This document shows, in pieces, positions 1 to 64,000 of a DNA stretch of 64,000 nucleotides. Position numbers and translations under genes: made by a program. Below the pieces are notes generated by a model. That model did no database searches. It saw only the letters and a list, made by a program, of their open reading frames with translations, and had not been told where the DNA came from. How positions within the stretch are numbered: position 1 is the stretch's first letter; each line of letters starts with the position of its first letter. Source of the DNA: Setoptus koraiensis (taxonomy: Eukaryota > Animalia > Arthropoda); contig CM106585.1 of assembly GCA_048013815.1 (NCBI GenBank), forward strand, positions 12,276,001 through 12,340,000, in the 5' to 3' direction.

Positions 1-678
1 AGCTATCGCACTGCTGACAGATGATCGCAGGGTCGCACAGCTGATTGCTGTCAGATGGTCGCACAGCTGACTGCTGTCAGATCACTGGCGACGATGGCAG
101 CTAGTGATGCGGAACACAAATTTAATTTAAATCTAATCAGTTGTATCATCAGCTGACTCGAGAGCCAGCCAGCCAGCCCGTTTGTTGTTGTTGTTGTTGT
201 TTGTGTTGTGTGTTCGTGACAAGATTAAATGGCGGCCACCATTAGCATTGGCCATATTACCATACTTGTGGACAGCGGCAAGCTCATGAGCGCTTATTGA
301 ATCAAGTGTCGATCGATTACCTAATGTTTGGCCAATTGAGCAGGCACAATTATCGGCCGGCCGGCCGGCCGGCCAGCCTTCAGTTGGCACAACTGCTAAC
401 TAACAGGGCTAATTACGGCCAGGTAACAGTGGCATGCGTAATATGACGTAATATGCTCCTAGTCGAGCTGCCCATCTGACCGAGTGCGCATGCAAACAGT
501 AGGCAAATTGTCTATCTCTATCGATTGGATAATTTGTATTTTTTGTTGTTGTTGCTGTCGGATAATTTATATTTAAACTGCTACCGCTAAATATCTAAGC
601 ATATCTAACATTGTAAGTAAATGGTGTGTGTGTGTCAGCGACACAACGAAACTCGCTCGCTAGCTCGCCCAGACTCAC

Positions 679-1674
679 CTTGAACAGCTGATCGCGCGAA
701 TACCAAATTTCGTCCTGGGGCAATATATCGGCGCTGTTATTTTCCTGTTGTTGCAGTAGTTGTTGTTGTTGCTGTAGTTGCTGTTGCTGCTGTAGTTGCT
801 GTTGCTGCTGTAGTTGCTGTTGTTGCTGCTGGTGCTGCTGGTGCAAATGAAAGTTTCTGGTCGACTGCTGAAACGACTGTCTCGACAAACTGTTGCTATT
901 GGTCTGCTGGCCGGCGCTTGCCGCCATCGGCTGCCCGTCCAATCGATGGCCCATTATCACTTCCGGTCGCGAATCTGCACCTGCCGCCGCCGTCACTGGT
1001 GTTGGGGGTGGTGGTGCTGTTGTTGTTGTTGTTGTTGTTGTTGCTGTTGGCGAGGCGCTTCTGTGCGGGCCCGATGAGTGATTCGCTTGTTTGCGTTTGT
1101 GATGATGGTGGTGGTGGTGGTGGTGCGCCTGGTCATGATGATGATGATTGTTGTTGCTGGTTGCTTGGCTGGCTTTGATTCGGGTTGCTTGCTTGCCGTC
1201 GTGCTGACGATGATGATTGGACGCCAGTTCATTGATACTGAGGCCAGCGGATATTGTTGGCTCACTAGATCGCTTCATAACCATTGTGTCGCTGTTGCCC
1301 GCCGGCCCGTCTACAAAGTCGCCCGCACTAGAATCGTCGTCCTCAATTAGGCCCGTCAAATTGACATTGGACGAGTGGTGGTGCCGCTGCTGCTGTTGCT
1401 GCTGATGATGATTAAGATGATTAAGATGATTTAGATGATTAAGATGATGCGGTCTGAGCGGTGCGGCGGACATTAGCGATGACCGACGCGCCGTTGTTCT
1501 GTTGAACTCGGTCAATCTATTATTGGGCAATAATGTGGACGCCGATGATGGCGTGACTGGCAACACTGTCGCCTGACTGACATCGTCAACAAGCAAGTCA
1601 TCGGCGTAATTGGTGGCTGTTGAGCCGCTGAGTTGGTCGCCCGTCTGCGACAAGATCCTCTTCCTAGAGATCAT
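679..1674 (-). CDS. exp: First coding exon of an expansion/rebuf-like (Smad MH2-like domain) protein; remainder lies left of the window
   Basis: N-terminus MISRKRILSQTGDQL and exon-terminal QDEIWYSRDQLFK resemble Drosophila Expansion (MVSRRKILSRSRDDL...EEDIWFQKDKLYK, recalled). A strong donor AAG|GTGAGT follows K at 679/678; the ORF-track tail VSLGE... is intron read-through. About 300 aa of polyQ/H/T separate the two motifs. Confidence 0.7.
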
Positions 1675-2286
1675 GCTGATGATTAAATATTAAATGATTA
1701 ATTCGCTAATTAATTTATTCATTCATTGGTTGCTTGGATATATTAATTAATGCTGATTAATAATTAGCGCCAAATTGATGCACGCCAGACAAGAGACAAA
1801 ATGACAAATTGTGTGTTGTGTCGCGTCGCGTCGTGTCGTGTCGTGTCGTGTTAATTAGTTGATTGGCCTTCGCAACTAAATGTGTCTTGTGTGAAAAGTT
1901 CACTCGATAACCTGTTGTCGTGGCTGTCCGATAGCCGCTGTCGCAACGATTAATGGACGAACGGCGATGATCCTCGGTCTGTCAATGTCCAGCGACAACC
2001 AGCAACCAACTGACAAGTCGACAAGTCGAACAACCAGTGACAAATGAACAAATTAACGACCACGCTCCTGACAGCATCCACAGACAGCTGACCAGAGCTG
2101 ACAGCGGCTCCGTGGCTGTGGTGCGAAGCTTGCCAATTGGCCACTGCCAACTTGTCCGCTATCCTTGACGATATTATTGTTGTTGCCCTATTGTTGCCTT
2201 ATTGTTGCTGGCTGCGATAAAATGCGATTGCGATTGCGGGACGCGTGCGTTTAAACGAGGGGAGGCGGCCAAGGAAATGGAGAGAC

Positions 2287-2326
<40 letters not shown>

Positions 2327-2416
2327 TTAATAAAGCGACGACAAAGCGCAAGCTGTTGCTTCGATGATTGATTAGCGTTCGATTTCGGCCTTGCTCCGCG
2401 ACTCTCGCGCTGTCGA

Positions 2417-2486
2417 GCTTCTCTGCGCTTCCCCTCGCTTCTCTGGGCTTCCCCTCGCTTCTCTGGGCTTCTCCGCGCTTCTCTGA
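2417..2486. repeat. 20-bp minisatellite GCTTCTCTGGGCTTCCCCTC, about 3.5 copies
   Basis: Direct reading of tandem units with few substitutions. Confidence 0.85.
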
Positions 2487-3440
2487 GCCGCCCTGAGCTC
2501 CACACTGAGCGCAAAAACCCAGAGAATGGGAGAGGGAGATCGGGTCGGTGCGGACTCGGACAAAACATTCAGTCGGTCGCTGCAATTGCGCGCTGCCACG
2601 ACCGTGAGCTCATCGTGTGCATCGGGGCGACACTGAGTGAGTCTGGCCCGGCTAGCGGATCTCACGTGTAGCCGGGCCGGGCCGGGCTCGAAACGGTGCT
2701 GGCCCGCGCGTGTGTGTGTGCGTGTGTGTGTGCCGACCGGCCAGAAATAGGCGAGCTAGTTGCGCCCTCGGCCATCGATTCCGCTAGTTGGAATAATTTT
2801 CGCCTAGTCGCGTTCACAAGTTTCCAGTGCATTGGTGTGCGTCACTGGCGCCCAAGTGCCGTTCGTTGGCAAGACAGCGAACGAGCTATTGCAGGCATCG
2901 ATGGGACAAGAGCAACAGGTTGCCTCAGGTGAAATGATTAGCGAATGAATCAATGCGCAATGAGTCATAATGAGTGGGATGGGGTGGCCGGCCGGCCTGC
3001 CGGCTCCAGCGGGCGGCTCGCCCGGCCGAACTGGCCAATTGTCGTCCGTTTCAGTCTTGAACGGTTGTTGCTCGTTTGTCCTACTGCTGATTCGTCGGAC
3101 TGTCGGGCTGCCGAATCGCTGAATTGTTGTTTTGGTTCAAGTGCAAGAGCAAGCAGCCAGTCGGTTGCCCAGGAACTGGCTTGTTCAGGCTTGATTGATT
3201 TAAACAGAGCAGCTCAGCAGCCAGCCAGCCAGTGGAACTAGCCGGCCCGGCTAGACAGGCCCGGCCAGGCTGGGCCTACTGCGACGCCAGCGCACCGACA
3301 GGCCAGAGTAATTGCGTAACCGTGAATCAATCAACTAATTGGCGCTGCTTAAAAGAATCATCTGAGCTCGCATGATTCAGATTGTTCTTTCTCATGCAAT
3401 GTCTGTTGCAACTTGCTGCTGTCGTTGTTGCTGATGTCGT

Positions 3441-3441
<1 letters not shown>

Positions 3442-3501
<60 letters not shown>
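3442..3501. repeat. (GTTGCT)n hexanucleotide microsatellite
   Basis: About 10 perfect units. Confidence 0.9.
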
Positions 3502-3505
<4 letters not shown>

Positions 3506-4077
3506 TCGTTGTTGCTGCTGTTGGCGCCAATCTATCTATGACGACACACAAATGAGACCCAATTATCGCCGCTGCTGTGTTTATATGCTGCATGTAACAC
3601 CGCCAGGGTGTCGGGAGACGCACATTTTACTGCAGTTAAAGTGCTGCCGGTCGCAGCCTGGGTGCCGACAACAGCTCCAGAACAGCAACAGCAGCGCAAC
3701 AACAACAGCAACGCAACAACAACAGCAACGCAACAACAACGACAACAACGCGTCGCTTCGTCTACCGGAAGGAAGCGGCGTTCGGCCGGCCAATTTTGCA
3801 CACATTTCGTCGATGCAACATGGATCAATTAATGCGGCCCACAGTTGAAAGCGCAACATAGGCACCAGACGTTAGATGGTCGCTGCATGCTGGCCGGTCG
3901 CTCATCGCCGGCCGGACAGCCTGTCCGTCCGCTCATCGTCTGGCCGCTGCATCGGGCGGATACTGCGCGGATATTTGCACACACATTCGCCTTTGTGGTC
4001 GCTCGGGTGTCTACAGATCGTCGGTCTGCTGAGACGCTCGCTCAGATGTTGGCCGGCCGACAAGCGGCGCAGAGAGT

Positions 4078-4133
4078 ATCTCTGAATCTCCGGATCTCTG
4101 AATCTCTGAATCTCTGAATCTCCGGATCTCTGA
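4078..4133. repeat. 8-bp tandem repeat ATCTCTGA/ATCTCCGG x7
   Basis: Seven contiguous units, two of them the CCGG variant. Confidence 0.9.
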
Positions 4134-4402
4134 ATGGCGAATTGTTCATTTTGTCCGTGCATCCGTGACATTGTGCGAGGAAACGTTCGTGAGGCTCTTC
4201 TAGACTGGCCGGCTCGGCCAACTGTATCAATTGAATCAGCAAAGATTCGTGGATCATCATCATTCATTTCGGTTGCTCTCATTCGTTTGCCTCAATTGCT
4301 CTCATCTCGCTTTGCTTGATTGATTAGTGTACTGACTTATACACAAACACACACAATTAGCGTTGTAGTGGACATAACCTGTTATTGGTGGCTATTATTG
4401 CG

Positions 4403-4438
<36 letters not shown>

Positions 4439-7400
4439 AGTCAACATGATAGACACACAATAGCTTTAAATCACGACCAACCAAGCGAGCGGCATGCCAC
4501 CTGAGCTGCTGCTGCTGTTTGCTTTATTTGTTGGCTGGCTTTGTACGGCCGGCAGACAAACAAATAACGGTAAACACTGTGGCCAATAACATAACTGGCA
4601 ACTGGTGGCAAGAGAGATGGACAAAACAAAACTAAAACTATCACTACCGGCGCCGGTTTGCCGCTACGGCAATGATTTGCGCCTGATGATGATCTCGTTG
4701 ATTCTGATCGAGTCGGATGAGCTCCATTGGCCTGTTGTACAATCGTCTCTGTGATTGTGTTGTGGCCGTCCGAGTAACTCTTTCCATCTTTTCTCGAAAT
4801 TGTTTAAGTTTAACAAGAACATTTGTGAGCAAACTGATTCAGCTAATTTATAATTCAGCGACGGCAGCCGTTGGACGGCGGCGGCGGCAACAGCAGCGCA
4901 TAAGCACACTGACGCATAATCTCATAAACGCACTGGCCAAAGAGCGCGTAAACGCTCTAGTTGAGCGAAAAAAGCAAAAATAAACCCATAAACGCATGAA
5001 CGCGCGCACAGTTTGTGTGGTGGCCAACACACAAACTGGTGGCTACCTCCCAGAAACGCATAGTCGCATGAACGCGAAGGCCCATAAACGCGAACATTGA
5101 CGCAAATATTGAAAATTTTCATGCGTAAGCGTATGCGTGCAGGCGAAAAATGCACACCGATATGAGCGCATTGATGGGCATTGTGAGTCTCACAATTTGT
5201 GAGTCACAGCATTGCGAGCTCGTTGTGCGATGAGATGGGTATCAAGCGCGACACGAGCAACATATTGAAGTGATTTAGATTAACAATCAGATCACAATCA
5301 CATGTGATGGCCGGCCAGCGCCAGCCAGCTATCTAACGGATCCATCTAAATGAATGAGTTTCGTCGAGTCGATTTATATTCAATGTTTGCCAGAGCGTTT
5401 AGCAGGGTGTATCTTTGCCAATCAATCCAATCGTCTAATGACTTTCGCTCGCTCTGGCTCTCCATGGCGAGCGATACACGGCCGAGATAACTCTGGCATT
5501 GTGAGTGAATAAATTCCGTGTAAATCTGCGCAATTGTAGCAAGCTCCCAGTGTGTTCGTTGTTTATTTTTGCCTACCCTAACCAGCCTAAAACAAACAAC
5601 TCGCTGCGCTATCTCGCCGTCTCATCTCTTTTGCACAACTCACTGTGAACGTGTGTGTGTGTGTTTTTATTTGTGTCCATGATGTTATAGGCTGAATTGT
5701 TAGGTTAGGCCGGCGAGTTTTATTTTGTTTTTTCCCTCTCGCTGTCCGACTACCTGGCTACCTGTTTGTCTCGGACTCTGTCTGGCCTGCCAGCCCGCCA
5801 AGCAGCCGGACAGCCAGACGGCCGGCCGGACAGGTATGTGGGCCAAGTTCAGCGGCCCATACAGAACAACGGGACAAAACTAATCTAGTGCCGTCCAGTC
5901 GCCGCGCCGACCCATCGGCTATGCAAATAAGCAAGATCAATGTTATTGTCATTGTGTGCATTGCGCTCTACTCTGTGGCCCAGAGTATATATCGTGTGAC
6001 GAGCAACAATAACAGTTTGACAGACTCATTGAACATTATTGAACTAATAATAATGTATTGCTAACAGTGACCGTTTGATTGGCGTCGCTTAATTGTTGCG
6101 TAATTGCCCACTGACACACACTATGATGATGCATGCCATGGCATGACTGCTGTGAGGAAACTGCAAACTTACCTGGTCAGTGGTCTATTGTGTTTTATAT
6201 GATTCTTTATTGCTGTCGTGGTTGGCGTTCAGTCGGTGGCTGGCGCCGTTGCAGTTCAGTCTGTTGCAGCGAGTCGTCAATCGTTAATATCCAAGCTTTC
6301 TTTTCGCTGGCTGTTGTAAATTGTTTGTTGGCTTCTTCCGATTTTGTTCACTTTGAATGGATTCGATTTAATTTAATTAAATTGCATGCGCAATCTGATG
6401 TTAGGCTCACTGCGATCTAATTGGCCCAAGTGTCGGAAACGCGATGGGTGCCACTAAAAAACTCACTATTGATGATGATGGTCGCATAAACTTTTCTCTT
6501 GGCCGATGTTTTCACTCGACTGCCTGTCTGCAGCCCGTTTACGGCCTGTGGCAGATCGGTTCAGTTAGACGCTGGCTACCGGTCACTCACTTTGCCGATG
6601 ATTGCTGGTTGTTGCAGTTGCGCATCACTGCCACTACATAAAAACTATTGTTTAATGTCCTTTTACACTGTGTGTTGATACTGATTCTGACGCGCTGATT
6701 GGTGTATGCAAATTAGTTGACACTTGTTCATCGGCGAAGACACTCGGCACTGTTGATCAACACGATGGTGGCTGTCGTTGTGGGCCCAGTTAGACCTTTT
6801 TGCTGCTGGGATGATGTCTCACCGATGATTGCCACCATCGATTCACGTGATGCGCAAGTGTCGATAAGTTTGTTGGTCAGTCGATGCTTGTTTGGGCATA
6901 TCTTCTGGCTACGTGCAAGCGCCGGTATGACACGCCGACTGTATGAATAAAGTGTGCGAGTTGCTGGTTTGCAAACAAATGGTAAATGAATAATAAGAGA
7001 AATTCTTCAACTTTGTCTGCTCGATCGGACAAGTTTCTGTAGGATATTGCGTTTAATTAGATGGGGATGACTTGCATATCACAAGGTGCGTATCACTATG
7101 GTTGACAGGTGAATTAGCTCAGGTAAGCAAGGGGTTAAAACAGACGCTGGCGTGTTGCTCGTTTTCTAATTTAAAACTAGCTTAGTATTTCATTTATTTG
7201 CTACTTTTGCTCATTATTATTATTAATTTAGATTTTGTGTGTGTGTGTGTGTTGTTAACTGAAGGCATTAAGTAGCGACAAGTGAACGACAACAACCGTT
7301 GAACGTGTTTGCGTTTAGCTGATGATTGATGATGCCGATGATGATGCTATATTGATGTACGATAGGCGGACACAAACATGCATTGCTGATGGTACAATTA

Positions 7401-7938
7401 TGATAATGTAGTAGTGTCAATGCATTAGAGGCATCATTAGAATATTAAACGACGATGGCTGCCTGATAAATTATCATCATACACTAAATCATTACCGCCA
7501 GCGCCACTGGTAACTTTATCTCTATCTGTTTTTGTGTCGCTAGTTGTTGTTGATAGATAGTTCTAATTGTAAACGCGCACACACATTCGCACAGGTAACG
7601 TGTTGCCGATAGTTGGTTCGAGTTGCGACAGACAACCAACTAACTGATATTATCAAGCGAGCGGGCGAGAGTCAACGCCAGAGATAGACAGCTCAACCAA
7701 TGAAAAATACAAAGGCAAAAGCGAAAAATTGCAAAAGTTGCACTACTTTCTCATGCGCACGCATGCCGACAGGTGAGTGCCGACCCCCGCGCTCTCGCTG
7801 GCAAGCCTAACAAGCTCAACTCAACGAGCTCGACAAGCCTGGCAAGCTTGTAGGGCTTTGTTGGCTTACGGTGTGTGATTGAGAGAGAAGCCAAGATCCG
7901 CTTTCTCCGCTGCCCAAGTTTACCTGTGCATCTGAATT

Positions 7939-7979
<41 letters not shown>

Positions 7980-8841
7980 TGTTGTCGTTTGAGATACATT
8001 AAATTGTGACTACGCACACAGACACCAGTGAGACCACTAGTGAGCTGGATAGCCTGCCCACTAGTGGACGATGCTGGCACTGCAAATGCCAATGTCGATG
8101 TCGTCATACACAAATCAATAAGGTGGAGTTTGGCCGCGTCGGACTATTGAACGGACTTCCTACTTGTTGCTGTTTGTTTGCTGCTCGCAAGATACAAATT
8201 GCCAGCTCATTTGCGTCAGTAGTCGCGAGCCCGGCGATAAGGTGAGCGACTTTATATTATCATCAACCGTTACTGTGTTGCCAGCTATAGTAGCGGTAGC
8301 TCGCCGTAAATGAGCCGGCTGACATGGTACGCGACACAATTTATATTTATCGCAAGCACGTATCGGTGTATCGTAAGCAAATAAAAGTCTAGCGTATCAA
8401 TTGATTATCGATTTCTGTTGACACTGTTGTCATATATCTAAATTATAGCGCTGTACCTGTAGTTGTTGTATGGTCGATATGTCGGTTTGCCCGTGAAAAA
8501 ACTATCGCCTGAAGTAAGATGAGGCCAGCCAGATAAAGGTGAAAACAACAACAACAACAACAACAAGCATTGGCACCCGTTCGAGCGACCATGTCGCCAA
8601 CTGCCAACATTACCCAAGTATCAATCTAAATATCAGCCTAATTCGCCGGCGCCCTAGGGTACTCGGGGCATCCGGTACCCTGGTGTTGAGCACCGTTACT
8701 CGCCACTCTTATCGTACTGACAGTAAAACTCTTTCTGACACACAATGAGATGCTGACAACAGTTGGCCACTGATACTTGCAACTCTTATCTTGTGTCTCG
8801 TCTATGGCTTGCGAAAAGTGAGCCAAGAATAGAATTAGCCT

Positions 8842-8890
8842 GCCCACAGTGAGCCCACAGTGAGCCCACAGTGAGCCCACAGTGAGCCCA
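8842..8890. repeat. 11-bp tandem repeat GCCCACAGTGA x4.5
   Basis: Perfect tandem units. Confidence 0.9.
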
Positions 8891-11537
8891 GAAGCCAATG
8901 CCATTTGTGCCAGATATTATCCAAATGAGTGACATATCATAGACATAAAACATGTAACTTGCGCGAATTTAAATATTGTTATTATATGGCTCCAATACAA
9001 AGAACCTAGACAGACAATATTCATATTTATATATTTCAACAACGGCAAACAAACACAAAAATGGGCACCGACACGAGACAGGTAAACGAGGCGCTGCAAT
9101 GAATGCCGACAATAATCCAAGCTGTTGACGACATGACTCGAGTTGACTGTTGGCCAGTGGCGCGCGCGCGCGCTCTCTCGGAATATGTTGTTGTGATATC
9201 AACTGACAGCCAGCCTAGGCGACTAGAGATAAGAAGATGGAATAACTGACAGCTAGACAGATGGATATAAATTTAATGAGATAGTCTAACCGGTCTACGC
9301 GAACAGTTAGACATTTGACAGCAGTGACAGGCGTTTGTTGTTGCTGTTGCAAAACGGCTGATTGAGGGTGCTTGTAGCCTCAGCCTAGTCAAGATTCCGC
9401 CGACTATCAACTGCCTATTAGTGGCTGATATCGGCTGACTTGAGGCAGCAGCTAATATCATTGGCGCTCACAATTGTCAGACAATCACAGCTCACACAGT
9501 CATACTTGTCAGCGGCTCCTCTAATTCGAGAATTAATCCCCAATGGTGTAGCAAGCGATTGTTGAAATTGGCTTACCATGGCTCGGCATGGTGACTATGC
9601 TCTATTAATTTGTACGCCGACGTTAGAGCGCAAACACATATCAAGAGCAGCATATTTAGGGTTGCACTGATGCAACAGACAACGCTGAGCCAATACCCTA
9701 AATTAGCTGACTTATTAAGCATATAAATATAATATAACATATACCCAAACCCGGCCAGACCAGACCAGACGAGATCAGACCAGACGAGATCGGATCTCGG
9801 GCCAGACTAGACAGGAGACGCTAAACACCCAGAGCGGCTGGATACTGGCCAGTCTACTTTAAATGGATTACCACGACGACAGGTGTATAGAGTGTTAGCT
9901 GGAAAGGTGTGTTAAATGGTTGATTTAGTGTCTATTGGTCGCGCGCGCAACAACAACAACAACAGCAACAACAACAACAACAGCAACAACAACAGCAACA
10001 GCAACAGCAACAACTCTTTCTACACCAATTAGCATTGTCGCTGTTGTAATTCATTGCAGTATATATATATAATATATGATACTGCCATGTTAATGATTGC
10101 CAAAAAGAGGTTGCAACAAACAAAAACAACAATTCTAGTTTAATAGTTGGCGATTGAAAATTAATATTGTTGTACTGATAAAATGAGTGTGCGTACAATT
10201 GTTAAATATCGCTAACTGTTCTTGACTCACTTATAACTCGCTGGCTTGCTGGTCGTCTGGTCCTCTGACTGTTGCTTGCAAGTTGCCAACCAATAGTGAT
10301 GTTGGCGCCGATAAATGAAAGTTAATCATTGATCATCGCCAATGCGCTTGCTACTTCCAATAATAACGACGACGACGACAACAACAACAACAACAACAAC
10401 AACAGAAATTCAAATTAAATATAAACAACAACAACTCAATTATAAATCCTTTTGTGTCCTGGCCGCTCGATTGGCTGGATGTACAAACGGACAAAAACAT
10501 AGGTAACCTAGGTAACACATGTGCAACATTGGCATTGTTGCCAACATTGGATACATTGGCAACAGGTAGCTCAACAGCTCAGGTAATCATCTGATGCAGC
10601 AGCAGCAGCACCATATATTCAAATCTGTGATCAACACAGCGTATTCCATTAGAACAGGTGAAGGTCTAGGTTAGTGTTCTTGATATTTGCCACACACACA
10701 CACACACCAAACCAGATCTAGATAAAAATATATCCCGTTGTCTCACGTAATGATGGCGTCTTAATCCAACGCCCGCCAAAAGTCCCTTGGTTGGCTGGAA
10801 AGCCGAAATGCAGCCGCACAAAAGAACACTCTCACTCGCTTCTTTTGTTCCAGTTTCAAGTTTGCAATTCTATTTCTTCGCTGTTGTGATTATTTGGCGG
10901 TTGCCAAACAAAATTAGTTTCTCAGTTGAACCAAAATGGCCACAGTGTTCAATAGCGATAACACGACAACAGAACTCGGGCAAGATGCAAAATGATTAAT
11001 TGCCTTTAATTCGATCTCTCATCTCATGATAGATCGATCGATATTTTTTGGCGCCATCCATTATGGTGCGTGTAAGTATCGCGAGTGTGGCGGGTTTAAA
11101 GGTACGGCGTTGTTGTATGCATTGTAGCAACAACAACCATATCATATCGGCAACAATATCATATTGACGACGATGGCTGGCAAAAATCTATTAGTAACTT
11201 GCTCTTTCTCTCTCAATCTCCAGCCCAAGCTATAGTTAACAATCAGGTGCAAATCCATGATAAATCACTGTATCAGACTCTCTGTTGCAACTGATACAAT
11301 AAACATTAAGCAACTACAATACTACGTGTAACTACTATTGTAGTCGGTTACATTATTAATCAATTTTGTGTTTATTTGTATCTGTCTGTCTGTCCGTCTA
11401 GCTGTCTGGCTGCTTAGCTGCCGCTGATAGTTAGCTGTCCGCCAATAAATATTGAGCTGCCTTCGAATAAGATAGTGTAATAGATAAGAGGCAAGTTGCT
11501 GTTGATGGCAAGCTCTTACTACAGCTGACTAAACATA

Positions 11538-12920
11538 TCAGTATAATATATCAGTATTGAAATCAAAATTAACATTAATATTATCAAGTAATTCTCTGCT
11601 ATGTTGTGATAATAAATCCGAGAAACGAGACTGCTGGCTGCCAAATGGATCCGGTGTCAGAGCTGGTGTTGGATTGTGAGCTCTAGTAATGTCATCACCG
11701 TCATCGTTATCCAATTGTAGATGGCTCGTTGTTGGAGCGGCAACAGTTGCGATGGTTTGTTGCTGTTGGTGATGTGGTTCGCCTACAGGATTGTTTATTG
11801 CCATCATCTCCAAATTAATAAGAGAAGTCACACCTAATACTGGATCAGTTTGATTTTTGATGTTGTTGTTAGTGTTGCTGCTGTTGCCGGTGACAGTGGT
11901 GCAATATGGCAACGGAGGAATTTTGAGTAATGACTTGTCGATGTCATAAAAATTGTCATCACAACAGTAACAGCCACTGCTACCACTGCTGCTAATAATA
12001 CTGCTGGTGGTGTTTTCTTGTTGATAAACTTGTTGGTAAGGTGGTTGGGGTCGTCGTTGTAGTTGATGTAGGTGAGTCTGTGGCATATGGGGATGGTCGT
12101 CGTGCAGTTGTTGATGGAGTTGTTGTGGTAGCTGTTGTTGTAGCTGCTGCTGTTGTTGATGCTGCTGTTGTTGATGCTGTAGTTGTAGTTGTTGTGGTTG
12201 CTGTTGTGGTTGTTGTGGTTGTTGTAGTTGTAGAGGGACGAGGGGCGTGCGGACAACGAAATCAATGTTGTCGAAAATGTCTTCGTGGTTGTCGTAGAGG
12301 CCGGGCTTGTTTGGTGGGGCGAGTGTTTTAATTAGGTAATAAATTCGTTGTCCGATGGCCATGAGCGATGCATCCTGATCGAAATAGATTTTGTCTCTGA
12401 GTCTGTGTAAGAAATCGTTGAGCAGTATAATTGTAGTCTCGAGTCTCCTCTTAAGTAGCGAATTTCTCTCCATTTCTTGTACCTGTTCCTCAATTAGCTG
12501 TTGATGTTGCTGTTTCTTCCTTTGGCGATATTTTTCCGCAGCGGCAGCGTTCGATCGCTTCTTGTCCGGCCGTTTGGTATTAGTTGGTATGGGTTGTTGA
12601 ACGAGCTGCCTGAGGTGCTGTTGTTGCGCACATTGTCGTTGTTGCTGGCTGAGCTGTTTCTCCGGCCGTTGTTGTGACTGCTGTTGTTGCTGTCGTTGTT
12701 GTTGCTGCTGCTGTTGTTGCTGTTGTTGTTGCTGTTGCTGCTGCTGTTGTTGCCGCGGTTGTTGTTGCTGCGGTTGCTGTTGTTGCTGATGACCTGGTTC
12801 CTGCTGGTTAGCTTGTTGCTGGTGCGGCTGCGATTGCATCATGACCACCCTGAATTTTGGTCGTCGGGGCTCCTGGCCGGTGGACGACGAACACTTGAGT
12901 CGTTTCATTTTGAGAATCAT
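11538..12920 (-). CDS. PolyQ-rich bZIP transcription factor, ATF4/ATF5-like basic region
   Basis: KKRSNAAAAEKYRQRKK followed by a zipper (LIEEQVQEMERNSLLKRRLETTIILLNDFL) resembles ATF4 NKTAATRYRQKKR. First ATG is at 12920 (the ORF-track start at 12929 is TTG). Intronless. Confidence 0.65.
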   Translation of the reverse strand: MILKMKRLKCSSSTGQEPRRPKFRVVMMQSQPHQQQANQQEPGHQQQQQPQQQQPRQQQQQQQQQQQQQQQQQQQRQQQQQSQQRPEKQLSQQQRQCAQQQHLRQLVQQPIPTNTKRPDKKRSNAAAAEKYRQRKKQQHQQLIEEQVQEMERNSLLKRRLETTIILLNDFLHRLRDKIYFDQDASLMAIGQRIYYLIKTLAPPNKPGLYDNHEDIFDNIDFVVRTPLVPLQLQQPQQPQQQPQQLQLQHQQQQHQQQQQLQQQLPQQLHQQLHDDHPHMPQTHLHQLQRRPQPPYQQVYQQENTTSSIISSSGSSGCYCCDDNFYDIDKSLLKIPPLPYCTTVTGNSSNTNNNIKNQTDPVLGVTSLINLEMMAINNPVGEPHHQQQQTIATVAAPTTSHLQLDNDDGDDITRAHNPTPALTPDPFGSQQSRFSDLLSQHSRELLDNINVNFDFNTDILY

Positions 12921-13710
12921 GCTGGCCAACTAATGATAATTGTGGGCCCAGCAGAAAAGTGAGATTAAATGTCGAGATGCGCTACAGGTTTGCGAGTTAT
13001 AAATGTGATGAGTTGTGGGTTGTGTGTATAGTGAGTATTGCAAAAATAATTGTCGTTACAAGTTGCGTTAGCGGATATTGTCGGCGCCGGCGTGAGTTGC
13101 GCTGATATTTAAACACACTCGATTTGCATGCAAGCCACAACTACAAACACTAATAGTGATAAACAAACTAGCGATACTGTATTATTATTGGCCACTGGCT
13201 TCCAGAATACGGAGGCTCTTCCATTGAATGGCCGTGTGCCCGCCAACACAAATCTTTGCAACAGTTTGTTAGATGATGATGATGATTGGCGTCAACTGGA
13301 TCGCATGCCGCACTTTGCAATGCGAGGCTCGCATCGCAGGGCTCGCATTGTAGGGCTCACAAGTCGCATTTTGTGACTTGTGAGCATAGTCAACGCGAGT
13401 TTCTCGTAGCCCAACGAGCATCACAAATAATAACTTATTACAAATAAGTAATACAAGTAGCAAGGCGCCACCTAAAGCCACGCTACAGTGTGCGCCCGGA
13501 TCAATACGCAGCAGCGACATTGTGCGGCCGACACACGCAAACAGGCCCGCGCGCCGCGCGTTGTGCGGGCCTGTCGTCTAGTTTGCCCATTTGTCTGCTT
13601 GTGTCGCCACAATCTCGCAATTGTCATCACACTCTACTCATAACTGTCACACAACTACAACTACACGGTGCAACTGTGCTGACCAACTGTATCGACACTG
13701 CACTCCAGTC

Positions 13711-13747
13711 CAAACATCGGACTCCAGTAACTGGAGTCCGATGTTTG
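13711..13747. repeat. Perfect 18-bp inverted repeat with 1-nt spacer
   Basis: CAAACATCGGACTCCAGT-A-ACTGGAGTCCGATGTTTG. Confidence 0.9.
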
Positions 13748-14913
13748 CACTTGTCCAGACACTTGTGAGTCCAGACACTTTGTGACACAAAGTTTGTGTT
13801 GCAAACACTCAAGCGTCCAAATGTCACCCACTGCTTGCCACGTCCGCCTAAATGCCACTGAAAACAAGCGCCAGCCCGTCTTACAAGTTACCAACTGTTA
13901 GTGATAATCATACGACGAGCCCCGGTGCGGCCAAGGCACACTTAATCAACTGTAATCCCTTGTGACGCGGCCTAATTCAGCTCGATAATAACTTTTTCCT
14001 TTGTCCCCAATCCGGATGCTGGCTCACCAGTGACCAGTCGGCGACATGACGCCTCCGTTGAGCCAGCGCGACTTGCGCACTCATCGTGGGCTCACAACGC
14101 GCGTCGTCTAATCTAACATTTATTAACATTTACATTTGCTTTTAATTTGACTTGATTCCATTCCATTTGATTCTATTTGATTCAATCCGACACAATCACA
14201 GCAAGGGCCCAATATTGCCGCCAATCGGCACCAATCATCTACGGTGCTAACCACAAGTTCTAGTTTAGAACGGACAACACAACAAGTGCGCTTGTAAAAC
14301 ACTCTCTCACAGTGAGAGTGTTTTGAGAGTCTCACTGCCTCCGGTTGGCGCCTTCACTTTTTGAATATTCGCTCCCTGCGCTCAAGCAGCTGATTGTGTT
14401 CATATCCCAGACGTATGTTACGCATCCACTACATGGGGATTCATGCTGACTTTTTACAACTATCCTCTCAACATCATCTCAATTCACTGCTTTACTCATA
14501 GATCATTGGACCTACGTTGGACTAGACGCCTCACTATTACATGTCGGAACATTATTATCACTAATAGTACTAACATTATTGCTGCAACTGTTTGTTTACC
14601 TGTAAATCATTCCAAACTCGTCGTCGTCAATCGCTAATGTAGCAACATTATTATCCTTATTGGTATCGGACAACAACAACCAAAACAATAACATACTCAC
14701 TCACCACTGACACATGCCAACATAATAAAAGCAAACATCTGTGGATTATATCTAGCAAACCCTTACATAGGACAACAAAAACACTTTAAATCACCTAATT
14801 CACACTTGCGCTTTGAAGAAAATACCACCCGTATATCAACAGGGAATAAATCGAACCAACAACAAAGTCTCAATCGTCCCAAATCGTCTCATCTTGACCA
14901 CCACTCAACAGTA

Positions 14914-15678
14914 ATGCCTTCTCCTGATACAACAACTCCACCAAATGCCACCAACCCGGGTGAGCAAACTGGTGGTGGCCCCAGGGCAAGTGCCGCCGAT
15001 CCTAGGCATCAAGCGACCAATCGCTCTCTCACCGGCTGGCCTTCTGTCCTTGATCACATTCAACGCAACAAAATCGACACCGCGTTATGTGTCACCAGAC
15101 TGCTCACTGTCATTTTTACCTTAATGTATCTGCTAAATTATACATCATCATCTAACAGTCATTACCTTCGGGCCTTGTTAGCTACAGCGGCAACATCGGC
15201 ATTTAGATTACAGCAACGATTGCCCACCATTGAATTGTCATTGCAATTTTTCACTAGTCTCATGGCTGAGGATTCTGCTCACTATCTATTCTATTCATTT
15301 ATATTCTTTTGGGGACGTCCTGTTACCTTGGTTCTATTGCCAGTGGCTTTATTTGCTCTATTAAACAGCATTGTTTACATCATCACAATATTGGACAAAT
15401 TAGGATCAATGGATCACGTCAAGCATAGCTTATCTTACTTCGTTGAGAAATATCAACAGAGCATCTTACAGACAACAGCATTGTGTGAGGTTATGATAGC
15501 ACCTATTACTGTAATTGGTACATTGACCGGCGTTCTATACTTTTTCGCCCCTCTCTTCTATTATAGATTTCTCAAACTGAGATACAACTCAAGGAGAAAC
15601 GCTTACTCAAGGATGATAATATCTCAGTTAAAAAACACCATAGGGCAGTATGCCTCTCGTTATATGAACCGTCGTTAG
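14914..15678 (+). CDS. TMEM33: Transmembrane protein 33 (Kr-h2/TMEM33) homolog
   Basis: KIDTALCVTRLLT, RALLATAATSAFRLQQRLP, EDSAHYLFYS and YYRFLKLRYNSRRNAYSR match TMEM33 motifs. First ATG is at 14914. Intronless. Confidence 0.92.
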   Translation: MPSPDTTTPPNATNPGEQTGGGPRASAADPRHQATNRSLTGWPSVLDHIQRNKIDTALCVTRLLTVIFTLMYLLNYTSSSNSHYLRALLATAATSAFRLQQRLPTIELSLQFFTSLMAEDSAHYLFYSFIFFWGRPVTLVLLPVALFALLNSIVYIITILDKLGSMDHVKHSLSYFVEKYQQSILQTTALCEVMIAPITVIGTLTGVLYFFAPLFYYRFLKLRYNSRRNAYSRMIISQLKNTIGQYASRYMNRR

Positions 15679-16169
15679 GTCCGTAATTTGGTGATTGCTG
15701 CAACTATTATCATTGTGCGTGCTCGGGCGCAAGGGCCATAGTTTAGGCGAATAATATCGTCACACCGAAACTACAAGACTTGATTATACTATATTTATCA
15801 CAGCGAACATATCGAACTCTTCTCGTCAGCTACCTATAGAAGCTTATTCAATATGACATCCGATTATTCTCTAGATCTACGTTAAGGCAGAGCCAAAGTA
15901 TTTGTATTTTTCAGTTTTCTAACAATAATAAATCCCCAGCATGTATTCAATCTTAAACCCACATCTAAATGTACGATTTATCCCCATTGGATGCCGTCAC
16001 GAATTAAACATGTATCAATACAATTGCAAATGAATTCCAATAACAAATGACCGACCAAGTAGTAAAAACAAACATCATCAAAATGAATGAAGTATCTGAG
16101 TTCGCTTTTAATATATAGAGTTTGAGTTGGTTAGAAAATTAATAAGGCATGCTAGCAATCTAAGCATAC

Positions 16170-17795
16170 TCATTGTTTCTCTTTATCGACTTCTGACTTC
16201 TTCTTACTTCCTGAGACAATTCCGTCGATTCTCAGTAGCAAAACTGCAGTTTCAATAGCTGTCTTGTAGGCTTGCATTTTTACTGCAAGAGGCTCCCAGA
16301 CGTTAAGTACTTTCATATCGACAAGTTTACCTGTCTCACCATTAATACCGAAAGTCTTGTTATCGGCTGCTGTTGAGAAGTGTGTCGCTCTTAATGCAGT
16401 CAATTGGCGTACAGTGTCGCCACCACAGTTTTGAATTAATGTCCTGGGTATGACTTCTAAAGCATGAGCTGCAGCTCTATAGGGGCCTTGAGTAACATCG
16501 TTGATTTTGTCTGCTTTCTCTGACATTGCTTTTCCTACTGCCATCTCTACGGCTCCACCTCCGGGTACGACAAGAGGCTCCAGCATGATATTTCTCGCGA
16601 CACACATGGCATCTTGTAGATTACGTTCTACTTCATTCAAGATGTCCTTGCTTGGTCCACGCAAGACAACTGTGCAAGCTCGGGGATTTTTACATTTAAC
16701 TATGTAAGAGAAGTATTCATCACCTATCTTCTTAACTTCAAAAAGTCCAGCTCCAGTTCCTACATCTTCCTCGCGTAGCTCCTCAACTCGGTTCACTATA
16801 GTTGCTCCACAACAGCGCGCAACACGCATATTTTCTGTTTTCTTCAACCTTCTCAAACAAGTGATGTTGTTCTTCATCAGGTAATGTTGAGCTAGATCAG
16901 ACACTCCTTTCTCGGTGATCAATAGATCAGGTTTAAATTCAGCGATTTTGGCGCATAGGTTTTGAATGTATTCTTCTTCAATTTGAAGAACACGCGTGAA
17001 ATCTTCCTCTCTTGTGAGTTCTACATCGGTCTGGCTCTCTCCTTTTTTGTATTCTAATCCGGAGTCCAATAATATAATACGTGGGTTCTCAATGCGACGG
17101 CTCATCTTGGGGTGGACAACATCCTTGTTGAACATGACACCATCTAAGACTTCACTGTCTTCAATTGTTGCACCTGGTATTTTTTCAATACGAGCATAAC
17201 GCTTTATATCGATCTCTTTGCGACCATGTTCATCAATGTAAACCGATTTGGTTGCTTTGATGGCAAGACGGCAAGCAAAGTCTTCCCATTGTCCAAGAAA
17301 TTTTGTTCCAAGGCAACTTTGCACAACCTCGATTAATTTTGCCTCGTTGTTTATGTCTACCGGTATGGCAACTTGGTCTTTCAAAATCAATAGCATATCC
17401 TCTAAGGCGTGACGATAAGCTTTAATTACTAGAGTTGGGTGAAGGCCCTGTTCAAGAAATTGTTGTGACGATGATAGTAGCTCTCCCGCCAATATTATGA
17501 CAGATGTTGTTCCATCTCCGACCTCTTCATCTTGGGTTCGGCTAATTTCTATCATGGATTTAGCTGCTGGATGTTGTACAGTAATTTCGCGCAATATGGC
17601 ATTACCGTCGTTGGTCAGCACTATGCCTCCCATGGGATTCATCAACATCTTCAACATGGATCTTGGTCCAAGGCATGTCCTAACGACATCGGCCACATTT
17701 CTGGCAGCTCTGATACATTCGAGTTGAACTTTCTTTCCCTCTTCTCGTTTAGATTGCAAAACAAGAATTTGTGGTTGTCCCTGCATAGAAAACAT
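16170..17795 (-). CDS. CCT3: T-complex protein 1 subunit gamma (CCT3)
   Basis: LGPRSMLKMLMNPMGGIVLTNDGNAILREI, GDGTTSV and EYKKGESQTDVEL; 541 aa; intronless. Confidence 0.98.
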   Translation of the reverse strand: MFSMQGQPQILVLQSKREEGKKVQLECIRAARNVADVVRTCLGPRSMLKMLMNPMGGIVLTNDGNAILREITVQHPAAKSMIEISRTQDEEVGDGTTSVIILAGELLSSSQQFLEQGLHPTLVIKAYRHALEDMLLILKDQVAIPVDINNEAKLIEVVQSCLGTKFLGQWEDFACRLAIKATKSVYIDEHGRKEIDIKRYARIEKIPGATIEDSEVLDGVMFNKDVVHPKMSRRIENPRIILLDSGLEYKKGESQTDVELTREEDFTRVLQIEEEYIQNLCAKIAEFKPDLLITEKGVSDLAQHYLMKNNITCLRRLKKTENMRVARCCGATIVNRVEELREEDVGTGAGLFEVKKIGDEYFSYIVKCKNPRACTVVLRGPSKDILNEVERNLQDAMCVARNIMLEPLVVPGGGAVEMAVGKAMSEKADKINDVTQGPYRAAAHALEVIPRTLIQNCGGDTVRQLTALRATHFSTAADNKTFGINGETGKLVDMKVLNVWEPLAVKMQAYKTAIETAVLLLRIDGIVSGSKKKSEVDKEKQ

Positions 17796-18775
17796 GGTGG
17801 ATGGTGTGTATTGTGATGCGTGTGTCTACCTTAAAGATATGTAGGCGATAGTTTGTTTATTTGGTCCAGTAAGTGCTCCGATTGATAAACTTGATGAAAG
17901 AATGACTCTAATGAAATTATTTTCCCTTTGAGAAATAATTGAGGACAATATTGGGACAAGTGTTTGTTAAAGCTGGGGATTTTGAGTTTATTGTGTAATG
18001 CGAAAAGTTAAAGTGACCAACAGATGTACCGGTGATACTATAGATACTGTGTCTGTTGTGTGGTAGGGATGGCATGAATTTCAAGCATGGCTTACATTTA
18101 GGGCTGGCATTACTAGGCGTAGCTCGCTGTTAGACGAACAACGTGAATATGGTGTTACCTGACGCAAGGATTGGAGCAGCATCTTTTTTCCTGTGGACAG
18201 CTAGATTCCTACTGGGAAATTTTCACCAATCGAATTCGGCGCCACAAGCAGATTTTGGCGCCTGTAATTAGAATCAGACAACAACAGAGCAACACAGACA
18301 ACAAACCGTTGCTAAGTTGTGCGTGTCCGTCCATTTTACCAGCTCGCGTCCATGGGTTTGTCTGTCAAGTTTTGAAACTTTGCAGTCTGTTTTTTGTGCT
18401 CATTGCTCGAAAATTATTAGGGACTTTAGTCAACAAGCGTTTCTACACTTAAACACAATCACCAAGAAATAATCCTAATTACATTGTCACATATTTCTTA
18501 CCCATACTTATATTCATAATACATCTGACAACCAGCTTCAATACTCCTTATTACTGGGCAGGCTATCACTTGTGAGGCCTCAATGACACCTTACACAAAT
18601 ATTAATAATATATTATCACTCTAATTGACACATAGCACCCTTTATTCATTCACAGAACAGTAAAGCACCCACAGAACAATACAAGCCGTTTATTCATATC
18701 ACAACAAGTATTTTTCAACTGTCAACTCTCGAGAGAGTGCGCCCTTCATTTTTAAATTTTCATGCAACTATAACA

Positions 18776-19801
18776 ATGTCAATCATGTCCATGTTGGATA
18801 AACATTATTTTAGAGAGCAACAACAGCAACAAGTCAAACTAGGCTCAAAAGACAATTTATTTACCAATAATGTTGACGCGGAGGCTCTTCCAATTAAACC
18901 TGGCATCGGCTATGGTGTAAGAACCTTTCAGGAATTATTAGAAATCAGGTTGCGTGAGCACCAAGACTCACCTAGAATGAAAAATTTCACCAAACCCAAT
19001 AAAGAGTCAAACAGGACCGATGAGAATGCCACTGAAACGGTCAGATTCAAGACTCCATTCACCAGAAAAATAAAAGTACTTAATAATCATCTACAGCCTT
19101 CAGTAAAGGACAATAATACTCAACATACATTTCTTAAGAAAGGCGAGGGACTGAAAAGGTTTGCAGCCTTCAAACTACCTCTAACAGCGCCAAAATCAAT
19201 AAGTCGCCGACAAACTTTTGTAAAATTTAAGGTTGATGGATCTCTGACAGAAGGCTCTGATACCTCGCAACAGGTCACTTCAAATTCAAGAGATCTTAAA
19301 GATCATGTAGTAGAAGAAGAAGAAACCACTGAGTCGAACCTAGAGATTCCTGAGTCAGACCCAGAGACCGCTGAGTCGGACCCAGAAACTTCTGAATCGA
19401 TTCCAGAGACTTGTGAATCATTACCAGACGCTCTTAAATCAGATCCCGAAACACCCAAACCTCGCCGCTACAATCTTCGAAATCGACCACTGGCTTCCCC
19501 AAAACCAGGAAACTCATACATTGCTTTTGCACGACAAATAGATCGAATCCAGAAATCAGTCGACGAACTGCATAGGTTGCCTGTCAAATGTGTATGTGGC
19601 CGAATAATCGAAAACAACGAAGTTTCTCAATCCGATGGTAAGACTACCTCCTCCAAAGGGAACTCGAAATCATCAAAAGGAACATCAAAACTATCTAAAG
19701 GATCATCGAAATCCTCAAACAAAGACTCAGAGGTTTTAAACGCACTTCAGAGGCAGATAGATGAACTAAGGAAGCAGATTACACAAACTAAGGTTGGATG
19801 A
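18776..19801 (+). CDS. Short SAS-4/CPAP(CENPJ)-like protein with PN2-3-type tubulin-binding motifs and no TCP/G-box domain
   Basis: PIKPGIG..RTFQELLE (from 18890) and FLKKGEGLKRF (19130-19162) resemble CPAP PIK...TFEDYLEEQ and FLKRGEGLARF. Short C-terminal coiled coil; AATAAA at 19918. Confidence 0.65.
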   Translation: MSIMSMLDKHYFREQQQQQVKLGSKDNLFTNNVDAEALPIKPGIGYGVRTFQELLEIRLREHQDSPRMKNFTKPNKESNRTDENATETVRFKTPFTRKIKVLNNHLQPSVKDNNTQHTFLKKGEGLKRFAAFKLPLTAPKSISRRQTFVKFKVDGSLTEGSDTSQQVTSNSRDLKDHVVEEEETTESNLEIPESDPETAESDPETSESIPETCESLPDALKSDPETPKPRRYNLRNRPLASPKPGNSYIAFARQIDRIQKSVDELHRLPVKCVCGRIIENNEVSQSDGKTTSSKGNSKSSKGTSKLSKGSSKSSNKDSEVLNALQRQIDELRKQITQTKVG

Positions 19802-20188
19802 AGATTTCTGTCATCCCCCTCAGTGTTTTTTACCCCACGCGTTGATTCAGCGTTATAGTTAAATAATACCGTGTTTAAATGCCTCCACCGGTATAGTTCC
19901 ACAGTCTAAACTCCTCTAATAAAACATATGATGCTTTCGATCACAAACACCTCCGCCATTAGTTGATAGGACTTGATGGATGACATCCAACAGCTTGAGT
20001 TTTCGAATTGAATTCAGACACTAGAATAGCAACCTTTATGGAGAAGTAAACCGACAGTACTTTAGGACACATCAAACGTGAAATAATAAATTGACATACT
20101 TGACAAGTTCCAAGACAGAAATAATCGAAGCGTCGTTGGTGTGCTTTATTAAACATCCATCATACAATTCTTACATTCAATAAATTGT

Positions 20189-20506
20189 CTAGAATTGAAT
20201 CATTTGTCCCTTCCTCTTCTTGTCACCACCAATTTCAAAGTGCTTACATCTTTTGATGGATAATTGGTTACGATGCTTACACTCGGAGCACTCCATACGC
20301 AGGACGATCTTTTTTGTGGTCTTGGCTTTCTTTCTGAAAATAGGTTTGGTTTGACCACCGTATCCACGTTGTTTGCGATCGTAACGGCGTCTTCCTTGTG
20401 AGTGCTTCGATTCTTTACCTTTCTTGTATTGGGTAACCTTGTGAAGGGTGTGCTTAGCGCATTTGCCCTGACAGTAGGTACGCCTGGTTTTTGGGACATT
20501 CACCAT
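20189..20506 (-). CDS. RPL36A: 60S ribosomal protein L36a/L44 (eL42)
   Basis: [34 protein letters not shown]; intronless; poly(A) signal on the minus strand at 20145-20150. Confidence 0.99.
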
Positions 20507-20803
20507 TTTGATTTACGTGATAAATGTTAGACAATATATATAATTTAAATTGAATCTTCGAAGGGATGGTTGTTTGGTCGATTGAATTAGATCCCAGATC
20601 CCGGTGCTAATTTAAGCTTCTAGTATTAATATTAATTTATTTGTGATAAATAATTCCGAGGATGTAAATGTATATCAGAACCCCTGAGAGGACTAACCTG
20701 AATGCCGACAATGATTTTCCGATGCAGGCTGGATTCTACAGTCACAGAGCACAAGGCTACGATCACACAAAACAGCGGAAGACATGATCATGCTTGGGAC
20801 AAC

Positions 20804-20815
20804 TGCGCATGCGCG
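20804..20815. promoter_or_regulatory. NRF-1/Erect-wing-type palindromic site TGCGCATGCGCG in the RPL36A/MRPL44 divergent promoter
   Basis: Exact match to the YGCGCAYGCGCR consensus. Confidence 0.5.
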
Positions 20816-21019
20816 TCAAACTGGTAATAAGGATTCGGGCAGAGAACAGCGCTGCTTGATCCTGACAAGATCTTCATGTTATACGAGTTTTTAGACACAT
20901 GCGGTTTTGTTTTCGTTGTTGATCAAGCGCCCCTAAACACCCAATGATTTCACTCGGTGCTTCTCACGATGGTAAGATACACCTGTCAATTAGATTATTA
21001 GCATCTATCTGAATAGATC

Positions 21020-22180
21020 TTGTTGTCATCTTGGTTGTACCGTTTCAATATGATGTTAAGAATACTGTCGAACACACTAGTTCATCAACGCTGCCTACTC
21101 AGACTATCTGACTGCGTCAGAAGTTCTTCAGCGCTCAAGCCAGCCAGTTGGATAAAATTCAGTCCCTATGGCCAATCACCAAAGAGACATATGCATCGAT
21201 ATCAGCAGGACACCATAAGGCTCATGTACTGGAGGGGGAGGTCGTTTGATGCAGTTAAATTCAAAGACAGACTGCAATCCGAGTGGCTGACATGGAACTA
21301 CAAGTCTGAATTGTTTGCATTCTCAAGACGCTTGAATGAAAACTTGAGCGAAACAACACTTCGTACAATATTCACATTCAGATGCTATTTAGACGAACTA
21401 GAGAAACAACAGCAAGATCTGGGAATGAAGGCTGCCGAGTTAGAGTATAAATGTAACACAGACCTGATAGATCGCGGTGCGGAACTTATGGAATCATTCA
21501 TAAAATCGTATCTCCGCTTTACATTTGATCGAATGCCTGAAGAAGGTATTGAAGAAGTGTGCAACTATTTGGTATCACAAGACGTCCTTCAAGATATTGC
21601 AAGATGGATAGGCTGTTATGATATAATATTGTGTGCCGAATTACCGCCTTCCGAAGAAAAGATGGCAAAATCAGTCAAGGCATTAGTCGCTGGCATTGAA
21701 CTGGATTATGGTTTGGACAAAGCGAGAAACTTTGTCATAGATTTTATATTAACTTATATACACGATAAAGATATTTTCGATGATATCTGGAAGATCCCTG
21801 ACCCGGTGGGCATAGTCAGAATGATTTCGAGAAACGACAATTTGGAATATGAGCCAAGAATAATGTTTCACACGGGTATTAATACCATTGAATCTTGTTA
21901 TGTTGTCGGAATTTATGTAAATAAGAAGCTTATCGGCTACGGACCAGGAGAAACGTTGAAAATAGCCGAGGTGTCCGCCGCTCTGGACTGCTTGCAGAGG
22001 TTGTGGGGCCTGAAGGAATCCAGAAAGCCAATGATATTTGGTGAACAAGCATACAAGATTGATTACAATAAGTATTCATCAAGGCACATGTCCATGAATG
22101 ACTGGACACTGTCCACTCTAGATACCGATATCCCTACTGGGCCTGATGTTGAAGCCAAAGAAAGTGTGAGCTGTAAATAA
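21020..22180 (+). CDS. MRPL44: Mitochondrial ribosomal protein L44 (RNase III-like plus dsRBD-like)
   Basis: WNYKSELFAFSRRLNENLS and YVVGIYVNKKLIGYGPGETLKIAE motifs; basic N-terminal presequence. Start is either ATG 21050 or ATG 20969 plus a 45-nt intron (GTAAG...TAG 20972-21016). Confidence 0.9.
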   Translation: MLSSWLYRFNMMLRILSNTLVHQRCLLRLSDCVRSSSALKPASWIKFSPYGQSPKRHMHRYQQDTIRLMYWRGRSFDAVKFKDRLQSEWLTWNYKSELFAFSRRLNENLSETTLRTIFTFRCYLDELEKQQQDLGMKAAELEYKCNTDLIDRGAELMESFIKSYLRFTFDRMPEEGIEEVCNYLVSQDVLQDIARWIGCYDIILCAELPPSEEKMAKSVKALVAGIELDYGLDKARNFVIDFILTYIHDKDIFDDIWKIPDPVGIVRMISRNDNLEYEPRIMFHTGINTIESCYVVGIYVNKKLIGYGPGETLKIAEVSAALDCLQRLWGLKESRKPMIFGEQAYKIDYNKYSSRHMSMNDWTLSTLDTDIPTGPDVEAKESVSCK

Positions 22181-22352
22181 AAACGTAGCCTAGAGAATAC
22201 AATAGTAGTCGAACCCATCTGTGACCCGACACAAGGTTTATTAGAATGTGTTGTTAGTTCATTGTTTTTTTTTTCTGTTGAACGTTACTTCTCTCTCTCC
22301 GTTGTATCTATGTGCACATAAAACGGCTGGCCTGGCCGATCTTCAAGTGGAT

Positions 22353-22535
22353 TTATCTGGCGTCGAATACAATCAACCTCTTGGTTCGTTTCTTGTAGAG
22401 GATTCTGTAGCCGCAATCACGACATCTAATTTGATCCTTTGGTTTGATGTGATTCTCACAGTGGCACTCGGCACAAAAATAGACTGTGTGCGCCTTGTTG
22501 GTGGCCACATCGTCGGAGGTGTCCATAGAGTCCAT
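22353..22535 (-). CDS. POLR2K: RNA polymerase I/II/III shared subunit RPABC4 (RPB12)
   Basis: 60 aa: [41 protein letters not shown] zinc ribbon; ATG at 22535. Confidence 0.97.
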
Positions 22536-22562
22536 GATGATAATAAATTCAATCAGATATGT

Positions 22563-22759
22563 TGTTGGTGTATACGCTCTGTTCGCAATCTGAGCAGGAT
22601 TCACTTTGTGCCAGCATTATACTTCACTGTGCCATTTTAATAACCAACTGTGCAACTATATATACTAATGCACAGTGATCATATATACTTACTCGAACTT
22701 ATACTTACATTCACATATATTCAATAAAAACTAGCTACACGCTACATAAAACCACAAAA
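22563..22759 (+). repeat. 5' LTR
   Basis: TGTTGGTG...ACCACAAAA; TATATA tracts; AATAAA at 22723. Confidence 0.97.
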
Positions 22760-22770
22760 GGTTAACAGCC
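22760..22770 (+). other. Primer-binding site GGTTAACAGCC
   Basis: Immediately 3' of the LTR. Its reverse complement GGCTGTTAACC is the anticodon arm of eukaryotic tRNA-Asn(GTT) as recalled. Confidence 0.75.
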
Positions 22771-22843
22771 AAAATTTTGCGATTGAATATATAACGAAAA
22801 AAGTACATAGTCCCCACGCTAACCACCAACATTGGACACCAAC

Positions 22844-25800
22844 ATGCAAAACATGCAATTGGCCGTCCCGTCTACGTCACATGGGACTAGACCGACTCAT
22901 CTTATCCGCCTGAATGGAGATAATTACTCAACCTGGCGAATGGTTATGAAGAAGGCTCTCAGCAACCGCAAGTTAGCCAGCGTTGTCTACGATCCCGAAG
23001 ATCCACTTCTCTCAGCTGAAGAAAGATCCGTCAAGGATTCTGAGGCATGGGAATTGCTTATCACGACCATGGACCAAGCTACGATGGACAAGGTCGTAGT
23101 CTGTGAGACGGCCAGAGAAATCTGGGACCGTCTCAAGAACATTTTTGAACAAGAGGGTGACGCTAGTCTCACCAACAATTACATTCAATTTTTCACCATT
23201 ACGATGCATGAATCTGAAGAGGTATCAGATTATATTTCCAAGCTTGAAAAATTGGTCGACAAAATAACTCAACAAGGCGAGACTCTCAGTGACCGGCTAC
23301 AACAAGCAAATCTACTGAGAGGCCTCACGTCAGACTATGATGTCTTTCGCAAAGTCTGGAGTGGCACTGCGGAAAAATCATACAAAATACTTAAAGACCG
23401 ATTGATCCTAGAAGGTACTTCGAACAAAAACCAACAATCGCGTAATAAATCAGGATCAGCATTCTACTCGCGAGAGCAAGATAGGTCGCATGGCAAAGAT
23501 AGACGCCAAGATAATGATAAACGGAAAGAAGTTGTTCGATGCAAATTCTGCAATTATAGAGGCCATACAATTGAGGACTGTCGCAGAAAGAAAGCTCAGC
23601 AAGACAACAACCCTCCACAAAAGACCAACAATTCTCCAAATGCACAAAAGAGCAACCATCAACAATCATCTAATCCAAAGCCTAACGAGAGAGCGCAATC
23701 CCGCTCTAATAACAACTTCGCATTCATGGCCAAAGTTGGCGACCAGTATGCAGGTCCAGATCTGTGGTACGCAGATTCAGGTGCGTCGAAACATATGTGC
23801 AACAACAAAGCTATGTTCAGCACAATAACATACTTCGACACACCGATACAAATCACAATAGGCGATGCAACAACAATTAAGGCGTATGGTTCCGGTCCAG
23901 TAGACATTGAAAGTACGAGTGGTGGAGCAATTTACTCAGTTACACTGACTAATGTTTACTATGTGCCGGAAATTGCGGAAAACTTAATATCCATTTCAGC
24001 TACCACAAGCAAAGGAAAGGTGCGCGTAATATTCGATGAGGACCATGTCCTATTCTTTAGTAAGACAGAACAGCCTGTCCTCATTGCCAGAGGTAACAAA
24101 CTTCCCTCAGGTCTATATCTAATGGAAGCATATGCTCAGAGCGACAGGGCCCTCTTCATGAAGTTCAACCGAACCATCGACGAATGGCACTCCAGTTTGG
24201 CCCATATAAACAAGGCTAGAATCAACCGAGCTATCACAGGAAATTTGGTAGAAAAAGCATCGATCTTAGATAAACGAGAACAAGGTTGCTGCGAGTGTCC
24301 ACAAGGCAAAGGCACCCAGGTTTCTCACCCGGACTCACACCGAGAACTGGCTAAAGAGGTTGGAAATGTGGCACATATGGATCTGGTGGGAAAGACTATT
24401 CCCAGCTTAGGTGGTAGCCAATTTTTTCTTTTAATAACCGATGAGGCTAGTAATTATCGGGTCATTTATCCCATCAAGACAAAGGATCAGGTCCGCGACA
24501 TGCTTCGAGACTATCTTACTATGGTCCGAAACCAAACCGGCAACAGCGTCAAACATGTCTTTTCGGATAACGGTTCGGAATTTGTAAATCAATGGACCAA
24601 AGAGCTATTTGCTGTCGAACAAGTGTTACACCATACGAGTGCACCCAGAACGCCAGAGCAGAATGGACGAGCAGAACGTTCAAACAGAACGGTTATAGAA
24701 GCTACACGCACCATGCTATTATCAAGTGGTCTTCCGAAGGAGTTGTGGGCAGAAGCTGCAGTAGCAGCGGTCTACATTTTGAATCGTATATCGAAGGTCA
24801 GGGACGGGGATACAACACCGTTTGAAATGTGGTTTAGACGCAAGCCTCATATTGCTCACATTCACGTCTTCGGTCAGGAGATACAACTAGTTAATAAGGA
24901 GCGCCCTGAATCAAAATGGGCCTCTAGAACGACTCCTGCCTACCTAGTAGGTTATACTGAGAGAGAAAATACATATAGGTGCTTTATTCCAGGCAAAAGA
25001 GCAATCGCTGTGACTAGCGATGTAATATTCGAAAAACATCCTCCTAAAACTACATGTCATTGTCAAACTACATCTTCCATCGGCCCAACACCGGACTTTC
25101 TTATCATACCGGACAATAAACCAAGAGAGAATACAGCAAATAATCCTATTACTGATGATCCTGGCACAACCGAGAACTCAGAACTCAACGTAGCTCCAAG
25201 TCCTACTGGCAATTTTCAATCAACACCCCTGGTAACAGCAGACAATCGTTCAAGTGACCTTGGAAGAAAGTTACCCACATCGGTGCTATCAGATTACTTT
25301 AATGAACTTCTGAAACATGATGGTCAACATTCCGCAGTCAATCTAGAAGAGAAGGACGAATCAAAGAGTATAACTAGGCCAGAGATCAGTTTACTTACTG
25401 ATCACGAGGCAAACAATACATCAGGGCAAAATAACAATGTTAATACCGATAATACTGGTGCATCTACCTCCAATCAACAAGGTCATCCAGGACGTCTGTC
25501 TAGACTCCTCGGATTGTCGTCAAGTGCTAGAATAAACAATGCGATTGTTACTCCAAGCAGACAGGCAGAGGTTGACCATCAACCATTCAAAGATGGACGC
25601 CTATCTGACCTCAAGCTCACAAAGGGAGGTATGTCAGGAGTATTCAGCCTCATCGCACACATCGAGCCTAAAACATATGATCAGGCGCTGAAGAGTAAGG
25701 AATGCGATAAGTGGCAAACAGCTATTGACGATGAACGGAAATCTTTGGAAGAGAACCAGACCTGGACTGTCGTGAAACTTCCCAAAGACGGCCACGCTCT

Positions 25801-28800
25801 CTCTTCTAGGTGGGTATTTACCAAAAAGATGTTATCGAATGGCGAAGTTGATCGCTATAAAGCACGCCTCGTAGTAAGAGGGTTCACGCAGCGACCTGGC
25901 GTGGACTTTCATGAAACTTTTGCTCCAGTGGTTCATCTCGAGTCGATTAGAATCTTGTTTGCTTTGATCACGCACTATCGGATGGAAATTCTACAATTTG
26001 ATATTGCCACCGCCTTCCTACAAGGAGACTTGGATGAAGATATTTACATTGCTCCACCAAAAGGGATCGACTGCCCAAATAATCACGTGCTCAAGCTCAA
26101 CAAATCAATCTATGGGCTGAAACAAGCTCCTAGATGCTGGAAGAGTAGCTTTGATCGCATCCTATCCAGACTCAACTTCGAGCCCATGATATCTGATCCC
26201 TGTCTTTTTGTAGGAAATATTCTGTCGCATAAGGTACTACTGGCTATCTATGTCGATGATGGTTTAGCTGCTTCTAAGTCACGAGAGGCGCTAGACCATC
26301 TCCTAAAACTACTGTCCACCGAGCTCAAAGTGCGCGAGGTCAAGTCAAATAAATTCGTTGGGATTGAAATCAAGAGATCGGATGATTATTCTGAATTAGT
26401 ACTGCATCAGCAAGCATACATTTATAAAATGCTAGATGAGTTTAATATGATAAGCTGCAAGCCAGATAAGACACCCATTACGGACACAAAGGCATTGCAA
26501 ACACAAGATGCAAATGATAAAGTCACTACTGCACCATATCGCGAGCTTATAGGTAGCCTATTATACGCTGCCTGCCTTACCAGGCCAGATATAAGCTTTT
26601 CCGTAAGTTTCTTATCACGGTTTAGTGAAGCTCCACTCGATAAACACTGGGCTGCTGCCAAGCGCATCTTAAGATACCTCAAAGGCACCGCCCAAATGGG
26701 GATAAAATTCACACACTCAACCCAACTCAACCTGGAGTGCTTTACCGATGCTGATTGGGGAGGTGACTTGACAAGTAGAAAGTCGACCTCTGGAATGATC
26801 TGCTTTCTATCTAACGGTCCAATCAGTTTTAAGTCGAAAAAACAAACAGTGGTGACACAGTCGACTACGGAGGCTGAATATCTTGCCGCCAATCTAGGAG
26901 TAAGAGAAATACTCGGTACAAGAAACATTCTAGATGAACTAGATATACAACCAAACACTACATCACTTAACCTAGACAATCAATCAGCAATACGACTAAT
27001 CAAGAATAGTGAATACCATAATGACACCAAGCATATAAGTATAAAAGCACATTTCATACGAGACCATTATCAACAAGGAATGTTCTCACTTCAATACGTC
27101 TCATCATCCGACCAGAAGGCGGATATATTAACAAAAGCATTAGCACCCAAGACACATACTGCCATGTTAGGCAAACTAAACATGACCCTTATTGCAGTGG
27201 TATGCATCATTACAACACTAATTGCACCAATGGATGGACATGTGTTTGCTGTAGATGATCCTATCATCTGGATGAAGGAGAACGTACACTACATCAGTGG
27301 CCAAATTGACGAACATATAAGAGTTGAACTCATTGATCAATGTCAATATGTATTCAAGAACCTCACCGGATTGAACAATTTGGACAATAAACTAATGCAA
27401 GCCTGCTCGCAAAGATTTAAGCTGGATGTTATAGAAAACTGGAAAAAGATCGCCAGCGACAATACACGAATTGCCAGAGATGGTGGCCTCTCGTTGGCCA
27501 CTGTTGTGGCAGTTACCAGTATATTTACTAGTATTGCAGCAACAATCAAAGTAAAAGACATGGAAAGGGAGGAACGTATTCGCAATGAATTGGTGACGCA
27601 GATGAACGACAATGTCGCCACTATCCAACGTAAGTTGCTACTCTCCAATGAGCGCATATCGACAAAATTAGACAAACTAGAGGACAGAATTGAAAAATTA
27701 GGTCATATAGTTGCAGCGCAACCCCAACTGCAAGACGCCTTGCATCAGGCACTCATAGCTATCCACGAATATAAACTACGCCTACTCCAACTGAAAAGGC
27801 AATTGACAATAAACAGTGAAGTGCCAACTATCCTATTAGAGATTTTCAATCTTACGCACCTCACCAACGAGGCTACCCTGCGCCACTCTAAGATACACAA
27901 GATAGTTATGCGAGACAATCATCTACATATCCAATTAACCTTGCCGAAGATAGATCATCGCGTTACAATCTACAAAGCAAAACCTTTCTTTTACACAGCA
28001 ATCCATGACGACAAGGTATGTACTTTCAGGTATCGCGGACCTGAGTACATGATGCATAATAAAAGTTCAGGTTGTATGCATCCAGTCTCAAATGATGAGA
28101 TTATTAACAGCGCAATTGTTGGTGAAGACTGCACTCATCCACGGTCTTTAAACATAAAAGATTTATTTGTGCCAGAGGACTGTCAAAAGATAACGAAAGA
28201 AACCTTCATGAAGCAGAAAGTCCAAATTAAGCCATATGGAGTTCAGGTCTTTGTCAACTGCCAAGGACATAATATCACTATAGGTAATCTTAACCAAAGG
28301 TGCCCTAATCATGTCTTTACAGTGAATGAAGGGGTAAAATTCATGGTTGGAGATACGCGCTATCAATTCGAGAAGTCCAACACCGACGTAGCACTGAATT
28401 TGCATGACGTATCCGCCCGCATTAATCTCCAGTTAGGCACGTCAAAGCCTATCTTCACTGCACTGGACACAGAAGACATCCAAGACCTTGAAAAAGAGGG
28501 TGCCCAATTAAGGAAAGCTCAACTGAAGCTAAAATTACTAACCAACTCTACAAGCTCTAGTTCCTTCTTTAACTTTGATTTAGGTAGTTTATACAACATA
28601 GGTAGCACCACACACTGGTTGATCACGGTTATTGGATCATACTTGGGTATGCTTGTAGGAGTGTATATCCTATACTTGTTGATCAAGGATAAGTGGAATG
28701 TAAAGCTATCGACAACCATTTTGGCAATAATTGCAATCCTACCACTTGCCATGGCAACGGATCAACAATCACAATTCCTCACTGTCACCCAAACGGCGAC

Positions 28801-29368
28801 CGAGTCGACCCGACAAATTCATCAGCTACAAAATGCAATGCTGGAAAACAAGTGTAACTTGTGGTCGCTCAATGAGAATACTGACTGGTGGCAAAGAGGT
28901 GCAGGGTATTACCCAGTCAGCATAGCCTGTGCGCTGGCCCGCTATAAAATCGAGTGTCCATGCTCTGTTGAAACAGAAATAATTCCCGTCCTACCTCGAT
29001 ATGAAATTCGCTTAATGAGGAACTTCACAGTTCCTCCTACCTGTGCACGCAATCCGACTCAAGAGTTTTCATCCCAGCTTAGACTCTATGAAACTCTAGT
29101 TGAATATCTGTGCATCTCAGCTAGACAGGAGCCAGATGACGCATGGCCAAAGCGAGCTCATGGACAATTGGTAGCATCTGGATGTATGGTCGCAAAAATG
29201 GCATATAATTGCCACTGCCCTGGCAACCATAAAAACATCTACAATGATGTGATCGCCACTACTCTAGAAGCCTTAAGACTTAGAGGCCCAAAACCGGCCA
29301 CCTGCAAAGGGCCGGAACCAGCTCCTGAAAAGTCAAATTCTGTAGTTGATCACTTGTTCACTGCTTGA
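22844..29368 (+). CDS. Single Gag-Pol-Env polyprotein (about 2174 aa from the first ATG)
   Basis: Copia gag; CCHC knuckle CKFCNYRGHTIEDC (23540-23581); protease WYADSGAS (D at 23774); HHCC pre-integrase; integrase D(24380)..D(24566)-x35-E(24674); RT YVDD (26249); RNase H TDADWGG...ADILTKAL (26744-27142); then an env-like region with no stop. Confidence 0.97.
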   Translation: MQNMQLAVPSTSHGTRPTHLIRLNGDNYSTWRMVMKKALSNRKLASVVYDPEDPLLSAEERSVKDSEAWELLITTMDQATMDKVVVCETAREIWDRLKNIFEQEGDASLTNNYIQFFTITMHESEEVSDYISKLEKLVDKITQQGETLSDRLQQANLLRGLTSDYDVFRKVWSGTAEKSYKILKDRLILEGTSNKNQQSRNKSGSAFYSREQDRSHGKDRRQDNDKRKEVVRCKFCNYRGHTIEDCRRKKAQQDNNPPQKTNNSPNAQKSNHQQSSNPKPNERAQSRSNNNFAFMAKVGDQYAGPDLWYADSGASKHMCNNKAMFSTITYFDTPIQITIGDATTIKAYGSGPVDIESTSGGAIYSVTLTNVYYVPEIAENLISISATTSKGKVRVIFDEDHVLFFSKTEQPVLIARGNKLPSGLYLMEAYAQSDRALFMKFNRTIDEWHSSLAHINKARINRAITGNLVEKASILDKREQGCCECPQGKGTQVSHPDSHRELAKEVGNVAHMDLVGKTIPSLGGSQFFLLITDEASNYRVIYPIKTKDQVRDMLRDYLTMVRNQTGNSVKHVFSDNGSEFVNQWTKELFAVEQVLHHTSAPRTPEQNGRAERSNRTVIEATRTMLLSSGLPKELWAEAAVAAVYILNRISKVRDGDTTPFEMWFRRKPHIAHIHVFGQEIQLVNKERPESKWASRTTPAYLVGYTERENTYRCFIPGKRAIAVTSDVIFEKHPPKTTCHCQTTSSIGPTPDFLIIPDNKPRENTANNPITDDPGTTENSELNVAPSPTGNFQSTPLVTADNRSSDLGRKLPTSVLSDYFNELLKHDGQHSAVNLEEKDESKSITRPEISLLTDHEANNTSGQNNNVNTDNTGASTSNQQGHPGRLSRLLGLSSSARINNAIVTPSRQAEVDHQPFKDGRLSDLKLTKGGMSGVFSLIAHIEPKTYDQALKSKECDKWQTAIDDERKSLEENQTWTVVKLPKDGHALSSRWVFTKKMLSNGEVDRYKARLVVRGFTQRPGVDFHETFAPVVHLESIRILFALITHYRMEILQFDIATAFLQGDLDEDIYIAPPKGIDCPNNHVLKLNKSIYGLKQAPRCWKSSFDRILSRLNFEPMISDPCLFVGNILSHKVLLAIYVDDGLAASKSREALDHLLKLLSTELKVREVKSNKFVGIEIKRSDDYSELVLHQQAYIYKMLDEFNMISCKPDKTPITDTKALQTQDANDKVTTAPYRELIGSLLYAACLTRPDISFSVSFLSRFSEAPLDKHWAAAKRILRYLKGTAQMGIKFTHSTQLNLECFTDADWGGDLTSRKSTSGMICFLSNGPISFKSKKQTVVTQSTTEAEYLAANLGVREILGTRNILDELDIQPNTTSLNLDNQSAIRLIKNSEYHNDTKHISIKAHFIRDHYQQGMFSLQYVSSSDQKADILTKALAPKTHTAMLGKLNMTLIAVVCIITTLIAPMDGHVFAVDDPIIWMKENVHYISGQIDEHIRVELIDQCQYVFKNLTGLNNLDNKLMQACSQRFKLDVIENWKKIASDNTRIARDGGLSLATVVAVTSIFTSIAATIKVKDMEREERIRNELVTQMNDNVATIQRKLLLSNERISTKLDKLEDRIEKLGHIVAAQPQLQDALHQALIAIHEYKLRLLQLKRQLTINSEVPTILLEIFNLTHLTNEATLRHSKIHKIVMRDNHLHIQLTLPKIDHRVTIYKAKPFFYTAIHDDKVCTFRYRGPEYMMHNKSSGCMHPVSNDEIINSAIVGEDCTHPRSLNIKDLFVPEDCQKITKETFMKQKVQIKPYGVQVFVNCQGHNITIGNLNQRCPNHVFTVNEGVKFMVGDTRYQFEKSNTDVALNLHDVSARINLQLGTSKPIFTALDTEDIQDLEKEGAQLRKAQLKLKLLTNSTSSSSFFNFDLGSLYNIGSTTHWLITVIGSYLGMLVGVYILYLLIKDKWNVKLSTTILAIIAILPLAMATDQQSQFLTVTQTATESTRQIHQLQNAMLENKCNLWSLNENTDWWQRGAGYYPVSIACALARYKIECPCSVETEIIPVLPRYEIRLMRNFTVPPTCARNPTQEFSSQLRLYETLVEYLCISARQEPDDAWPKRAHGQLVASGCMVAKMAYNCHCPGNHKNIYNDVIATTLEALRLRGPKPATCKGPEPAPEKSNSVVDHLFTA
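27182..29368 (+). CDS. Env-like class I fusion glycoprotein region plus post-TM Cys-repeat domain
   Basis: Signal MTLIAVVCIITTLIAPMDG; RIAR|DGGLSLATVVAVTSIFTSIAATI (27467-27547); heptad repeats; 8 ectodomain Cys; sequons NLT, NLT, NKS, NIT, NST; TM 28616-28684; second hydrophobic segment 28706-28756. Confidence 0.85.
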   Translation: MTLIAVVCIITTLIAPMDGHVFAVDDPIIWMKENVHYISGQIDEHIRVELIDQCQYVFKNLTGLNNLDNKLMQACSQRFKLDVIENWKKIASDNTRIARDGGLSLATVVAVTSIFTSIAATIKVKDMEREERIRNELVTQMNDNVATIQRKLLLSNERISTKLDKLEDRIEKLGHIVAAQPQLQDALHQALIAIHEYKLRLLQLKRQLTINSEVPTILLEIFNLTHLTNEATLRHSKIHKIVMRDNHLHIQLTLPKIDHRVTIYKAKPFFYTAIHDDKVCTFRYRGPEYMMHNKSSGCMHPVSNDEIINSAIVGEDCTHPRSLNIKDLFVPEDCQKITKETFMKQKVQIKPYGVQVFVNCQGHNITIGNLNQRCPNHVFTVNEGVKFMVGDTRYQFEKSNTDVALNLHDVSARINLQLGTSKPIFTALDTEDIQDLEKEGAQLRKAQLKLKLLTNSTSSSSFFNFDLGSLYNIGSTTHWLITVIGSYLGMLVGVYILYLLIKDKWNVKLSTTILAIIAILPLAMATDQQSQFLTVTQTATESTRQIHQLQNAMLENKCNLWSLNENTDWWQRGAGYYPVSIACALARYKIECPCSVETEIIPVLPRYEIRLMRNFTVPPTCARNPTQEFSSQLRLYETLVEYLCISARQEPDDAWPKRAHGQLVASGCMVAKMAYNCHCPGNHKNIYNDVIATTLEALRLRGPKPATCKGPEPAPEKSNSVVDHLFTA

Positions 29369-29377
29369 CCGTTCTCA

Positions 29378-29390
29378 GAGCGAGGGGGAG
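29378..29390 (+). other. Polypurine tract GAGCGAGGGGGAG
   Basis: Directly abuts the 3' LTR. Confidence 0.9.
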
Positions 29391-29587
29391 TGTTGGTGTA
29401 TACGCTCTGTTCGCAATCTGAGCAGGATTCACTTTGTGCCAGCATTATACTTCACTGTGCCATTTTAATAACCAACTGTGCAACTATATATACTAATGCA
29501 CAGTGATCATATATACTTACTTGAACTTATACTTACATTCACATATATTCAATAAAAACTAGCTACACGCTACATAAAACCACAAAA
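29391..29587 (+). repeat. 3' LTR
   Basis: Identical to the 5' LTR except one C>T at a CpG (ACTCGAAC vs ACTTGAAC). Confidence 0.97.
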
Positions 29588-29941
29588 TATGTTGCCTGAA
29601 TATTGATGTTACATTCAATACAAGATATTCATTGACAATATACCGATCGATAGAGCTGTGTGGTGAAAGTGCTATGGGAGCACGTTGCTGATCAATCTAA
29701 ATTCAATTCTCAAGTCGGATCATGCGGTGAGCGCCCGGTAAAATGTGCGCTGTGCCACTCCCCCTGCTCGCAGTGCCCGTTGGACAGTTGTTGCTGCGAG
29801 CATAAGGGCTGTTTTTCCCTCCTTTCGGTCCCTGTTGTGAGAGCGAACGCTCTTTCGTTGCTAGATGGACATGCACCTGAACTCTTTGTGAGAACAAACT
29901 GGAACGGCCGCATCAACAACAACAACAGCATCAACAACAAC

Positions 29942-30739
29942 TTCAGGAATTGTACTTGAGGAAAAACAAGGTGGAAAGTATAGCCGAGATTGCCCACTTA
30001 CAAAATCTGCCCAATCTTAAAAATCTATGGTTCGATGAGAACCCTTGCGTGGCTAACACTTACAATTATAGAAAAGTTGTTCTAAGGGCTCTACCAAATC
30101 TAAAAGTTCTTGACAATGTACCTGTAACTGGCGAAGAATTAAGAGAAATCGAAGAACTGGGTGATGAAATCTATGAAGAGATTTACAGACCAGACGCTTC
30201 AGTTGTTCGTGGTGGTGATGCTAGCGCACAAGAAATCGATTCTTATGATGATGGTAGATATGAAAATGATACAACCAATTACGACCAGGATAATAACATT
30301 AATGCCATTTCACACCAATCCAATGATTCCGGTAGTGATAGCAGTCAATCTAGCTCCACTATACCAACAACAAACAACTATGTTGCACAGACAAACTTTT
30401 GTCACAACACTAATAATAACTCATCTTCGGCTACATTGCCCAATGATATTTCTAGATTGAATATATCAACAACACCCAGTAATAAGAGCCAGTCTAGAAA
30501 TGTAACTAGTCATTCCAATAACAATCTAAGCGTTTCAAGCATTTGCCAGCAAGGTTGGTCACAACAAAATGTCAACAATAACCAAACAACAAATAGCAAC
30601 AATTCTGCCAACAGCATCCATCTTCCAAAAGGAGGCAAAAATCGCAATGCCAATATTTTGTCAGCCGTTTTATGTTTGATCAAAGAATTAGACTATGTTA
30701 GTTGCGAAGTAGTTCAAACAGCCTTACATTGCCGAATTG
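29942..30739 (+). pseudogene. 5'-deleted duplicate of CFAP410/C21orf2 exon 2 (copy of 33580-34377)
   Basis: 798 bp near-identical (one substitution seen, KVL vs KIL); lacks the start exon; stop codon replaced by GPCR sequence. Confidence 0.8.
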
Positions 30740-31735
30740 CATTGATCTACATAAGAAACTGCTGCTATTTCTGGATGTTCAACGAGGCTCTTTACCTACA
30801 CCTTATTCTCCAAATGGCACCTAAAGAACCATCATTCAGGTGTCTATCAGTAGTTGCTTACACTTTGCCATTGTTGATTGTAATTGTGTACACGGTAGCT
30901 AGATCAGTCGTCGATGGTACACCGATAGACTTTTTAATGACACCAATTGTTGATGTCTTCAAGCCGACCACCTCTAAAGTGATAAGTAATTTAAATCCGA
31001 CAGCGTTGCCATCTATAATACAAGTTGGCAATGTAACTTCAGAGCAAGATAGAGGCTTCCAGGACATTCAGGCTCAGGTTTTGCTTGGATAGAGGCCATT
31101 CTAGATTATCCAAACTATGTTCTACTAGCCTTGAATGTTATATTCCTAGTGACACTCTTACGTACCATGTGTGGACTACAAAGAGTTCCTTTGGGCACCT
31201 CGACGCATGATAATACAAAAACTGGTGTTGGTTTTGTTGGTGCCCTTAGAGCAGCTTGCCTTTTGTTTCCATTGTATGGATTTTCGTTCTCAGTCGTTTC
31301 AGCACGTCCAAAATTATCACAGTAAGTACACAATACTTCAATCCGTTCTTGACCATGCTAGAGTCTTGTAATTCCTTACACAGTGTTCTATAATTACTTC
31401 CTCATTACTGATATAACTGTAGAACGTCTTGTGTCATAATGGAAGCCTACTATTACATTTATCTCTCTGTTGATGGTCTACAGGGTGTTGCTGTAGCAAT
31501 TTTGTTTTGCTACGCAACAAAGGAGGTAAGTTGGAGCTATGAAAAATTCTAGGGTTCATTCAAACCAATCAATTCTTTAAACTGTATTAATGATTTGATA
31601 TAATTTGATTTTTTATTCTACTACAAAAAAAAATCCTAGGTGAGACTTGCTTTAACTAATTTGATCATGCGACACAAACGCCAGACTAGAAATAGGGACG
31701 ATAATGTAAACATGACGGAATTGTGTATAACGTGA
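30740..31735 (+). pseudogene. 3' half (TM3-TM7) of a class B (secretin-family, calcitonin/DH31-receptor-like) GPCR gene
   Basis: YFWMFNEALYLH (TM3), WIEAILDYPNYVLLALNVIFL (TM5), LRAACLLFPLYG (TM6), GLQGVAVAILFCYATKE|V (TM7). GT-AG introns at 31322-31422 and 31526-31639; stop at 31733-31735. The TM4-to-TM5 frame switch needs an intron or frameshift. Confidence 0.8.
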
Positions 31736-31756
31736 TGGAAGGAATACTAGATCAGC

Positions 31757-32256
31757 NNNNNNNNNNNNNNNNNNNNNNNNNNNNNNNNNNNNNNNNNNNN
31801 NNNNNNNNNNNNNNNNNNNNNNNNNNNNNNNNNNNNNNNNNNNNNNNNNNNNNNNNNNNNNNNNNNNNNNNNNNNNNNNNNNNNNNNNNNNNNNNNNNNN
31901 NNNNNNNNNNNNNNNNNNNNNNNNNNNNNNNNNNNNNNNNNNNNNNNNNNNNNNNNNNNNNNNNNNNNNNNNNNNNNNNNNNNNNNNNNNNNNNNNNNNN
32001 NNNNNNNNNNNNNNNNNNNNNNNNNNNNNNNNNNNNNNNNNNNNNNNNNNNNNNNNNNNNNNNNNNNNNNNNNNNNNNNNNNNNNNNNNNNNNNNNNNNN
32101 NNNNNNNNNNNNNNNNNNNNNNNNNNNNNNNNNNNNNNNNNNNNNNNNNNNNNNNNNNNNNNNNNNNNNNNNNNNNNNNNNNNNNNNNNNNNNNNNNNNN
32201 NNNNNNNNNNNNNNNNNNNNNNNNNNNNNNNNNNNNNNNNNNNNNNNNNNNNNNNN
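31757..32256. other. Assembly gap (500 N)
   Basis: Run of N. Confidence 1.
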
Positions 32257-33250
32257 GTTACATTCAATACAAGATATTCATTGACAATATACCGATCGAT
32301 AGAGCTGTGTGGTGAAAGTGCTATGGGAGCACGTTGCTGATCAATCTAAATTCAATTCTCAAGTCGGATCATGCGGTGAGCGCCCGGTAAAATGTGCGCT
32401 GTGCCACTCCCCCTGCTCGCAGTGCCCGTTGGACAGTTGTTGCTGCGAGCATAAGGGCTGTTTTTCCCTCCCTTCGGTCCCTGTTGTGAGAGCGAACGCT
32501 CTTTCGTTGCTAGATGGACATGCACCTGAACTCTTTGTGAGAACAAACTGGAACGGCCGCATCAACAACAACAACAGCATCAACAACAACGGCATCGCCA
32601 CCACAAGTAACAACGGCGGCAACAACAGTTACTATATACGGCTAGATTTGCAAGGTGCTTCTCTTGGAATACCGTACTGTAGCTTAGTAGGACACAACAA
32701 CAAACAACAACAAGCAACAACAGCATCGAATAAGAAGCAACACACACCTTGGACGGCCCAACTGACCTATAAATAGCCAGACGGCAAATAAAAGTGCATT
32801 CGTGTCTACGATTGGATCGGGCGCATAACTGTTGTTGTTTTCATCATCATTTATATCATCATTATCATCAGGCGCTCATTAGAATATCCAGTTCTAATTT
32901 AGATGCAAACAGGCAAGCAACAACAATTAGCATAATTAATAGTGGCCGTAGTCGCTGCACAATAATGTAGAGCGGCCATCAATCAAGCCGACTGACCAAA
33001 CCAAATATTGGAGCAGATATTCGGAACTGCCGCCACTGCTACTAGCGCTATACTCATTTAGTATTACTCAAATGTTTAGAAGAATTGATTGATTTTAGGA
33101 AATTCACACCAATGCACTTCTAATACCCACTCACACCAAAGACTGTTTCTTTTTTCACGAAATTACTAACCACTTTCAAATAAGATATTTATACAATACA
33201 CACAACAGAGTTTTAGCGTTGTCATCAGCAAACCCAAAACTGCCATCACC

Positions 33251-34397
33251 ATGTCCGTATTAAGTGAATCGTTTGTGCTGGCCAAAACAAGATCGCAAGA
33301 TCTTAAGTCTGTGAGGAGACTCAACTGCTGGGGTAAGTACAACAACAATTTGTAAAAGTTATAGCAAACAAAACAGTAAAAATAAAACATATTGATCATG
33401 TCCTATCTCGTCCGCTTCATTGATGCGCATTTCAATCAACGATTAAATCAATCTGATTTGAACAACAGGCAACGAACTAAAGGATGTCACTCTATTGAGG
33501 AGAATGCCCAACGTTGAAGTGCTCTGTATGTCGGTCAACGAACTGACAACCCTGGAGGATTTTAGTTACTGCCCAAAACTTCAGGAATTGTACTTGAGGA
33601 AAAACAAGGTGGAAAGTATAGCCGAGATTGCCCACTTACAAAATCTGCCCAATCTTAAAAATCTATGGTTCGATGAGAACCCTTGCGTGGCTAACACTTA
33701 CAATTATAGAAAAGTTGTTCTAAGGGCTCTACCAAATCTAAAAATTCTTGACAATGTACCTGTAACTGGCGAAGAATTAAGAGAAATCGAAGAACTGGGT
33801 GATGAAATCTATGAAGAGATTTACAGACCAGACGCTTCAGTTGTTCGTGGTGGTGATGCTAGCGCACAAGAAATCGATTCTTATGATGATGGTAGATATG
33901 AAAATGATACAACCAATTACGACCAGGATAATAACATTAATGCCATTTCACACCAATCCAATGATTCCGGTAGTGATAGCAGTCAATCTAGCTCCACTAT
34001 ACCAACAACAAACAACTATGTTGCACAGACAAACTTTTGTCACAACACTAATAATAACTCATCTTCGGCTACATTGCCCAATGATATTTCTAGATTGAAT
34101 ATATCAACAACACCCAGTAATAAGAGCCAGTCTAGAAATGTAACTAGTCATTCCAATAACAATCTAAGCGTTTCAAGCATTTGCCAGCAAGGTTGGTCAC
34201 AACAAAATGTCAACAATAACCAAACAACAAATAGCAACAATTCTGCCAACAGCATCCATCTTCCAAAAGGAGGCAAAAATCGCAATGCCAATATTTTGTC
34301 AGCCGTTTTATGTTTGATCAAAGAATTAGACTATGTTAGTTGCGAAGTAGTTCAAACAGCCTTACATTGCCGAATTGAAGAAACTATGAACAGTTGA
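33251..34397 (+). CDS. CFAP410: Cilia/flagella-associated LRR protein CFAP410 (C21orf2); join(33251..33332,33469..34397)
   Basis: MSVLSESFVLAKTRSQDLKSVRRLNCWG|NELKDV...LQELYLRKNKV...LWFDENPC; C-terminal NILSAVLCLIKELD motif; GTAAGT...CAG intron keeps frame. Confidence 0.9.
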
Positions 34398-34925
34398 TGA
34401 AATCAAGTGATTCATTATTATCATAAGCATTATGACGTTATCATAATATTCAAACGCTGTATTCTATCATCTTAACGAAATCTGACACATTGATAGTGAA
34501 AAACTAACCTTATTCGCATTTACCATTTATTGATTAATGTAATCAAAAAGAAGAAAAAAAATCGAGTCGAATTCTAACTGACTCGCTCGATCTAATACTA
34601 TTCAAATAAAAATATTTGTACTGGTTAGATGAACAGACACTCAGCTGATGGGACCTCTTTCATTCGCTTATTTTTAGAACATTATAGGACACTTTTATTG
34701 TGAGTATAATTTGTATAGAATTTTTGTTGATCAAAATGTCTCACCACACGAACATGCGAGTGGTATGCTGGAACTATGCAAAAGAGACTATGTAAAAGAG
34801 ACTATGTAAAAGAGTCTCTAAGTTCATGTTGGTTTTCTTCCCTCAATATATTACTATATTATTATTTTTAGTGGCATCCAAGTGTACCTCACAATTGATG
34901 ATGTATAGAAGGCCTCTAAATCTTG

Positions 34926-35417
34926 TTAAATATCGTTGCTCCCGACCATCGACGCCGTTTGTCTTTCCTCGAGATCATGAAGTTTCATTCGTGCATCTAC
35001 TAGTTTGGAGGATAATTTATTAACGTCAGCCATGAGGGTTATCTTTTCTTTTTCGTGCCTGTCTACAACACCAAGTAGTTTATCTTCCAGATCCTGGTTG
35101 ACTTTCTGTAGATGCCGATATCCATCTAATAATCGAGAATATTTATCCTCCCAGTAGGCACATTCAGTCGATTTCTGACTGATGCTTTCTGCCAATTGCT
35201 TCGGATTTGCTTGGAGATCTTTCTTATCTTGGCCAAAGTGTACTGCATTTGAGCGTTCTTTGTTCAATGATGGACTTGATGTATTATTCAAGACATTTTT
35301 TGTATGCTGTTGTCTCAATCCATCTGTTTCCGAAGCTAGCGGGGTCTTGATCGGTTTATCTGTCATCAAAGTATGATCCTGGTTGAGCAATAAACTATCT
35401 CCGTTTGAGCAATTCAT
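34926..35417 (-). CDS. Coiled-coil protein, TJAP1(Pilt)/BEGAIN-like, apparently short or partial
   Basis: HLQKVNQDLEDKLL..VDRHEKEK..L..DV..LSSKLVDA resembles TJAP1 LQRVNQELEDKL; the expected following motif was not found. Confidence 0.55.
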   Translation of the reverse strand: MNCSNGDSLLLNQDHTLMTDKPIKTPLASETDGLRQQHTKNVLNNTSSPSLNKERSNAVHFGQDKKDLQANPKQLAESISQKSTECAYWEDKYSRLLDGYRHLQKVNQDLEDKLLGVVDRHEKEKITLMADVNKLSSKLVDARMKLHDLEERQTASMVGSNDI

Positions 35418-37298
35418 CTTGGATAAATTGGGCTTAATACATCAATATTTTTGGAATGACATGATTAGTCATTCGAAATAGAAATAATTTCAAGAATTTC
35501 AATGTTTATGAAAATAAATTTGCCGAAATCAACATGCTGACCATTCTTGAGAACAAATAGTATGAAGCATACAAATCAGAGCAACAAATTGCGACGAAAA
35601 AATGGAAACGTCTTAAGTTCCAAGGTTCTTGAGTTCTCGCGAATTATGCGAACTTGCCAAGAACCAACAAGTTATTCGAAAGTTGATTCGAAAGATGGAA
35701 GTCATGGCGCTCGATTTGAATAGGAATTTTCGAATCGACAGTTTCGAATTTAAATCTTGTCAACTTCTGAGTCCACACAGACTCAGGTGAATCGATGGTT
35801 GGTTGGTTGGTTGGTTAGGAGTCGTTGCAACCCAAAGCAGGTCACCACCTTACCAGAGAGATAAGCTAAAGCCGTTACAAAAAACAGACTTTCAAAGATT
35901 TAGAGCCCTTGATCTGAAGGTTCCGAATTTTGAAAATAGATTTTCCTCGACTTGTCATCAACAACAAGAACATCATTTTTTATTTTGCGGCACAGTTTGT
36001 TCGATCGGTACAATTGAGTTAGTGTTCAGCATAAATGAAGCCCAGGCAGCTATCCAATAGGATTGTGTCATACATCACTTTCGGCTCATAGATGACACCG
36101 ATGAAATGTTCCGAGAAATGTCGAACGTGCATCGCTTTTTGGTGAATTGTATAAACTACTACTGAACGTCCTTTATCTTTATACCGTATTTCTCAGAATC
36201 TTTCAATGTAATACACAGCTCTGCTTGAACGCGCGACCAAGACCTCTGCTCACTATATCCGTCTGGTCAACTAGATGCTATTGCTCATCAGTTCATTGTT
36301 GCTGGAACTCTCTGAGTGAGGGTTTCGCGTGTGAGGGCTTTGTTCGCTCTGCTCATACCTGTGAGTGTGCGTAGTTAGTTGTGTTGGCGGTGGAGCTGGC
36401 ACGACCAGTGGCCGGCCAGTGGTCCGCCTGCAGTTTCATCATAACTATTCTGCCGATGCCTGTTCGCTGAATATGCTGGCGTGTTGCAGTGGCGAGCCCA
36501 AAGAGAGCGAGAGAAAGTTCTATAATTGCGTTTAGTGGCTCATCATAATTCGCTCTCGTTCCCTCCCCCTGTGCCTCGCTTTCACTGGCCCATCGGTGCT
36601 TTGTGTGCTCACAGTTGCAGCACTTGCACCATTGTTGACCGTGATGGTTGTGCAGTAACAGGCCAATGTTACCACTACTGAAGATTCGCCACTGCAAAAC
36701 AATAATTGTGCTAGTGCGTGTGTTATAATAGAACTGTTATCGAACTTTGCACCGATTGTGCGAGTGTGTGTGTGTGTGTGTCGAATTTTAAGTGTTTAGC
36801 GCACCACTACAGTGGTGTCTGCCTGACCTGGCTCCGGCCAACTTGTACACTGGTATGGTTGCTATAGTGCACGCTTTGTGCGTCCATCTTTGCTGCTGGA
36901 CTTGCAACCAATTAGCTCGATTCCGCCCCTTGTTCTACGAGACACCGAACAACAGCCACTAGTTTCGTTCGATTTTCGAACAACTGCCCCACTGACGCTT
37001 CGGTAACACTCAAAACTCGCTCGTTTCCCCACACACACACAAACGCACAAATATTTTGCTCACTGTCTCGCAGCGTTCGAACAATTTGAATAAGTCGGTG
37101 CAGATCCCGTGATAATTCAAGGCCGTTCCAGTAATAAACCAGTGTCAATTTAAACAATTGCCAGAGCAACAATATTAGATAGGATAAAATCACACAGAGG
37201 ATAAAGACACCTCAAAGCGCCAGTCGACAAGTGCAAACGGACAAGCTGTCGCCCATTTCATTGGTACAAAGCAGCAACAGGTTTGAACAAACTACAAA

Positions 37299-39887
37299 AT
37301 GGTGCCCGCTTGCTCCATTGCCCGCGTAATAACGGCCATATCGCTGGCCTGTGCATGCATTGTTACGACGGGCACTAGCTCAAGCAGCGACCCTGGGGCC
37401 CAGTCGTCGAGTCGTCACATTTTAAGCGCAGTAAATCACGCTGCAACAACCAATGCAACAACTAATGCAACAAGTGGTCGCCTTGCTGCAACAATGATAT
37501 CGGCCCACAACCAAACTACAATGGCCAACGTGACCATTCGAACCATCAAGCGGACCACAAAAACACCGTCAACAGTTTCGGAGTCAGTTCCGGGACAGAC
37601 TCACAAGCAAGCCGGCCCATACATGAGCCGACAATCGATTGCGGCAGCTCTCACAGCGCCAACAAACGCCACCGCCAATGAAACCAAAGAACAACGCCAG
37701 ACCGTGCACAGGGCCTCACAATACGCGCACCACAGGCAACAGATTAAACAGCACCGTGCAACCACCGCCAGACCTCATTTGCGCCCATTTGAACATTTGT
37801 TTCCACTTGATCATCTGCCTCTGATGCCCAACACTCCGCCGGTGTTTATGGTCTCGCGCGAGCTAATTGTCGCGAGGGACGATCCAATCGGCACCAGGGT
37901 GACAACAATCAAAACCAGAGACGATGATCATGATCGCATAGACTACTCGCTACAAGAGTCTTTAGTTCAGGATGGATCGAAATATTTTCACATCAATCGC
38001 AGGACAGGTGAACTAATTTTGAGTGGTAAATTTCCACAGCCAGAACACAATAGCGACAACATTGATTACTATATCACAGTAGTGGCCGACGATGGCCATT
38101 TCCCTGCCAAAATGGATTTCCTTGTGCGCGTTGTCAACAACGACAATTCTACTAGCCAACAGGATCAACTATCTCACACACAATCCATTCCATTGATGCC
38201 ACCGCCCAAGATTATCGGCAATATGACACGAGAATATGTCTCTAGACTGCCCGGTTATGATTCAACACAACCACATAGTATACCCTCGTATGTTAATCCA
38301 CCCATGACACTGCCATGGAATTTCAGGCATCCTCATGACAGTACAAGCTTGCTTACCCGAGACGATGTCAAGGAAGAACCTTTGTCAAAATCCGATTCAA
38401 TGGACACCAACATTCCAGGCCCCATTCCCTCACAATTCAGAGATAGCAATGAGGTTGATGTCAATCCAAGCCGGAGCGAAATTATAGTACCCAATCAAAT
38501 GACGAACGTGCTGTCAGATAGCTCGTCTCGTGATGGAGCCTCATTTCCTGAAGCTGGCCAACAAACTACTCATTCGAATATTAATTCTAATTTATTCGGA
38601 ATCATATTGCTTTCGTCGGTTATTACCTGCCTAATTGTATCAGCTTTTAGAAAGATGAAACAATTAGAAGACAAAGAAAATCATGATCCCAACGTAAAAT
38701 GTGCAGTCATGATCGCGGACGAGACACCAGAGAGGATCATTTCCCCTGTAAGCTCTTGGGAATATGACTGTATTGAGACGGACGAATATTCTGAGAGATC
38801 CAGCCAAGACTTGCAACCCGCTGTAATCAATCCTACTAGAGAAGCAACTCCATCTCACAAGTTTTCTAGCTTAAGAACTGAGAAAGTACCCTCGGCACAA
38901 GATGATTTGCTTTTGGAAGGACTGAGTCAAGAAGCGGAAAAAGAAAGTAAGAGATGGGATTTTCCTCGCCATAAATTGATTTTCAAAGATATGCTAGGTG
39001 AAGGTGAATTCGGCCAAGTATGGAGATGTTTAATTGAAGAGGAAGAAGGCACTAAGAGGCAAGTTGCTGTTAAAACATTAAAAAGAGGATTGGGAAAGAA
39101 CGAACGAGAGAATCTCCTGGCAGAGATTGAAATAATGAAACTACTGGATAGACATCCTTATGTCGTTCAGATGCTAGGCTGCTGTATGGAAGCGAACGAA
39201 CCCATATATCTGATAATGGAACTTATTCAAAAAGGGAAATTGAGTTCTTATTTGAGAAAAAGCCGCCAGGACAGATTGTACAACAACTTGCACGGTACAA
39301 GTGGTAGGTTGACAGCAAAAGACTTGATCAAATTCTCATACCATATCGCAAAAGGGATGGAGTATGTTTCATCTCAGGGTATCATACATAGAGACTTGGC
39401 TGCTAGGAATATTTTGGTTACATCAAATAAGATTTGTAAAGTAGCCGATTTTGGCTTTGCGAGAAAGGTCGATGTCGAATGTATCTATGAGAGAAAATCG
39501 GACGACAGAGTCCCCGTCCGCTGGATGGCTCCAGAATCATTGGATAATAGGTACACGACTAAATCAGACGTGTACTCTTTTGGTGTTCTAATGTGGGAAA
39601 TAGTAACCCTGGGGGCGTCGCCCTTTGAAGACCTATCAGCATGCGAAGTCATGCAGAAAGTGCGTCAGGGGGAGAGATTGCCAAGGCCGGACCATTGTAA
39701 GAGGGAATTGTACAATATTATGACCAAATGTTGGATGCATGATCCAGAAGATAGACCAAGTTTCAGCATGTTAGCACTGATATTAAACAAACTTCTAATT
39801 AGTGAGAATGAGTACATTGAGCTGGAACAATATCCTGATCACAGTTATTACAATATACTGACTGATCTTTCTGGAGAGAAGCTGTAG
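37299..39887 (+). CDS. Cad96Ca: Cadherin-domain receptor tyrosine kinase Cad96Ca/Stitcher (RET-like)
   Basis: Signal peptide; single cadherin repeat (PPVF...DDPIGTRV...DDDHD.IDYS); [21 protein letters not shown]; kinase [28 protein letters not shown]; C-terminal [12 protein letters not shown]; intronless. Confidence 0.92.
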
Positions 39888-39975
39888 TAATCTGGAGATA
39901 CGAAAAAAAAAAAAAATAAATAAAAAGCCTGTAAGTTATAACTAATAAATGATGATGATTTTTTTTAATATGCAA

Positions 39976-40572
39976 CTATGGGTTGAATTGTGCTACTATT
40001 TCCTCGACCGAATCTATTCGGAGTCCGTTTTGCACTGCAGCAGCAGTCTGACGACTAATCTGATTTATTAGTTGTACTTCGTCTCCAGATATTGGTTCGT
40101 AATTCACTCCCCTTGTATCTAAATTTTTATTCAATGTCGCCTGCAATTGTTGCGTGCCATCAGTACCTTGACTAGCTTCGTAAGTATTATTGAAGCCACT
40201 TCTTGATACTAGGGTTGATTTCAGCACCAATGGTGTTTTTATTTGATTCAATCTCGATTGATAGGCTTTCTGTCGATCCACAATTTCACCCTGTTGTATT
40301 AACATGGATTCGCCGGGTGCAACGTCTATCACATTGGATGCCATTTTTTGTAGAATCCTTTCCAGGGCTGTTTGCTCTGCTTTGTTGCCATTGACAATTG
40401 AACCATAGGAGGGTAGATCTTGATGAGATACGGCTGATGTTGATGAAGAATATATGTCATCGCACAAATTTTGTTGTCCTTCACAAACATCATCTAATAT
40501 ACGGGAACGTTCCTCACGGTCGTCATCACTTTTGTCGCTGTCCTTACAGCAACAACTCTTAAGATTTCCCAT
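39976..40572 (-). CDS. LAMTOR1: Ragulator subunit LAMTOR1
   Basis: MGNLKSCCCK myristoylation/palmitoylation start, EERSRIL, LQKMASNVIDV, C-terminal EEIVAQF. Confidence 0.85.
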   Translation of the reverse strand: MGNLKSCCCKDSDKSDDDREERSRILDDVCEGQQNLCDDIYSSSTSAVSHQDLPSYGSIVNGNKAEQTALERILQKMASNVIDVAPGESMLIQQGEIVDRQKAYQSRLNQIKTPLVLKSTLVSRSGFNNTYEASQGTDGTQQLQATLNKNLDTRGVNYEPISGDEVQLINQISRQTAAAVQNGLRIDSVEEIVAQFNP

Positions 40573-40969
40573 AATGAATAAAATCTGTATTTGTCGGGTG
40601 AATAAATATATACAATAATTACAACCGCAATTAAACTATGGTCGACGATAGACAGCACAAATTATTATGTTATATTTGACGATCTATGGCTATTTGAATA
40701 ACGCGCACCGTACACTGTACTAACGATTGTTTACAGTTTCTGAACCAACAGCGCCTGTTCCGAACAAATCACATCTGACGTTCCATGTGATCGTATTGCA
40801 GCAAAATCGTTGCTCCCAATTGAAATCACTTCATAATTCATCCAGGTATTTTTATTTAGTGCACCCTCTCGTCAGTCACAACAGAAAGAACGAATCCGCC
40901 TCCACCCGTATTCCATTAAAATTTATTTATCCGATCTATTAATCTCATTTATCTGATCTGATATCCAAA

Positions 40970-41425
40970 ATGGTCTCTGCCCAGGGCGACGATAGCATTG
41001 ATGCTTGGCTCGAAGAAGAGAATCTAAAACTAGCACAGGACTACGCAAGGTTACAAAAAACAAATCTAGATACTATAGAGATTCAGAGATTTCCGAATGG
41101 ATTGGAAGATGTAAGTTGTACAAAGCGACGACCACAGAATATTATTATTCTCTATTTGATTTTATCTCACAACAAGTTATTAACCTCAAAAAATAATCTA
41201 ATACTCCAGAAAGGTTTAGGTGCAATTGTTGCAGGTGTGACAAAAGTTTTACCAAGCACTATCACTATATGTTACAAAGACGACGATAGGAGAACACCTG
41301 TAGGATTGATCAGATTCAATACTAATCGAGAGGCAACTAGAGCTTTGGAGCGCTTACGAAGCAGCGGTTTATGTGATAAATGGCGGATGTGTATGATTGC
41401 TTATCCAATAAAAACTATGAAATAA
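40970..41425 (+). CDS. Small protein with a degenerate RRM-like fold; probable join(40970..41110,41210..41425)
   Basis: IEIQRFP (RNP2-like) and VGLIRF...EATRALERL (RNP1-like); in-frame 99-nt GTAAGT...CAG intron. Confidence 0.5.
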   Translation: MVSAQGDDSIDAWLEEENLKLAQDYARLQKTNLDTIEIQRFPNGLEDVSCTKRRPQNIIILYLILSHNKLLTSKNNLILQKGLGAIVAGVTKVLPSTITICYKDDDRRTPVGLIRFNTNREATRALERLRSSGLCDKWRMCMIAYPIKTMK

Positions 41426-41797
41426 TATTCATTTAAATTGAAACTTATGGAAAAAATAATGTTCAACATTTACAGTTAAGTTCTCAAAGAACACAGGGAT
41501 AGTATCCCTGGGATACGCAAAGATTCGATTTTGCCGCGAGAGAATAAAATGAAAGCAGCAAAAAACTGCTCAATTTTCGCGTTTGGACGGCAAACGCATT
41601 TGGCTAAGTTTTGCTGTATTTCTTGCCTGAATCTTCACGTGCTTCATGGCCACATGAATATCATTATATCCAAATCACATGATTGTTTCTTCGAAATTAT
41701 TACATGTCTTATACCATTCTTTGTATCGCAAACAATTTTGCCTGAAGCCGCTCATACATCTCGGTTGTTTAAAAGGAAGCCACTCTGAACCTGAGCC

Positions 41798-42865
41798 ATG
41801 TCCATGAAGAAAAAAATGTCAATTGAAGATAACAGGTTAGATTCTGATGATGATGAAGATCCTACCGTTGAAAGAGTTTCGAAAGTTACTAAAATAGACA
41901 TGGTGCAACCGCCCAGTTTATCAGTGGATAGGCTCCTTGCAGAGAAACTCGATAAGCTTCGGTTGGAGAGGCCAAAGGGAAAAATTAAATTTGTTCCTAA
42001 TCGTCCCAGGCAACGCTACACGGATTCCAGTAGTAAGCAAGGAATAAAAAAAGAACAATTGGGCAGGCCGAATGCGAGACCACGAGATTATGTTGTTGAA
42101 AGACTCACCTCCAAATATGATACCCTTGTGCCAGAATTAAATCGATCAAAGCCAACTGTGAAATTGATCAACATAGTGTCCACCAAGGAATCTATGGAAC
42201 TGGCAAGTGCCCAAGCCAAGAAACAAATGGAACGGCAGCTGGAATTAAATTCTGTTTCCGGCAACAGACAAATCAATCAAAACAAAGCAAAATTGAAAAA
42301 GTTCCAATTTAACGATGGATACGAAATGCCCACTAGCAGAATGGAGAATTCTTCCTCATCAGTCACATCTAGCACCAATCTTGAAGAATTCGATAGCAAA
42401 GGTAGACACTTTTTGAATACCGATGTAGATAAGCCATATAGGCCTTCTTATGCTAGCGTCACTAGCGAAAATCTTAGAAGTCGAGTGGCAAGCCGCAAAG
42501 CTGAAATTCTTCGCAAAATACAACTGCACAACCAAGAGCTCAAAACCGAAAAACTGGCCGATAATAGAGAGTCGAATAAACCCAATGACGAGGAAATGGA
42601 AACAGAATGTAAAGGCCCCCAAATCAAGTCAACAAAAGGACGAGGTAAGAATGTGAGATTCGATGATACCATCTTAGAGGAAGATGATCATAAGAGGCAT
42701 ACACCACAAATTAATGAAGAATCTAAAGACATCAAGCCCATCATCAAGACTGATCAAGAGATAGACATGGACTTTGTGTCGATAGATAAGGTTAACCAAG
42801 TTTTTGATTTATTCACCATGGGCTCTGATGATGAAGTTAGTGACGATGATGGCAGATTGGATTGA
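41798..42865 (+). CDS. Hypothetical hydrophilic protein with an RVxF-like motif (KNVRF) and acidic C-terminus
   Basis: 355-aa open frame with ATG start; no family recognised. Confidence 0.6.
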   Translation: MSMKKKMSIEDNRLDSDDDEDPTVERVSKVTKIDMVQPPSLSVDRLLAEKLDKLRLERPKGKIKFVPNRPRQRYTDSSSKQGIKKEQLGRPNARPRDYVVERLTSKYDTLVPELNRSKPTVKLINIVSTKESMELASAQAKKQMERQLELNSVSGNRQINQNKAKLKKFQFNDGYEMPTSRMENSSSSVTSSTNLEEFDSKGRHFLNTDVDKPYRPSYASVTSENLRSRVASRKAEILRKIQLHNQELKTEKLADNRESNKPNDEEMETECKGPQIKSTKGRGKNVRFDDTILEEDDHKRHTPQINEESKDIKPIIKTDQEIDMDFVSIDKVNQVFDLFTMGSDDEVSDDDGRLD

Positions 42866-43086
42866 TTAATTTTTCAAGATCAACTATTTTTATTTAAATC
42901 TATATCTTGGTAATTTATATTATTACATTAAGACAAACTGTGATAGTTAATCATGTGTAGATCATGGTATATATGTATTTAATCGGCGATTCCGGCTGCT
43001 GCCTTACAATTAAATTGGCTTCATCGATAACTGCAGAACAAAACTCTAACTCTGTTATATGACCATTTCATGACAATTTCGTCAAA

Positions 43087-45471
43087 CTACCGTTCGTAAA
43101 CAGACGGGTACCATGGGCTACAAGGAGGATACTCAATGTCTCTGCACTTTTGAAACATGCTTCTATCAATCTTATCGGGCAGTGGACGACCAATGTCCTC
43201 CAGAGTTTCTATTTTTTCTTGATCAAATTTTGTTTCGTTCAAATATCTGAGTATCCCCAACGGAGCATTTGAATTAACTCGACTTATAAGCATCTGATAG
43301 GCAGAGGTTGAGGCCTTTGGAAGATCACACCTGGCCATGCGTCTTCTTGACGTTACCAATTTTCCATGCGGTAGTTCACTTGAACGAGGAAGCTCGGCGT
43401 TGATATAATATCTGGGCAACCCATTGGAGATTTTCTTTTTGTACGAGACGACGATCGGATTTTTCCGCCATACTCTAAAGTCCTCCGCGAAATATTTGAC
43501 CAGTTGATCTTTGACGCTCACTAGAACATCAAGACTTTCTTCATCTTCTGACCTTAATTCGCTTAAGCATCCTTCACAAAGAGGAGGATATTCTTCCCGC
43601 TGAGGTATAACAATTGAATGCCCGGTCCTCTCAACTTCCTCTACTCTTCCTAGCTTTATTCCGTCCTCCTCAATCAAGTATTTCTGTATGCGCATGCGAG
43701 CTGAATGAATAGCTCGACTTATAAGAAATTGATAGTTGATGAGGAATCCAAAAAATTCACACTCCTCGCTCACCGACGCGGGCGAGCTTCTTCTTACGTA
43801 ATGGAGCCTGGCCTTGATATAATAGGAGGTAGATCCATTGGACGTTCTCTTTTCGTACCATTCAACAGACGGGTTGAAATTCCAATCGTAAAGCACATCG
43901 TCTGATTTATGGTAGGTCTGATTTATGAGGAAATATCTGTTGATTTGATCTCTGACGCTAAGTAGAATAATTTCACTTTCTTCGTCCCCTTCTTTGTACT
44001 TAGTGGAGTATTCACCGGGAGGGTCTGAGTATCTATGTCTTCTTCCTTTGAAGTCAAAAACGGCCGGCTTAAACAGTGGTGATCGAATTGGATGTCCGAA
44101 ATCCTCAAGTAGCTCAACTTCGTTCGCATCTAGTACATCTTCATCGTCCAAGTATTTCAGTATGCACATAGGAGCTGTACGATTGTCCTGACTAATGAGA
44201 AATTGGTAGCGAATGTAGACTGGATTCCAATCATCAGTAACAGTGTACACACGCCTCAGATATGGAAGTTGGGCATTGATGTAATAGGTCATAGATTCGT
44301 TAGATGTTCTCTTTTTGTAGGAAACAACAGTTGGCTGTCTAATTCGTTCCCAATCGTATCGAATTGTGTCCTCGAAGCTAACTCTTTTTCCCGTGAATTC
44401 TTTCTCAATTTGATATCCGACGTTGATTAAGATGATACGAGTTTCATCATCTGCCGGTTTTAGTTCACTCAAACATCCATCACAAGGTGGAGGATATCCT
44501 TCCCGCCTAATTGATGGAGTTGGAAGTCCGAAATCTTCAAGTTGCTCTACTTTATTCACATCTAGAGCATCATCTTCATCCAAGTATTGCAGTATGCGCA
44601 TAGGAGCTGTACGATTGTCCTGACTTATAAGAAATTGGTAGCCGACGTAGACTGGAATCCAATCACAAGTAACATTGCACACACGCTTCATATACGGAAG
44701 CTGGGCATTGATGTAATAGGTCATAGATTCGTTAGATGTTCCCTTTTTGTAAGAAACAACAATTGGCTGCCTAATGCGTTTCCAATCGTATCTGAATGAG
44801 TTGAGGAAATAAACTATTCTTTCTGTGAAACATCTTTCGATCTGATATCTGACGCTACCCAAGATATTACGACTTTCATCATCTGCCGGTTTGAGTTCAC
44901 TCAAACATGCATCACAGGATAGAGGATATCCTTTCCGACTAATTGATGGAATTGGACGTTCGAAATCTCCAACTTGCTCTACTTCATTTTCATCTAGAGT
45001 GTAAGTTTTCTTCCAGTAACTCAGTATGCGCGCAGGAGCTGTGCGACCGTTTTGACTTATGGAAATCTGATAGTTGGTGTGGTCTTGTTCCCAAACACAA
45101 CTATATCGATAGCACTCCTGATACGGAAACTGGGCATTCATGTAATAGGTGACAGAATTGTTCGAGGTTCTCTTTTTGTAGGAAACAACAGTCGGGTATC
45201 TTCTCCGATCGTATCTCCTTGCACTCATGACCGTGAAAAAATATCCTTTTCTTGTGAAAAGGATTTCGAATTGATATCTGACGCTGTCTAAAATCTTGCG
45301 ACTTTCCTCATCTGCCGGTTTGAGTTCACTCAGGCAACCATCACATTCGAGAGGAGCCTCTTGTTCTAACGCTAGAGATAGATGGCCTGGGTGCAGACCA
45401 AGCAGGCACATGATGATTATTTTTAATAGCATGATTGTTCTAAAAAGCTGTAGAGGGGAAAATTGAGTCAT
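43087..45471 (-). CDS. Secreted five-domain stefin/cystatin-like protein
   Basis: Signal peptide (MLLKIIIMCLLGLHPGHLSLA, ATG 45432); five repeats of about 145 aa, e.g. GCLSELKPADEESRKILDSVRYQFE...VVSYKKRTSNNSVTYYMNA, versus stefin A GGLSEAKPATPEIQEIVDKVKPQLE...AVQYKTQVVAGTNYYIKV. Confidence 0.75.
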   Translation of the reverse strand: MTQFSPLQLFRTIMLLKIIIMCLLGLHPGHLSLALEQEAPLECDGCLSELKPADEESRKILDSVRYQFEILFTRKGYFFTVMSARRYDRRRYPTVVSYKKRTSNNSVTYYMNAQFPYQECYRYSCVWEQDHTNYQISISQNGRTAPARILSYWKKTYTLDENEVEQVGDFERPIPSISRKGYPLSCDACLSELKPADDESRNILGSVRYQIERCFTERIVYFLNSFRYDWKRIRQPIVVSYKKGTSNESMTYYINAQLPYMKRVCNVTCDWIPVYVGYQFLISQDNRTAPMRILQYLDEDDALDVNKVEQLEDFGLPTPSIRREGYPPPCDGCLSELKPADDETRIILINVGYQIEKEFTGKRVSFEDTIRYDWERIRQPTVVSYKKRTSNESMTYYINAQLPYLRRVYTVTDDWNPVYIRYQFLISQDNRTAPMCILKYLDDEDVLDANEVELLEDFGHPIRSPLFKPAVFDFKGRRHRYSDPPGEYSTKYKEGDEESEIILLSVRDQINRYFLINQTYHKSDDVLYDWNFNPSVEWYEKRTSNGSTSYYIKARLHYVRRSSPASVSEECEFFGFLINYQFLISRAIHSARMRIQKYLIEEDGIKLGRVEEVERTGHSIVIPQREEYPPLCEGCLSELRSEDEESLDVLVSVKDQLVKYFAEDFRVWRKNPIVVSYKKKISNGLPRYYINAELPRSSELPHGKLVTSRRRMARCDLPKASTSAYQMLISRVNSNAPLGILRYLNETKFDQEKIETLEDIGRPLPDKIDRSMFQKCRDIEYPPCSPWYPSVYER

Positions 45472-46164
45472 TGAAGTTCCAGAAGATTATATATGAAGAG
45501 GATCGTCGAATTAATTAGCGAGATGGTTGGATTTTCACGAATTTCACAGCTTGTTGATTCCGACCCAGCTACGGCCCGCAATGATCGAATAGCGTATTTG
45601 TTCGGTGGCGTTATTGGCACCGTTGTTTATTTGCGCCACTATTATGGTTCTTTTTCCGTTCTTCATTTTTATTTAGTCGGCACTTAAACTTGATGCAGAA
45701 TATAACTTAAAAACAAGTTCAAAAGTAGATTCGATTTCAAATCTTATCTGAAATTGAAGTGAAATGTTTTACAAAGTAGCGGTATCAAATGAATGCCATC
45801 ATGCATATGCACAACAATAAACTGATACGAAAACACAATACACTAATGCGAGTTGAGCTGACCAGGTATTTACAAGTGAGCTCTCGGGCTCACCTGGTAA
45901 ATCTCAGTTTGATTTCAGAGTTGTTGTGCACCAGACAAAGCTACCGACAGCCACTGGCGTGTCAAACTGCAACTTGTTATCCATGAGTCACAGTATAATG
46001 AAGAGAAGAATCACCAGCCACCTGCATCGCAGCGATAGATTCGCACCAACAGGTTGCACATCAAACTCGCTCACATCACAAAGACCTGAAATTATAAACA
46101 CTGTAACCTGGAGGCGATCGAATACTCATCCTACTAGTACAGTACCCCGGTGATTGTGGCGCCG

Positions 46165-46441
46165 AATAATGACGCCATTTCGGCGCAAACGGAGATTTTT
46201 TACTACGACAGTCGCTCAATTGGGAGGCATTTGATAATTGACCCAAGCAAGGGGATAACCACCTCAGACACACTAATGATATTGTATAAATGCAAGGATA
46301 GCGACGGTAACACGAGATGCATTCCAAAAGAATTGCAATGCGATGGAAAGGCTGATCGCGATGATATGAGCGATGAACTAGGTTCATGCAATGGGAATAA
46401 TCCTCATCCAGAGTCTCCGACTAGAGAAGTCGGCATAGGAG
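46165..46441 (+). pseudogene. Inverted, internally deleted fragment of the CUB/LDLa gene (copy of 51173-51539)
   Basis: NNDAISAQTEIFYYDSRSIGRHLIIDPSK shared; 90-bp in-frame deletion; several substitutions, including LDLa Cys>Arg. Confidence 0.85.
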
Positions 46442-46462
46442 ATACGACAAAAATGCAAAAAT

Positions 46463-47329
46463 GCCTGTAAGTTATAAATAATAAATGTCGAAGCCAATTA
46501 AAGAATAAGATTCATGAATAAAAGATGATGATTTTTTTTAATATGTAACTATGGGTTGAATTGTGCTACTATTTCCTCGACCGAATCTATTCTGAATCCG
46601 TTTTGCACTGCAGCAGCAGTCTGACGACTAATATGATTTATTAGTTGTACTTCGATAGCAAAGGTAGACACTTTTTGAATACCGATGTAGATAAGCCATA
46701 TAGGCCTACTTATGCTAGCGTCACTAGCGAAAATCTTAGAAGTCGAGTGGCAAGCCGCAAAGCTGAAATTCTTCGCAAAATACAACTGCACAACCAAGAG
46801 CTCAAAACCGAAAAACTGGCCGATAATAGAGAGTCGAATAAACCCAATGACGAGGAAATGGAAACAGAATGTAAAGGCCCCCAAATCAAGTCAACAAAAG
46901 GACGAGGTAAGAATGTGAGATTCGATGATACCATCTTAGAGGAAGATGATCATAAGAGGCATACACCACAAATTAATGAAGAATCTAAAGACATCAAGCC
47001 CATCATCAAGACTGATCAAGAGATAGACATGGACTTTGTGTCGATAGATGAGATTAACCAAGCTTTTGATTTATTCACCATGGGCTCTGATGATGAAGTT
47101 AGTGACGATGATGGCAGATTGGATTGATTAATTTTTCAAGGTCAACTATTTTTAAATCTATATCTTGGTAATTTATATTATTACATTAAGACAAACTGTG
47201 ATAGTTAATCATGTGTAGATCATGGTATATATGTATTTAATCGGCGATTCCGGCTGCTGCCTTACAATTAAATTGGCTTCATCGATAACTGCAGAACAAA
47301 ACTCTAACTCTGTTAGATGACCATTTCAT
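46463..47329. repeat. Rearranged segmental duplicate of 39927-43071 (LAMTOR1 3' end fused to the 3' half of the 41798 gene)
   Basis: 46463-46654 matches 39927-40081 and 46651-47329 matches 42389-43071; TTCG microhomology at the junction; scattered SNPs and indels. Confidence 0.9.
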
Positions 47330-47346
47330 TCAGTTAGCGTCGAGCT

Positions 47347-48521
47347 TCAAAACAATGCGAAGTTTGGTGAATGTATGGAGTAGACTTTAGAATACTCGGC
47401 TGAAGGTATGAATTTTGTGAATAAACGGCCACATTGTTCAGCCTCATGAAAGCCCACCTTGGTAATTATATTGAGCGCTTGTTTGTTTGTAGTTAGGCTC
47501 ATGACTAGCACATTATTAGTTAGAGGTAAATTATAATTTTCAATTAATTTCCTCATTAACAGCTCGGCTATATCACTACTCTCGGCATAGATTGGCCCTA
47601 TCATACAGCCGCCAGTGTTGTCTGCTCTTATGCAACCGTAGCCGGATATAGTTGCATCTTTGTTGTCTTTTCCATCTAAATCGTCCGACACTGACAGTTC
47701 ATTTGTGCTCTTACAACACGCCAACAGCTCCTCCTGATCCTCTATGGAGTCCACTCTATTGCAAATAGCAGCGCCTTGGTCGTTGCTTGTTTGCCTCTCT
47801 TCTTTTATAGCCATAATTGTGAGTGGACAATCGTTAGTTTTCAGATATAATCTTAACAATTTTTCTCTAGAATAGTGCAAGATACCACGATCGTATTCCA
47901 CCAGTTTCTTGAATCGTTCCTCTGGCGAGCTATTATCAAATATTTCTGTGCGATATCCCTCCAATGATGCTGTTAATGTGTTTAAATCTAATTGTTTCAA
48001 GTCTTTGTCGCATTCAAAAATGCAAAGTCGCGCTGGATCATTAATGTCGAAGCCGCTTCTCTTATATTTATCATACATATCATCGACACCATACAGGCCA
48101 ATATTAATATTTGCCTGATTCAATCGACTAGTTGTTTGCGACCACAACTTCTTACCAATACCGTGCTTCTGGTGTTCGGGCCTCACCGCATAGAAGCCCA
48201 TGAACGCCGTGTCAGGCCTAGCCATACAGCCCGAACACATACCGATTATTTCGCCTAGAGTTGATCACAATTGTGGTTAAAGTGTTAAAAGTTGGCATGA
48301 TGCAAGCTAGACTCTAGCAAACGATAAGCGTTTTTCTATACCAACAACATACCTGTCTCGTCATCGATGGCCACGTAAAATCCTTCCGGATCGGCCTTGA
48401 ATGAACTAACCACGGTCTGATGGCCCTCATTTAGTCCAATCTCTCGCCAAATATCTAGACAAGTGATGATGTCTTCACACTTCATTTGTCTTATGGTATA
48501 TTTAGTGTCACTTACTGACAT
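47347..48521 (-). CDS. GNAT-family N-acetyltransferase (two-domain, YitH-like C-terminus); join(47347..48254,48353..48521)
   Basis: YTIRQM...DPEGFYVAIDDETG|EIIGM...FMGFYAVRPEHQKHGIGKKLW (acetyl-CoA motif A); C-terminal GYGCIR...IGPIYA; 98-nt GT-AG intron. Confidence 0.85.
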
Positions 48522-51035
48522 GATGACGAGCTGACACTTTTACACTAGATTATGGAAAATGAATAACTTCTTACTTGGTAGTCTTGCTGGTAGATAGCCA
48601 CTTTTGATTGGTAAACTCAAACTGATGTGCGAACGATGTTTGTGATCGGTAAAAGTGAACCAACTGATTGGTTCAGTTTCCGAAACAAGAGCCTCTTGTC
48701 GACGGATCGTTTCGTTATTGTCGTTAGTGGCCATGCGCCCCAATGACTGGAACGGCTGAGACGTCGCAACGGAACATTATGCTCGCGGCAAACAAGAGTT
48801 ATGACAAGGATAGTGCCTCAGTAGAATGAACAAGCAGTCCAACAAATAGTAGTAGCAGTAGCTATAGATCGTCACATCGAGATAGTAGTGACCAATGAAA
48901 GTCGTTCGTGCATTGGTCACTATAGTGATGTGCACTTGTCAATGTTATCTATGTTTATGGTACCTCAAACCAGTGTGTGTTATGTAATATGCGCTTGAGG
49001 CGCACCTAACCAACTCACAATAATAGACGCACATAAGAGGAGTGACAGATACCAGTTCATGAATTGCGGGACACATTCCTTAGATTCCTCTGTCTATTAA
49101 TATGACTACAAACGTTAAATAACTACCATATTGGATTGGATGGCGACCATATTACAGTGTACCGTTATTGTTTGCATGTCGTTCAATACTGTGCGTGTGT
49201 GTTCTAATGAGAATTTTCGAGATATGATAGATGATGTTGATGAACTGATCATCAGACATAATATTAACTTTTACTGTTCTTCCATGTTCATTCATAGCAT
49301 GTAGTTGTTGATTTGATGCTCGATCGCTACTACCATGAGTCGCGAAGAATTTTTCTCTGTGTATTAAGGTTCTAAATTGAAAACTAGTTGTCTGTCAACA
49401 TTGTGTTTGCGTTAATATTCAATTAGTTTGCCTCATTGGTCTAGTCTAGTCCTGTCAAGCTCAATCCGGTGTGGATCTTTGGCGGTGGCGGTGGCGGTGA
49501 TGGACGTTCGAACATTTCAACAATCATCGAGCGACCAAGACAACAAGAGATATTAGAAACAGACAATAGCGAGCGGCAAACAATGGCAATTATTCTTTTA
49601 TACATTAAGGCAATTGTTCGGGCCTCTATTGTCCATCTAAACATGTTGCACCATTAGGAGCTCTGTCATTTAAGAGTTAGCCGGTATCGCATTCGTAAGC
49701 CAACTAGCGATTATCTGACACTTTCTTGATATAGGACCTATAATCGTGCATGCCCATATGACCTATTATTAAAATTCTTTCGTGTTCCATTTTGTCCGAA
49801 TAACCACAATAAACTGCCAAGATATTAGATATATTTATAAACACAGATATACCAAAACATGTACACAAACATTCAAATCTAGAGAGAGGGAGAGAGTATA
49901 GATCTGTATCAGAAATGTTTAGGAGGAAGTCTGGCCTATTTTCTCACTATTGACCAGAGTGCTACAGCTGTTTAGATTAGACGAATATAAACACAGATGT
50001 CACAATGTGTCGATTTGATCAAATGGTAAACATTGGGGATATCGGTGGCTGCAAGAGTGCAAGGGTAAGCAAGCAAGAAATCATTGCGTAAACACTTTAC
50101 TTGCAAGTCATAGAGATGGAGGCGAGCTGATAACGACCTGCTGGCGCTATACTTATTATATCTATAGTAGACGGCGATAGTGAGTAAAAGACACAAAGAC
50201 TTGCCTTATCTGGGCAACTATCTGCCTGGAATATATTATTAATAACAGAGGAAGCCAGCTACTACTACAACTACTAGAGTCATTCACTTTCCGTACAAAG
50301 CGACTCGACCACAGTCCAATCTCCCAGATTGCGAGTGGCGTAACTCCTTCCCCCGAGCTTGCTTCAAGGCGTCTGATACTTTGGTGCCATGATCAAAGCT
50401 TGGCACTATTATCATGCCCCTCTCAGGCCTCATTGGCATAGATCGACATTTGGCTGATTATTTGCGTTGGCTCCGTCGAGAGAGAGAGAATGCGTTATGA
50501 AAATGATCTATTATTTAGTAGGAGAGAGAGAAAAAAAAATGTTTACCGATTCCGAGAATTCATCTCTATGTGTTGCGCTATCTCATTGAGGAAACTTCAA
50601 GAGGTTCATGCATGATTTTTCGTTCGAACTTGGGTGATACGCGACAACTAAACCGATGTAATATGTGTGACATAGGAGCCACAGTAGTAGATCTTAAAGC
50701 GAGATAATAACACCCCAATATGACTTAGGTGGCACACAACGAGATAGACAAGTCTAAGTTGAGTTATCGCAAGTGGCCGCTCCCAAGACACCGTCTTGAT
50801 TTACCTGTTCATCGAGCTGTTCAGGCACAACACAACCGGCCACGCAATCAATTTCTTCACAATGGGGCCACTCGCCCATAAGTTTCTTATCAGGTCGAGT
50901 AAACGCAATCCGTAGTCGCGAGCATACTCAACTCAAAGGACTCAAAAAGGCAAGGCATATTCATTACAGTAGTTTATTTGAACACACAGTTTATAGTTTA
51001 GTATCGTTTAACATAGATAACTAACAATCACAAAC

Positions 51036-53657
51036 TTATTCTGCCGATGCGAATGCAGTGTAATCGCCAGAACGGAATCTTCCTTCCACATATTTGTAAG
51101 CATCTTGTCCGAACTTGCCAGCAACGAATCCCACAATCAACATAAATATCACCAATGTGAAGACTGTCATACCTCCAATGCCGACTTCTCTAGGTGGAGG
51201 CTCTGGATGAGGACTATTCCCTTTGCATAAACCTAGTTCATCGCTCATATCATCGCAGTCAGCCTTTCCATCGCATTGCAATTCTTTTGGAATGCATCTC
51301 GTGTTACTGTCGCAAATAAAGTCACCAACTTGGGCAGAATTGTCGCACTCTTTCCATTGATAGGATAGCTTCAGAGGGGGCAAGGTAGCATTGCCTTTGT
51401 AGCTATCCTTGAATTTATACAATATCATTAGTGTGTCCGAGGTGGTTATCCTCTTGCTTGGGTCAATTATCAAGTGCCTCCCAATTGAACGACTGTCGTA
51501 GTAAAAAATCTCCGTTTGCGCCGAAATGGCGTCATTATTTGTTACATTGAATACTATGCGTTTCGGTTTCTCCTTGAGAGCCCTGTTACTTATGATGGCT
51601 ACGGCACGCTTGGCAGTCACATTTAACGGCAGATCAGGTACAACGGCGGTGCTCCCATTACTCAATATAACGCCATAATCGATGGCTTGAACATTAACTG
51701 AGATGCCTTTATTCTGATTTAATACTCCAGTAACAGTTTTCTCATGTTGCGTTAGTGAGATGCTGGAGTGATTCTCGGTTAATAAATCGCCTATGATAGT
51801 ATAATTACCATTACCGATGTATTCAATATCGCCCCGACCATGGGCCACCCTCAATTGATCTGTTTGACGAATATCGACATTTTGGAATGTGGTGAGCAAA
51901 TAGCTCTCAGATGATTCCAAAATGTAAGTCTGTGTACCAAATCCAGCTGGATAAGATAGCGGATAGCTAGAGGTTGTTAGAGTTACATTAGATGATTCGA
52001 TGGGTACGATGATGGAATACTGATCACGATTCACATTATGGGAGTAGCTAGCATAAAATGATAGTGCCGATGTTTTAATATCCCTGGTCACCTTGACGTA
52101 ATGCTTGAAATACTTGTCCAACATAAGTTTAATCGGGAATTGGTACGCGCGTCTACCGCAAAAACTAGCTACCTTTTCTTCGGTGATTCCGAGCTTGTAG
52201 ACTTCGATACAGTCTTTTTCATTCTGAAGGTTAAAATCGTCAAAAGAGAGAATGATGAATTTATCTTGTTGCAGTTCTGTCCCTAAAACCCAAACGAATT
52301 GTGATTCCTTCATGTCTGGGATGGCTAGGTAGTCGGTATCTTCGTGTGATAATTTGTTGTACGAATTGTTTTGTATCTGAAATTCGTAGGCGGGCAGATT
52401 TTTCAAGGCACTACCGTCACTGGAGTCATTGAATTGGACGATCATTGTTTTTGCTTGCGCGAAGGATATGAGAGGTGGGAGAGCCTGATTCTCCATGAAA
52501 GTAACCAAAGGATTATAGGGATCGATTGAAGGGTCAAATACGAGCATTGACACCTTCGGTGGCAGAGGGCTCTTCAGTAGGATTGATGGGTATGGCTGAC
52601 CAGTGTAGATATATTTGACGAACTTTTCTTTTACCAAATCTTTCGGCCTTTCGATTGGTCCAGCCTTGTTCTGGTGCCCTCCAACCGTTCTAGCATTTAT
52701 TATGAGTCCGTTATTCATTGGTTGGGTCTCTGGATTTATGAAATTCCGAGATTCATAGATAATAACAAGCCCGTTACCAATAAAGCTTTCTATTGTGTTC
52801 TCGAAGAGAGAGCTCGATCGCCTGTTGACTATCAAGGTGTTGTTGTCGTTGGGTATAAAGGAGAGTATATCTTCTAGATCTGTGACATACTTGAATTGCT
52901 TGAAATCTACCTCAATGTAACCTCCTGGTTTTGAAGAGCTTAACAGCTGTGCACAAATGTAGGGACCTTTTATGGTCGTGGGTAAAATAAATTGAAGATT
53001 TTCTGGATCTTTTGTGTACGTAGAGCAGTCTGAGTGAACGCTCCACGCTTGGATTGAGAATGTTTCCAATTTCGAGTTAGCAGAAATATTGATCGGAGCA
53101 GAAGAATTCGACAATGTATATCTATTAACGGCAAGAGGCGGTTCAATTTTCACTTCATTTGAGCTAGTTCGTACCAATGTTTTTTCTCCATGTGCCAAGA
53201 TTTGAATGTCGAAGGTTACGCCGGCTAGACTGTTTACAGTTAAATTGCTTGCTTCAGCGACAGTTAAATTTATTTGCTTCGGATTTACGAAATAGGCAAC
53301 ATCGATGTAGCGGTCTAGCTGGCCTGAACCTGTCTCTACAAATATGGTCCAATTTCCTCCGGCTATGGCTATCAGTCCTGATATAGCTGTCAACGGATAT
53401 TTCCTATCATTGGCTGGGTTATCTGCTGATTGCAGGCCTAATTTGTCACCCTCGGCTAATCTAATATTTCTCACTTGAAGAACAAGGCTCTCATTGGAAA
53501 ACCACGACCAAGAACAGTCTGAGTTTGGTTTCAAATCCGGGTCTAGAGAAAGATTTCCTTGACTGCCAGTGAGAGGTGAAATTTGGTTGTTTCCACATGG
53601 GATAGCTGCGACAACAGCGGTCACAATGAAATAAAACAACACAATTTGTGAAATCAT
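51036..53657 (-). CDS. Type I membrane protein with several CUB-like domains and a juxtamembrane LDLa domain
   Basis: Signal peptide; CUB-like motifs (NSDCSWS, LSFDDFNLQNEKDCIEVY...SFCG, LTTSSYPLSYP); LDLa FICDSNTRCIPKELQCDGKADCDDMSDE; TM; short tail; intronless. Confidence 0.8.
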   Translation of the reverse strand: MISQIVLFYFIVTAVVAAIPCGNNQISPLTGSQGNLSLDPDLKPNSDCSWSWFSNESLVLQVRNIRLAEGDKLGLQSADNPANDRKYPLTAISGLIAIAGGNWTIFVETGSGQLDRYIDVAYFVNPKQINLTVAEASNLTVNSLAGVTFDIQILAHGEKTLVRTSSNEVKIEPPLAVNRYTLSNSSAPINISANSKLETFSIQAWSVHSDCSTYTKDPENLQFILPTTIKGPYICAQLLSSSKPGGYIEVDFKQFKYVTDLEDILSFIPNDNNTLIVNRRSSSLFENTIESFIGNGLVIIYESRNFINPETQPMNNGLIINARTVGGHQNKAGPIERPKDLVKEKFVKYIYTGQPYPSILLKSPLPPKVSMLVFDPSIDPYNPLVTFMENQALPPLISFAQAKTMIVQFNDSSDGSALKNLPAYEFQIQNNSYNKLSHEDTDYLAIPDMKESQFVWVLGTELQQDKFIILSFDDFNLQNEKDCIEVYKLGITEEKVASFCGRRAYQFPIKLMLDKYFKHYVKVTRDIKTSALSFYASYSHNVNRDQYSIIVPIESSNVTLTTSSYPLSYPAGFGTQTYILESSESYLLTTFQNVDIRQTDQLRVAHGRGDIEYIGNGNYTIIGDLLTENHSSISLTQHEKTVTGVLNQNKGISVNVQAIDYGVILSNGSTAVVPDLPLNVTAKRAVAIISNRALKEKPKRIVFNVTNNDAISAQTEIFYYDSRSIGRHLIIDPSKRITTSDTLMILYKFKDSYKGNATLPPLKLSYQWKECDNSAQVGDFICDSNTRCIPKELQCDGKADCDDMSDELGLCKGNSPHPEPPPREVGIGGMTVFTLVIFMLIVGFVAGKFGQDAYKYVEGRFRSGDYTAFASAE

Positions 53658-54736
53658 TGTTGCAATGACTTAAAATTCACTAATATGTAGTATATAGAAA
53701 TAATAATTGGCAGATTTCAGTATGTCTCTAGGTTCATGGATGTATTGTATAGGATGTTATTGTTGCCAGAGAAGTGAGATAACACCCACAACACGCTCAA
53801 AATCACTTCTTCCATGTCTAGTTACCAGCGACAACTTGTAGGGGGCGCCGCGTGCGCCACTCGATTGGCTGTCGGATGTCTCTTGATGGGCTGCACTATG
53901 TGAAGTTCCAACTAGCGCCTCCTCGAGAAGGCACGTCGAACTGCGCACATTACATGAACACTTGTGTTTAAAGATAGAACATTATAAATGTTTAGGCGTC
54001 TCTCAATAATGACTGTTCTAATGAGCCCTACAATGAGTGCTCAATGTGCTGCAATTTTGTGAGCGATAATATCGTGTAATAGATGATCAAATGATTAAAT
54101 GATATAAATAATAAAAAAACAAATGGTAGGCTCCTAAGGCAAACCTAGATCAATCATATACAAAGTTAGCGCCGTCCACTTTAACTTTATAGCTAGAACT
54201 GGGCACTGTATGTTGCCTGTTATAACATGGAGAACTTTACAGGTGTACAAAAATATGTTTGATGATAAACCAATGTGAATTATTGTCATCCCATGTAGAA
54301 TATATAGGCGACATGTTCATCTGTGTATTGTGCTTTGCGTATATTAGTGCGTCCAAATGAAAATGATATTCAAGTTCACCACGGTCTTTCTCTTTTTCAA
54401 AATCGGCGCTCAGTTCTGCGCACAAAAATCACAATCCCTGGGTTGACGAACCAATGTGAAATAGTATACTATTAATTATCCACCAACAACAACCTCTAAC
54501 CTTTTATTAATATTAGCACTATTATTTCTTCTATACCACGAAAGATATGCGACAATTAAATTCTTACATATACATTGTTAATATAAATTCACTCTTGATG
54601 TACCAGAAAGAAATCGAGAGAGACTAAGAGAGGCCTGCCTCGCCTTACAAAAAAAAATATACAATTCAACCCCGACCCAGGATTGCTTCAAACAACCTAA
54701 ATGCTGCTTACCTGCTGAAATTAAACACACCTCAAT

Positions 54737-56638
54737 ATGTGGAATAGCCCTACCATCAGAAATCGCAATTATAACGACAGAGGATGTGATGATGGTGGAT
54801 GGGACGATCCCGATATTTGGCCCATTGACGACGAACTCGAATCGCCTCCTATTGAACCATTAACACCACCGCCAACAATTGCTAACGCATTATCTCTTAG
54901 TCAAGCAACTCCTTTAACCGTAGCGCTATCACCAACGAAATATGATGCTGCGCATCGACGACATCAACAACATCAACAAATCGATTATGTCGAAGGCACT
55001 TTTCACTGTGATACAAACAAACAAAATTTCATTATCAATCATGATCTCCAAGGGAAACAATTAGTAAGCTCCTTGACGTCAACTGAACATGATAATTGGA
55101 ATAGTCCGTACCAAAAGAAAAACGTATCTTTCCGAAATGTCATTGTTTATTATTTTGCACGATCACAAGGATTTGTTAGTGTTCCTACCGAGGGAGGTTC
55201 AACTTTAGGTATGGGAACACACCATTTTATGTCACAGGAACTTAATATTGATGCTCACGAGCAGTTGCGCCAAAAAATGCACCGAGAAATTCTACTAAGA
55301 TTGCGACACGCCAAGGCAAGAAGGCGACAGTACGACTATAGTTCAGGATCCGAGGACGATTTCAACGAGAATGATTACTGTGATATATCTGACTCAGATT
55401 TGAACCTGGACAAATTTATATTCTTACGACCGCTAAGTATAAAGAATCGACGATCCCTATTGAGGGCTGCTGGTATTGGCAAAATTGATGCCTCAGAAAA
55501 ACGTGAATGCAAAAGAATCAGAGATTCGGTAAGTTCAGACTATCCCTGAGAGGACCACTCGCTCAATTTATGAATATCCAGTTAACCTGGTCTGACATTT
55601 TACATTTTCATTTTTTATTGATCCAATTTCTCACACCCGTTACAGAGGGAAAGCACAGGTTGTAGGTGCGATGGTATCTGTAATCCGGCTAGCTGTGAAT
55701 GTAGTAGGCTGGGCGTCAATTGCCACGTAGACCGGGAGTCATTTCCTTGTGGTTGCTCGTCAGCTGGTTGTCAAAACCCTTCAGGTAGATTGGAATTTGA
55801 TGGGAAGCGGGTGAGGACACACTTTATCGACACGCTTCTAAGATTGGGATTTGGTGCCAATCTAAAAACTAAAGATTTTAATCTTCTCAAAGAAAGACAA
55901 GTTTTACATTATGGAGATATACAATGTCTCAATGATAGAGGGCAATCCAATCTACTAGAATTCACTACCGGCCTTAAAGGTTTAGAACAACAACAAGGAA
56001 GTAATGTAGAAGTGGAATCCATAGAGGACATACCCGAGACCCCATACTCCTTTTTTGAATACGAGCTTAATCAACTACACCAAAACAACAACAACACCAA
56101 CAGCAATTTTATGCTCATTCCTCCAATTGAGTTGGAAAATCACAATTATGTCAAAAGGCACTTACCTGGCCTTACCACATGTAATTCTCAGTTAAATGGT
56201 CTGATCAGCCACACTTGTGCACCTCCGCAGGTCCCTCAATTTGCTGAGCATAGCACCAACTCGCAATCTAACATCAAAGTCCCTTCTATAATTCAAACAA
56301 CACACATGGATCATCCATATATCAGAGTCATGAATAATTTTGCCGATGCCAGAATGCATCACTTTCCTCTAGGGCAAACCTCTCTAGGGGGCGACTGCAA
56401 CACTTTTGATACTATTACAATGGCCCCATCGTCCTCAAATTATAACATCAACGAGGGTCAGCACCAGGTATCGAACTGCACTAACGATCAACGCTATTGT
56501 GCTGCCGTTCAATCATTATGTGATCATCGTTATTTTACCACTAACAGTAAGAAAGTGATGCTTGTAAACAATAATCACCTCAATTCACAAAATATTGATG
56601 AATACAGTAAACACATCGCAACGCGGGATGGAGATTAA
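54737..56638 (+). CDS. Axud1: Cysteine/serine-rich nuclear protein (Axud1/CSRNP); join(54737..55528,55646..56638)
   Basis: KKNVSFRNVIVYYFARSQGFVSVPTEGGSTLGM; EKRECKRIRDS|RESTGCRC...C.C....V.C.VDRESFPCGC...GC.NP.GRLEF...VRTHF. Confidence 0.93.
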
Positions 56639-56982
56639 TCTTTGTTATAAGGTCAAATCAAAGAATAAAGCAAAATATTTTCAATTGATGTTTTAACAAA
56701 AAGCAAAAACAATTGTAAATTTTTTTTTTCATAATTACGCTTTGAACAGTTTATTGTTTCTTAATTTTATTCTGTTTTCATTCCGTATTTCCTCTATAAT
56801 AGTTAATTGCAATGTACTCGTTTGGTGATGTGTCACTGCATTCAAGTCCCATCGCTCCGTTGTCATGACTACCCAAGTGATGTCGTTAATTTTCCCTGCG
56901 AGATCGCAAATAGAATAGATTTTATTACATTTATTAGTATAAAAACAGTTGAAAAAGATAAGAAGTGGATTAATTTATTGTT

Positions 56983-57722
56983 ATGGCGGAGGTTTTCATA
57001 ATAGGTCAGGTTCTGGCCGCTTGCGATTTTGAAGAGCACTCCTTGTTTTGCAAATGGAGAATAAACACCGGTAAATAGCGCACTAATTCGAGACATCATT
57101 AAACGTTTTGATTGCGTGCTTTCATAATTATTGACTCACTGTTTGCACCAGGTCCAGCGTGGGAAATCTTGGAAGGATATCAAGAAGGCCAGTCGCACTT
57201 AAGCAGCCCCCTTGATGAAGGTGGTAGCAACAAATTTTATTGGAGCCATCCTATAGATGTGCATTTCACAACTAGAGGTCTTCAAGGTTTGTATCCAAGT
57301 CAAGTAGAAAAATACCATTCTCACTAGAGGGATTTAAAAGCTTTGTGTTTCATACAAACTATTTAAAACAACCAATAATAATAATATCAGGTTGGCCGAG
57401 ACTTGAGCTTCAGATTTGGGGAGTAGATTGGTTGGGCAAAGCGAATATTTCCGGATATGGAATCATGAATATCCCGGCACAACCGGGTCTACATAGACTT
57501 GATTGCTCCACATGGATGCCAGTAGGAAACTTTCGACAAAGATTCATGAATTATATCACCGGACAAAGAATGCATCTAGTTGACCAAACGGATATAGTAA
57601 GCAGAGGTCTTGGTCGCGAGAACATTCAGGCGCAATCAGTCGGAAACGTCCAAGCAGAGCTATGTATTATATTGAAAGATTTTGAGAAATACGGTATAGA
57701 GATAAAGGACGTTCAGCACTAG
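56983..57722 (+). CDS. B9D2: B9 domain-containing protein 2 (ciliary transition zone); join(56983..57070,57152..57286,57391..57722)
   Basis: [10 protein letters not shown]...[21 protein letters not shown]|GWPRL, GYG..NIP..PG.H.L.CSTW; spliced length 555 nt in frame. Confidence 0.93.
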
Positions 57723-58305
57723 TTTATATGGCTGAGGTCTATACAGAAGGCTGACTTGCTAAAAATGATCTTTGAGCGCGACGATTGCGCCTTTGCATCT
57801 TCGGTGGTACACAAAATGCTGGCCGCATGCAATTTCGTGAACTATGTCCTTCTATATTATCTATTTTGCACAATTAGATTGAAGCGACAAAGCAGTCATA
57901 AGCTGATAGCAAGGTTGAGGTCATGCGTTTTTATTTTGTTTAGACTTGCCATCCGATTAATTCTTTCGAGATTTCGCTTGCTCTAATCGGTAATATCCCG
58001 TGTTGGCAACGAGCCAGCAACAGAGTATATGCGAGTATGGCTGATAGTACAGCGAAATCTCGAACTTCGGACCCTCATCGACTCATCGACTCATCGACTA
58101 TTGCTTGTGAAAACATAATGTCTATCGAAATAAATCTACGTACATAACTATTTTATCTACAGCTAGTAGGTGGTAGACGTATGATGAGAAAAAACTATCC
58201 AATTAACAATAAGCAAATCTCATGGTCGCATAACAAATTCTAGCGAGAGACAGAGCGAGAGACAAAGAGAGACAAAGAGAGACAGAGTGAGACAGAGAGG
58301 TTTCC

Positions 58306-60221
58306 ATGTTGATCAATATGAGGAAATATTGCCGCTTTATCTCCACCATTGTGTTGCTAACGCTATATCTGAAGCACTCATTGATTCATCATAATTATAA
58401 TTACTATTCTTCGTTCAGTATTTCAGGTGTCGATTGCCAGAGTGAGTACAACACAAATCAACAGCAACGTCTCTGTATACGCTGTTTAGCTAATCAATTT
58501 CATATTTGATTCTGATCTCCATTAGTCATATTCGATGACGACACCGACCAAAAGTTGCCTAGGCAAGACACCAAACAACTAAGCCCTGTTTCGTCGGCAT
58601 CAACAGAAGCGCCAACAACAGACGTGCCGACCTCGCCAGCAAATCATCATGCCTCGTCAAGCGGCAGAAACAAACCAAAACCTAGTACAGACACCGGTCT
58701 AAGGTGTACAACATACGATAACAAGCTGGGCGATTGCATCAGCATCGAAGTTTGTGATTCATTGAAGAATAAAGGCGCAGACATATTACGTAAATCAACA
58801 TGTGGCTTCCAAGACGATGGTTTGCCGCAAGTGTGTTGTGCCATCAGTATGGCCACCACAACTATTGAATCTGACACAACTACGACAGAAACAGTTACCA
58901 TTCCGCCTGTCGATGAGAGTCCCTCTTCATCAACGCCGGTCAGGCCAGCACCAGCCACTGTCGGTAGCCAATCAGCTGAAGTTTCGCTGGACGATAAGAT
59001 AACAACAAATAATAAGAATGTCACCATTGTAAGAGGAACTAGATTAAGAGCGCCAGCTAAAACGAAATCTGGCACCGAGAGAAAGTTTCTCAAAGAATGT
59101 GGAACGCCCTTCTCTACTACATTGCGTATTGTTGGTGGCCAAGCGGCGGCGGATAACGCCTGGCCCTGGTTTGCTTTGCTGATGATTGAACGAAGAGGCA
59201 CCAGAAATCCCGAATGCGGAGCGACATTAATTGATGACAGGCACATATTGACGGCGGCGCATTGTGTTGTGGAACAACCTGCAAACAGAGCGCTCAATAA
59301 ATCGAGAGTGATTGTGCGCCTAGGCGAAAATGATCTGAAAGTGGACAACGACCACTATGATGCTGAAGTTGATGAGATAATACCCCATCCGATGTATCAT
59401 TCGGCGACTTTCAAAAACGATATTGCGCTGATAAAATTGACAAAGAAGGTGACTATTCACTACCGATACAGTGCTCCTGATTCTTTATCATCAATATTAA
59501 CTCTTTTTCTCATCATTTCCTACATGTTCGTGCATGTGAACAGGTGAATTTTACGGAGGAAATATCGCCAGTCTGTTTGCCCTACGATCACGAGAAACTG
59601 AGGAGTGCCAGCATGGAAAATCAGACAGCCTGGGTAATTGGTTTTGGTCGCTTGAATTACAATGGCCGATCTAGCACGGTGTTGCGACAGGCAGATCTGA
59701 AGATTGTGTCGCAGAGTTCGTGTGCAACAGCTTTCAGCAATGTGATGAAATTGACCAAGGAATACGTTTGTGCCGGCGCCACCGGCGAGACACGCAAAGA
59801 CTCCTGTCAGGGCGACTCTGGTAAGATACTAGGTACTGACATGATTGCTGATTTATTTATACAATTAATTCAATTAAATTAATTGCAAACACTTCTCGAT
59901 TGTCGAACGAATGCGGTGTTGCGACGCCATGGAACGTGCATTGACCAGGGGGCCCACTTCTAATGCTGCACCCCGATGCGGAATGTTGTCGCTGGTACAT
60001 ATATGGAATCGTTTCATTTGGTTACCGATGTGCAACGCCTGGCTACCCAGGCATCTACACCAGGTGAGAGGGGCTCCAGGGTGAACAACTCACCTGCCAG
60101 ATTACACTGTATATGCCACTTTTCTATATGTCGAACATAATAATTGATTTTAAACAAAAAACTGTGCCCATTTGACACCAGGGTCAACAAGTATCTGGAC
60201 TGGATAGAATCAAAGTTGTGA
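58306..60221 (+). CDS. CLIP-domain serine protease; join(58306..58441,58526..59448,59544..59820,59949..60063,60182..60221)
   Basis: Signal exon; clip domain C..Y..GDC..I..C....C....QVCC; R|IVGG activation site; TAAHC, NDIAL and GDSG|GP triad; GT-AG introns in phase. Confidence 0.92.
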
Positions 60222-63200
60222 ATGGCAACAAGTATTGATCGTCGGCGTGTTGCGAAGCCTCAAAAGATGCTGCTTTCTCACAAGCATGCACGACATCGAC
60301 ATAGGTGCACAATTTTTATACGAAGAGCGCAAAGTTTTACTTTGATACAGTTTCGTCGAAAAATGGCGCTCATCAGCGCCACAGTTCCTCCAACACTGAC
60401 AATAATGACTGAACTTCCTGAACACAAAAATGAATAAAAGTGAATATCGAAGCTTAAATTAGGGGCGTTCTGGCCCCTTTTGAGAGTTTCCCTTTTTTGT
60501 TGCCTGTGCCATTCATGTTACATTTTGCAGACCAACGCTGCAATGTTTGGCTCACGGCTTACAATAATAAACGGTGAGATATTGGATGGCAACATCTAAA
60601 ATCAAAACGTACATAACCGTTAACCGCTGTCAGTCTAAAAATAAAGCGGCCCCATGTGAGTGCCAGCCAAACATTCTGTCTGACAGATCACATGGGCATC
60701 ATCTGTGTAACCTACATATTGGCAATGTATATTCAGCACACACATGGAGAGTTATTCTGAGAGTTAATTCCAGGGTGGCTTCGAACTCCGGAAGCACCGT
60801 GTCGTCAGCGACAGGCTGCGAATGTGTGTGTGTGTGTGTGCAATGGCGCGTCGTTCACTTCACTTCATTAATTGAGATGTAATCAACTTGTTGCACGGTT
60901 TGCGATCTTGACTGCTCATTGGAGGCACATGCTGGCTGAACGAATTTGTGATAACTCTTCTAATGACGATGGCACAGAAGAGAAAAAAAGAATCAGAAAA
61001 GTGTGCGATGGTTTTCGTAAACGGCAGACAATTTTGCGATAGACATTTGACGATAGCAATCGTCATTCTTAAATGATCATCATTTTAACGATTTTGCGTT
61101 TTAGAAACTCTTGCCTCTTCAGCGTGATAAACTCAAAAGGAAGATACTCTATTTTATGATGACAGTGTCCTTGAGAATATGTGCCTCGCTGGCACCGACA
61201 GAGCCAGAGACAGACGGACGGACGGGCGGGCGGGCGGGCGGGCAGGCAGACAGAGAGCCAGACAGAGATAGAGAGATAAAGAGAGAGAATAAACAACATC
61301 GTGTAACCATTTAGATTATTTTGTCTGTGAGCACTCTCAATACTTGCAAATGGTGCGGCCTGTGATATTCGCTGAACAGGTGCCTGGATTTTGCCGTACA
61401 TCCAGCCGTACAGCAGGAGAGATGGAAAGCGGCCACTTCGGCGGCAAAAAAGTCAGCGCGCTCGCCATTGTGGGGCGACCAATACTTGCGAAGGCAATTG
61501 TGTGTTGGCGATATTTTGCTTATGGCTGAAACAATAAATTCTTGTATCATACAAGTTGTATGTGTGAGCAAGAGAGGACCGGATGCACACTGGCCGTCAA
61601 AGAGACGAGCGGAGCTGTAATCGCAAATGTCGTTTGTGTTTACATGGAAATGGCAGTGCACATTGTTCCTATTTACACTTACATTGCTGCAAACCTGTAT
61701 GGTAAGCAGAACACACACAGTAATTAGTGATTAGTGCACTTATTATTATGATCAATATCGCACTCAGGTGCGATACTAACACACTGCAAGGCCGGGCTCG
61801 TCATCAAACTGGCTCAGGCTGGACACGGCCAGATTCGAGAGACTGCGCTGGTCGCTCCGATGACGACGATGACGACGATGACGATGATGTGGTTGAACAG
61901 GTACAAACAAGCGGATAATTATAGCGAGTGAAAATAAGAAATGATGATAGATTGGCCGGATTAAACGTATCCAGCCAACGTAGAGCGCAGACAGGAATGT
62001 CCACGCGGACACTGGACTGTGTGTGTGTGTGTGTGTGTGACAGTGAGCTCAACAGTCGATGACTGGCCAGTTGTGCTTTCGACTATCCGTACAACTTGTA
62101 GCTTTTAAGTGACGTGGCCGCAAATAGAGAGACAATAATAAATCAAGTATTGTATTGCACGATGATGCAATTGCCGGTGACAAACAGCAGCAGCAGCGGC
62201 GTGCCGACGACGAGAATCTGTTTCCAATTTGTGCAAGGTTCGCTCTTGGGCATCGTCTTGGCGTTGGCTCGCAAAAGCAGTGGCGGCAGTTTGGGCAGCA
62301 GATGTACCTGTTGTTTTGTCCACGATGACGAACAAGTGCGAGGCATGTTGCATTGAAAGATTGCAGAGAAAATAAGATGAAATAAAGTTGTTGTGTGCAT
62401 GAGTCCCTCGATCGGCACTCACACACACATACACCGTGTATGATACCCGGCGTATGTATGGTACACCAAGTGGCGTCAAGTGGCAAGTCACAAGTGACAA
62501 GTCAGAGTCGGTTGCAGAGTTGATTGATTTTGCGTAGTGGCGTTTAATTTGAAATTGATAACTACCCATGCGAGCACGGTAAAGCACCTTGCGAGTCGCC
62601 AGGAGCCCCCGCTGATTGGTCAGCCGTGATTGTTGTTGTTAGCGGCAGAAGCAGCGTCGTTGCGTCATATACAAATGAAGCCACTTATAGGGAGCAGCAC
62701 TACCGTTAGTGTTGAATCAACAGTGTTGATGTGTTTCCATTGTGCTCACGGACAAATTGCGAGCCGCTGGTAGCTGGGGGGCGCAGCAGCAACAACGACA
62801 GCAGCGACGACAGCGACAACAACAACAACAACGACAGCGACAACAGCGACGACAACAGCAGCAGCCGCCCCACAACAATGGTTTACTGCTGCAAGTAGCG
62901 ATGCATTGTGTGTGCGTGTGTGTGTGTGTGTACATGTGTGTGAGAGAACGATCCGACATGCGAGCGAGAGAGAGAGCCAGAGAGAGAAATAAAAAGAGAT
63001 TCACTAGCGAATTATCCGCCGTTGTAGGCTAGCTTGCCAGCGATAGCGACAGAGTGTAGGCCAGAGCTGCGGCTAGGCGTGCTCAGCTGTGCATCATCTG
63101 TGTGTGTGTGTTGTATCATCGCCGTTTGGAATTCATGTGAGTGTGTGTGTGTGTGTGTGCGTTTGTGTGTAACTGAGCCGTAATAATTTGATTCAATTTA

Positions 63201-63368
63201 ATCTGGAACTCCTGTAAATAAACGCCCGCCGTCGTATAAATGTCGGTATCAATGTGAGTGTGTGTGTGTGTCGAGCTCTATTGGCCGACCTGATTGCGCA
63301 ACAGAGAAAGAGCCGCATTCTTGCAAGCCGACAGAGCACAAGCGTGCTCTGTCGGCCTAGTGGCAACA

Positions 63369-63399
<31 letters not shown>

Positions 63400-63650
63400 C
63401 AACTCAATAGTCGTCAGCCGCTATTTAGCACCAGCGCTGGCTAGACGACGCTCGCAAGCGCATTGTCAGTCGACTATAGAGAGGTCTGTGGTGGTCGAGA
63501 CAGAGGGTGTAACAATCAAAATGCGAAACTTAGACTAAAATGTTCTAATTGACTTCTTGGATCGCACCATAGTGCGCTTGTACTCTATCGCTCGCTCTCG
63601 CCGTCTCAAAGCGCAATCTGTTACATAAGAGCCGATATTGTGTGCAGTGC

Positions 63651-63682
<32 letters not shown>

Positions 63683-64000
63683 TGTCGACGACGAGCGCTC
63701 TACTATGTCTGTCCGACAACTGGAGAAATGATCCCAAGACTGGCAAGACACACACTGGCGAGCGGCAATAAGGCGTCTTGCCAGTTGCATAGCACACTGA
63801 CTATTGACTGGCAAATTTGCCAGTGAACAGTCTAGTTACATGATACGAGAGAGAGAGAGAGAGACGAAACTATTGCACTAGGCCAACAACAAACTGTCTG
63901 CTAACAGTACATTGCCGATGGTGATGATGTGAGACGGTGGGCAAATTGAAACTAACTTTGCACCTGATATTGCCCCGACCACCGTAATGATGTTCGCCGC
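60222..64000. other. Microsatellite-rich non-coding region
   Basis: (GT)n, (CA)n, (AG)n, (GAC)n and (CAA/CAG)n tracts; no recognisable coding domain. Confidence 0.55.

Follow-up and report, generated by a model that had tools for sequence, protein, structure and literature searches.

A young Ty1/copia element of an eriophyoid mite with a predicted F-type envelope in frame with Gag-Pol

Among animal LTR elements, envelope genes are on record for Ty3/gypsy (errantiviruses) and BEL/Pao, while the env-like ORFs cited for Ty1/copia are limited to those, themselves doubtful, of plant Sireviruses (PMC13524379, PMC5408684). Errantiviruses are Ty3/gypsy elements with an F-type ENV and include the 'ancient errantiviruses' of metazoans, and all elements of that study were classified as Ty3/gypsy (PMC13524379). 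BEL/Pao elements with an F-like Env are exemplified by Drosophila Roo, and a paramyxovirus-like F occurs in the TelKA clade of bdelloid rotifers (PMC13524379; PMC5408684). In plant Sireviruses the env-like ORF is separate, and its coding for a true envelope is still regarded as unclear (PMC5408684; PMC3599292). Our literature search found no paper describing an F-type env in an animal copia element. Here we describe an LTR element within a 64-kb stretch of mite DNA (the window) that is probably best explained, overall, as a young and intact copia element with an in-frame F-type Env, for which a polyprotein mode of action is tentatively proposed.

Structure of the element and its copia backbone

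The element occupies positions 22563-29587 (7,025 bp) and is structurally intact (Table 1). Comparison of the two LTRs as direct repeats revealed a single mismatch (196 of 197 positions identical); the 5′ terminus is TG, and the repeat boundary closes with ...CACAAAA, not CA. Considering that the LTRs are nearly identical and the target-site duplication is intact, the element integrated recently. This agrees with the earlier note, which had described a young, intact element from these two features and the presence of all catalytic motifs; the polypurine tract that it placed before the 3′ LTR was also found. The repeat search detected neither further copies of the element nor solo LTRs in the 64-kb window, and no tRNA gene is present within it. 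The open frame begins at 22832, with its first ATG at 22844 and its stop codon at 29366-29368, a mere 22 nt short of the 3′ LTR. Behind the ADILTKAL motif (27119-27142) the frame continues for 741 codons without a stop or a change of frame, close to the roughly 730 extra codons inside the LTRs that had been claimed; counted from the Met at 27182, the post-RNase H region comprises 728 codons. Base composition is uniform along the element.

Table 1. Features of the element and their positions in the window
Feature	Position	Strand	Remarks
Target-site duplication TATGT	22558..22562 and 29588..29592	.	Identical 5 bp on both flanks
5′ LTR	22563..22759	+	197 bp; TG start; TATA-like and AATAAA strings inside
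Leader, presumed primer-binding region directly 3′ of LTR	22760..22843	+	Placed by position only
Single ORF Gag-PR-IN-RT-RH-Env-tail	22844..29368	+	ATG to TGA, 2,174 codons
Gag	22844..23764	+	Copia-type capsid domain 23009-23434; CCHC zinc knuckle 23540-23581
Aspartic protease (PR)	23765..24016	+	Pfam Pol_BBD, E=2.3e-24; DSGAS at 23774
Integrase (IN)	24110..25042	+	Zinc-binding pre-integrase, catalytic core, SH3-like; Pfam gag_pre-integrs, rve, SH3_retrovirus
Copia-type reverse transcriptase (RT)	25754..26482	+	Pfam RVT_2, E=1e-63, model 1-243/244; YVDD at 26249
RNase H (RH)	26744..27142	+	TDADWGG to ADILTKAL motifs; weak RVT_3 match; aligns with RH ends of 38 relatives
Met and hydrophobic signal-like segment	27182..27241	+	Hydropathy; 13 codons past RNase H end
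F-type (class I) fusion glycoprotein ectodomain, predicted	27242..28615	+	AF2 model, Foldseek, profile match
Furin-like basic site RIAR	27467..27478	+	Motif reading
Fusion-peptide-like hydrophobic segment	27482..27553	+	Hydropathy
Long heptad-repeat helix (HRA-like)	27611..27802	+	64 residues; DSSP on model, Env piece 144-207
Membrane-proximal helix (HRB-like)	28469..28543	+	DSSP, Env piece 430-454
Env transmembrane (TM) anchor	28616..28687	+	Hydropathy 2.16; helical in model
Basic loop (KDKWNVK) and second hydrophobic segment ending A-M-A	28688..28756	+	Signal-peptidase-like end
Cys-rich tail domain	28757..29365	+	Mostly helical; about 200 aa, 10 Cys, 1 N-glycosylation sequon
Polypurine tract	29377..29390	+	Purine-rich, adjoins 3′ LTR (sequence reading)
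3′ LTR	29391..29587	+	197 nt; direct repeat of 5′ LTR

Judged by its RVT_2 domain, its copia-type Gag and the order PR-IN-RT-RH, the backbone is Ty1/copia, as previously claimed; RVT_2 matched over the full Pfam model, and the catalytic motifs could be read in the translation. In residues of the ORF, Pol_BBD lies at 308-391, gag_pre-integrs/rve/SH3 at 423-733, RVT_2 at 971-1213 and the RNase H motifs at about 1300-1433. The capsid domain of Gag matches Pfam Retrotran_gag_2 (E=2.9e-25), the zinc knuckle is spaced C-x2-C-x4-H-x4-C, and the integrase retains its HH-CC and D,D..E motifs. Other assignments were tried. Ty3/gypsy (errantivirus) was rejected because RVT_2 was found and the integrase precedes the reverse transcriptase; BEL/Pao does not fit, all Pfam domains being of copia type, nor does Sirevirus, given the mite host and an env in frame with pol.

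The CCT-gamma of the host scores 82% to that of Aceria tosichella, 81% to Fragariocoptes setiger and 70-72% to other mites. This marker places the host among the eriophyoid mites (Eriophyoidea), in line with the arthropod host proposed in the earlier note. The element is flanked by mL44 on one side and by a gene for an LRR/7TM receptor on the other, with metazoan genes around it. Pfam searches of the flanking ORFs at 22248-22562 and 29660-29956 returned nothing, and thus gave no sign of an interrupted host exon.

The envelope region, its relatives and its constraint

To characterize the region behind RNase H we used structure prediction and profile comparison. Foldseek comparison of the AF2 monomer model of Env (mean pLDDT 78) with the PDB yielded 230 matches at E<=1e-3, the best 50 of which were all paramyxo-/pneumovirus F proteins (probability 1.00, about 410-530 aligned columns). 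The TM-scores against solved F structures were low (0.17-0.38), as expected when a single-conformation monomer model is set against pre- and post-fusion trimers, so that the fold match rests on the Foldseek probability and the alignment length; low pLDDT in the fusion-peptide segment is likewise expected for a segment of this kind. A search of BFVD returned arthropod mononegavirus glycoproteins, baculovirus F and paramyxovirus F0, and the Env-family profile, compared with PDB sequences, matched Langya F over the fusion peptide and HRA (E=4.5e-7). Pfam recognized no family in the element's Env at E<=1, including Fusion_gly (PF00523) and Baculo_F, and no usable family in 47 relatives, one of which weakly matches Fusion_gly. 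The predicted fold and the profile-sequence match indicate that the post-RNase H region is a genuine class I F-type envelope gene, and the earlier reading of an envelope glycoprotein in the single Gag-Pol ORF inside the LTRs is upheld.

A search for relatives recovered 288 cluster representatives, all from SRA assemblies; among the 150 relatives listed, 32 were linked to copia by score. The RH-Env junction is spanned within one ORF by 38 other cluster representatives, which share less than 50% identity with one another and come from five or more sequencing runs. Fifteen of these proteins reach at least 1,800 aa, 14 of them being complete Gag-Pol-Env and one (P0001) Pol-Env. No terminal repeats were detected in relatives L001-L003, and when JGI metagenomes were scanned with a single protein, pattern matches but no relative emerged. 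One rival explanation is that the continuity of Pol and Env is an artefact of assembly, as the earlier note anticipated, or that a host or viral gene entered this copy alone; nothing speaks for it beyond its prior possibility. Because the same in-frame fusion is common to the 38 other representatives, both a chimera and an insert confined to one copy are rejected; the polypurine tract and 3′ LTR also follow directly after env, and base composition is even across the element. We therefore regard that explanation as exceedingly improbable.

In the model, a beta-rich head that includes the eight conserved Cys lies between HRA and HRB. The landmarks of the putative fusion protein are widely conserved. 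Thirty-five of the 39 junction-spanning sequences have a strong hydrophobic segment 10-50 aa past the RNase H end; in the mite element this signal-like segment lies within the polyprotein frame. Of 67 relatives, 54 have a basic [RK]xxR site followed by a hydrophobic 22-mer where the alignment places it, and the Env alignment contains eight Cys columns that are kept in 65-67 of 67 sequences. In the element itself RIAR is a minimal R-x-x-R motif, not R-x-[KR]-R, and the chances that the modelled Env is a working fusogen in this particular copy seem to us evenly balanced.

Such a minimal cleavage site would also be compatible with an Env region that is a decaying or co-opted passenger without a role in the element's life cycle, as would the observation that eriophyoid genomes purge repeats (bioRxiv 10.64898/2026.08.24.746826). 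Nevertheless, this copy, with one mismatch between its LTRs, has all 728 codons of the region intact, env is enclosed by the LTRs and ends 22 nt from the 3′ LTR, and Cys residues, cleavage site, fusion peptide and TM anchor are kept in dozens of relatives. Non-synonymous divergence from L001 was as low in the F ectodomain (pN 0.23) as in RT-RH (0.21), with values of 0.34 for the tail and 0.36 for PR-IN, and synonymous sites were saturated. By this measure Env is constrained as Pol is, and we consider a passenger role improbable.

The relatives also bear on when env was acquired. Three Env clades (A, B and C) were recovered with bootstrap values of 100, 82 and 90, and RT-RH trees, which took in env-bearing relatives only, recovered clades of the same membership (100, 80 and 100). 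Between the three copia clades RT-RH is only 36-52% identical, which, together with the matching Pol and Env trees, argues that Env is old in the lineage. As far as these trees tell, Pol and Env diverged together within an env-bearing copia lineage; env was not captured by this element itself, contrary to the earlier proposal. The same Env type also occurs on Ty3/gypsy Pol (P0028, P0045, P0077 and others), these gypsy-linked relatives carrying RVT_1/RT_RNaseH/Integrase_H2C2, and in the Env tree a gypsy-linked Env is sister to the element's Env clade with 99% bootstrap. The combination of a copia backbone with an F-type Env is very probably an identity shared lineage-wide, and the element belongs to a large, diverse and apparently undescribed lineage of animal copia elements with env.

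Production of Env and the cysteine-rich module

How Env would be made from this layout was considered in two ways. We tentatively suggest, at a little short of an even chance, that Env is produced via a Gag-Pol-Env polyprotein. Full-length RNA would be translated into one polyprotein, in which the hydrophobic segment after RNase H would act as an internal signal sequence and thread Env into the ER, and host signal peptidase together with the element protease, working on the cytosolic side, would separate Env from Pol. A furin-like protease would prime F at RIAR, and a second signal-peptidase cut after A-M-A might free or uncover the Cys-rich module, which could then serve as a partner glycoprotein, acting for example in attachment. 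Env might then let capsids exit the cell in membrane and fuse with another cell, like errantivirus Env; the enveloped or transmissible particles of the earlier note are likewise hypothetical. The continuity of the RH-to-Env frame across clades that share no more than 36-42% identity in RT-RH supports the polyprotein, and the lack of a Met before the hydrophobic segment in 9 of 35 relatives implies that a separate env start codon is not the general rule.

Alternatively, as happens in retroviruses and gypsy elements, splicing might provide a subgenomic mRNA from which Env is translated, either with the gag start and N-terminal codons joined in frame to an acceptor inside the RNase H end, or with Met 27182 (or 27164) used after splicing from the leader. 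Drosophila copia, a single-ORF element, uses splicing to adjust the ratios of its products. The first variant is suggested by P0109 (L004), in which Gag residues ~1-111, the last ~35 RNase H residues and Env stand in one frame, with boundaries that are clean when compared to full-length P0085 and consistent when compared to eight other relatives. Placing an acceptor inside RNase H would be enough to account for an env that keeps the frame of pol. However, P0109 could just as well be a genomic copy with an internal deletion, its contig running 1.7 kb past env, and it belongs to clade C, not to the element's own clade. A crude scan for donor sites (with a consensus taken from general knowledge) found no good GT donor in the part of the element's Gag region homologous to the P0109 junction, a result too weak to tip the balance. 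Also in favor of splicing, the stretch upstream of 27182 has two pyrimidine-rich AG sites, which the same weak scan yielded, a Met stands just upstream of the signal-like segment in 26 of 35 relatives (about 36% expected by chance), and all members of clade A keep it, which fits independent initiation, although the nine sequences without it do not. We hold splicing to be only slightly less likely than the polyprotein route.

The last ~220 codons form a separate conserved Cys-rich module that did not figure in the earlier account. It is matched by 26 relatives, all of them from Env clade A or fragments, and the layout of TM anchor, basic loop and hydrophobic segment is also present in relatives. 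The AF2 model of the tail (pLDDT 73.6, pTM 0.71) had no Foldseek match in the PDB at E<=1e-3, and the domain has no Pfam match. As it sits after the TM anchor, the module could be the cytoplasmic tail of Env, engaged for example in capsid contact, and not a separate lumenal or extracellular glycoprotein; with a fold that has no known match, its side of the membrane is a matter of inference. We consider a cytoplasmic location unlikely, since a conserved second hydrophobic segment follows the strongly basic loop and ends in small residues as at signal-peptidase sites, and since the ten Cys, largely kept in relatives, and the N-glycosylation sequon fit an oxidising compartment. Going by these sequence features, the Cys-rich domain should face the lumen or the outside.

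Implications and comparison with known systems

With slightly better than even confidence, we propose that animals harbour old, diverse and so far undescribed env-bearing Ty1/copia elements ('copia retroviruses') that would combine a one-frame Gag-Pol-Env with an F-type fusogen kept through deep divergence, one clade adding a structurally novel Cys-rich glycoprotein module. If this is true, a copia lineage with an F-type fusogen would fill the place of the missing third superfamily, and the same F-type envelope would have evolved in, or been passed between, all three animal LTR-retroelement superfamilies. Considering that one fusogen family is found on both copia and gypsy Pol, and that a gypsy-linked Env is sister to one copia clade, env modules appear either to be passed from one superfamily to another or to have a far greater age than has been assumed. 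The conserved one-frame layout raises the question of how a single ORF gives rise both to a polyprotein in the cytosol and to a glycoprotein of the secretory pathway. The orphan Cys-rich module, for its part, is a candidate for a new protein that acts as partner to an F-type fusogen. Finally, the presence of a young, complete copy in an animal genome that ranks with the smallest and the poorest in repeats suggests persistence by re-entry, which streamlined genomes would find hard to purge.

The best structural matches of the predicted Env are baculovirus F (Ld130), arthropod mononegavirus glycoproteins (lispi-, arli- and chu-like) and paramyxo-/pneumovirus F, with which it shares the fold; with paramyxovirus F there is also a weak profile-level sequence match, over the fusion peptide and HRA. 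By contrast, identity to these proteins is only 9-16%, and they are stand-alone genes of exogenous DNA or negative-strand RNA viruses. In flavivirus and alphavirus polyproteins a cytosolic part (capsid or enzyme) is followed within the same ORF by glycoproteins that enter the ER by internal signals and are released by signal peptidase. The likeness to the mite element concerns the proposed mechanism only; the two are unrelated in sequence and in evolution, and the processing of the mite protein is a proposal.

Among retroelements, Sireviruses (e.g. SIRE1) resemble the mite element in having a copia backbone and an env-like region downstream of pol, but they are plant-specific and keep that region in a separate ORF, whereas the mite element has an animal host and an F-type fold in the predicted model. 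Roo and TelKA likewise represent a non-gypsy or otherwise unusual LTR lineage with an F-type Env, an RxxR site and a fusion peptide; unlike the mite element, they have a Pol of another superfamily and an env that forms a separate ORF3, and no tail module has been reported for them. Errantiviruses are, like the mite element, invertebrate LTR elements with an F-type class I Env that comprises a signal, furin-like site, fusion peptide and TM anchor; in both, Env and Pol co-diverge, and relatives of the mite Env, one of them sister to its clade, sit on Ty3/gypsy Pol. The mite element differs from errantiviruses in its Ty1/copia backbone, in an Env that shares one frame with Gag-Pol, and in its extra Cys-rich module.

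The element and its genomic setting

A direct-repeat search of the window returned a single pair of repeats, each 197 nt long and with one mismatch between them, and the same five bases, TATGT, flank both outer sides of these LTRs, in agreement with the near-identical LTRs and intact target-site duplication described in the earlier note. A purine-rich tract adjoins the 3′ LTR. By the repeat boundary, the LTRs start with TG and end in ...CACAAAA (22753-22759 and 29581-29587), not in the canonical CA. The single ORF of the element, 2,174 codons from its first ATG, gave Pfam matches to Retrotran_gag_2, Pol_BBD, gag_pre-integrs, rve, SH3_retrovirus and RVT_2, the last of these over its full length at E=1e-63, and has the domain order Gag-PR-IN-RT-RH (RH, RNase H). 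The translation also shows the CCHC knuckle, DSGAS, the zinc-binding and acidic residues of the integrase, YVDD and the motifs of RNase H. In its defining features the element belongs to Ty1/copia, and not to the errantiviruses, Sireviruses or BEL/Pao. Past the RNase H motif ADILTKAL the frame stays open for another 741 codons and, because the stop lies only 22 nt before the 3′ LTR, all products of the ORF are encoded within the element. The copia order, the catalytic motifs, the absence of a stop after ADILTKAL and the position of the extra region inside the element had all been described from the sequence, and this description was correct wherever it could be checked.

The element, the sole transposable element seen in the 64-kb window, is flanked by the mL44 ORF, about 380 bp before it, and by the ORF of an LRR/7TM receptor, about 360 bp after it. 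No further copy or solo LTR was found within the window, and the short ORFs flanking the element had no domain matches. The neighbours are ordinary metazoan genes with long intron-free ORFs, closely packed; besides those in the table they include genes for CPAP-like, LDLa, GNAT and CSRNP proteins, while the long ORFs at 595-1674, 11538-12929, 41798-42865 and 43087-45471 gave no Pfam match. The CCT-gamma protein shares 82% identity with its counterpart in Aceria tosichella, 81% with that in Fragariocoptes setiger and 70-72% with those in Tetranychus and Dinothrombium, indicating the genome of an eriophyoid mite. Eriophyoid genomes are about 32 Mb in size and poor in introns and repeats (PMC7738191; bioRxiv 10.64898/2026.08.24.746826), and the gene packing of the window is typical of these streamlined genomes.

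Features of the window and of the element (window positions)
Feature	Position	Remarks
TMEM33	14806-15678	host gene
CCT-gamma	16170-17795	host gene
mL44	21020-22180	host gene
5′ LTR	22563-22759	
Element ORF	22832-29368	first ATG 22844, stop 29366-29368
ADILTKAL motif	27119-27142	RNase H
Hydrophobic segment	27182-27241	starts 13 codons past RNase H end (hydropathy)
Basic site RIAR and directly adjoining hydrophobic segment	27467-27553	hydropathy
Strong TM segment	28616-28687	hydropathy
Basic loop		seven residues, between TM and next hydrophobic segment (hydropathy layout)
Further hydrophobic segment	28706-28756	ends A-M-A (hydropathy)
C-terminal part of ORF		about 200 residues after A-M-A segment, ten Cys
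Purine-rich tract	29377-29390	
3′ LTR	29391-29587	
Tyrosine kinase	37299-39887	host gene
CLIP-trypsin	58555-59547	host gene

An F-type glycoprotein and its C-terminal module

The extra region matched no Pfam family. Its 728 residues were modelled with AlphaFold2 from an alignment of 47 natural relatives; the mean pLDDT was 78, with 300 residues at 90 or above. In the model the second hydrophobic segment is followed by a helix of 64 residues, and a beta-rich body, a helix close to the membrane and a TM helix are also seen. Foldseek comparison of this model with the PDB gave 230 matches at E≤1e-3, the best 50 of which were all F glycoproteins of paramyxoviruses and pneumoviruses, among them those of Langya virus, hPIV3, Hendra virus, Nipah virus and RSV (probability 1.00, about 410-530 aligned columns). 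The TM-scores against F structures were low (0.17-0.38), a caveat to the fold match that we attribute to setting a monomer model in a single conformation against trimers in the pre- and post-fusion states. Among predicted viral structures, the best matches were arthropod mononegavirus glycoproteins, baculovirus F/Ld130 and paramyxovirus F0. Paramyxovirus F chains also ranked first with a sequence profile of the family (E=4.5e-7), through the stretch of fusion peptide plus HRA. Eight ectodomain columns hold Cys in 65-67 of the 67 relatives, and at the aligned place 54 of the 67 have a cleavage-type basic motif and, after it, a hydrophobic 22-mer. Together, the fold matches, the profile match and the conserved cysteine and basic-site features identify the region, previously noted as an envelope glycoprotein, as an F-type class I envelope fusion glycoprotein (Env).

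The last ~220 residues, or tail, are kept as a unit in 26 relatives, in the order TM, basic loop, second hydrophobic segment and Cys-rich domain; all 26 either belong to clade A, the copia-linked Env group of the window element, or are fragments. Modelled alone, the tail was mostly helical (pLDDT 73.6, pTM 0.71), and the model had no match in the PDB at E≤1e-3. A lumenal or outside-facing tail, which signal peptidase may release, is suggested by the positive charge of the loop, the A-x-A with which the second segment ends, cysteines that are mostly conserved and a glycosylation sequon. Our best guess is that the tail serves F as a partner or attachment subunit.

The RH-Env junction in relatives and the making of Env

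An exhaustive HMMER search with the Env piece against 1.84 billion representatives (E≤1e-3) found 288 related proteins, and the backbone was classed for the 150 matches listed, by similarity to the window Gag-Pol or to a gypsy Pol. Among these 150, copia sequence shared the ORF with Env in 32 and gypsy sequence in 13, and the calls were backed by Pfam. Where sequences hold the RNase H end, RH runs directly into Env in 38 relatives as well as in the window element; a junction so widely shared rules out an assembly chimera and likewise an insert in this copy only. Fifteen relatives are at least 1,800 aa long: 14 are complete single-ORF Gag-Pol-Env proteins and one, P0001, is Pol-Env. P0001 is also the closest relative among the matches listed (Env 58% and RT-RH 69% identical to the window element), and at its locus, L001, gag and pol-env are called as two separate ORFs.

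All relatives are sequences from SRA assemblies. One run, SRR33593474, holds four clade A lineages (L001, L002, L009 and L010) with Envs 33-58% identical to that of the window, and is thus one source with a diversified population of env-copia elements; in L002, L009 and L010, which share this run, pol is broken into several ORFs and env is one ORF. An eriophyoid-like CCT-gamma was present in SRR29525000, an accession near that of the clade C locus L004 (SRR29524840), which is only a hint as to the hosts of the relatives. The 13 gypsy representatives among the matches listed (P0028, P0045, P0064, P0077, P0116, P0119, P0124, P0136, P0144 and others) join a Ty3/gypsy Pol to the same F-type Env in a single ORF, so the one-frame Pol-Env layout is not peculiar to copia. 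P0103 (1130 aa, copia) and P0068 (1578 aa, gypsy) have Gag, PR and part of IN followed by Env, without RT, so derivatives that arose by deletion and retain gag and env occur on both backbones. The P0007 contig (SRR18067306) carries a 151-aa chromodomain ORF at 7150-7605, about 500 bp downstream of a 2,187-aa copia Gag-Pol-Env ORF. In two clade C loci, env is followed by arrays of short degenerate tandem repeats (L004:3001-3452 and L005:6983-7132; unit lengths about 20 and 64 nt), which may belong to the 3′ untranslated region or LTR.

A strong hydrophobic segment follows the RH end by 10-50 residues in 35 of the 39 junction-spanning sequences. Just before it stands a Met in 26 of the 35, against ~36% expected by chance; every clade A member has this Met, nine other sequences lack it, and frame continuity between RH and Env is kept across all clades. 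Judged from these sequences, two routes to Env would fit. We give close to an even chance to a Gag-Pol-Env polyprotein in which Env would follow an internal signal sequence, much as the structural polyproteins of flaviviruses and alphaviruses use internal signal sequences. Translation of Env from a spliced mRNA, to which we assign a somewhat lower probability, would account for P0109 (L004:333-2765, SRR29524840), an 810-aa ORF in which ~110 N-terminal Gag residues are in frame with the RNase H end and a full Env; it would then be such an mRNA caught in an assembly. Compared with P0085, a full-length relative, P0109 aligns by its residues 34-146 with the first 111 residues and by its residues 148-804 with 1322-1945, a stretch made up of the final ~35 residues of RNase H plus Env. 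P0109 may equally be a copy with an internal deletion, in which just the 5′ end of gag and env are left, and a crude scan with a generic splice-donor consensus turned up no good donor at the corresponding position of the window element.

Descent of Env and comparison with known elements

When the F part was analysed by neighbour joining (67 sequences, 439 columns, 100 bootstraps), the copia-linked Envs formed three clades, A (with the window element), B and C, with bootstraps of 100, 82 and 90. An RT-RH tree of 19 sequences recovered the same three groups (100, 80 and 100), and the RT-RH of the window element is 49-69% identical within clade A and 36-42% to B and C. The matching trees and the deep RT-RH divergence indicate that Env has long travelled with copia Pol and was not captured by this element itself; the earlier note had proposed an independent env capture by an arthropod copia. 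Relative to L001, non-synonymous differences per site were 0.23 for the F ectodomain, 0.34 for the tail, 0.21 for RT-RH and 0.36 for PR-IN; the similarity of the Env and Pol values indicates that Env is as constrained as Pol. Synonymous sites were saturated, with 0.81-0.94 differing, above the saturation value of 0.75 in most segments, an excess that points to unlike base or codon composition of the two hosts or lineages. The sister of clade A in the Env tree is a pair including P0028, which has a Ty3/gypsy backbone (bootstrap 99); the remaining gypsy-linked Envs group loosely elsewhere, and the deep nodes are weak. From these groupings, env has likely been exchanged between the Ty1/copia and Ty3/gypsy superfamilies, in one direction or the other.

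A 2026 eLife survey of env-bearing retrotransposons classified all its elements as Ty3/gypsy and touched on Ty1/copia-like env in passing only (PMC13524379), envelope genes go unmentioned in a 2025 survey of metazoan Copia diversity, and the envelope nature of the env-like ORF of plant copia-like elements was still unclear according to the rotifer paper (PMC5408684). No description of F-type env on animal copia was found in the full texts searched, which do not include most subscription journals or Repbase Reports. Env-bearing LTR retroelements with an F-type fusogen are already known: errantiviruses, Roo and a rotifer lineage (PMC13524379; PMC5408684) carry the same kind of Env as the window element. 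What appears to be new is that such a fusogen is combined with a copia backbone, shares its reading frame with Gag-Pol and is joined by an additional orphan module. The core of the original interpretation, a copia backbone with an in-frame envelope glycoprotein, is upheld. The window element is not an errantivirus, yet it would work like one.

Follow-up and report, generated by a model that had tools for sequence, protein, structure and literature searches.

A complete, young and uninterrupted Ty1/copia-type LTR retroelement occupies positions 22563-29587 of the 64-kb stretch of an eriophyoid mite genome analysed here (the window), as shown by its anatomy and its intact frame. The env part of this element (27182-29368, 728 codons open) is likely a homologue of the F-type class I fusion glycoproteins found in paramyxo- and pneumoviruses, in arthropod mononegaviruses, as baculovirus F and as errantivirus env. 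Cleavage, trimerisation and fusion are inferred for the mite protein, for which there are no functional or expression data. In the literature searched we found no report of an F-type envelope gene in an animal Ty1/copia-type retroelement, and a large metazoan Copia survey (PMC11889832) does not mention envelopes.

Anatomy of the copia-type element

The element is delimited by two 197-bp LTRs that differ at a single base and by a 5-bp target duplication (Table 1), and its insertion was in all likelihood recent. Gag, pol and env form one ORF of 2178 codons with 0 internal stops (ORF list and translation of 22832-29368), for which a chance origin is ruled out. A motif scan recovered all of the catalytic motif patterns, and the Pfam matches place Pol in the order PR-IN-RT-RNase H (Pol_BBD, then rve and SH3, then RVT_2). 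An errantivirus identity for the carrier was considered and rejected, as IN lies 5' of RT and the RT is of the RVT_2 type, not in the gypsy-type order PR-RT-RNase H-IN. No additional LTR copies were detected within the 64-kb window, where the element is single-copy, and reading of the sequence after 22759 revealed no obvious tRNA 3'-end complement that could serve as primer-binding site, the window being without a tRNA gene for comparison. Exact look-up returned no identical database record for the polyprotein, nor for the TCP-1 protein of the window. The encoded TCP-1 gamma shares 81-83% identity with proteins of eriophyoid mites.

Table 1. Features of the retroelement, with positions in the window and the evidence for each call (aa, residues of the polyprotein unless env aa is given).
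Feature	Position	Strand	Evidence
Target-site duplication, 5' copy (TATGT)	22558-22562	+	identical 5-mer beside each LTR
5' LTR, 197 bp	22563-22759	+	direct repeat of 29391-29587 with one mismatch
Single gag-pol-env reading frame, first ATG to stop	22844-29368	+	ORF list and translation; open frame starts at 22832
Gag: copia-type gag domain and one CCHC knuckle	23009-23581	+	Pfam Retrotran_gag_2, E 2.9e-25, aa 60-201; CCHC pattern aa 237-250
Protease region with D-S-G motif	23765-24016	+	Pfam Pol_BBD, E 2.3e-24, aa 312-395; motif aa 315-318
Integrase: zinc-binding part, catalytic core and SH3-like domain, upstream of RT	24110-25042	+	Pfam gag_pre-integrs, rve and SH3_retrovirus, aa 427-737
Reverse transcriptase, copia type	25754-26482	+	Pfam RVT_2, E 1e-63, aa 975-1217; Y-x-D-D motif aa 1140-1143
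RNase H region, D-A-D-W motif to conserved end motif	26747-27136	+	motif positions; weak Pfam RVT_3 match aa 1315-1374
Env signal-like hydrophobic segment, Met first, env aa 1-24	27182-27253	+	hydropathy peak 2.36; helix aa 2-13 in model
F2-like part with two conserved Cys, ending in R-I-A-R (27467-27478)	27239-27478	+	column shares; model pLDDT 91-96 over aa 21-90
Fusion-peptide-like hydrophobic segment, env aa 101-124	27482-27553	+	hydropathy; hydrophobicity conserved in relatives
HR1 / HRA-like helix, env aa 145-207	27614-27802	+	model; heptad occupancy; stretch matched to F0 chains in PDB sequences
Beta-rich head with six conserved Cys, env aa 237-395	27890-28366	+	model strands, pLDDT about 90-97; Cys in 98-100% of rows
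HR2 / HRB-like helix, env aa 430-456	28469-28549	+	model; heptad occupancy 0.71
Membrane anchor (TM1), env aa 478-503	28613-28690	+	hydropathy 2.01; tail-less relatives end nearby
Second hydrophobic segment after a basic linker, env aa 506-529, signal-like, ending A-M-A	28697-28768	+	hydropathy 2.26; kept in tail-bearing rows
Tail domain, mainly helical and rich in Cys (ten, plus one sequon), env aa 530-728	28769-29365	+	homology to relatives; Cys shares; models
Polypurine tract directly 5' of the 3' LTR	29378-29390	+	read from sequence
3' LTR, 197 bp	29391-29587	+	pairs with 5' LTR 22563-22759
Target-site duplication, 3' copy (TATGT)	29588-29592	+	identical 5-mer beside each LTR

Profile and fold evidence for an F-type envelope

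A preliminary description, made from the sequence alone, had listed as env features a hydrophobic signal after RNase H, an F2-like part of about 80 aa with 2 Cys, a minimal furin-type site (RIAR, 27467-27478) followed by a hydrophobic fusion-peptide-like stretch, a long HR1, a 6-Cys beta-rich region, an HR2-like stretch, a TM and five sequons. All of these held, each at the place given for it and in one frame (translation of 22832-29368). The signal-like segment (aa 1-24) begins 15 residues past the RNase H end motif, and the two F2-like Cys, at aa 54 and aa 75, are kept in 98-100% of relatives in the alignment columns, with eight env Cys conserved in at least 98% of rows. At the cleavage motif (aa 96-99) the column shares in relatives are 98% for the P1 Arg, 78% for the P4 Arg and 73% for K/R at P2; the P2 residue of the window is Ala, so that its own site is only a minimal R-x-x-R. 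The hydrophobic character of the following aa 101-124 extends to 51 aligned relatives (median Kyte-Doolittle 1.85), HR1 is a helix of 63 residues in the model with a hydrophobic occupancy of 0.72 at heptad a/d positions, and model helices, strands and conserved Cys likewise bear out the beta-rich region and HR2. Five N-glycosylation sequons are at aa 60, 223, 293, 364 and 455. The signal and anchor (aa 478-503) calls rest on hydropathy and not on a dedicated signal or topology predictor.

The claim that this order follows the class I layout of paramyxovirus F, baculovirus F and errantivirus env is now supported by fold and profile, beyond the layout alone. A profile of 61 relatives searched against PDB sequences ranked paramyxo- and pneumovirus F0 chains first, the best match being Langya henipavirus F (E 7.7e-07) with cleavage site, fusion peptide and HRA in register. 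The structure check was run with an AlphaFold2 monomer model of env (pLDDT 80.3) and Foldseek, and the top 50 PDB matches were without exception paramyxo/pneumovirus F proteins (E 3.5e-09 to 1e-06; about 500 aligned columns; probability 1.00). A best match to a host coiled-coil membrane protein, the outcome that would have refuted the assignment, did not occur. Arthropod mononegaviruses, paramyxoviruses and baculoviruses supplied the best fold matches in BFVD, again F-type glycoproteins. No curated Pfam family was detected for the env protein of the window, neither Fusion_gly (PF00523) nor Baculo_F (PF12259); Fusion_gly matched faintly in 2 of the 61 relatives, and the Pfam families listed for env relatives do not include Baculo_F.

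Against solved F structures the env model reaches only low TM-scores (0.17-0.39). Such values are to be expected when an elongated protein with two stable conformations is modelled as a monomer, but they leave the fold match dependent on local 3Di/sequence alignment. For the fusion-peptide stretch the confidence of the model is low (pLDDT < 50 over env aa 99-154), and sequence identity to paramyxovirus/pneumovirus F is about 10-15%. Since lispi/arli-like viruses, paramyxoviruses and baculoviruses score in overlapping E-value ranges, none of them can be singled out as the donor family, and the earlier statement that the donor family is unknown still stands.

Among known systems, paramyxovirus/pneumovirus F0 (Fusion_gly PF00523) gives the best profile and fold matches and shares the order F2, cleavage site, fusion peptide, HRA, head, HRB and TM. 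The mite env differs from it in its distant sequence, which falls below the Pfam model, in its own Cys pattern and in being encoded in DNA by a retroelement as opposed to an RNA virus. Baculovirus F (Ld130 type) and the glycoproteins of arthropod mononegaviruses (lispi/arli-like), whose hosts are arthropods too, are among the best BFVD folds (E 6e-11 to 3e-08), although for baculovirus F there is no Pfam Baculo_F match to env and the E-values overlap those of paramyxovirus F. The F-type ENV of errantiviruses (Ty3/gypsy, invertebrates; founding case Drosophila gypsy env; Chary & Hayashi, eLife 2026, PMC13524379) is likewise an F-like class I fusogen placed 3' of pol in an LTR retroelement, and has in common with the mite env a signal peptide, a conserved furin-type site, a fusion peptide, head and stalk, and a TM. 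Here, however, the carrier is Ty1/copia (IN before RT, RVT_2), env is fused in frame to pol and an extra domain follows the anchor. The top BFVD matches include no insect errantivirus env. The cited survey, which covers metazoan F-type and gB-type ENV, classed all elements as Ty3/gypsy and did not treat copia carriers. Plant Ty1/copia elements of the Sirevirus type (SIRE1 group; cited in PMC13524379) have the same backbone with an extra ORF after pol that encodes a predicted membrane protein; homology of that env-like ORF to a viral fusogen is, to our knowledge, not demonstrated, whereas the element described here is from a mite and its homology to F is supported by fold and profile.

Relatives, exchange of env and the post-anchor domain

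The env family is visible only in an exhaustive search of representative proteins, which yielded 288 representative relatives at E <= 1e-3; a word-indexed protein search returned a single match with env alone and a single match with the 61-sequence profile. The named relatives are all from acariform mites. In 51 of the 59 matches that cover the env N-terminus, upstream residues belong to the same ORF, and pol and env share one ORF in no fewer than 20 relatives of copia type and 9 of gypsy type, the copia fusions being independent representative proteins from different data sets. The gypsy-type polyproteins of acariform mites carry distant members of the env family (20-25% identity). In a neighbour-joining tree of the env core, which has very long branches and no support values, the tail-bearing copia envs cluster, and copia- and gypsy-borne envs interleave; we used the tree solely for these two observations. 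The occurrence of one F-type fusogen family in both contexts means that env has been transferred between the two LTR superfamilies, copia and gypsy.

Two rival readings of the env were weighed. In the first, env is a domesticated host fusogen gene, or else the locus is an assembly chimera of a copia element and an unrelated env. Insects do have domesticated F-type genes, and nothing specific supports either version here: the LTRs and the target duplication enclose env, which is in frame with pol and stands 22 nt before the 3' LTR, and no fewer than 20 independent representative proteins show this copia pol-env fusion too. The host-gene version was rejected on the position of env between the LTRs and the chimera version on the recurrence of the fusion among relatives, so that this reading is all but excluded. 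In the second, env is a functionless, decaying passenger of an element that moves within cells like an ordinary copia. The weak, minimal cleavage motif of this copy speaks for it, as do the presence of one copy only in the window and a related contig in which the pol region is split into four called genes (at least three interruptions) beside an open env. Against it, 728 codons are open while the LTRs differ by one base, the Cys, the cleavage site and the fold are strongly conserved by column across the 288 representative relatives, and the model confidence, which is alignment-derived, is high. We regard the passenger reading as very unlikely, and retain that of an F-type env belonging to the element.

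The preliminary description had ended the env unit at 28684, and this part failed, since homology with relatives passes the anchor and reaches about env aa 695-708, near the stop at 29368. A second correction is that env is not a separate gene but in frame with pol, without an intervening stop. The description had missed that the carrier is copia-type and not an errantivirus, that env is fused in frame to pol and that a further conserved domain follows the anchor. Both hydrophobic segments, joined by a linker with at least two K/R, are conserved in all 14 tail-bearing rows, while in tail-less relatives the ORF ends a median of 35 aa past the membrane anchor. The tail domain matched no Pfam family, no PDB sequence and no PDB fold (best E 1.1), and we consider this segment of ~200 aa an orphan domain without recognisable relatives outside the env family, whose role is a guess. 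By topology it would sit on the luminal or outer side, where it could be an additional ectodomain anchored through a hairpin or, if freed by signal peptidase, a separate second product; small residues at -3/-1 of the putative peptidase site are poorly conserved by column. We propose that the tail acts as an accessory or binding partner of the fusogen. Both its topology and its role are inferred, not shown.

Proposed expression and use of the envelope

By analogy with F proteins, the hydrophobic segment at the pol-env junction would bring the env part into the ER, and a furin-like convertase would cleave after R-I-A-R to give two pieces, one F2-like (about 76-80 aa) and one F1-like, the latter with the fusion peptide as its new N-terminus. 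The protein would trimerise and, once triggered, HR1 and HR2 would fold back into a helix bundle and merge the membranes, upon which Gag particles of the element could exit one cell and enter another. These steps, cell-to-cell transfer included, are inferred and not shown, as is the expression route: ER entry may follow co-translational release from a Gag-Pol-Env polyprotein or translation of a spliced subgenomic mRNA from the ATG at 27182, and the sequence does not discriminate between the two.

In the polyprotein route, the full-length RNA would give one Gag-Pol-Env polyprotein in which the junction segment is an internal signal, with signal peptidase separating Pol from Env and the second hydrophobic segment serving likewise for the tail. 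Some RNA viruses process structural polyproteins by signal peptidase at internal signals. The absence of a stop between pol and env in the window speaks for this route, as does in-frame fusion being the rule in relatives only 20-30% identical, in copia and gypsy contexts alike. Moreover, 14 of 32 fused relatives lack a junction Met with a hydrophobic run, which makes an env start there impossible, and the succession of TM1, basic linker and second signal-like segment resembles multi-glycoprotein precursors. Against it, Gag, Pol and Env would be equimolar, which is unusual for retroelements, the Met of the window stands exactly at the signal start, and there are no peptide or transcript data. 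On balance we see this route as having roughly as much for it as against it.

In the splicing route, env would be translated from a spliced subgenomic mRNA starting at ATG 27182, as in errantiviruses and retroviruses, with the continuity of the frame tolerated or incidental. Retroviruses and errantiviruses express env from spliced subgenomic RNA, and Drosophila copia splices too, for a gag-only mRNA. In favour of this route, Met is the first signal residue in the window and in 18 of the 32 fused relatives, and an AG lies 12 nt 5' of ATG 27182 (read from the sequence, without splice prediction). However, it leaves the fusion of the pol and env frames across deep divergence unexplained, the junction start codon is absent in 14 of 32 relatives, and unspliced RNA would still give a Pol-Env fusion in need of processing. 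We lean slightly against splicing.

A bolder reading, which remains no more than possible, is that acariform mites harbour a Ty1/copia lineage that turned enveloped and retrovirus-like independently of retroviruses and errantiviruses, whose whole proteome is a single polyprotein cut at internal signals, and in which a Cys-rich glycoprotein of novel fold, secreted or hairpin-anchored, partners the fusogen.

Envelope capture is the step that converts a retrotransposon into a retrovirus-like agent, and in animals it is documented for Ty3/gypsy and BEL/Pao elements. The presence of the F-type fusogen family in Ty1/copia as well (at least 20 representative polyproteins) means that a third major LTR superfamily took the same route. 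Eriophyoid mites are plant pests with very small genomes, and such a host adds interest for studies of horizontal transfer. How the envelope is expressed and used in such elements becomes a testable question in view of the domain behind the anchor and of the constant fusion of Gag, Pol and Env in one frame.

Anatomy and surroundings of the element

The element contains one open frame of 2178 codons (22832-29368, plus strand, from the ORF list), its LTRs being bordered at both outer ends by an identical TATGT 5-mer and the 3' LTR being preceded directly by a polypurine run. Pfam analysis placed the domains in the order copia-type gag, protease-associated barrel, integrase, SH3-like domain of integrase and RVT_2, the last matched at E 1e-63, and pattern searches recovered a CCHC knuckle, the protease D-S-G, the integrase zinc site, the RT Y-x-D-D and the RNase H D-A-D-W. 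No gene of this copy carries a stop or frameshift. Because the integrase lies upstream of an RT of the RVT_2 family, we assign the element to the Ty1/copia type; the same two characters rule out an errantivirus. Further LTR copies were not found elsewhere within the 64-kb window. A primer-binding site was not identified: no obvious complement to a tRNA 3' end follows the 5' LTR, and the window holds no tRNA gene for comparison.

The ORFs around the element code for mL44, TCP-1 gamma, a tyrosine kinase and a CPAP-like protein, most of them in one exon. The best matches of TCP-1 gamma share 81-83% identity with it, the named ones being from the eriophyoid mites Aceria tosichella and Fragariocoptes setiger. 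This places the window in an eriophyoid mite and excludes a human source. TCP-1 gamma (16170-17795, minus strand), mL44 (21020-22180, plus) and the tyrosine kinase (37299-39887, plus) each occupy a single long ORF, in keeping with the genomes of eriophyoid mites, reportedly intron-poor and compact. The mL44 ORF ends ~380 bp upstream of the element. Immediately beyond the element's 3' target duplication is a block of 1.1 kb (29608-30739), repeated 2.6 kb farther downstream with 99.7% identity and split there (32257-32590 and 33574-34377) by ~983 nt without GT..AG ends; both copies overlap ORFs matching LRR and 7tm_2 (secretin-type receptor), and the pair may stem from a recent duplication of part of a gene or from misassembly. 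Farther along, direct repeats of 683 nt (42389-43071 and 46651-47329; 98.5% identical, 4.26 kb apart) flank a minus-strand ORF of 794 aa (43087-45471) without a Pfam match, inside which three tandem units of ~432 nt (144 codons; 44080-45355) share 76-84% identity. A 138-nt repeat pair lies at 39944-40081 and 46517-46654. The 683-nt repeats may delimit a further element or mark a segmental duplication. Triplet-periodic, low-complexity CAA/CAG-rich repeats (717-864, 3373-3550 and 12035-12839), partly within the ORF at 11538-12929 (minus), probably encode Gln/Asn-rich stretches.

Profile and fold of the env part

The preliminary description, made from sequence alone, had proposed the layout of a class I viral fusion protein for 27182-28684. 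Every feature it listed was found where it had been placed in the translation of 22832-29368. Two corrections apply: homology with relatives extends the conserved unit beyond 28684 to the stop at 29368, and env is not a separate gene, as it continues pol in frame with no stop between.

Features of the element and of its env part (residues numbered from the Met at 27182)
Feature	Env residues	Window positions	Details
LTR pair		22563-22759 and 29391-29587	197-bp direct repeat; 1 base differs
N-terminal hydrophobic segment	1-24
F2-like stretch			about 80 aa; Cys at 54 and 75
R-I-A-R	96-99	27467-27478
Hydrophobic segment behind R-I-A-R	101-124
Helix-prone heptad region			long; after the 101-124 segment
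Beta-rich stretch			six Cys; between the two heptad helices
Second heptad helix			after the beta-rich stretch
Hydrophobic anchor	478-503
Five sequons	60, 223, 293, 364, 455
Basic linker			between anchor and second hydrophobic segment
Second hydrophobic segment	506-529		ends A-M-A
Tail domain			about 200 aa; ten Cys, one sequon

The env part matched no curated Pfam family, and an exhaustive HMMER search returned 288 representative relatives at E <= 1e-3. When a profile of 61 relatives was compared with PDB sequences, paramyxo- and pneumovirus F0 chains made up nearly all of the best 60 matches (top match Langya henipavirus F, E 7.7e-07), with cleavage site, fusion peptide and HRA aligned in register. 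An AlphaFold2 monomer model built on the same alignment (mean pLDDT 80.3) shows a beta-rich region between two helices (residues 145-207 and 430-456), the fusion-peptide stretch being poorly modelled. With this model, the top 50 Foldseek matches in the PDB were F proteins only (E 3.5e-09 to 1e-06, probability 1.00, ~500 aligned columns), post-fusion forms ranking first. TM-scores to these structures lay between 0.17 and 0.39, a low range that is to be expected when an elongated protein is modelled as a monomer. In BFVD the best matches were arthropod mononegavirus glycoproteins (Sanxia water strider virus 4 at 6.4e-11; arli/lispi-like viruses also among the best), paramyxovirus F and Ld130-type baculovirus F. 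Since the E-values of these candidates overlap, no donor family can be named, and the preliminary statement that the donor is unknown still holds. Among the Pfam families listed for the 61 relatives, Fusion_gly was matched faintly by two and Baculo_F was absent.

Conservation was counted on the 61-row alignment. The P1 Arg of the cleavage site is kept in 98% of rows and the P4 Arg in 78%; P2 is K/R in 73% and Ala in the window's copy, leaving a minimal site. In each of the 51 rows with sequence there, the segment after the site is hydrophobic (median 1.85), and 98-100% of rows retain Cys at residues 54, 75, 280, 298, 317, 334, 360 and 374.

Carriers of related envs and the tail

Among the best 150 hits, env shares an ORF with a copia-type pol in 20 and a gypsy-type pol in 9. 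Nine hits have Pfam support: seven copia-type (P0002, P0007, P0049, P0054, P0092, P0104 and P0075), one gypsy-type (P0144) and P0064, with an integrase C-terminal domain only. Six of the seven are full gag-pol-env ORFs (1880-2187 aa) whose envs are 20-31% identical to the window's; the seventh, P0002, is without gag, and its env is the closest (61%). Every named relative is from an acariform mite, either Halotydeus destructor or Leptotrombidium deliense, and those with a typable pol are gypsy-type; of the copia-type relatives, most derive from read-archive or metagenome assemblies that lack annotation, where the contigs are about as long as the element. Many of the copia-type gag-pol-env relatives (P0049-P0147) lie on contigs of 6-7.7 kb, roughly one element long, which could be transcripts or collapsed multi-copy repeats. 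On one contig with a related element (L001), pol is broken over four called genes (at least three interruptions) and env is open. In a distance tree, rough only, tail-bearing copia envs cluster and the remaining copia- and gypsy-borne envs interleave.

Homology to relatives spans the linker, second hydrophobic segment and tail domain. The tail was found in 25 of the best 150 hits; pol accompanies it in four, each time of the copia type. All 14 tail-bearing rows retain both hydrophobic segments and two or more K/R in the linker. Tail-less relatives resemble viral F proteins in having only a short stretch past the anchor (median 35 aa). The tail is predicted to be mostly helical (pLDDT ~70 modelled alone, higher within the full env model), and nothing matching it was found among Pfam families, PDB sequences or PDB folds. 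A luminal or outer location is inferred from topology rules and the even Cys number, and the tail would reach it through a hairpin anchor or signal-peptidase release; small residues at the proposed peptidase site show only limited conservation by column.

Expression and proposed role of env

Two routes to env expression remain possible. Env may be released co-translationally from a polyprotein, as supported by the conserved in-frame pol-env fusion (upstream residues share the ORF in 51 of the 59 hits that cover the env N-terminus, and 8 begin at env) and by the 14/32 clearly fused relatives that have no Met at the junction. Alternatively, env may be made from a subgenomic RNA, for which the Met at 27182 speaks, a Met preceding a hydrophobic run being found at the junction in only 18 of those 32; env RNAs are spliced in retroviruses and errantiviruses, which provides precedent.

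F-type ENV has been described in elements across metazoans, all classified as Ty3/gypsy (PMC13524379), whereas the carrier here is Ty1/copia. A large survey of metazoan Copia elements nowhere mentions envelopes (PMC11889832), and we came across no animal copia element with a viral-type fusogen in the literature searched, most subscription journals being outside its scope. The best-supported reading, which we consider likely, is that of a retroelement of the copia type carrying an F-type class I fusogen; anatomy, fold and conservation are shown, and cleavage, fusion and transfer are inferred. In this reading a furin-like cut would activate the fusogen and refolding of HR1/HR2 would drive its action, whereby the element's particles may gain a route between cells.
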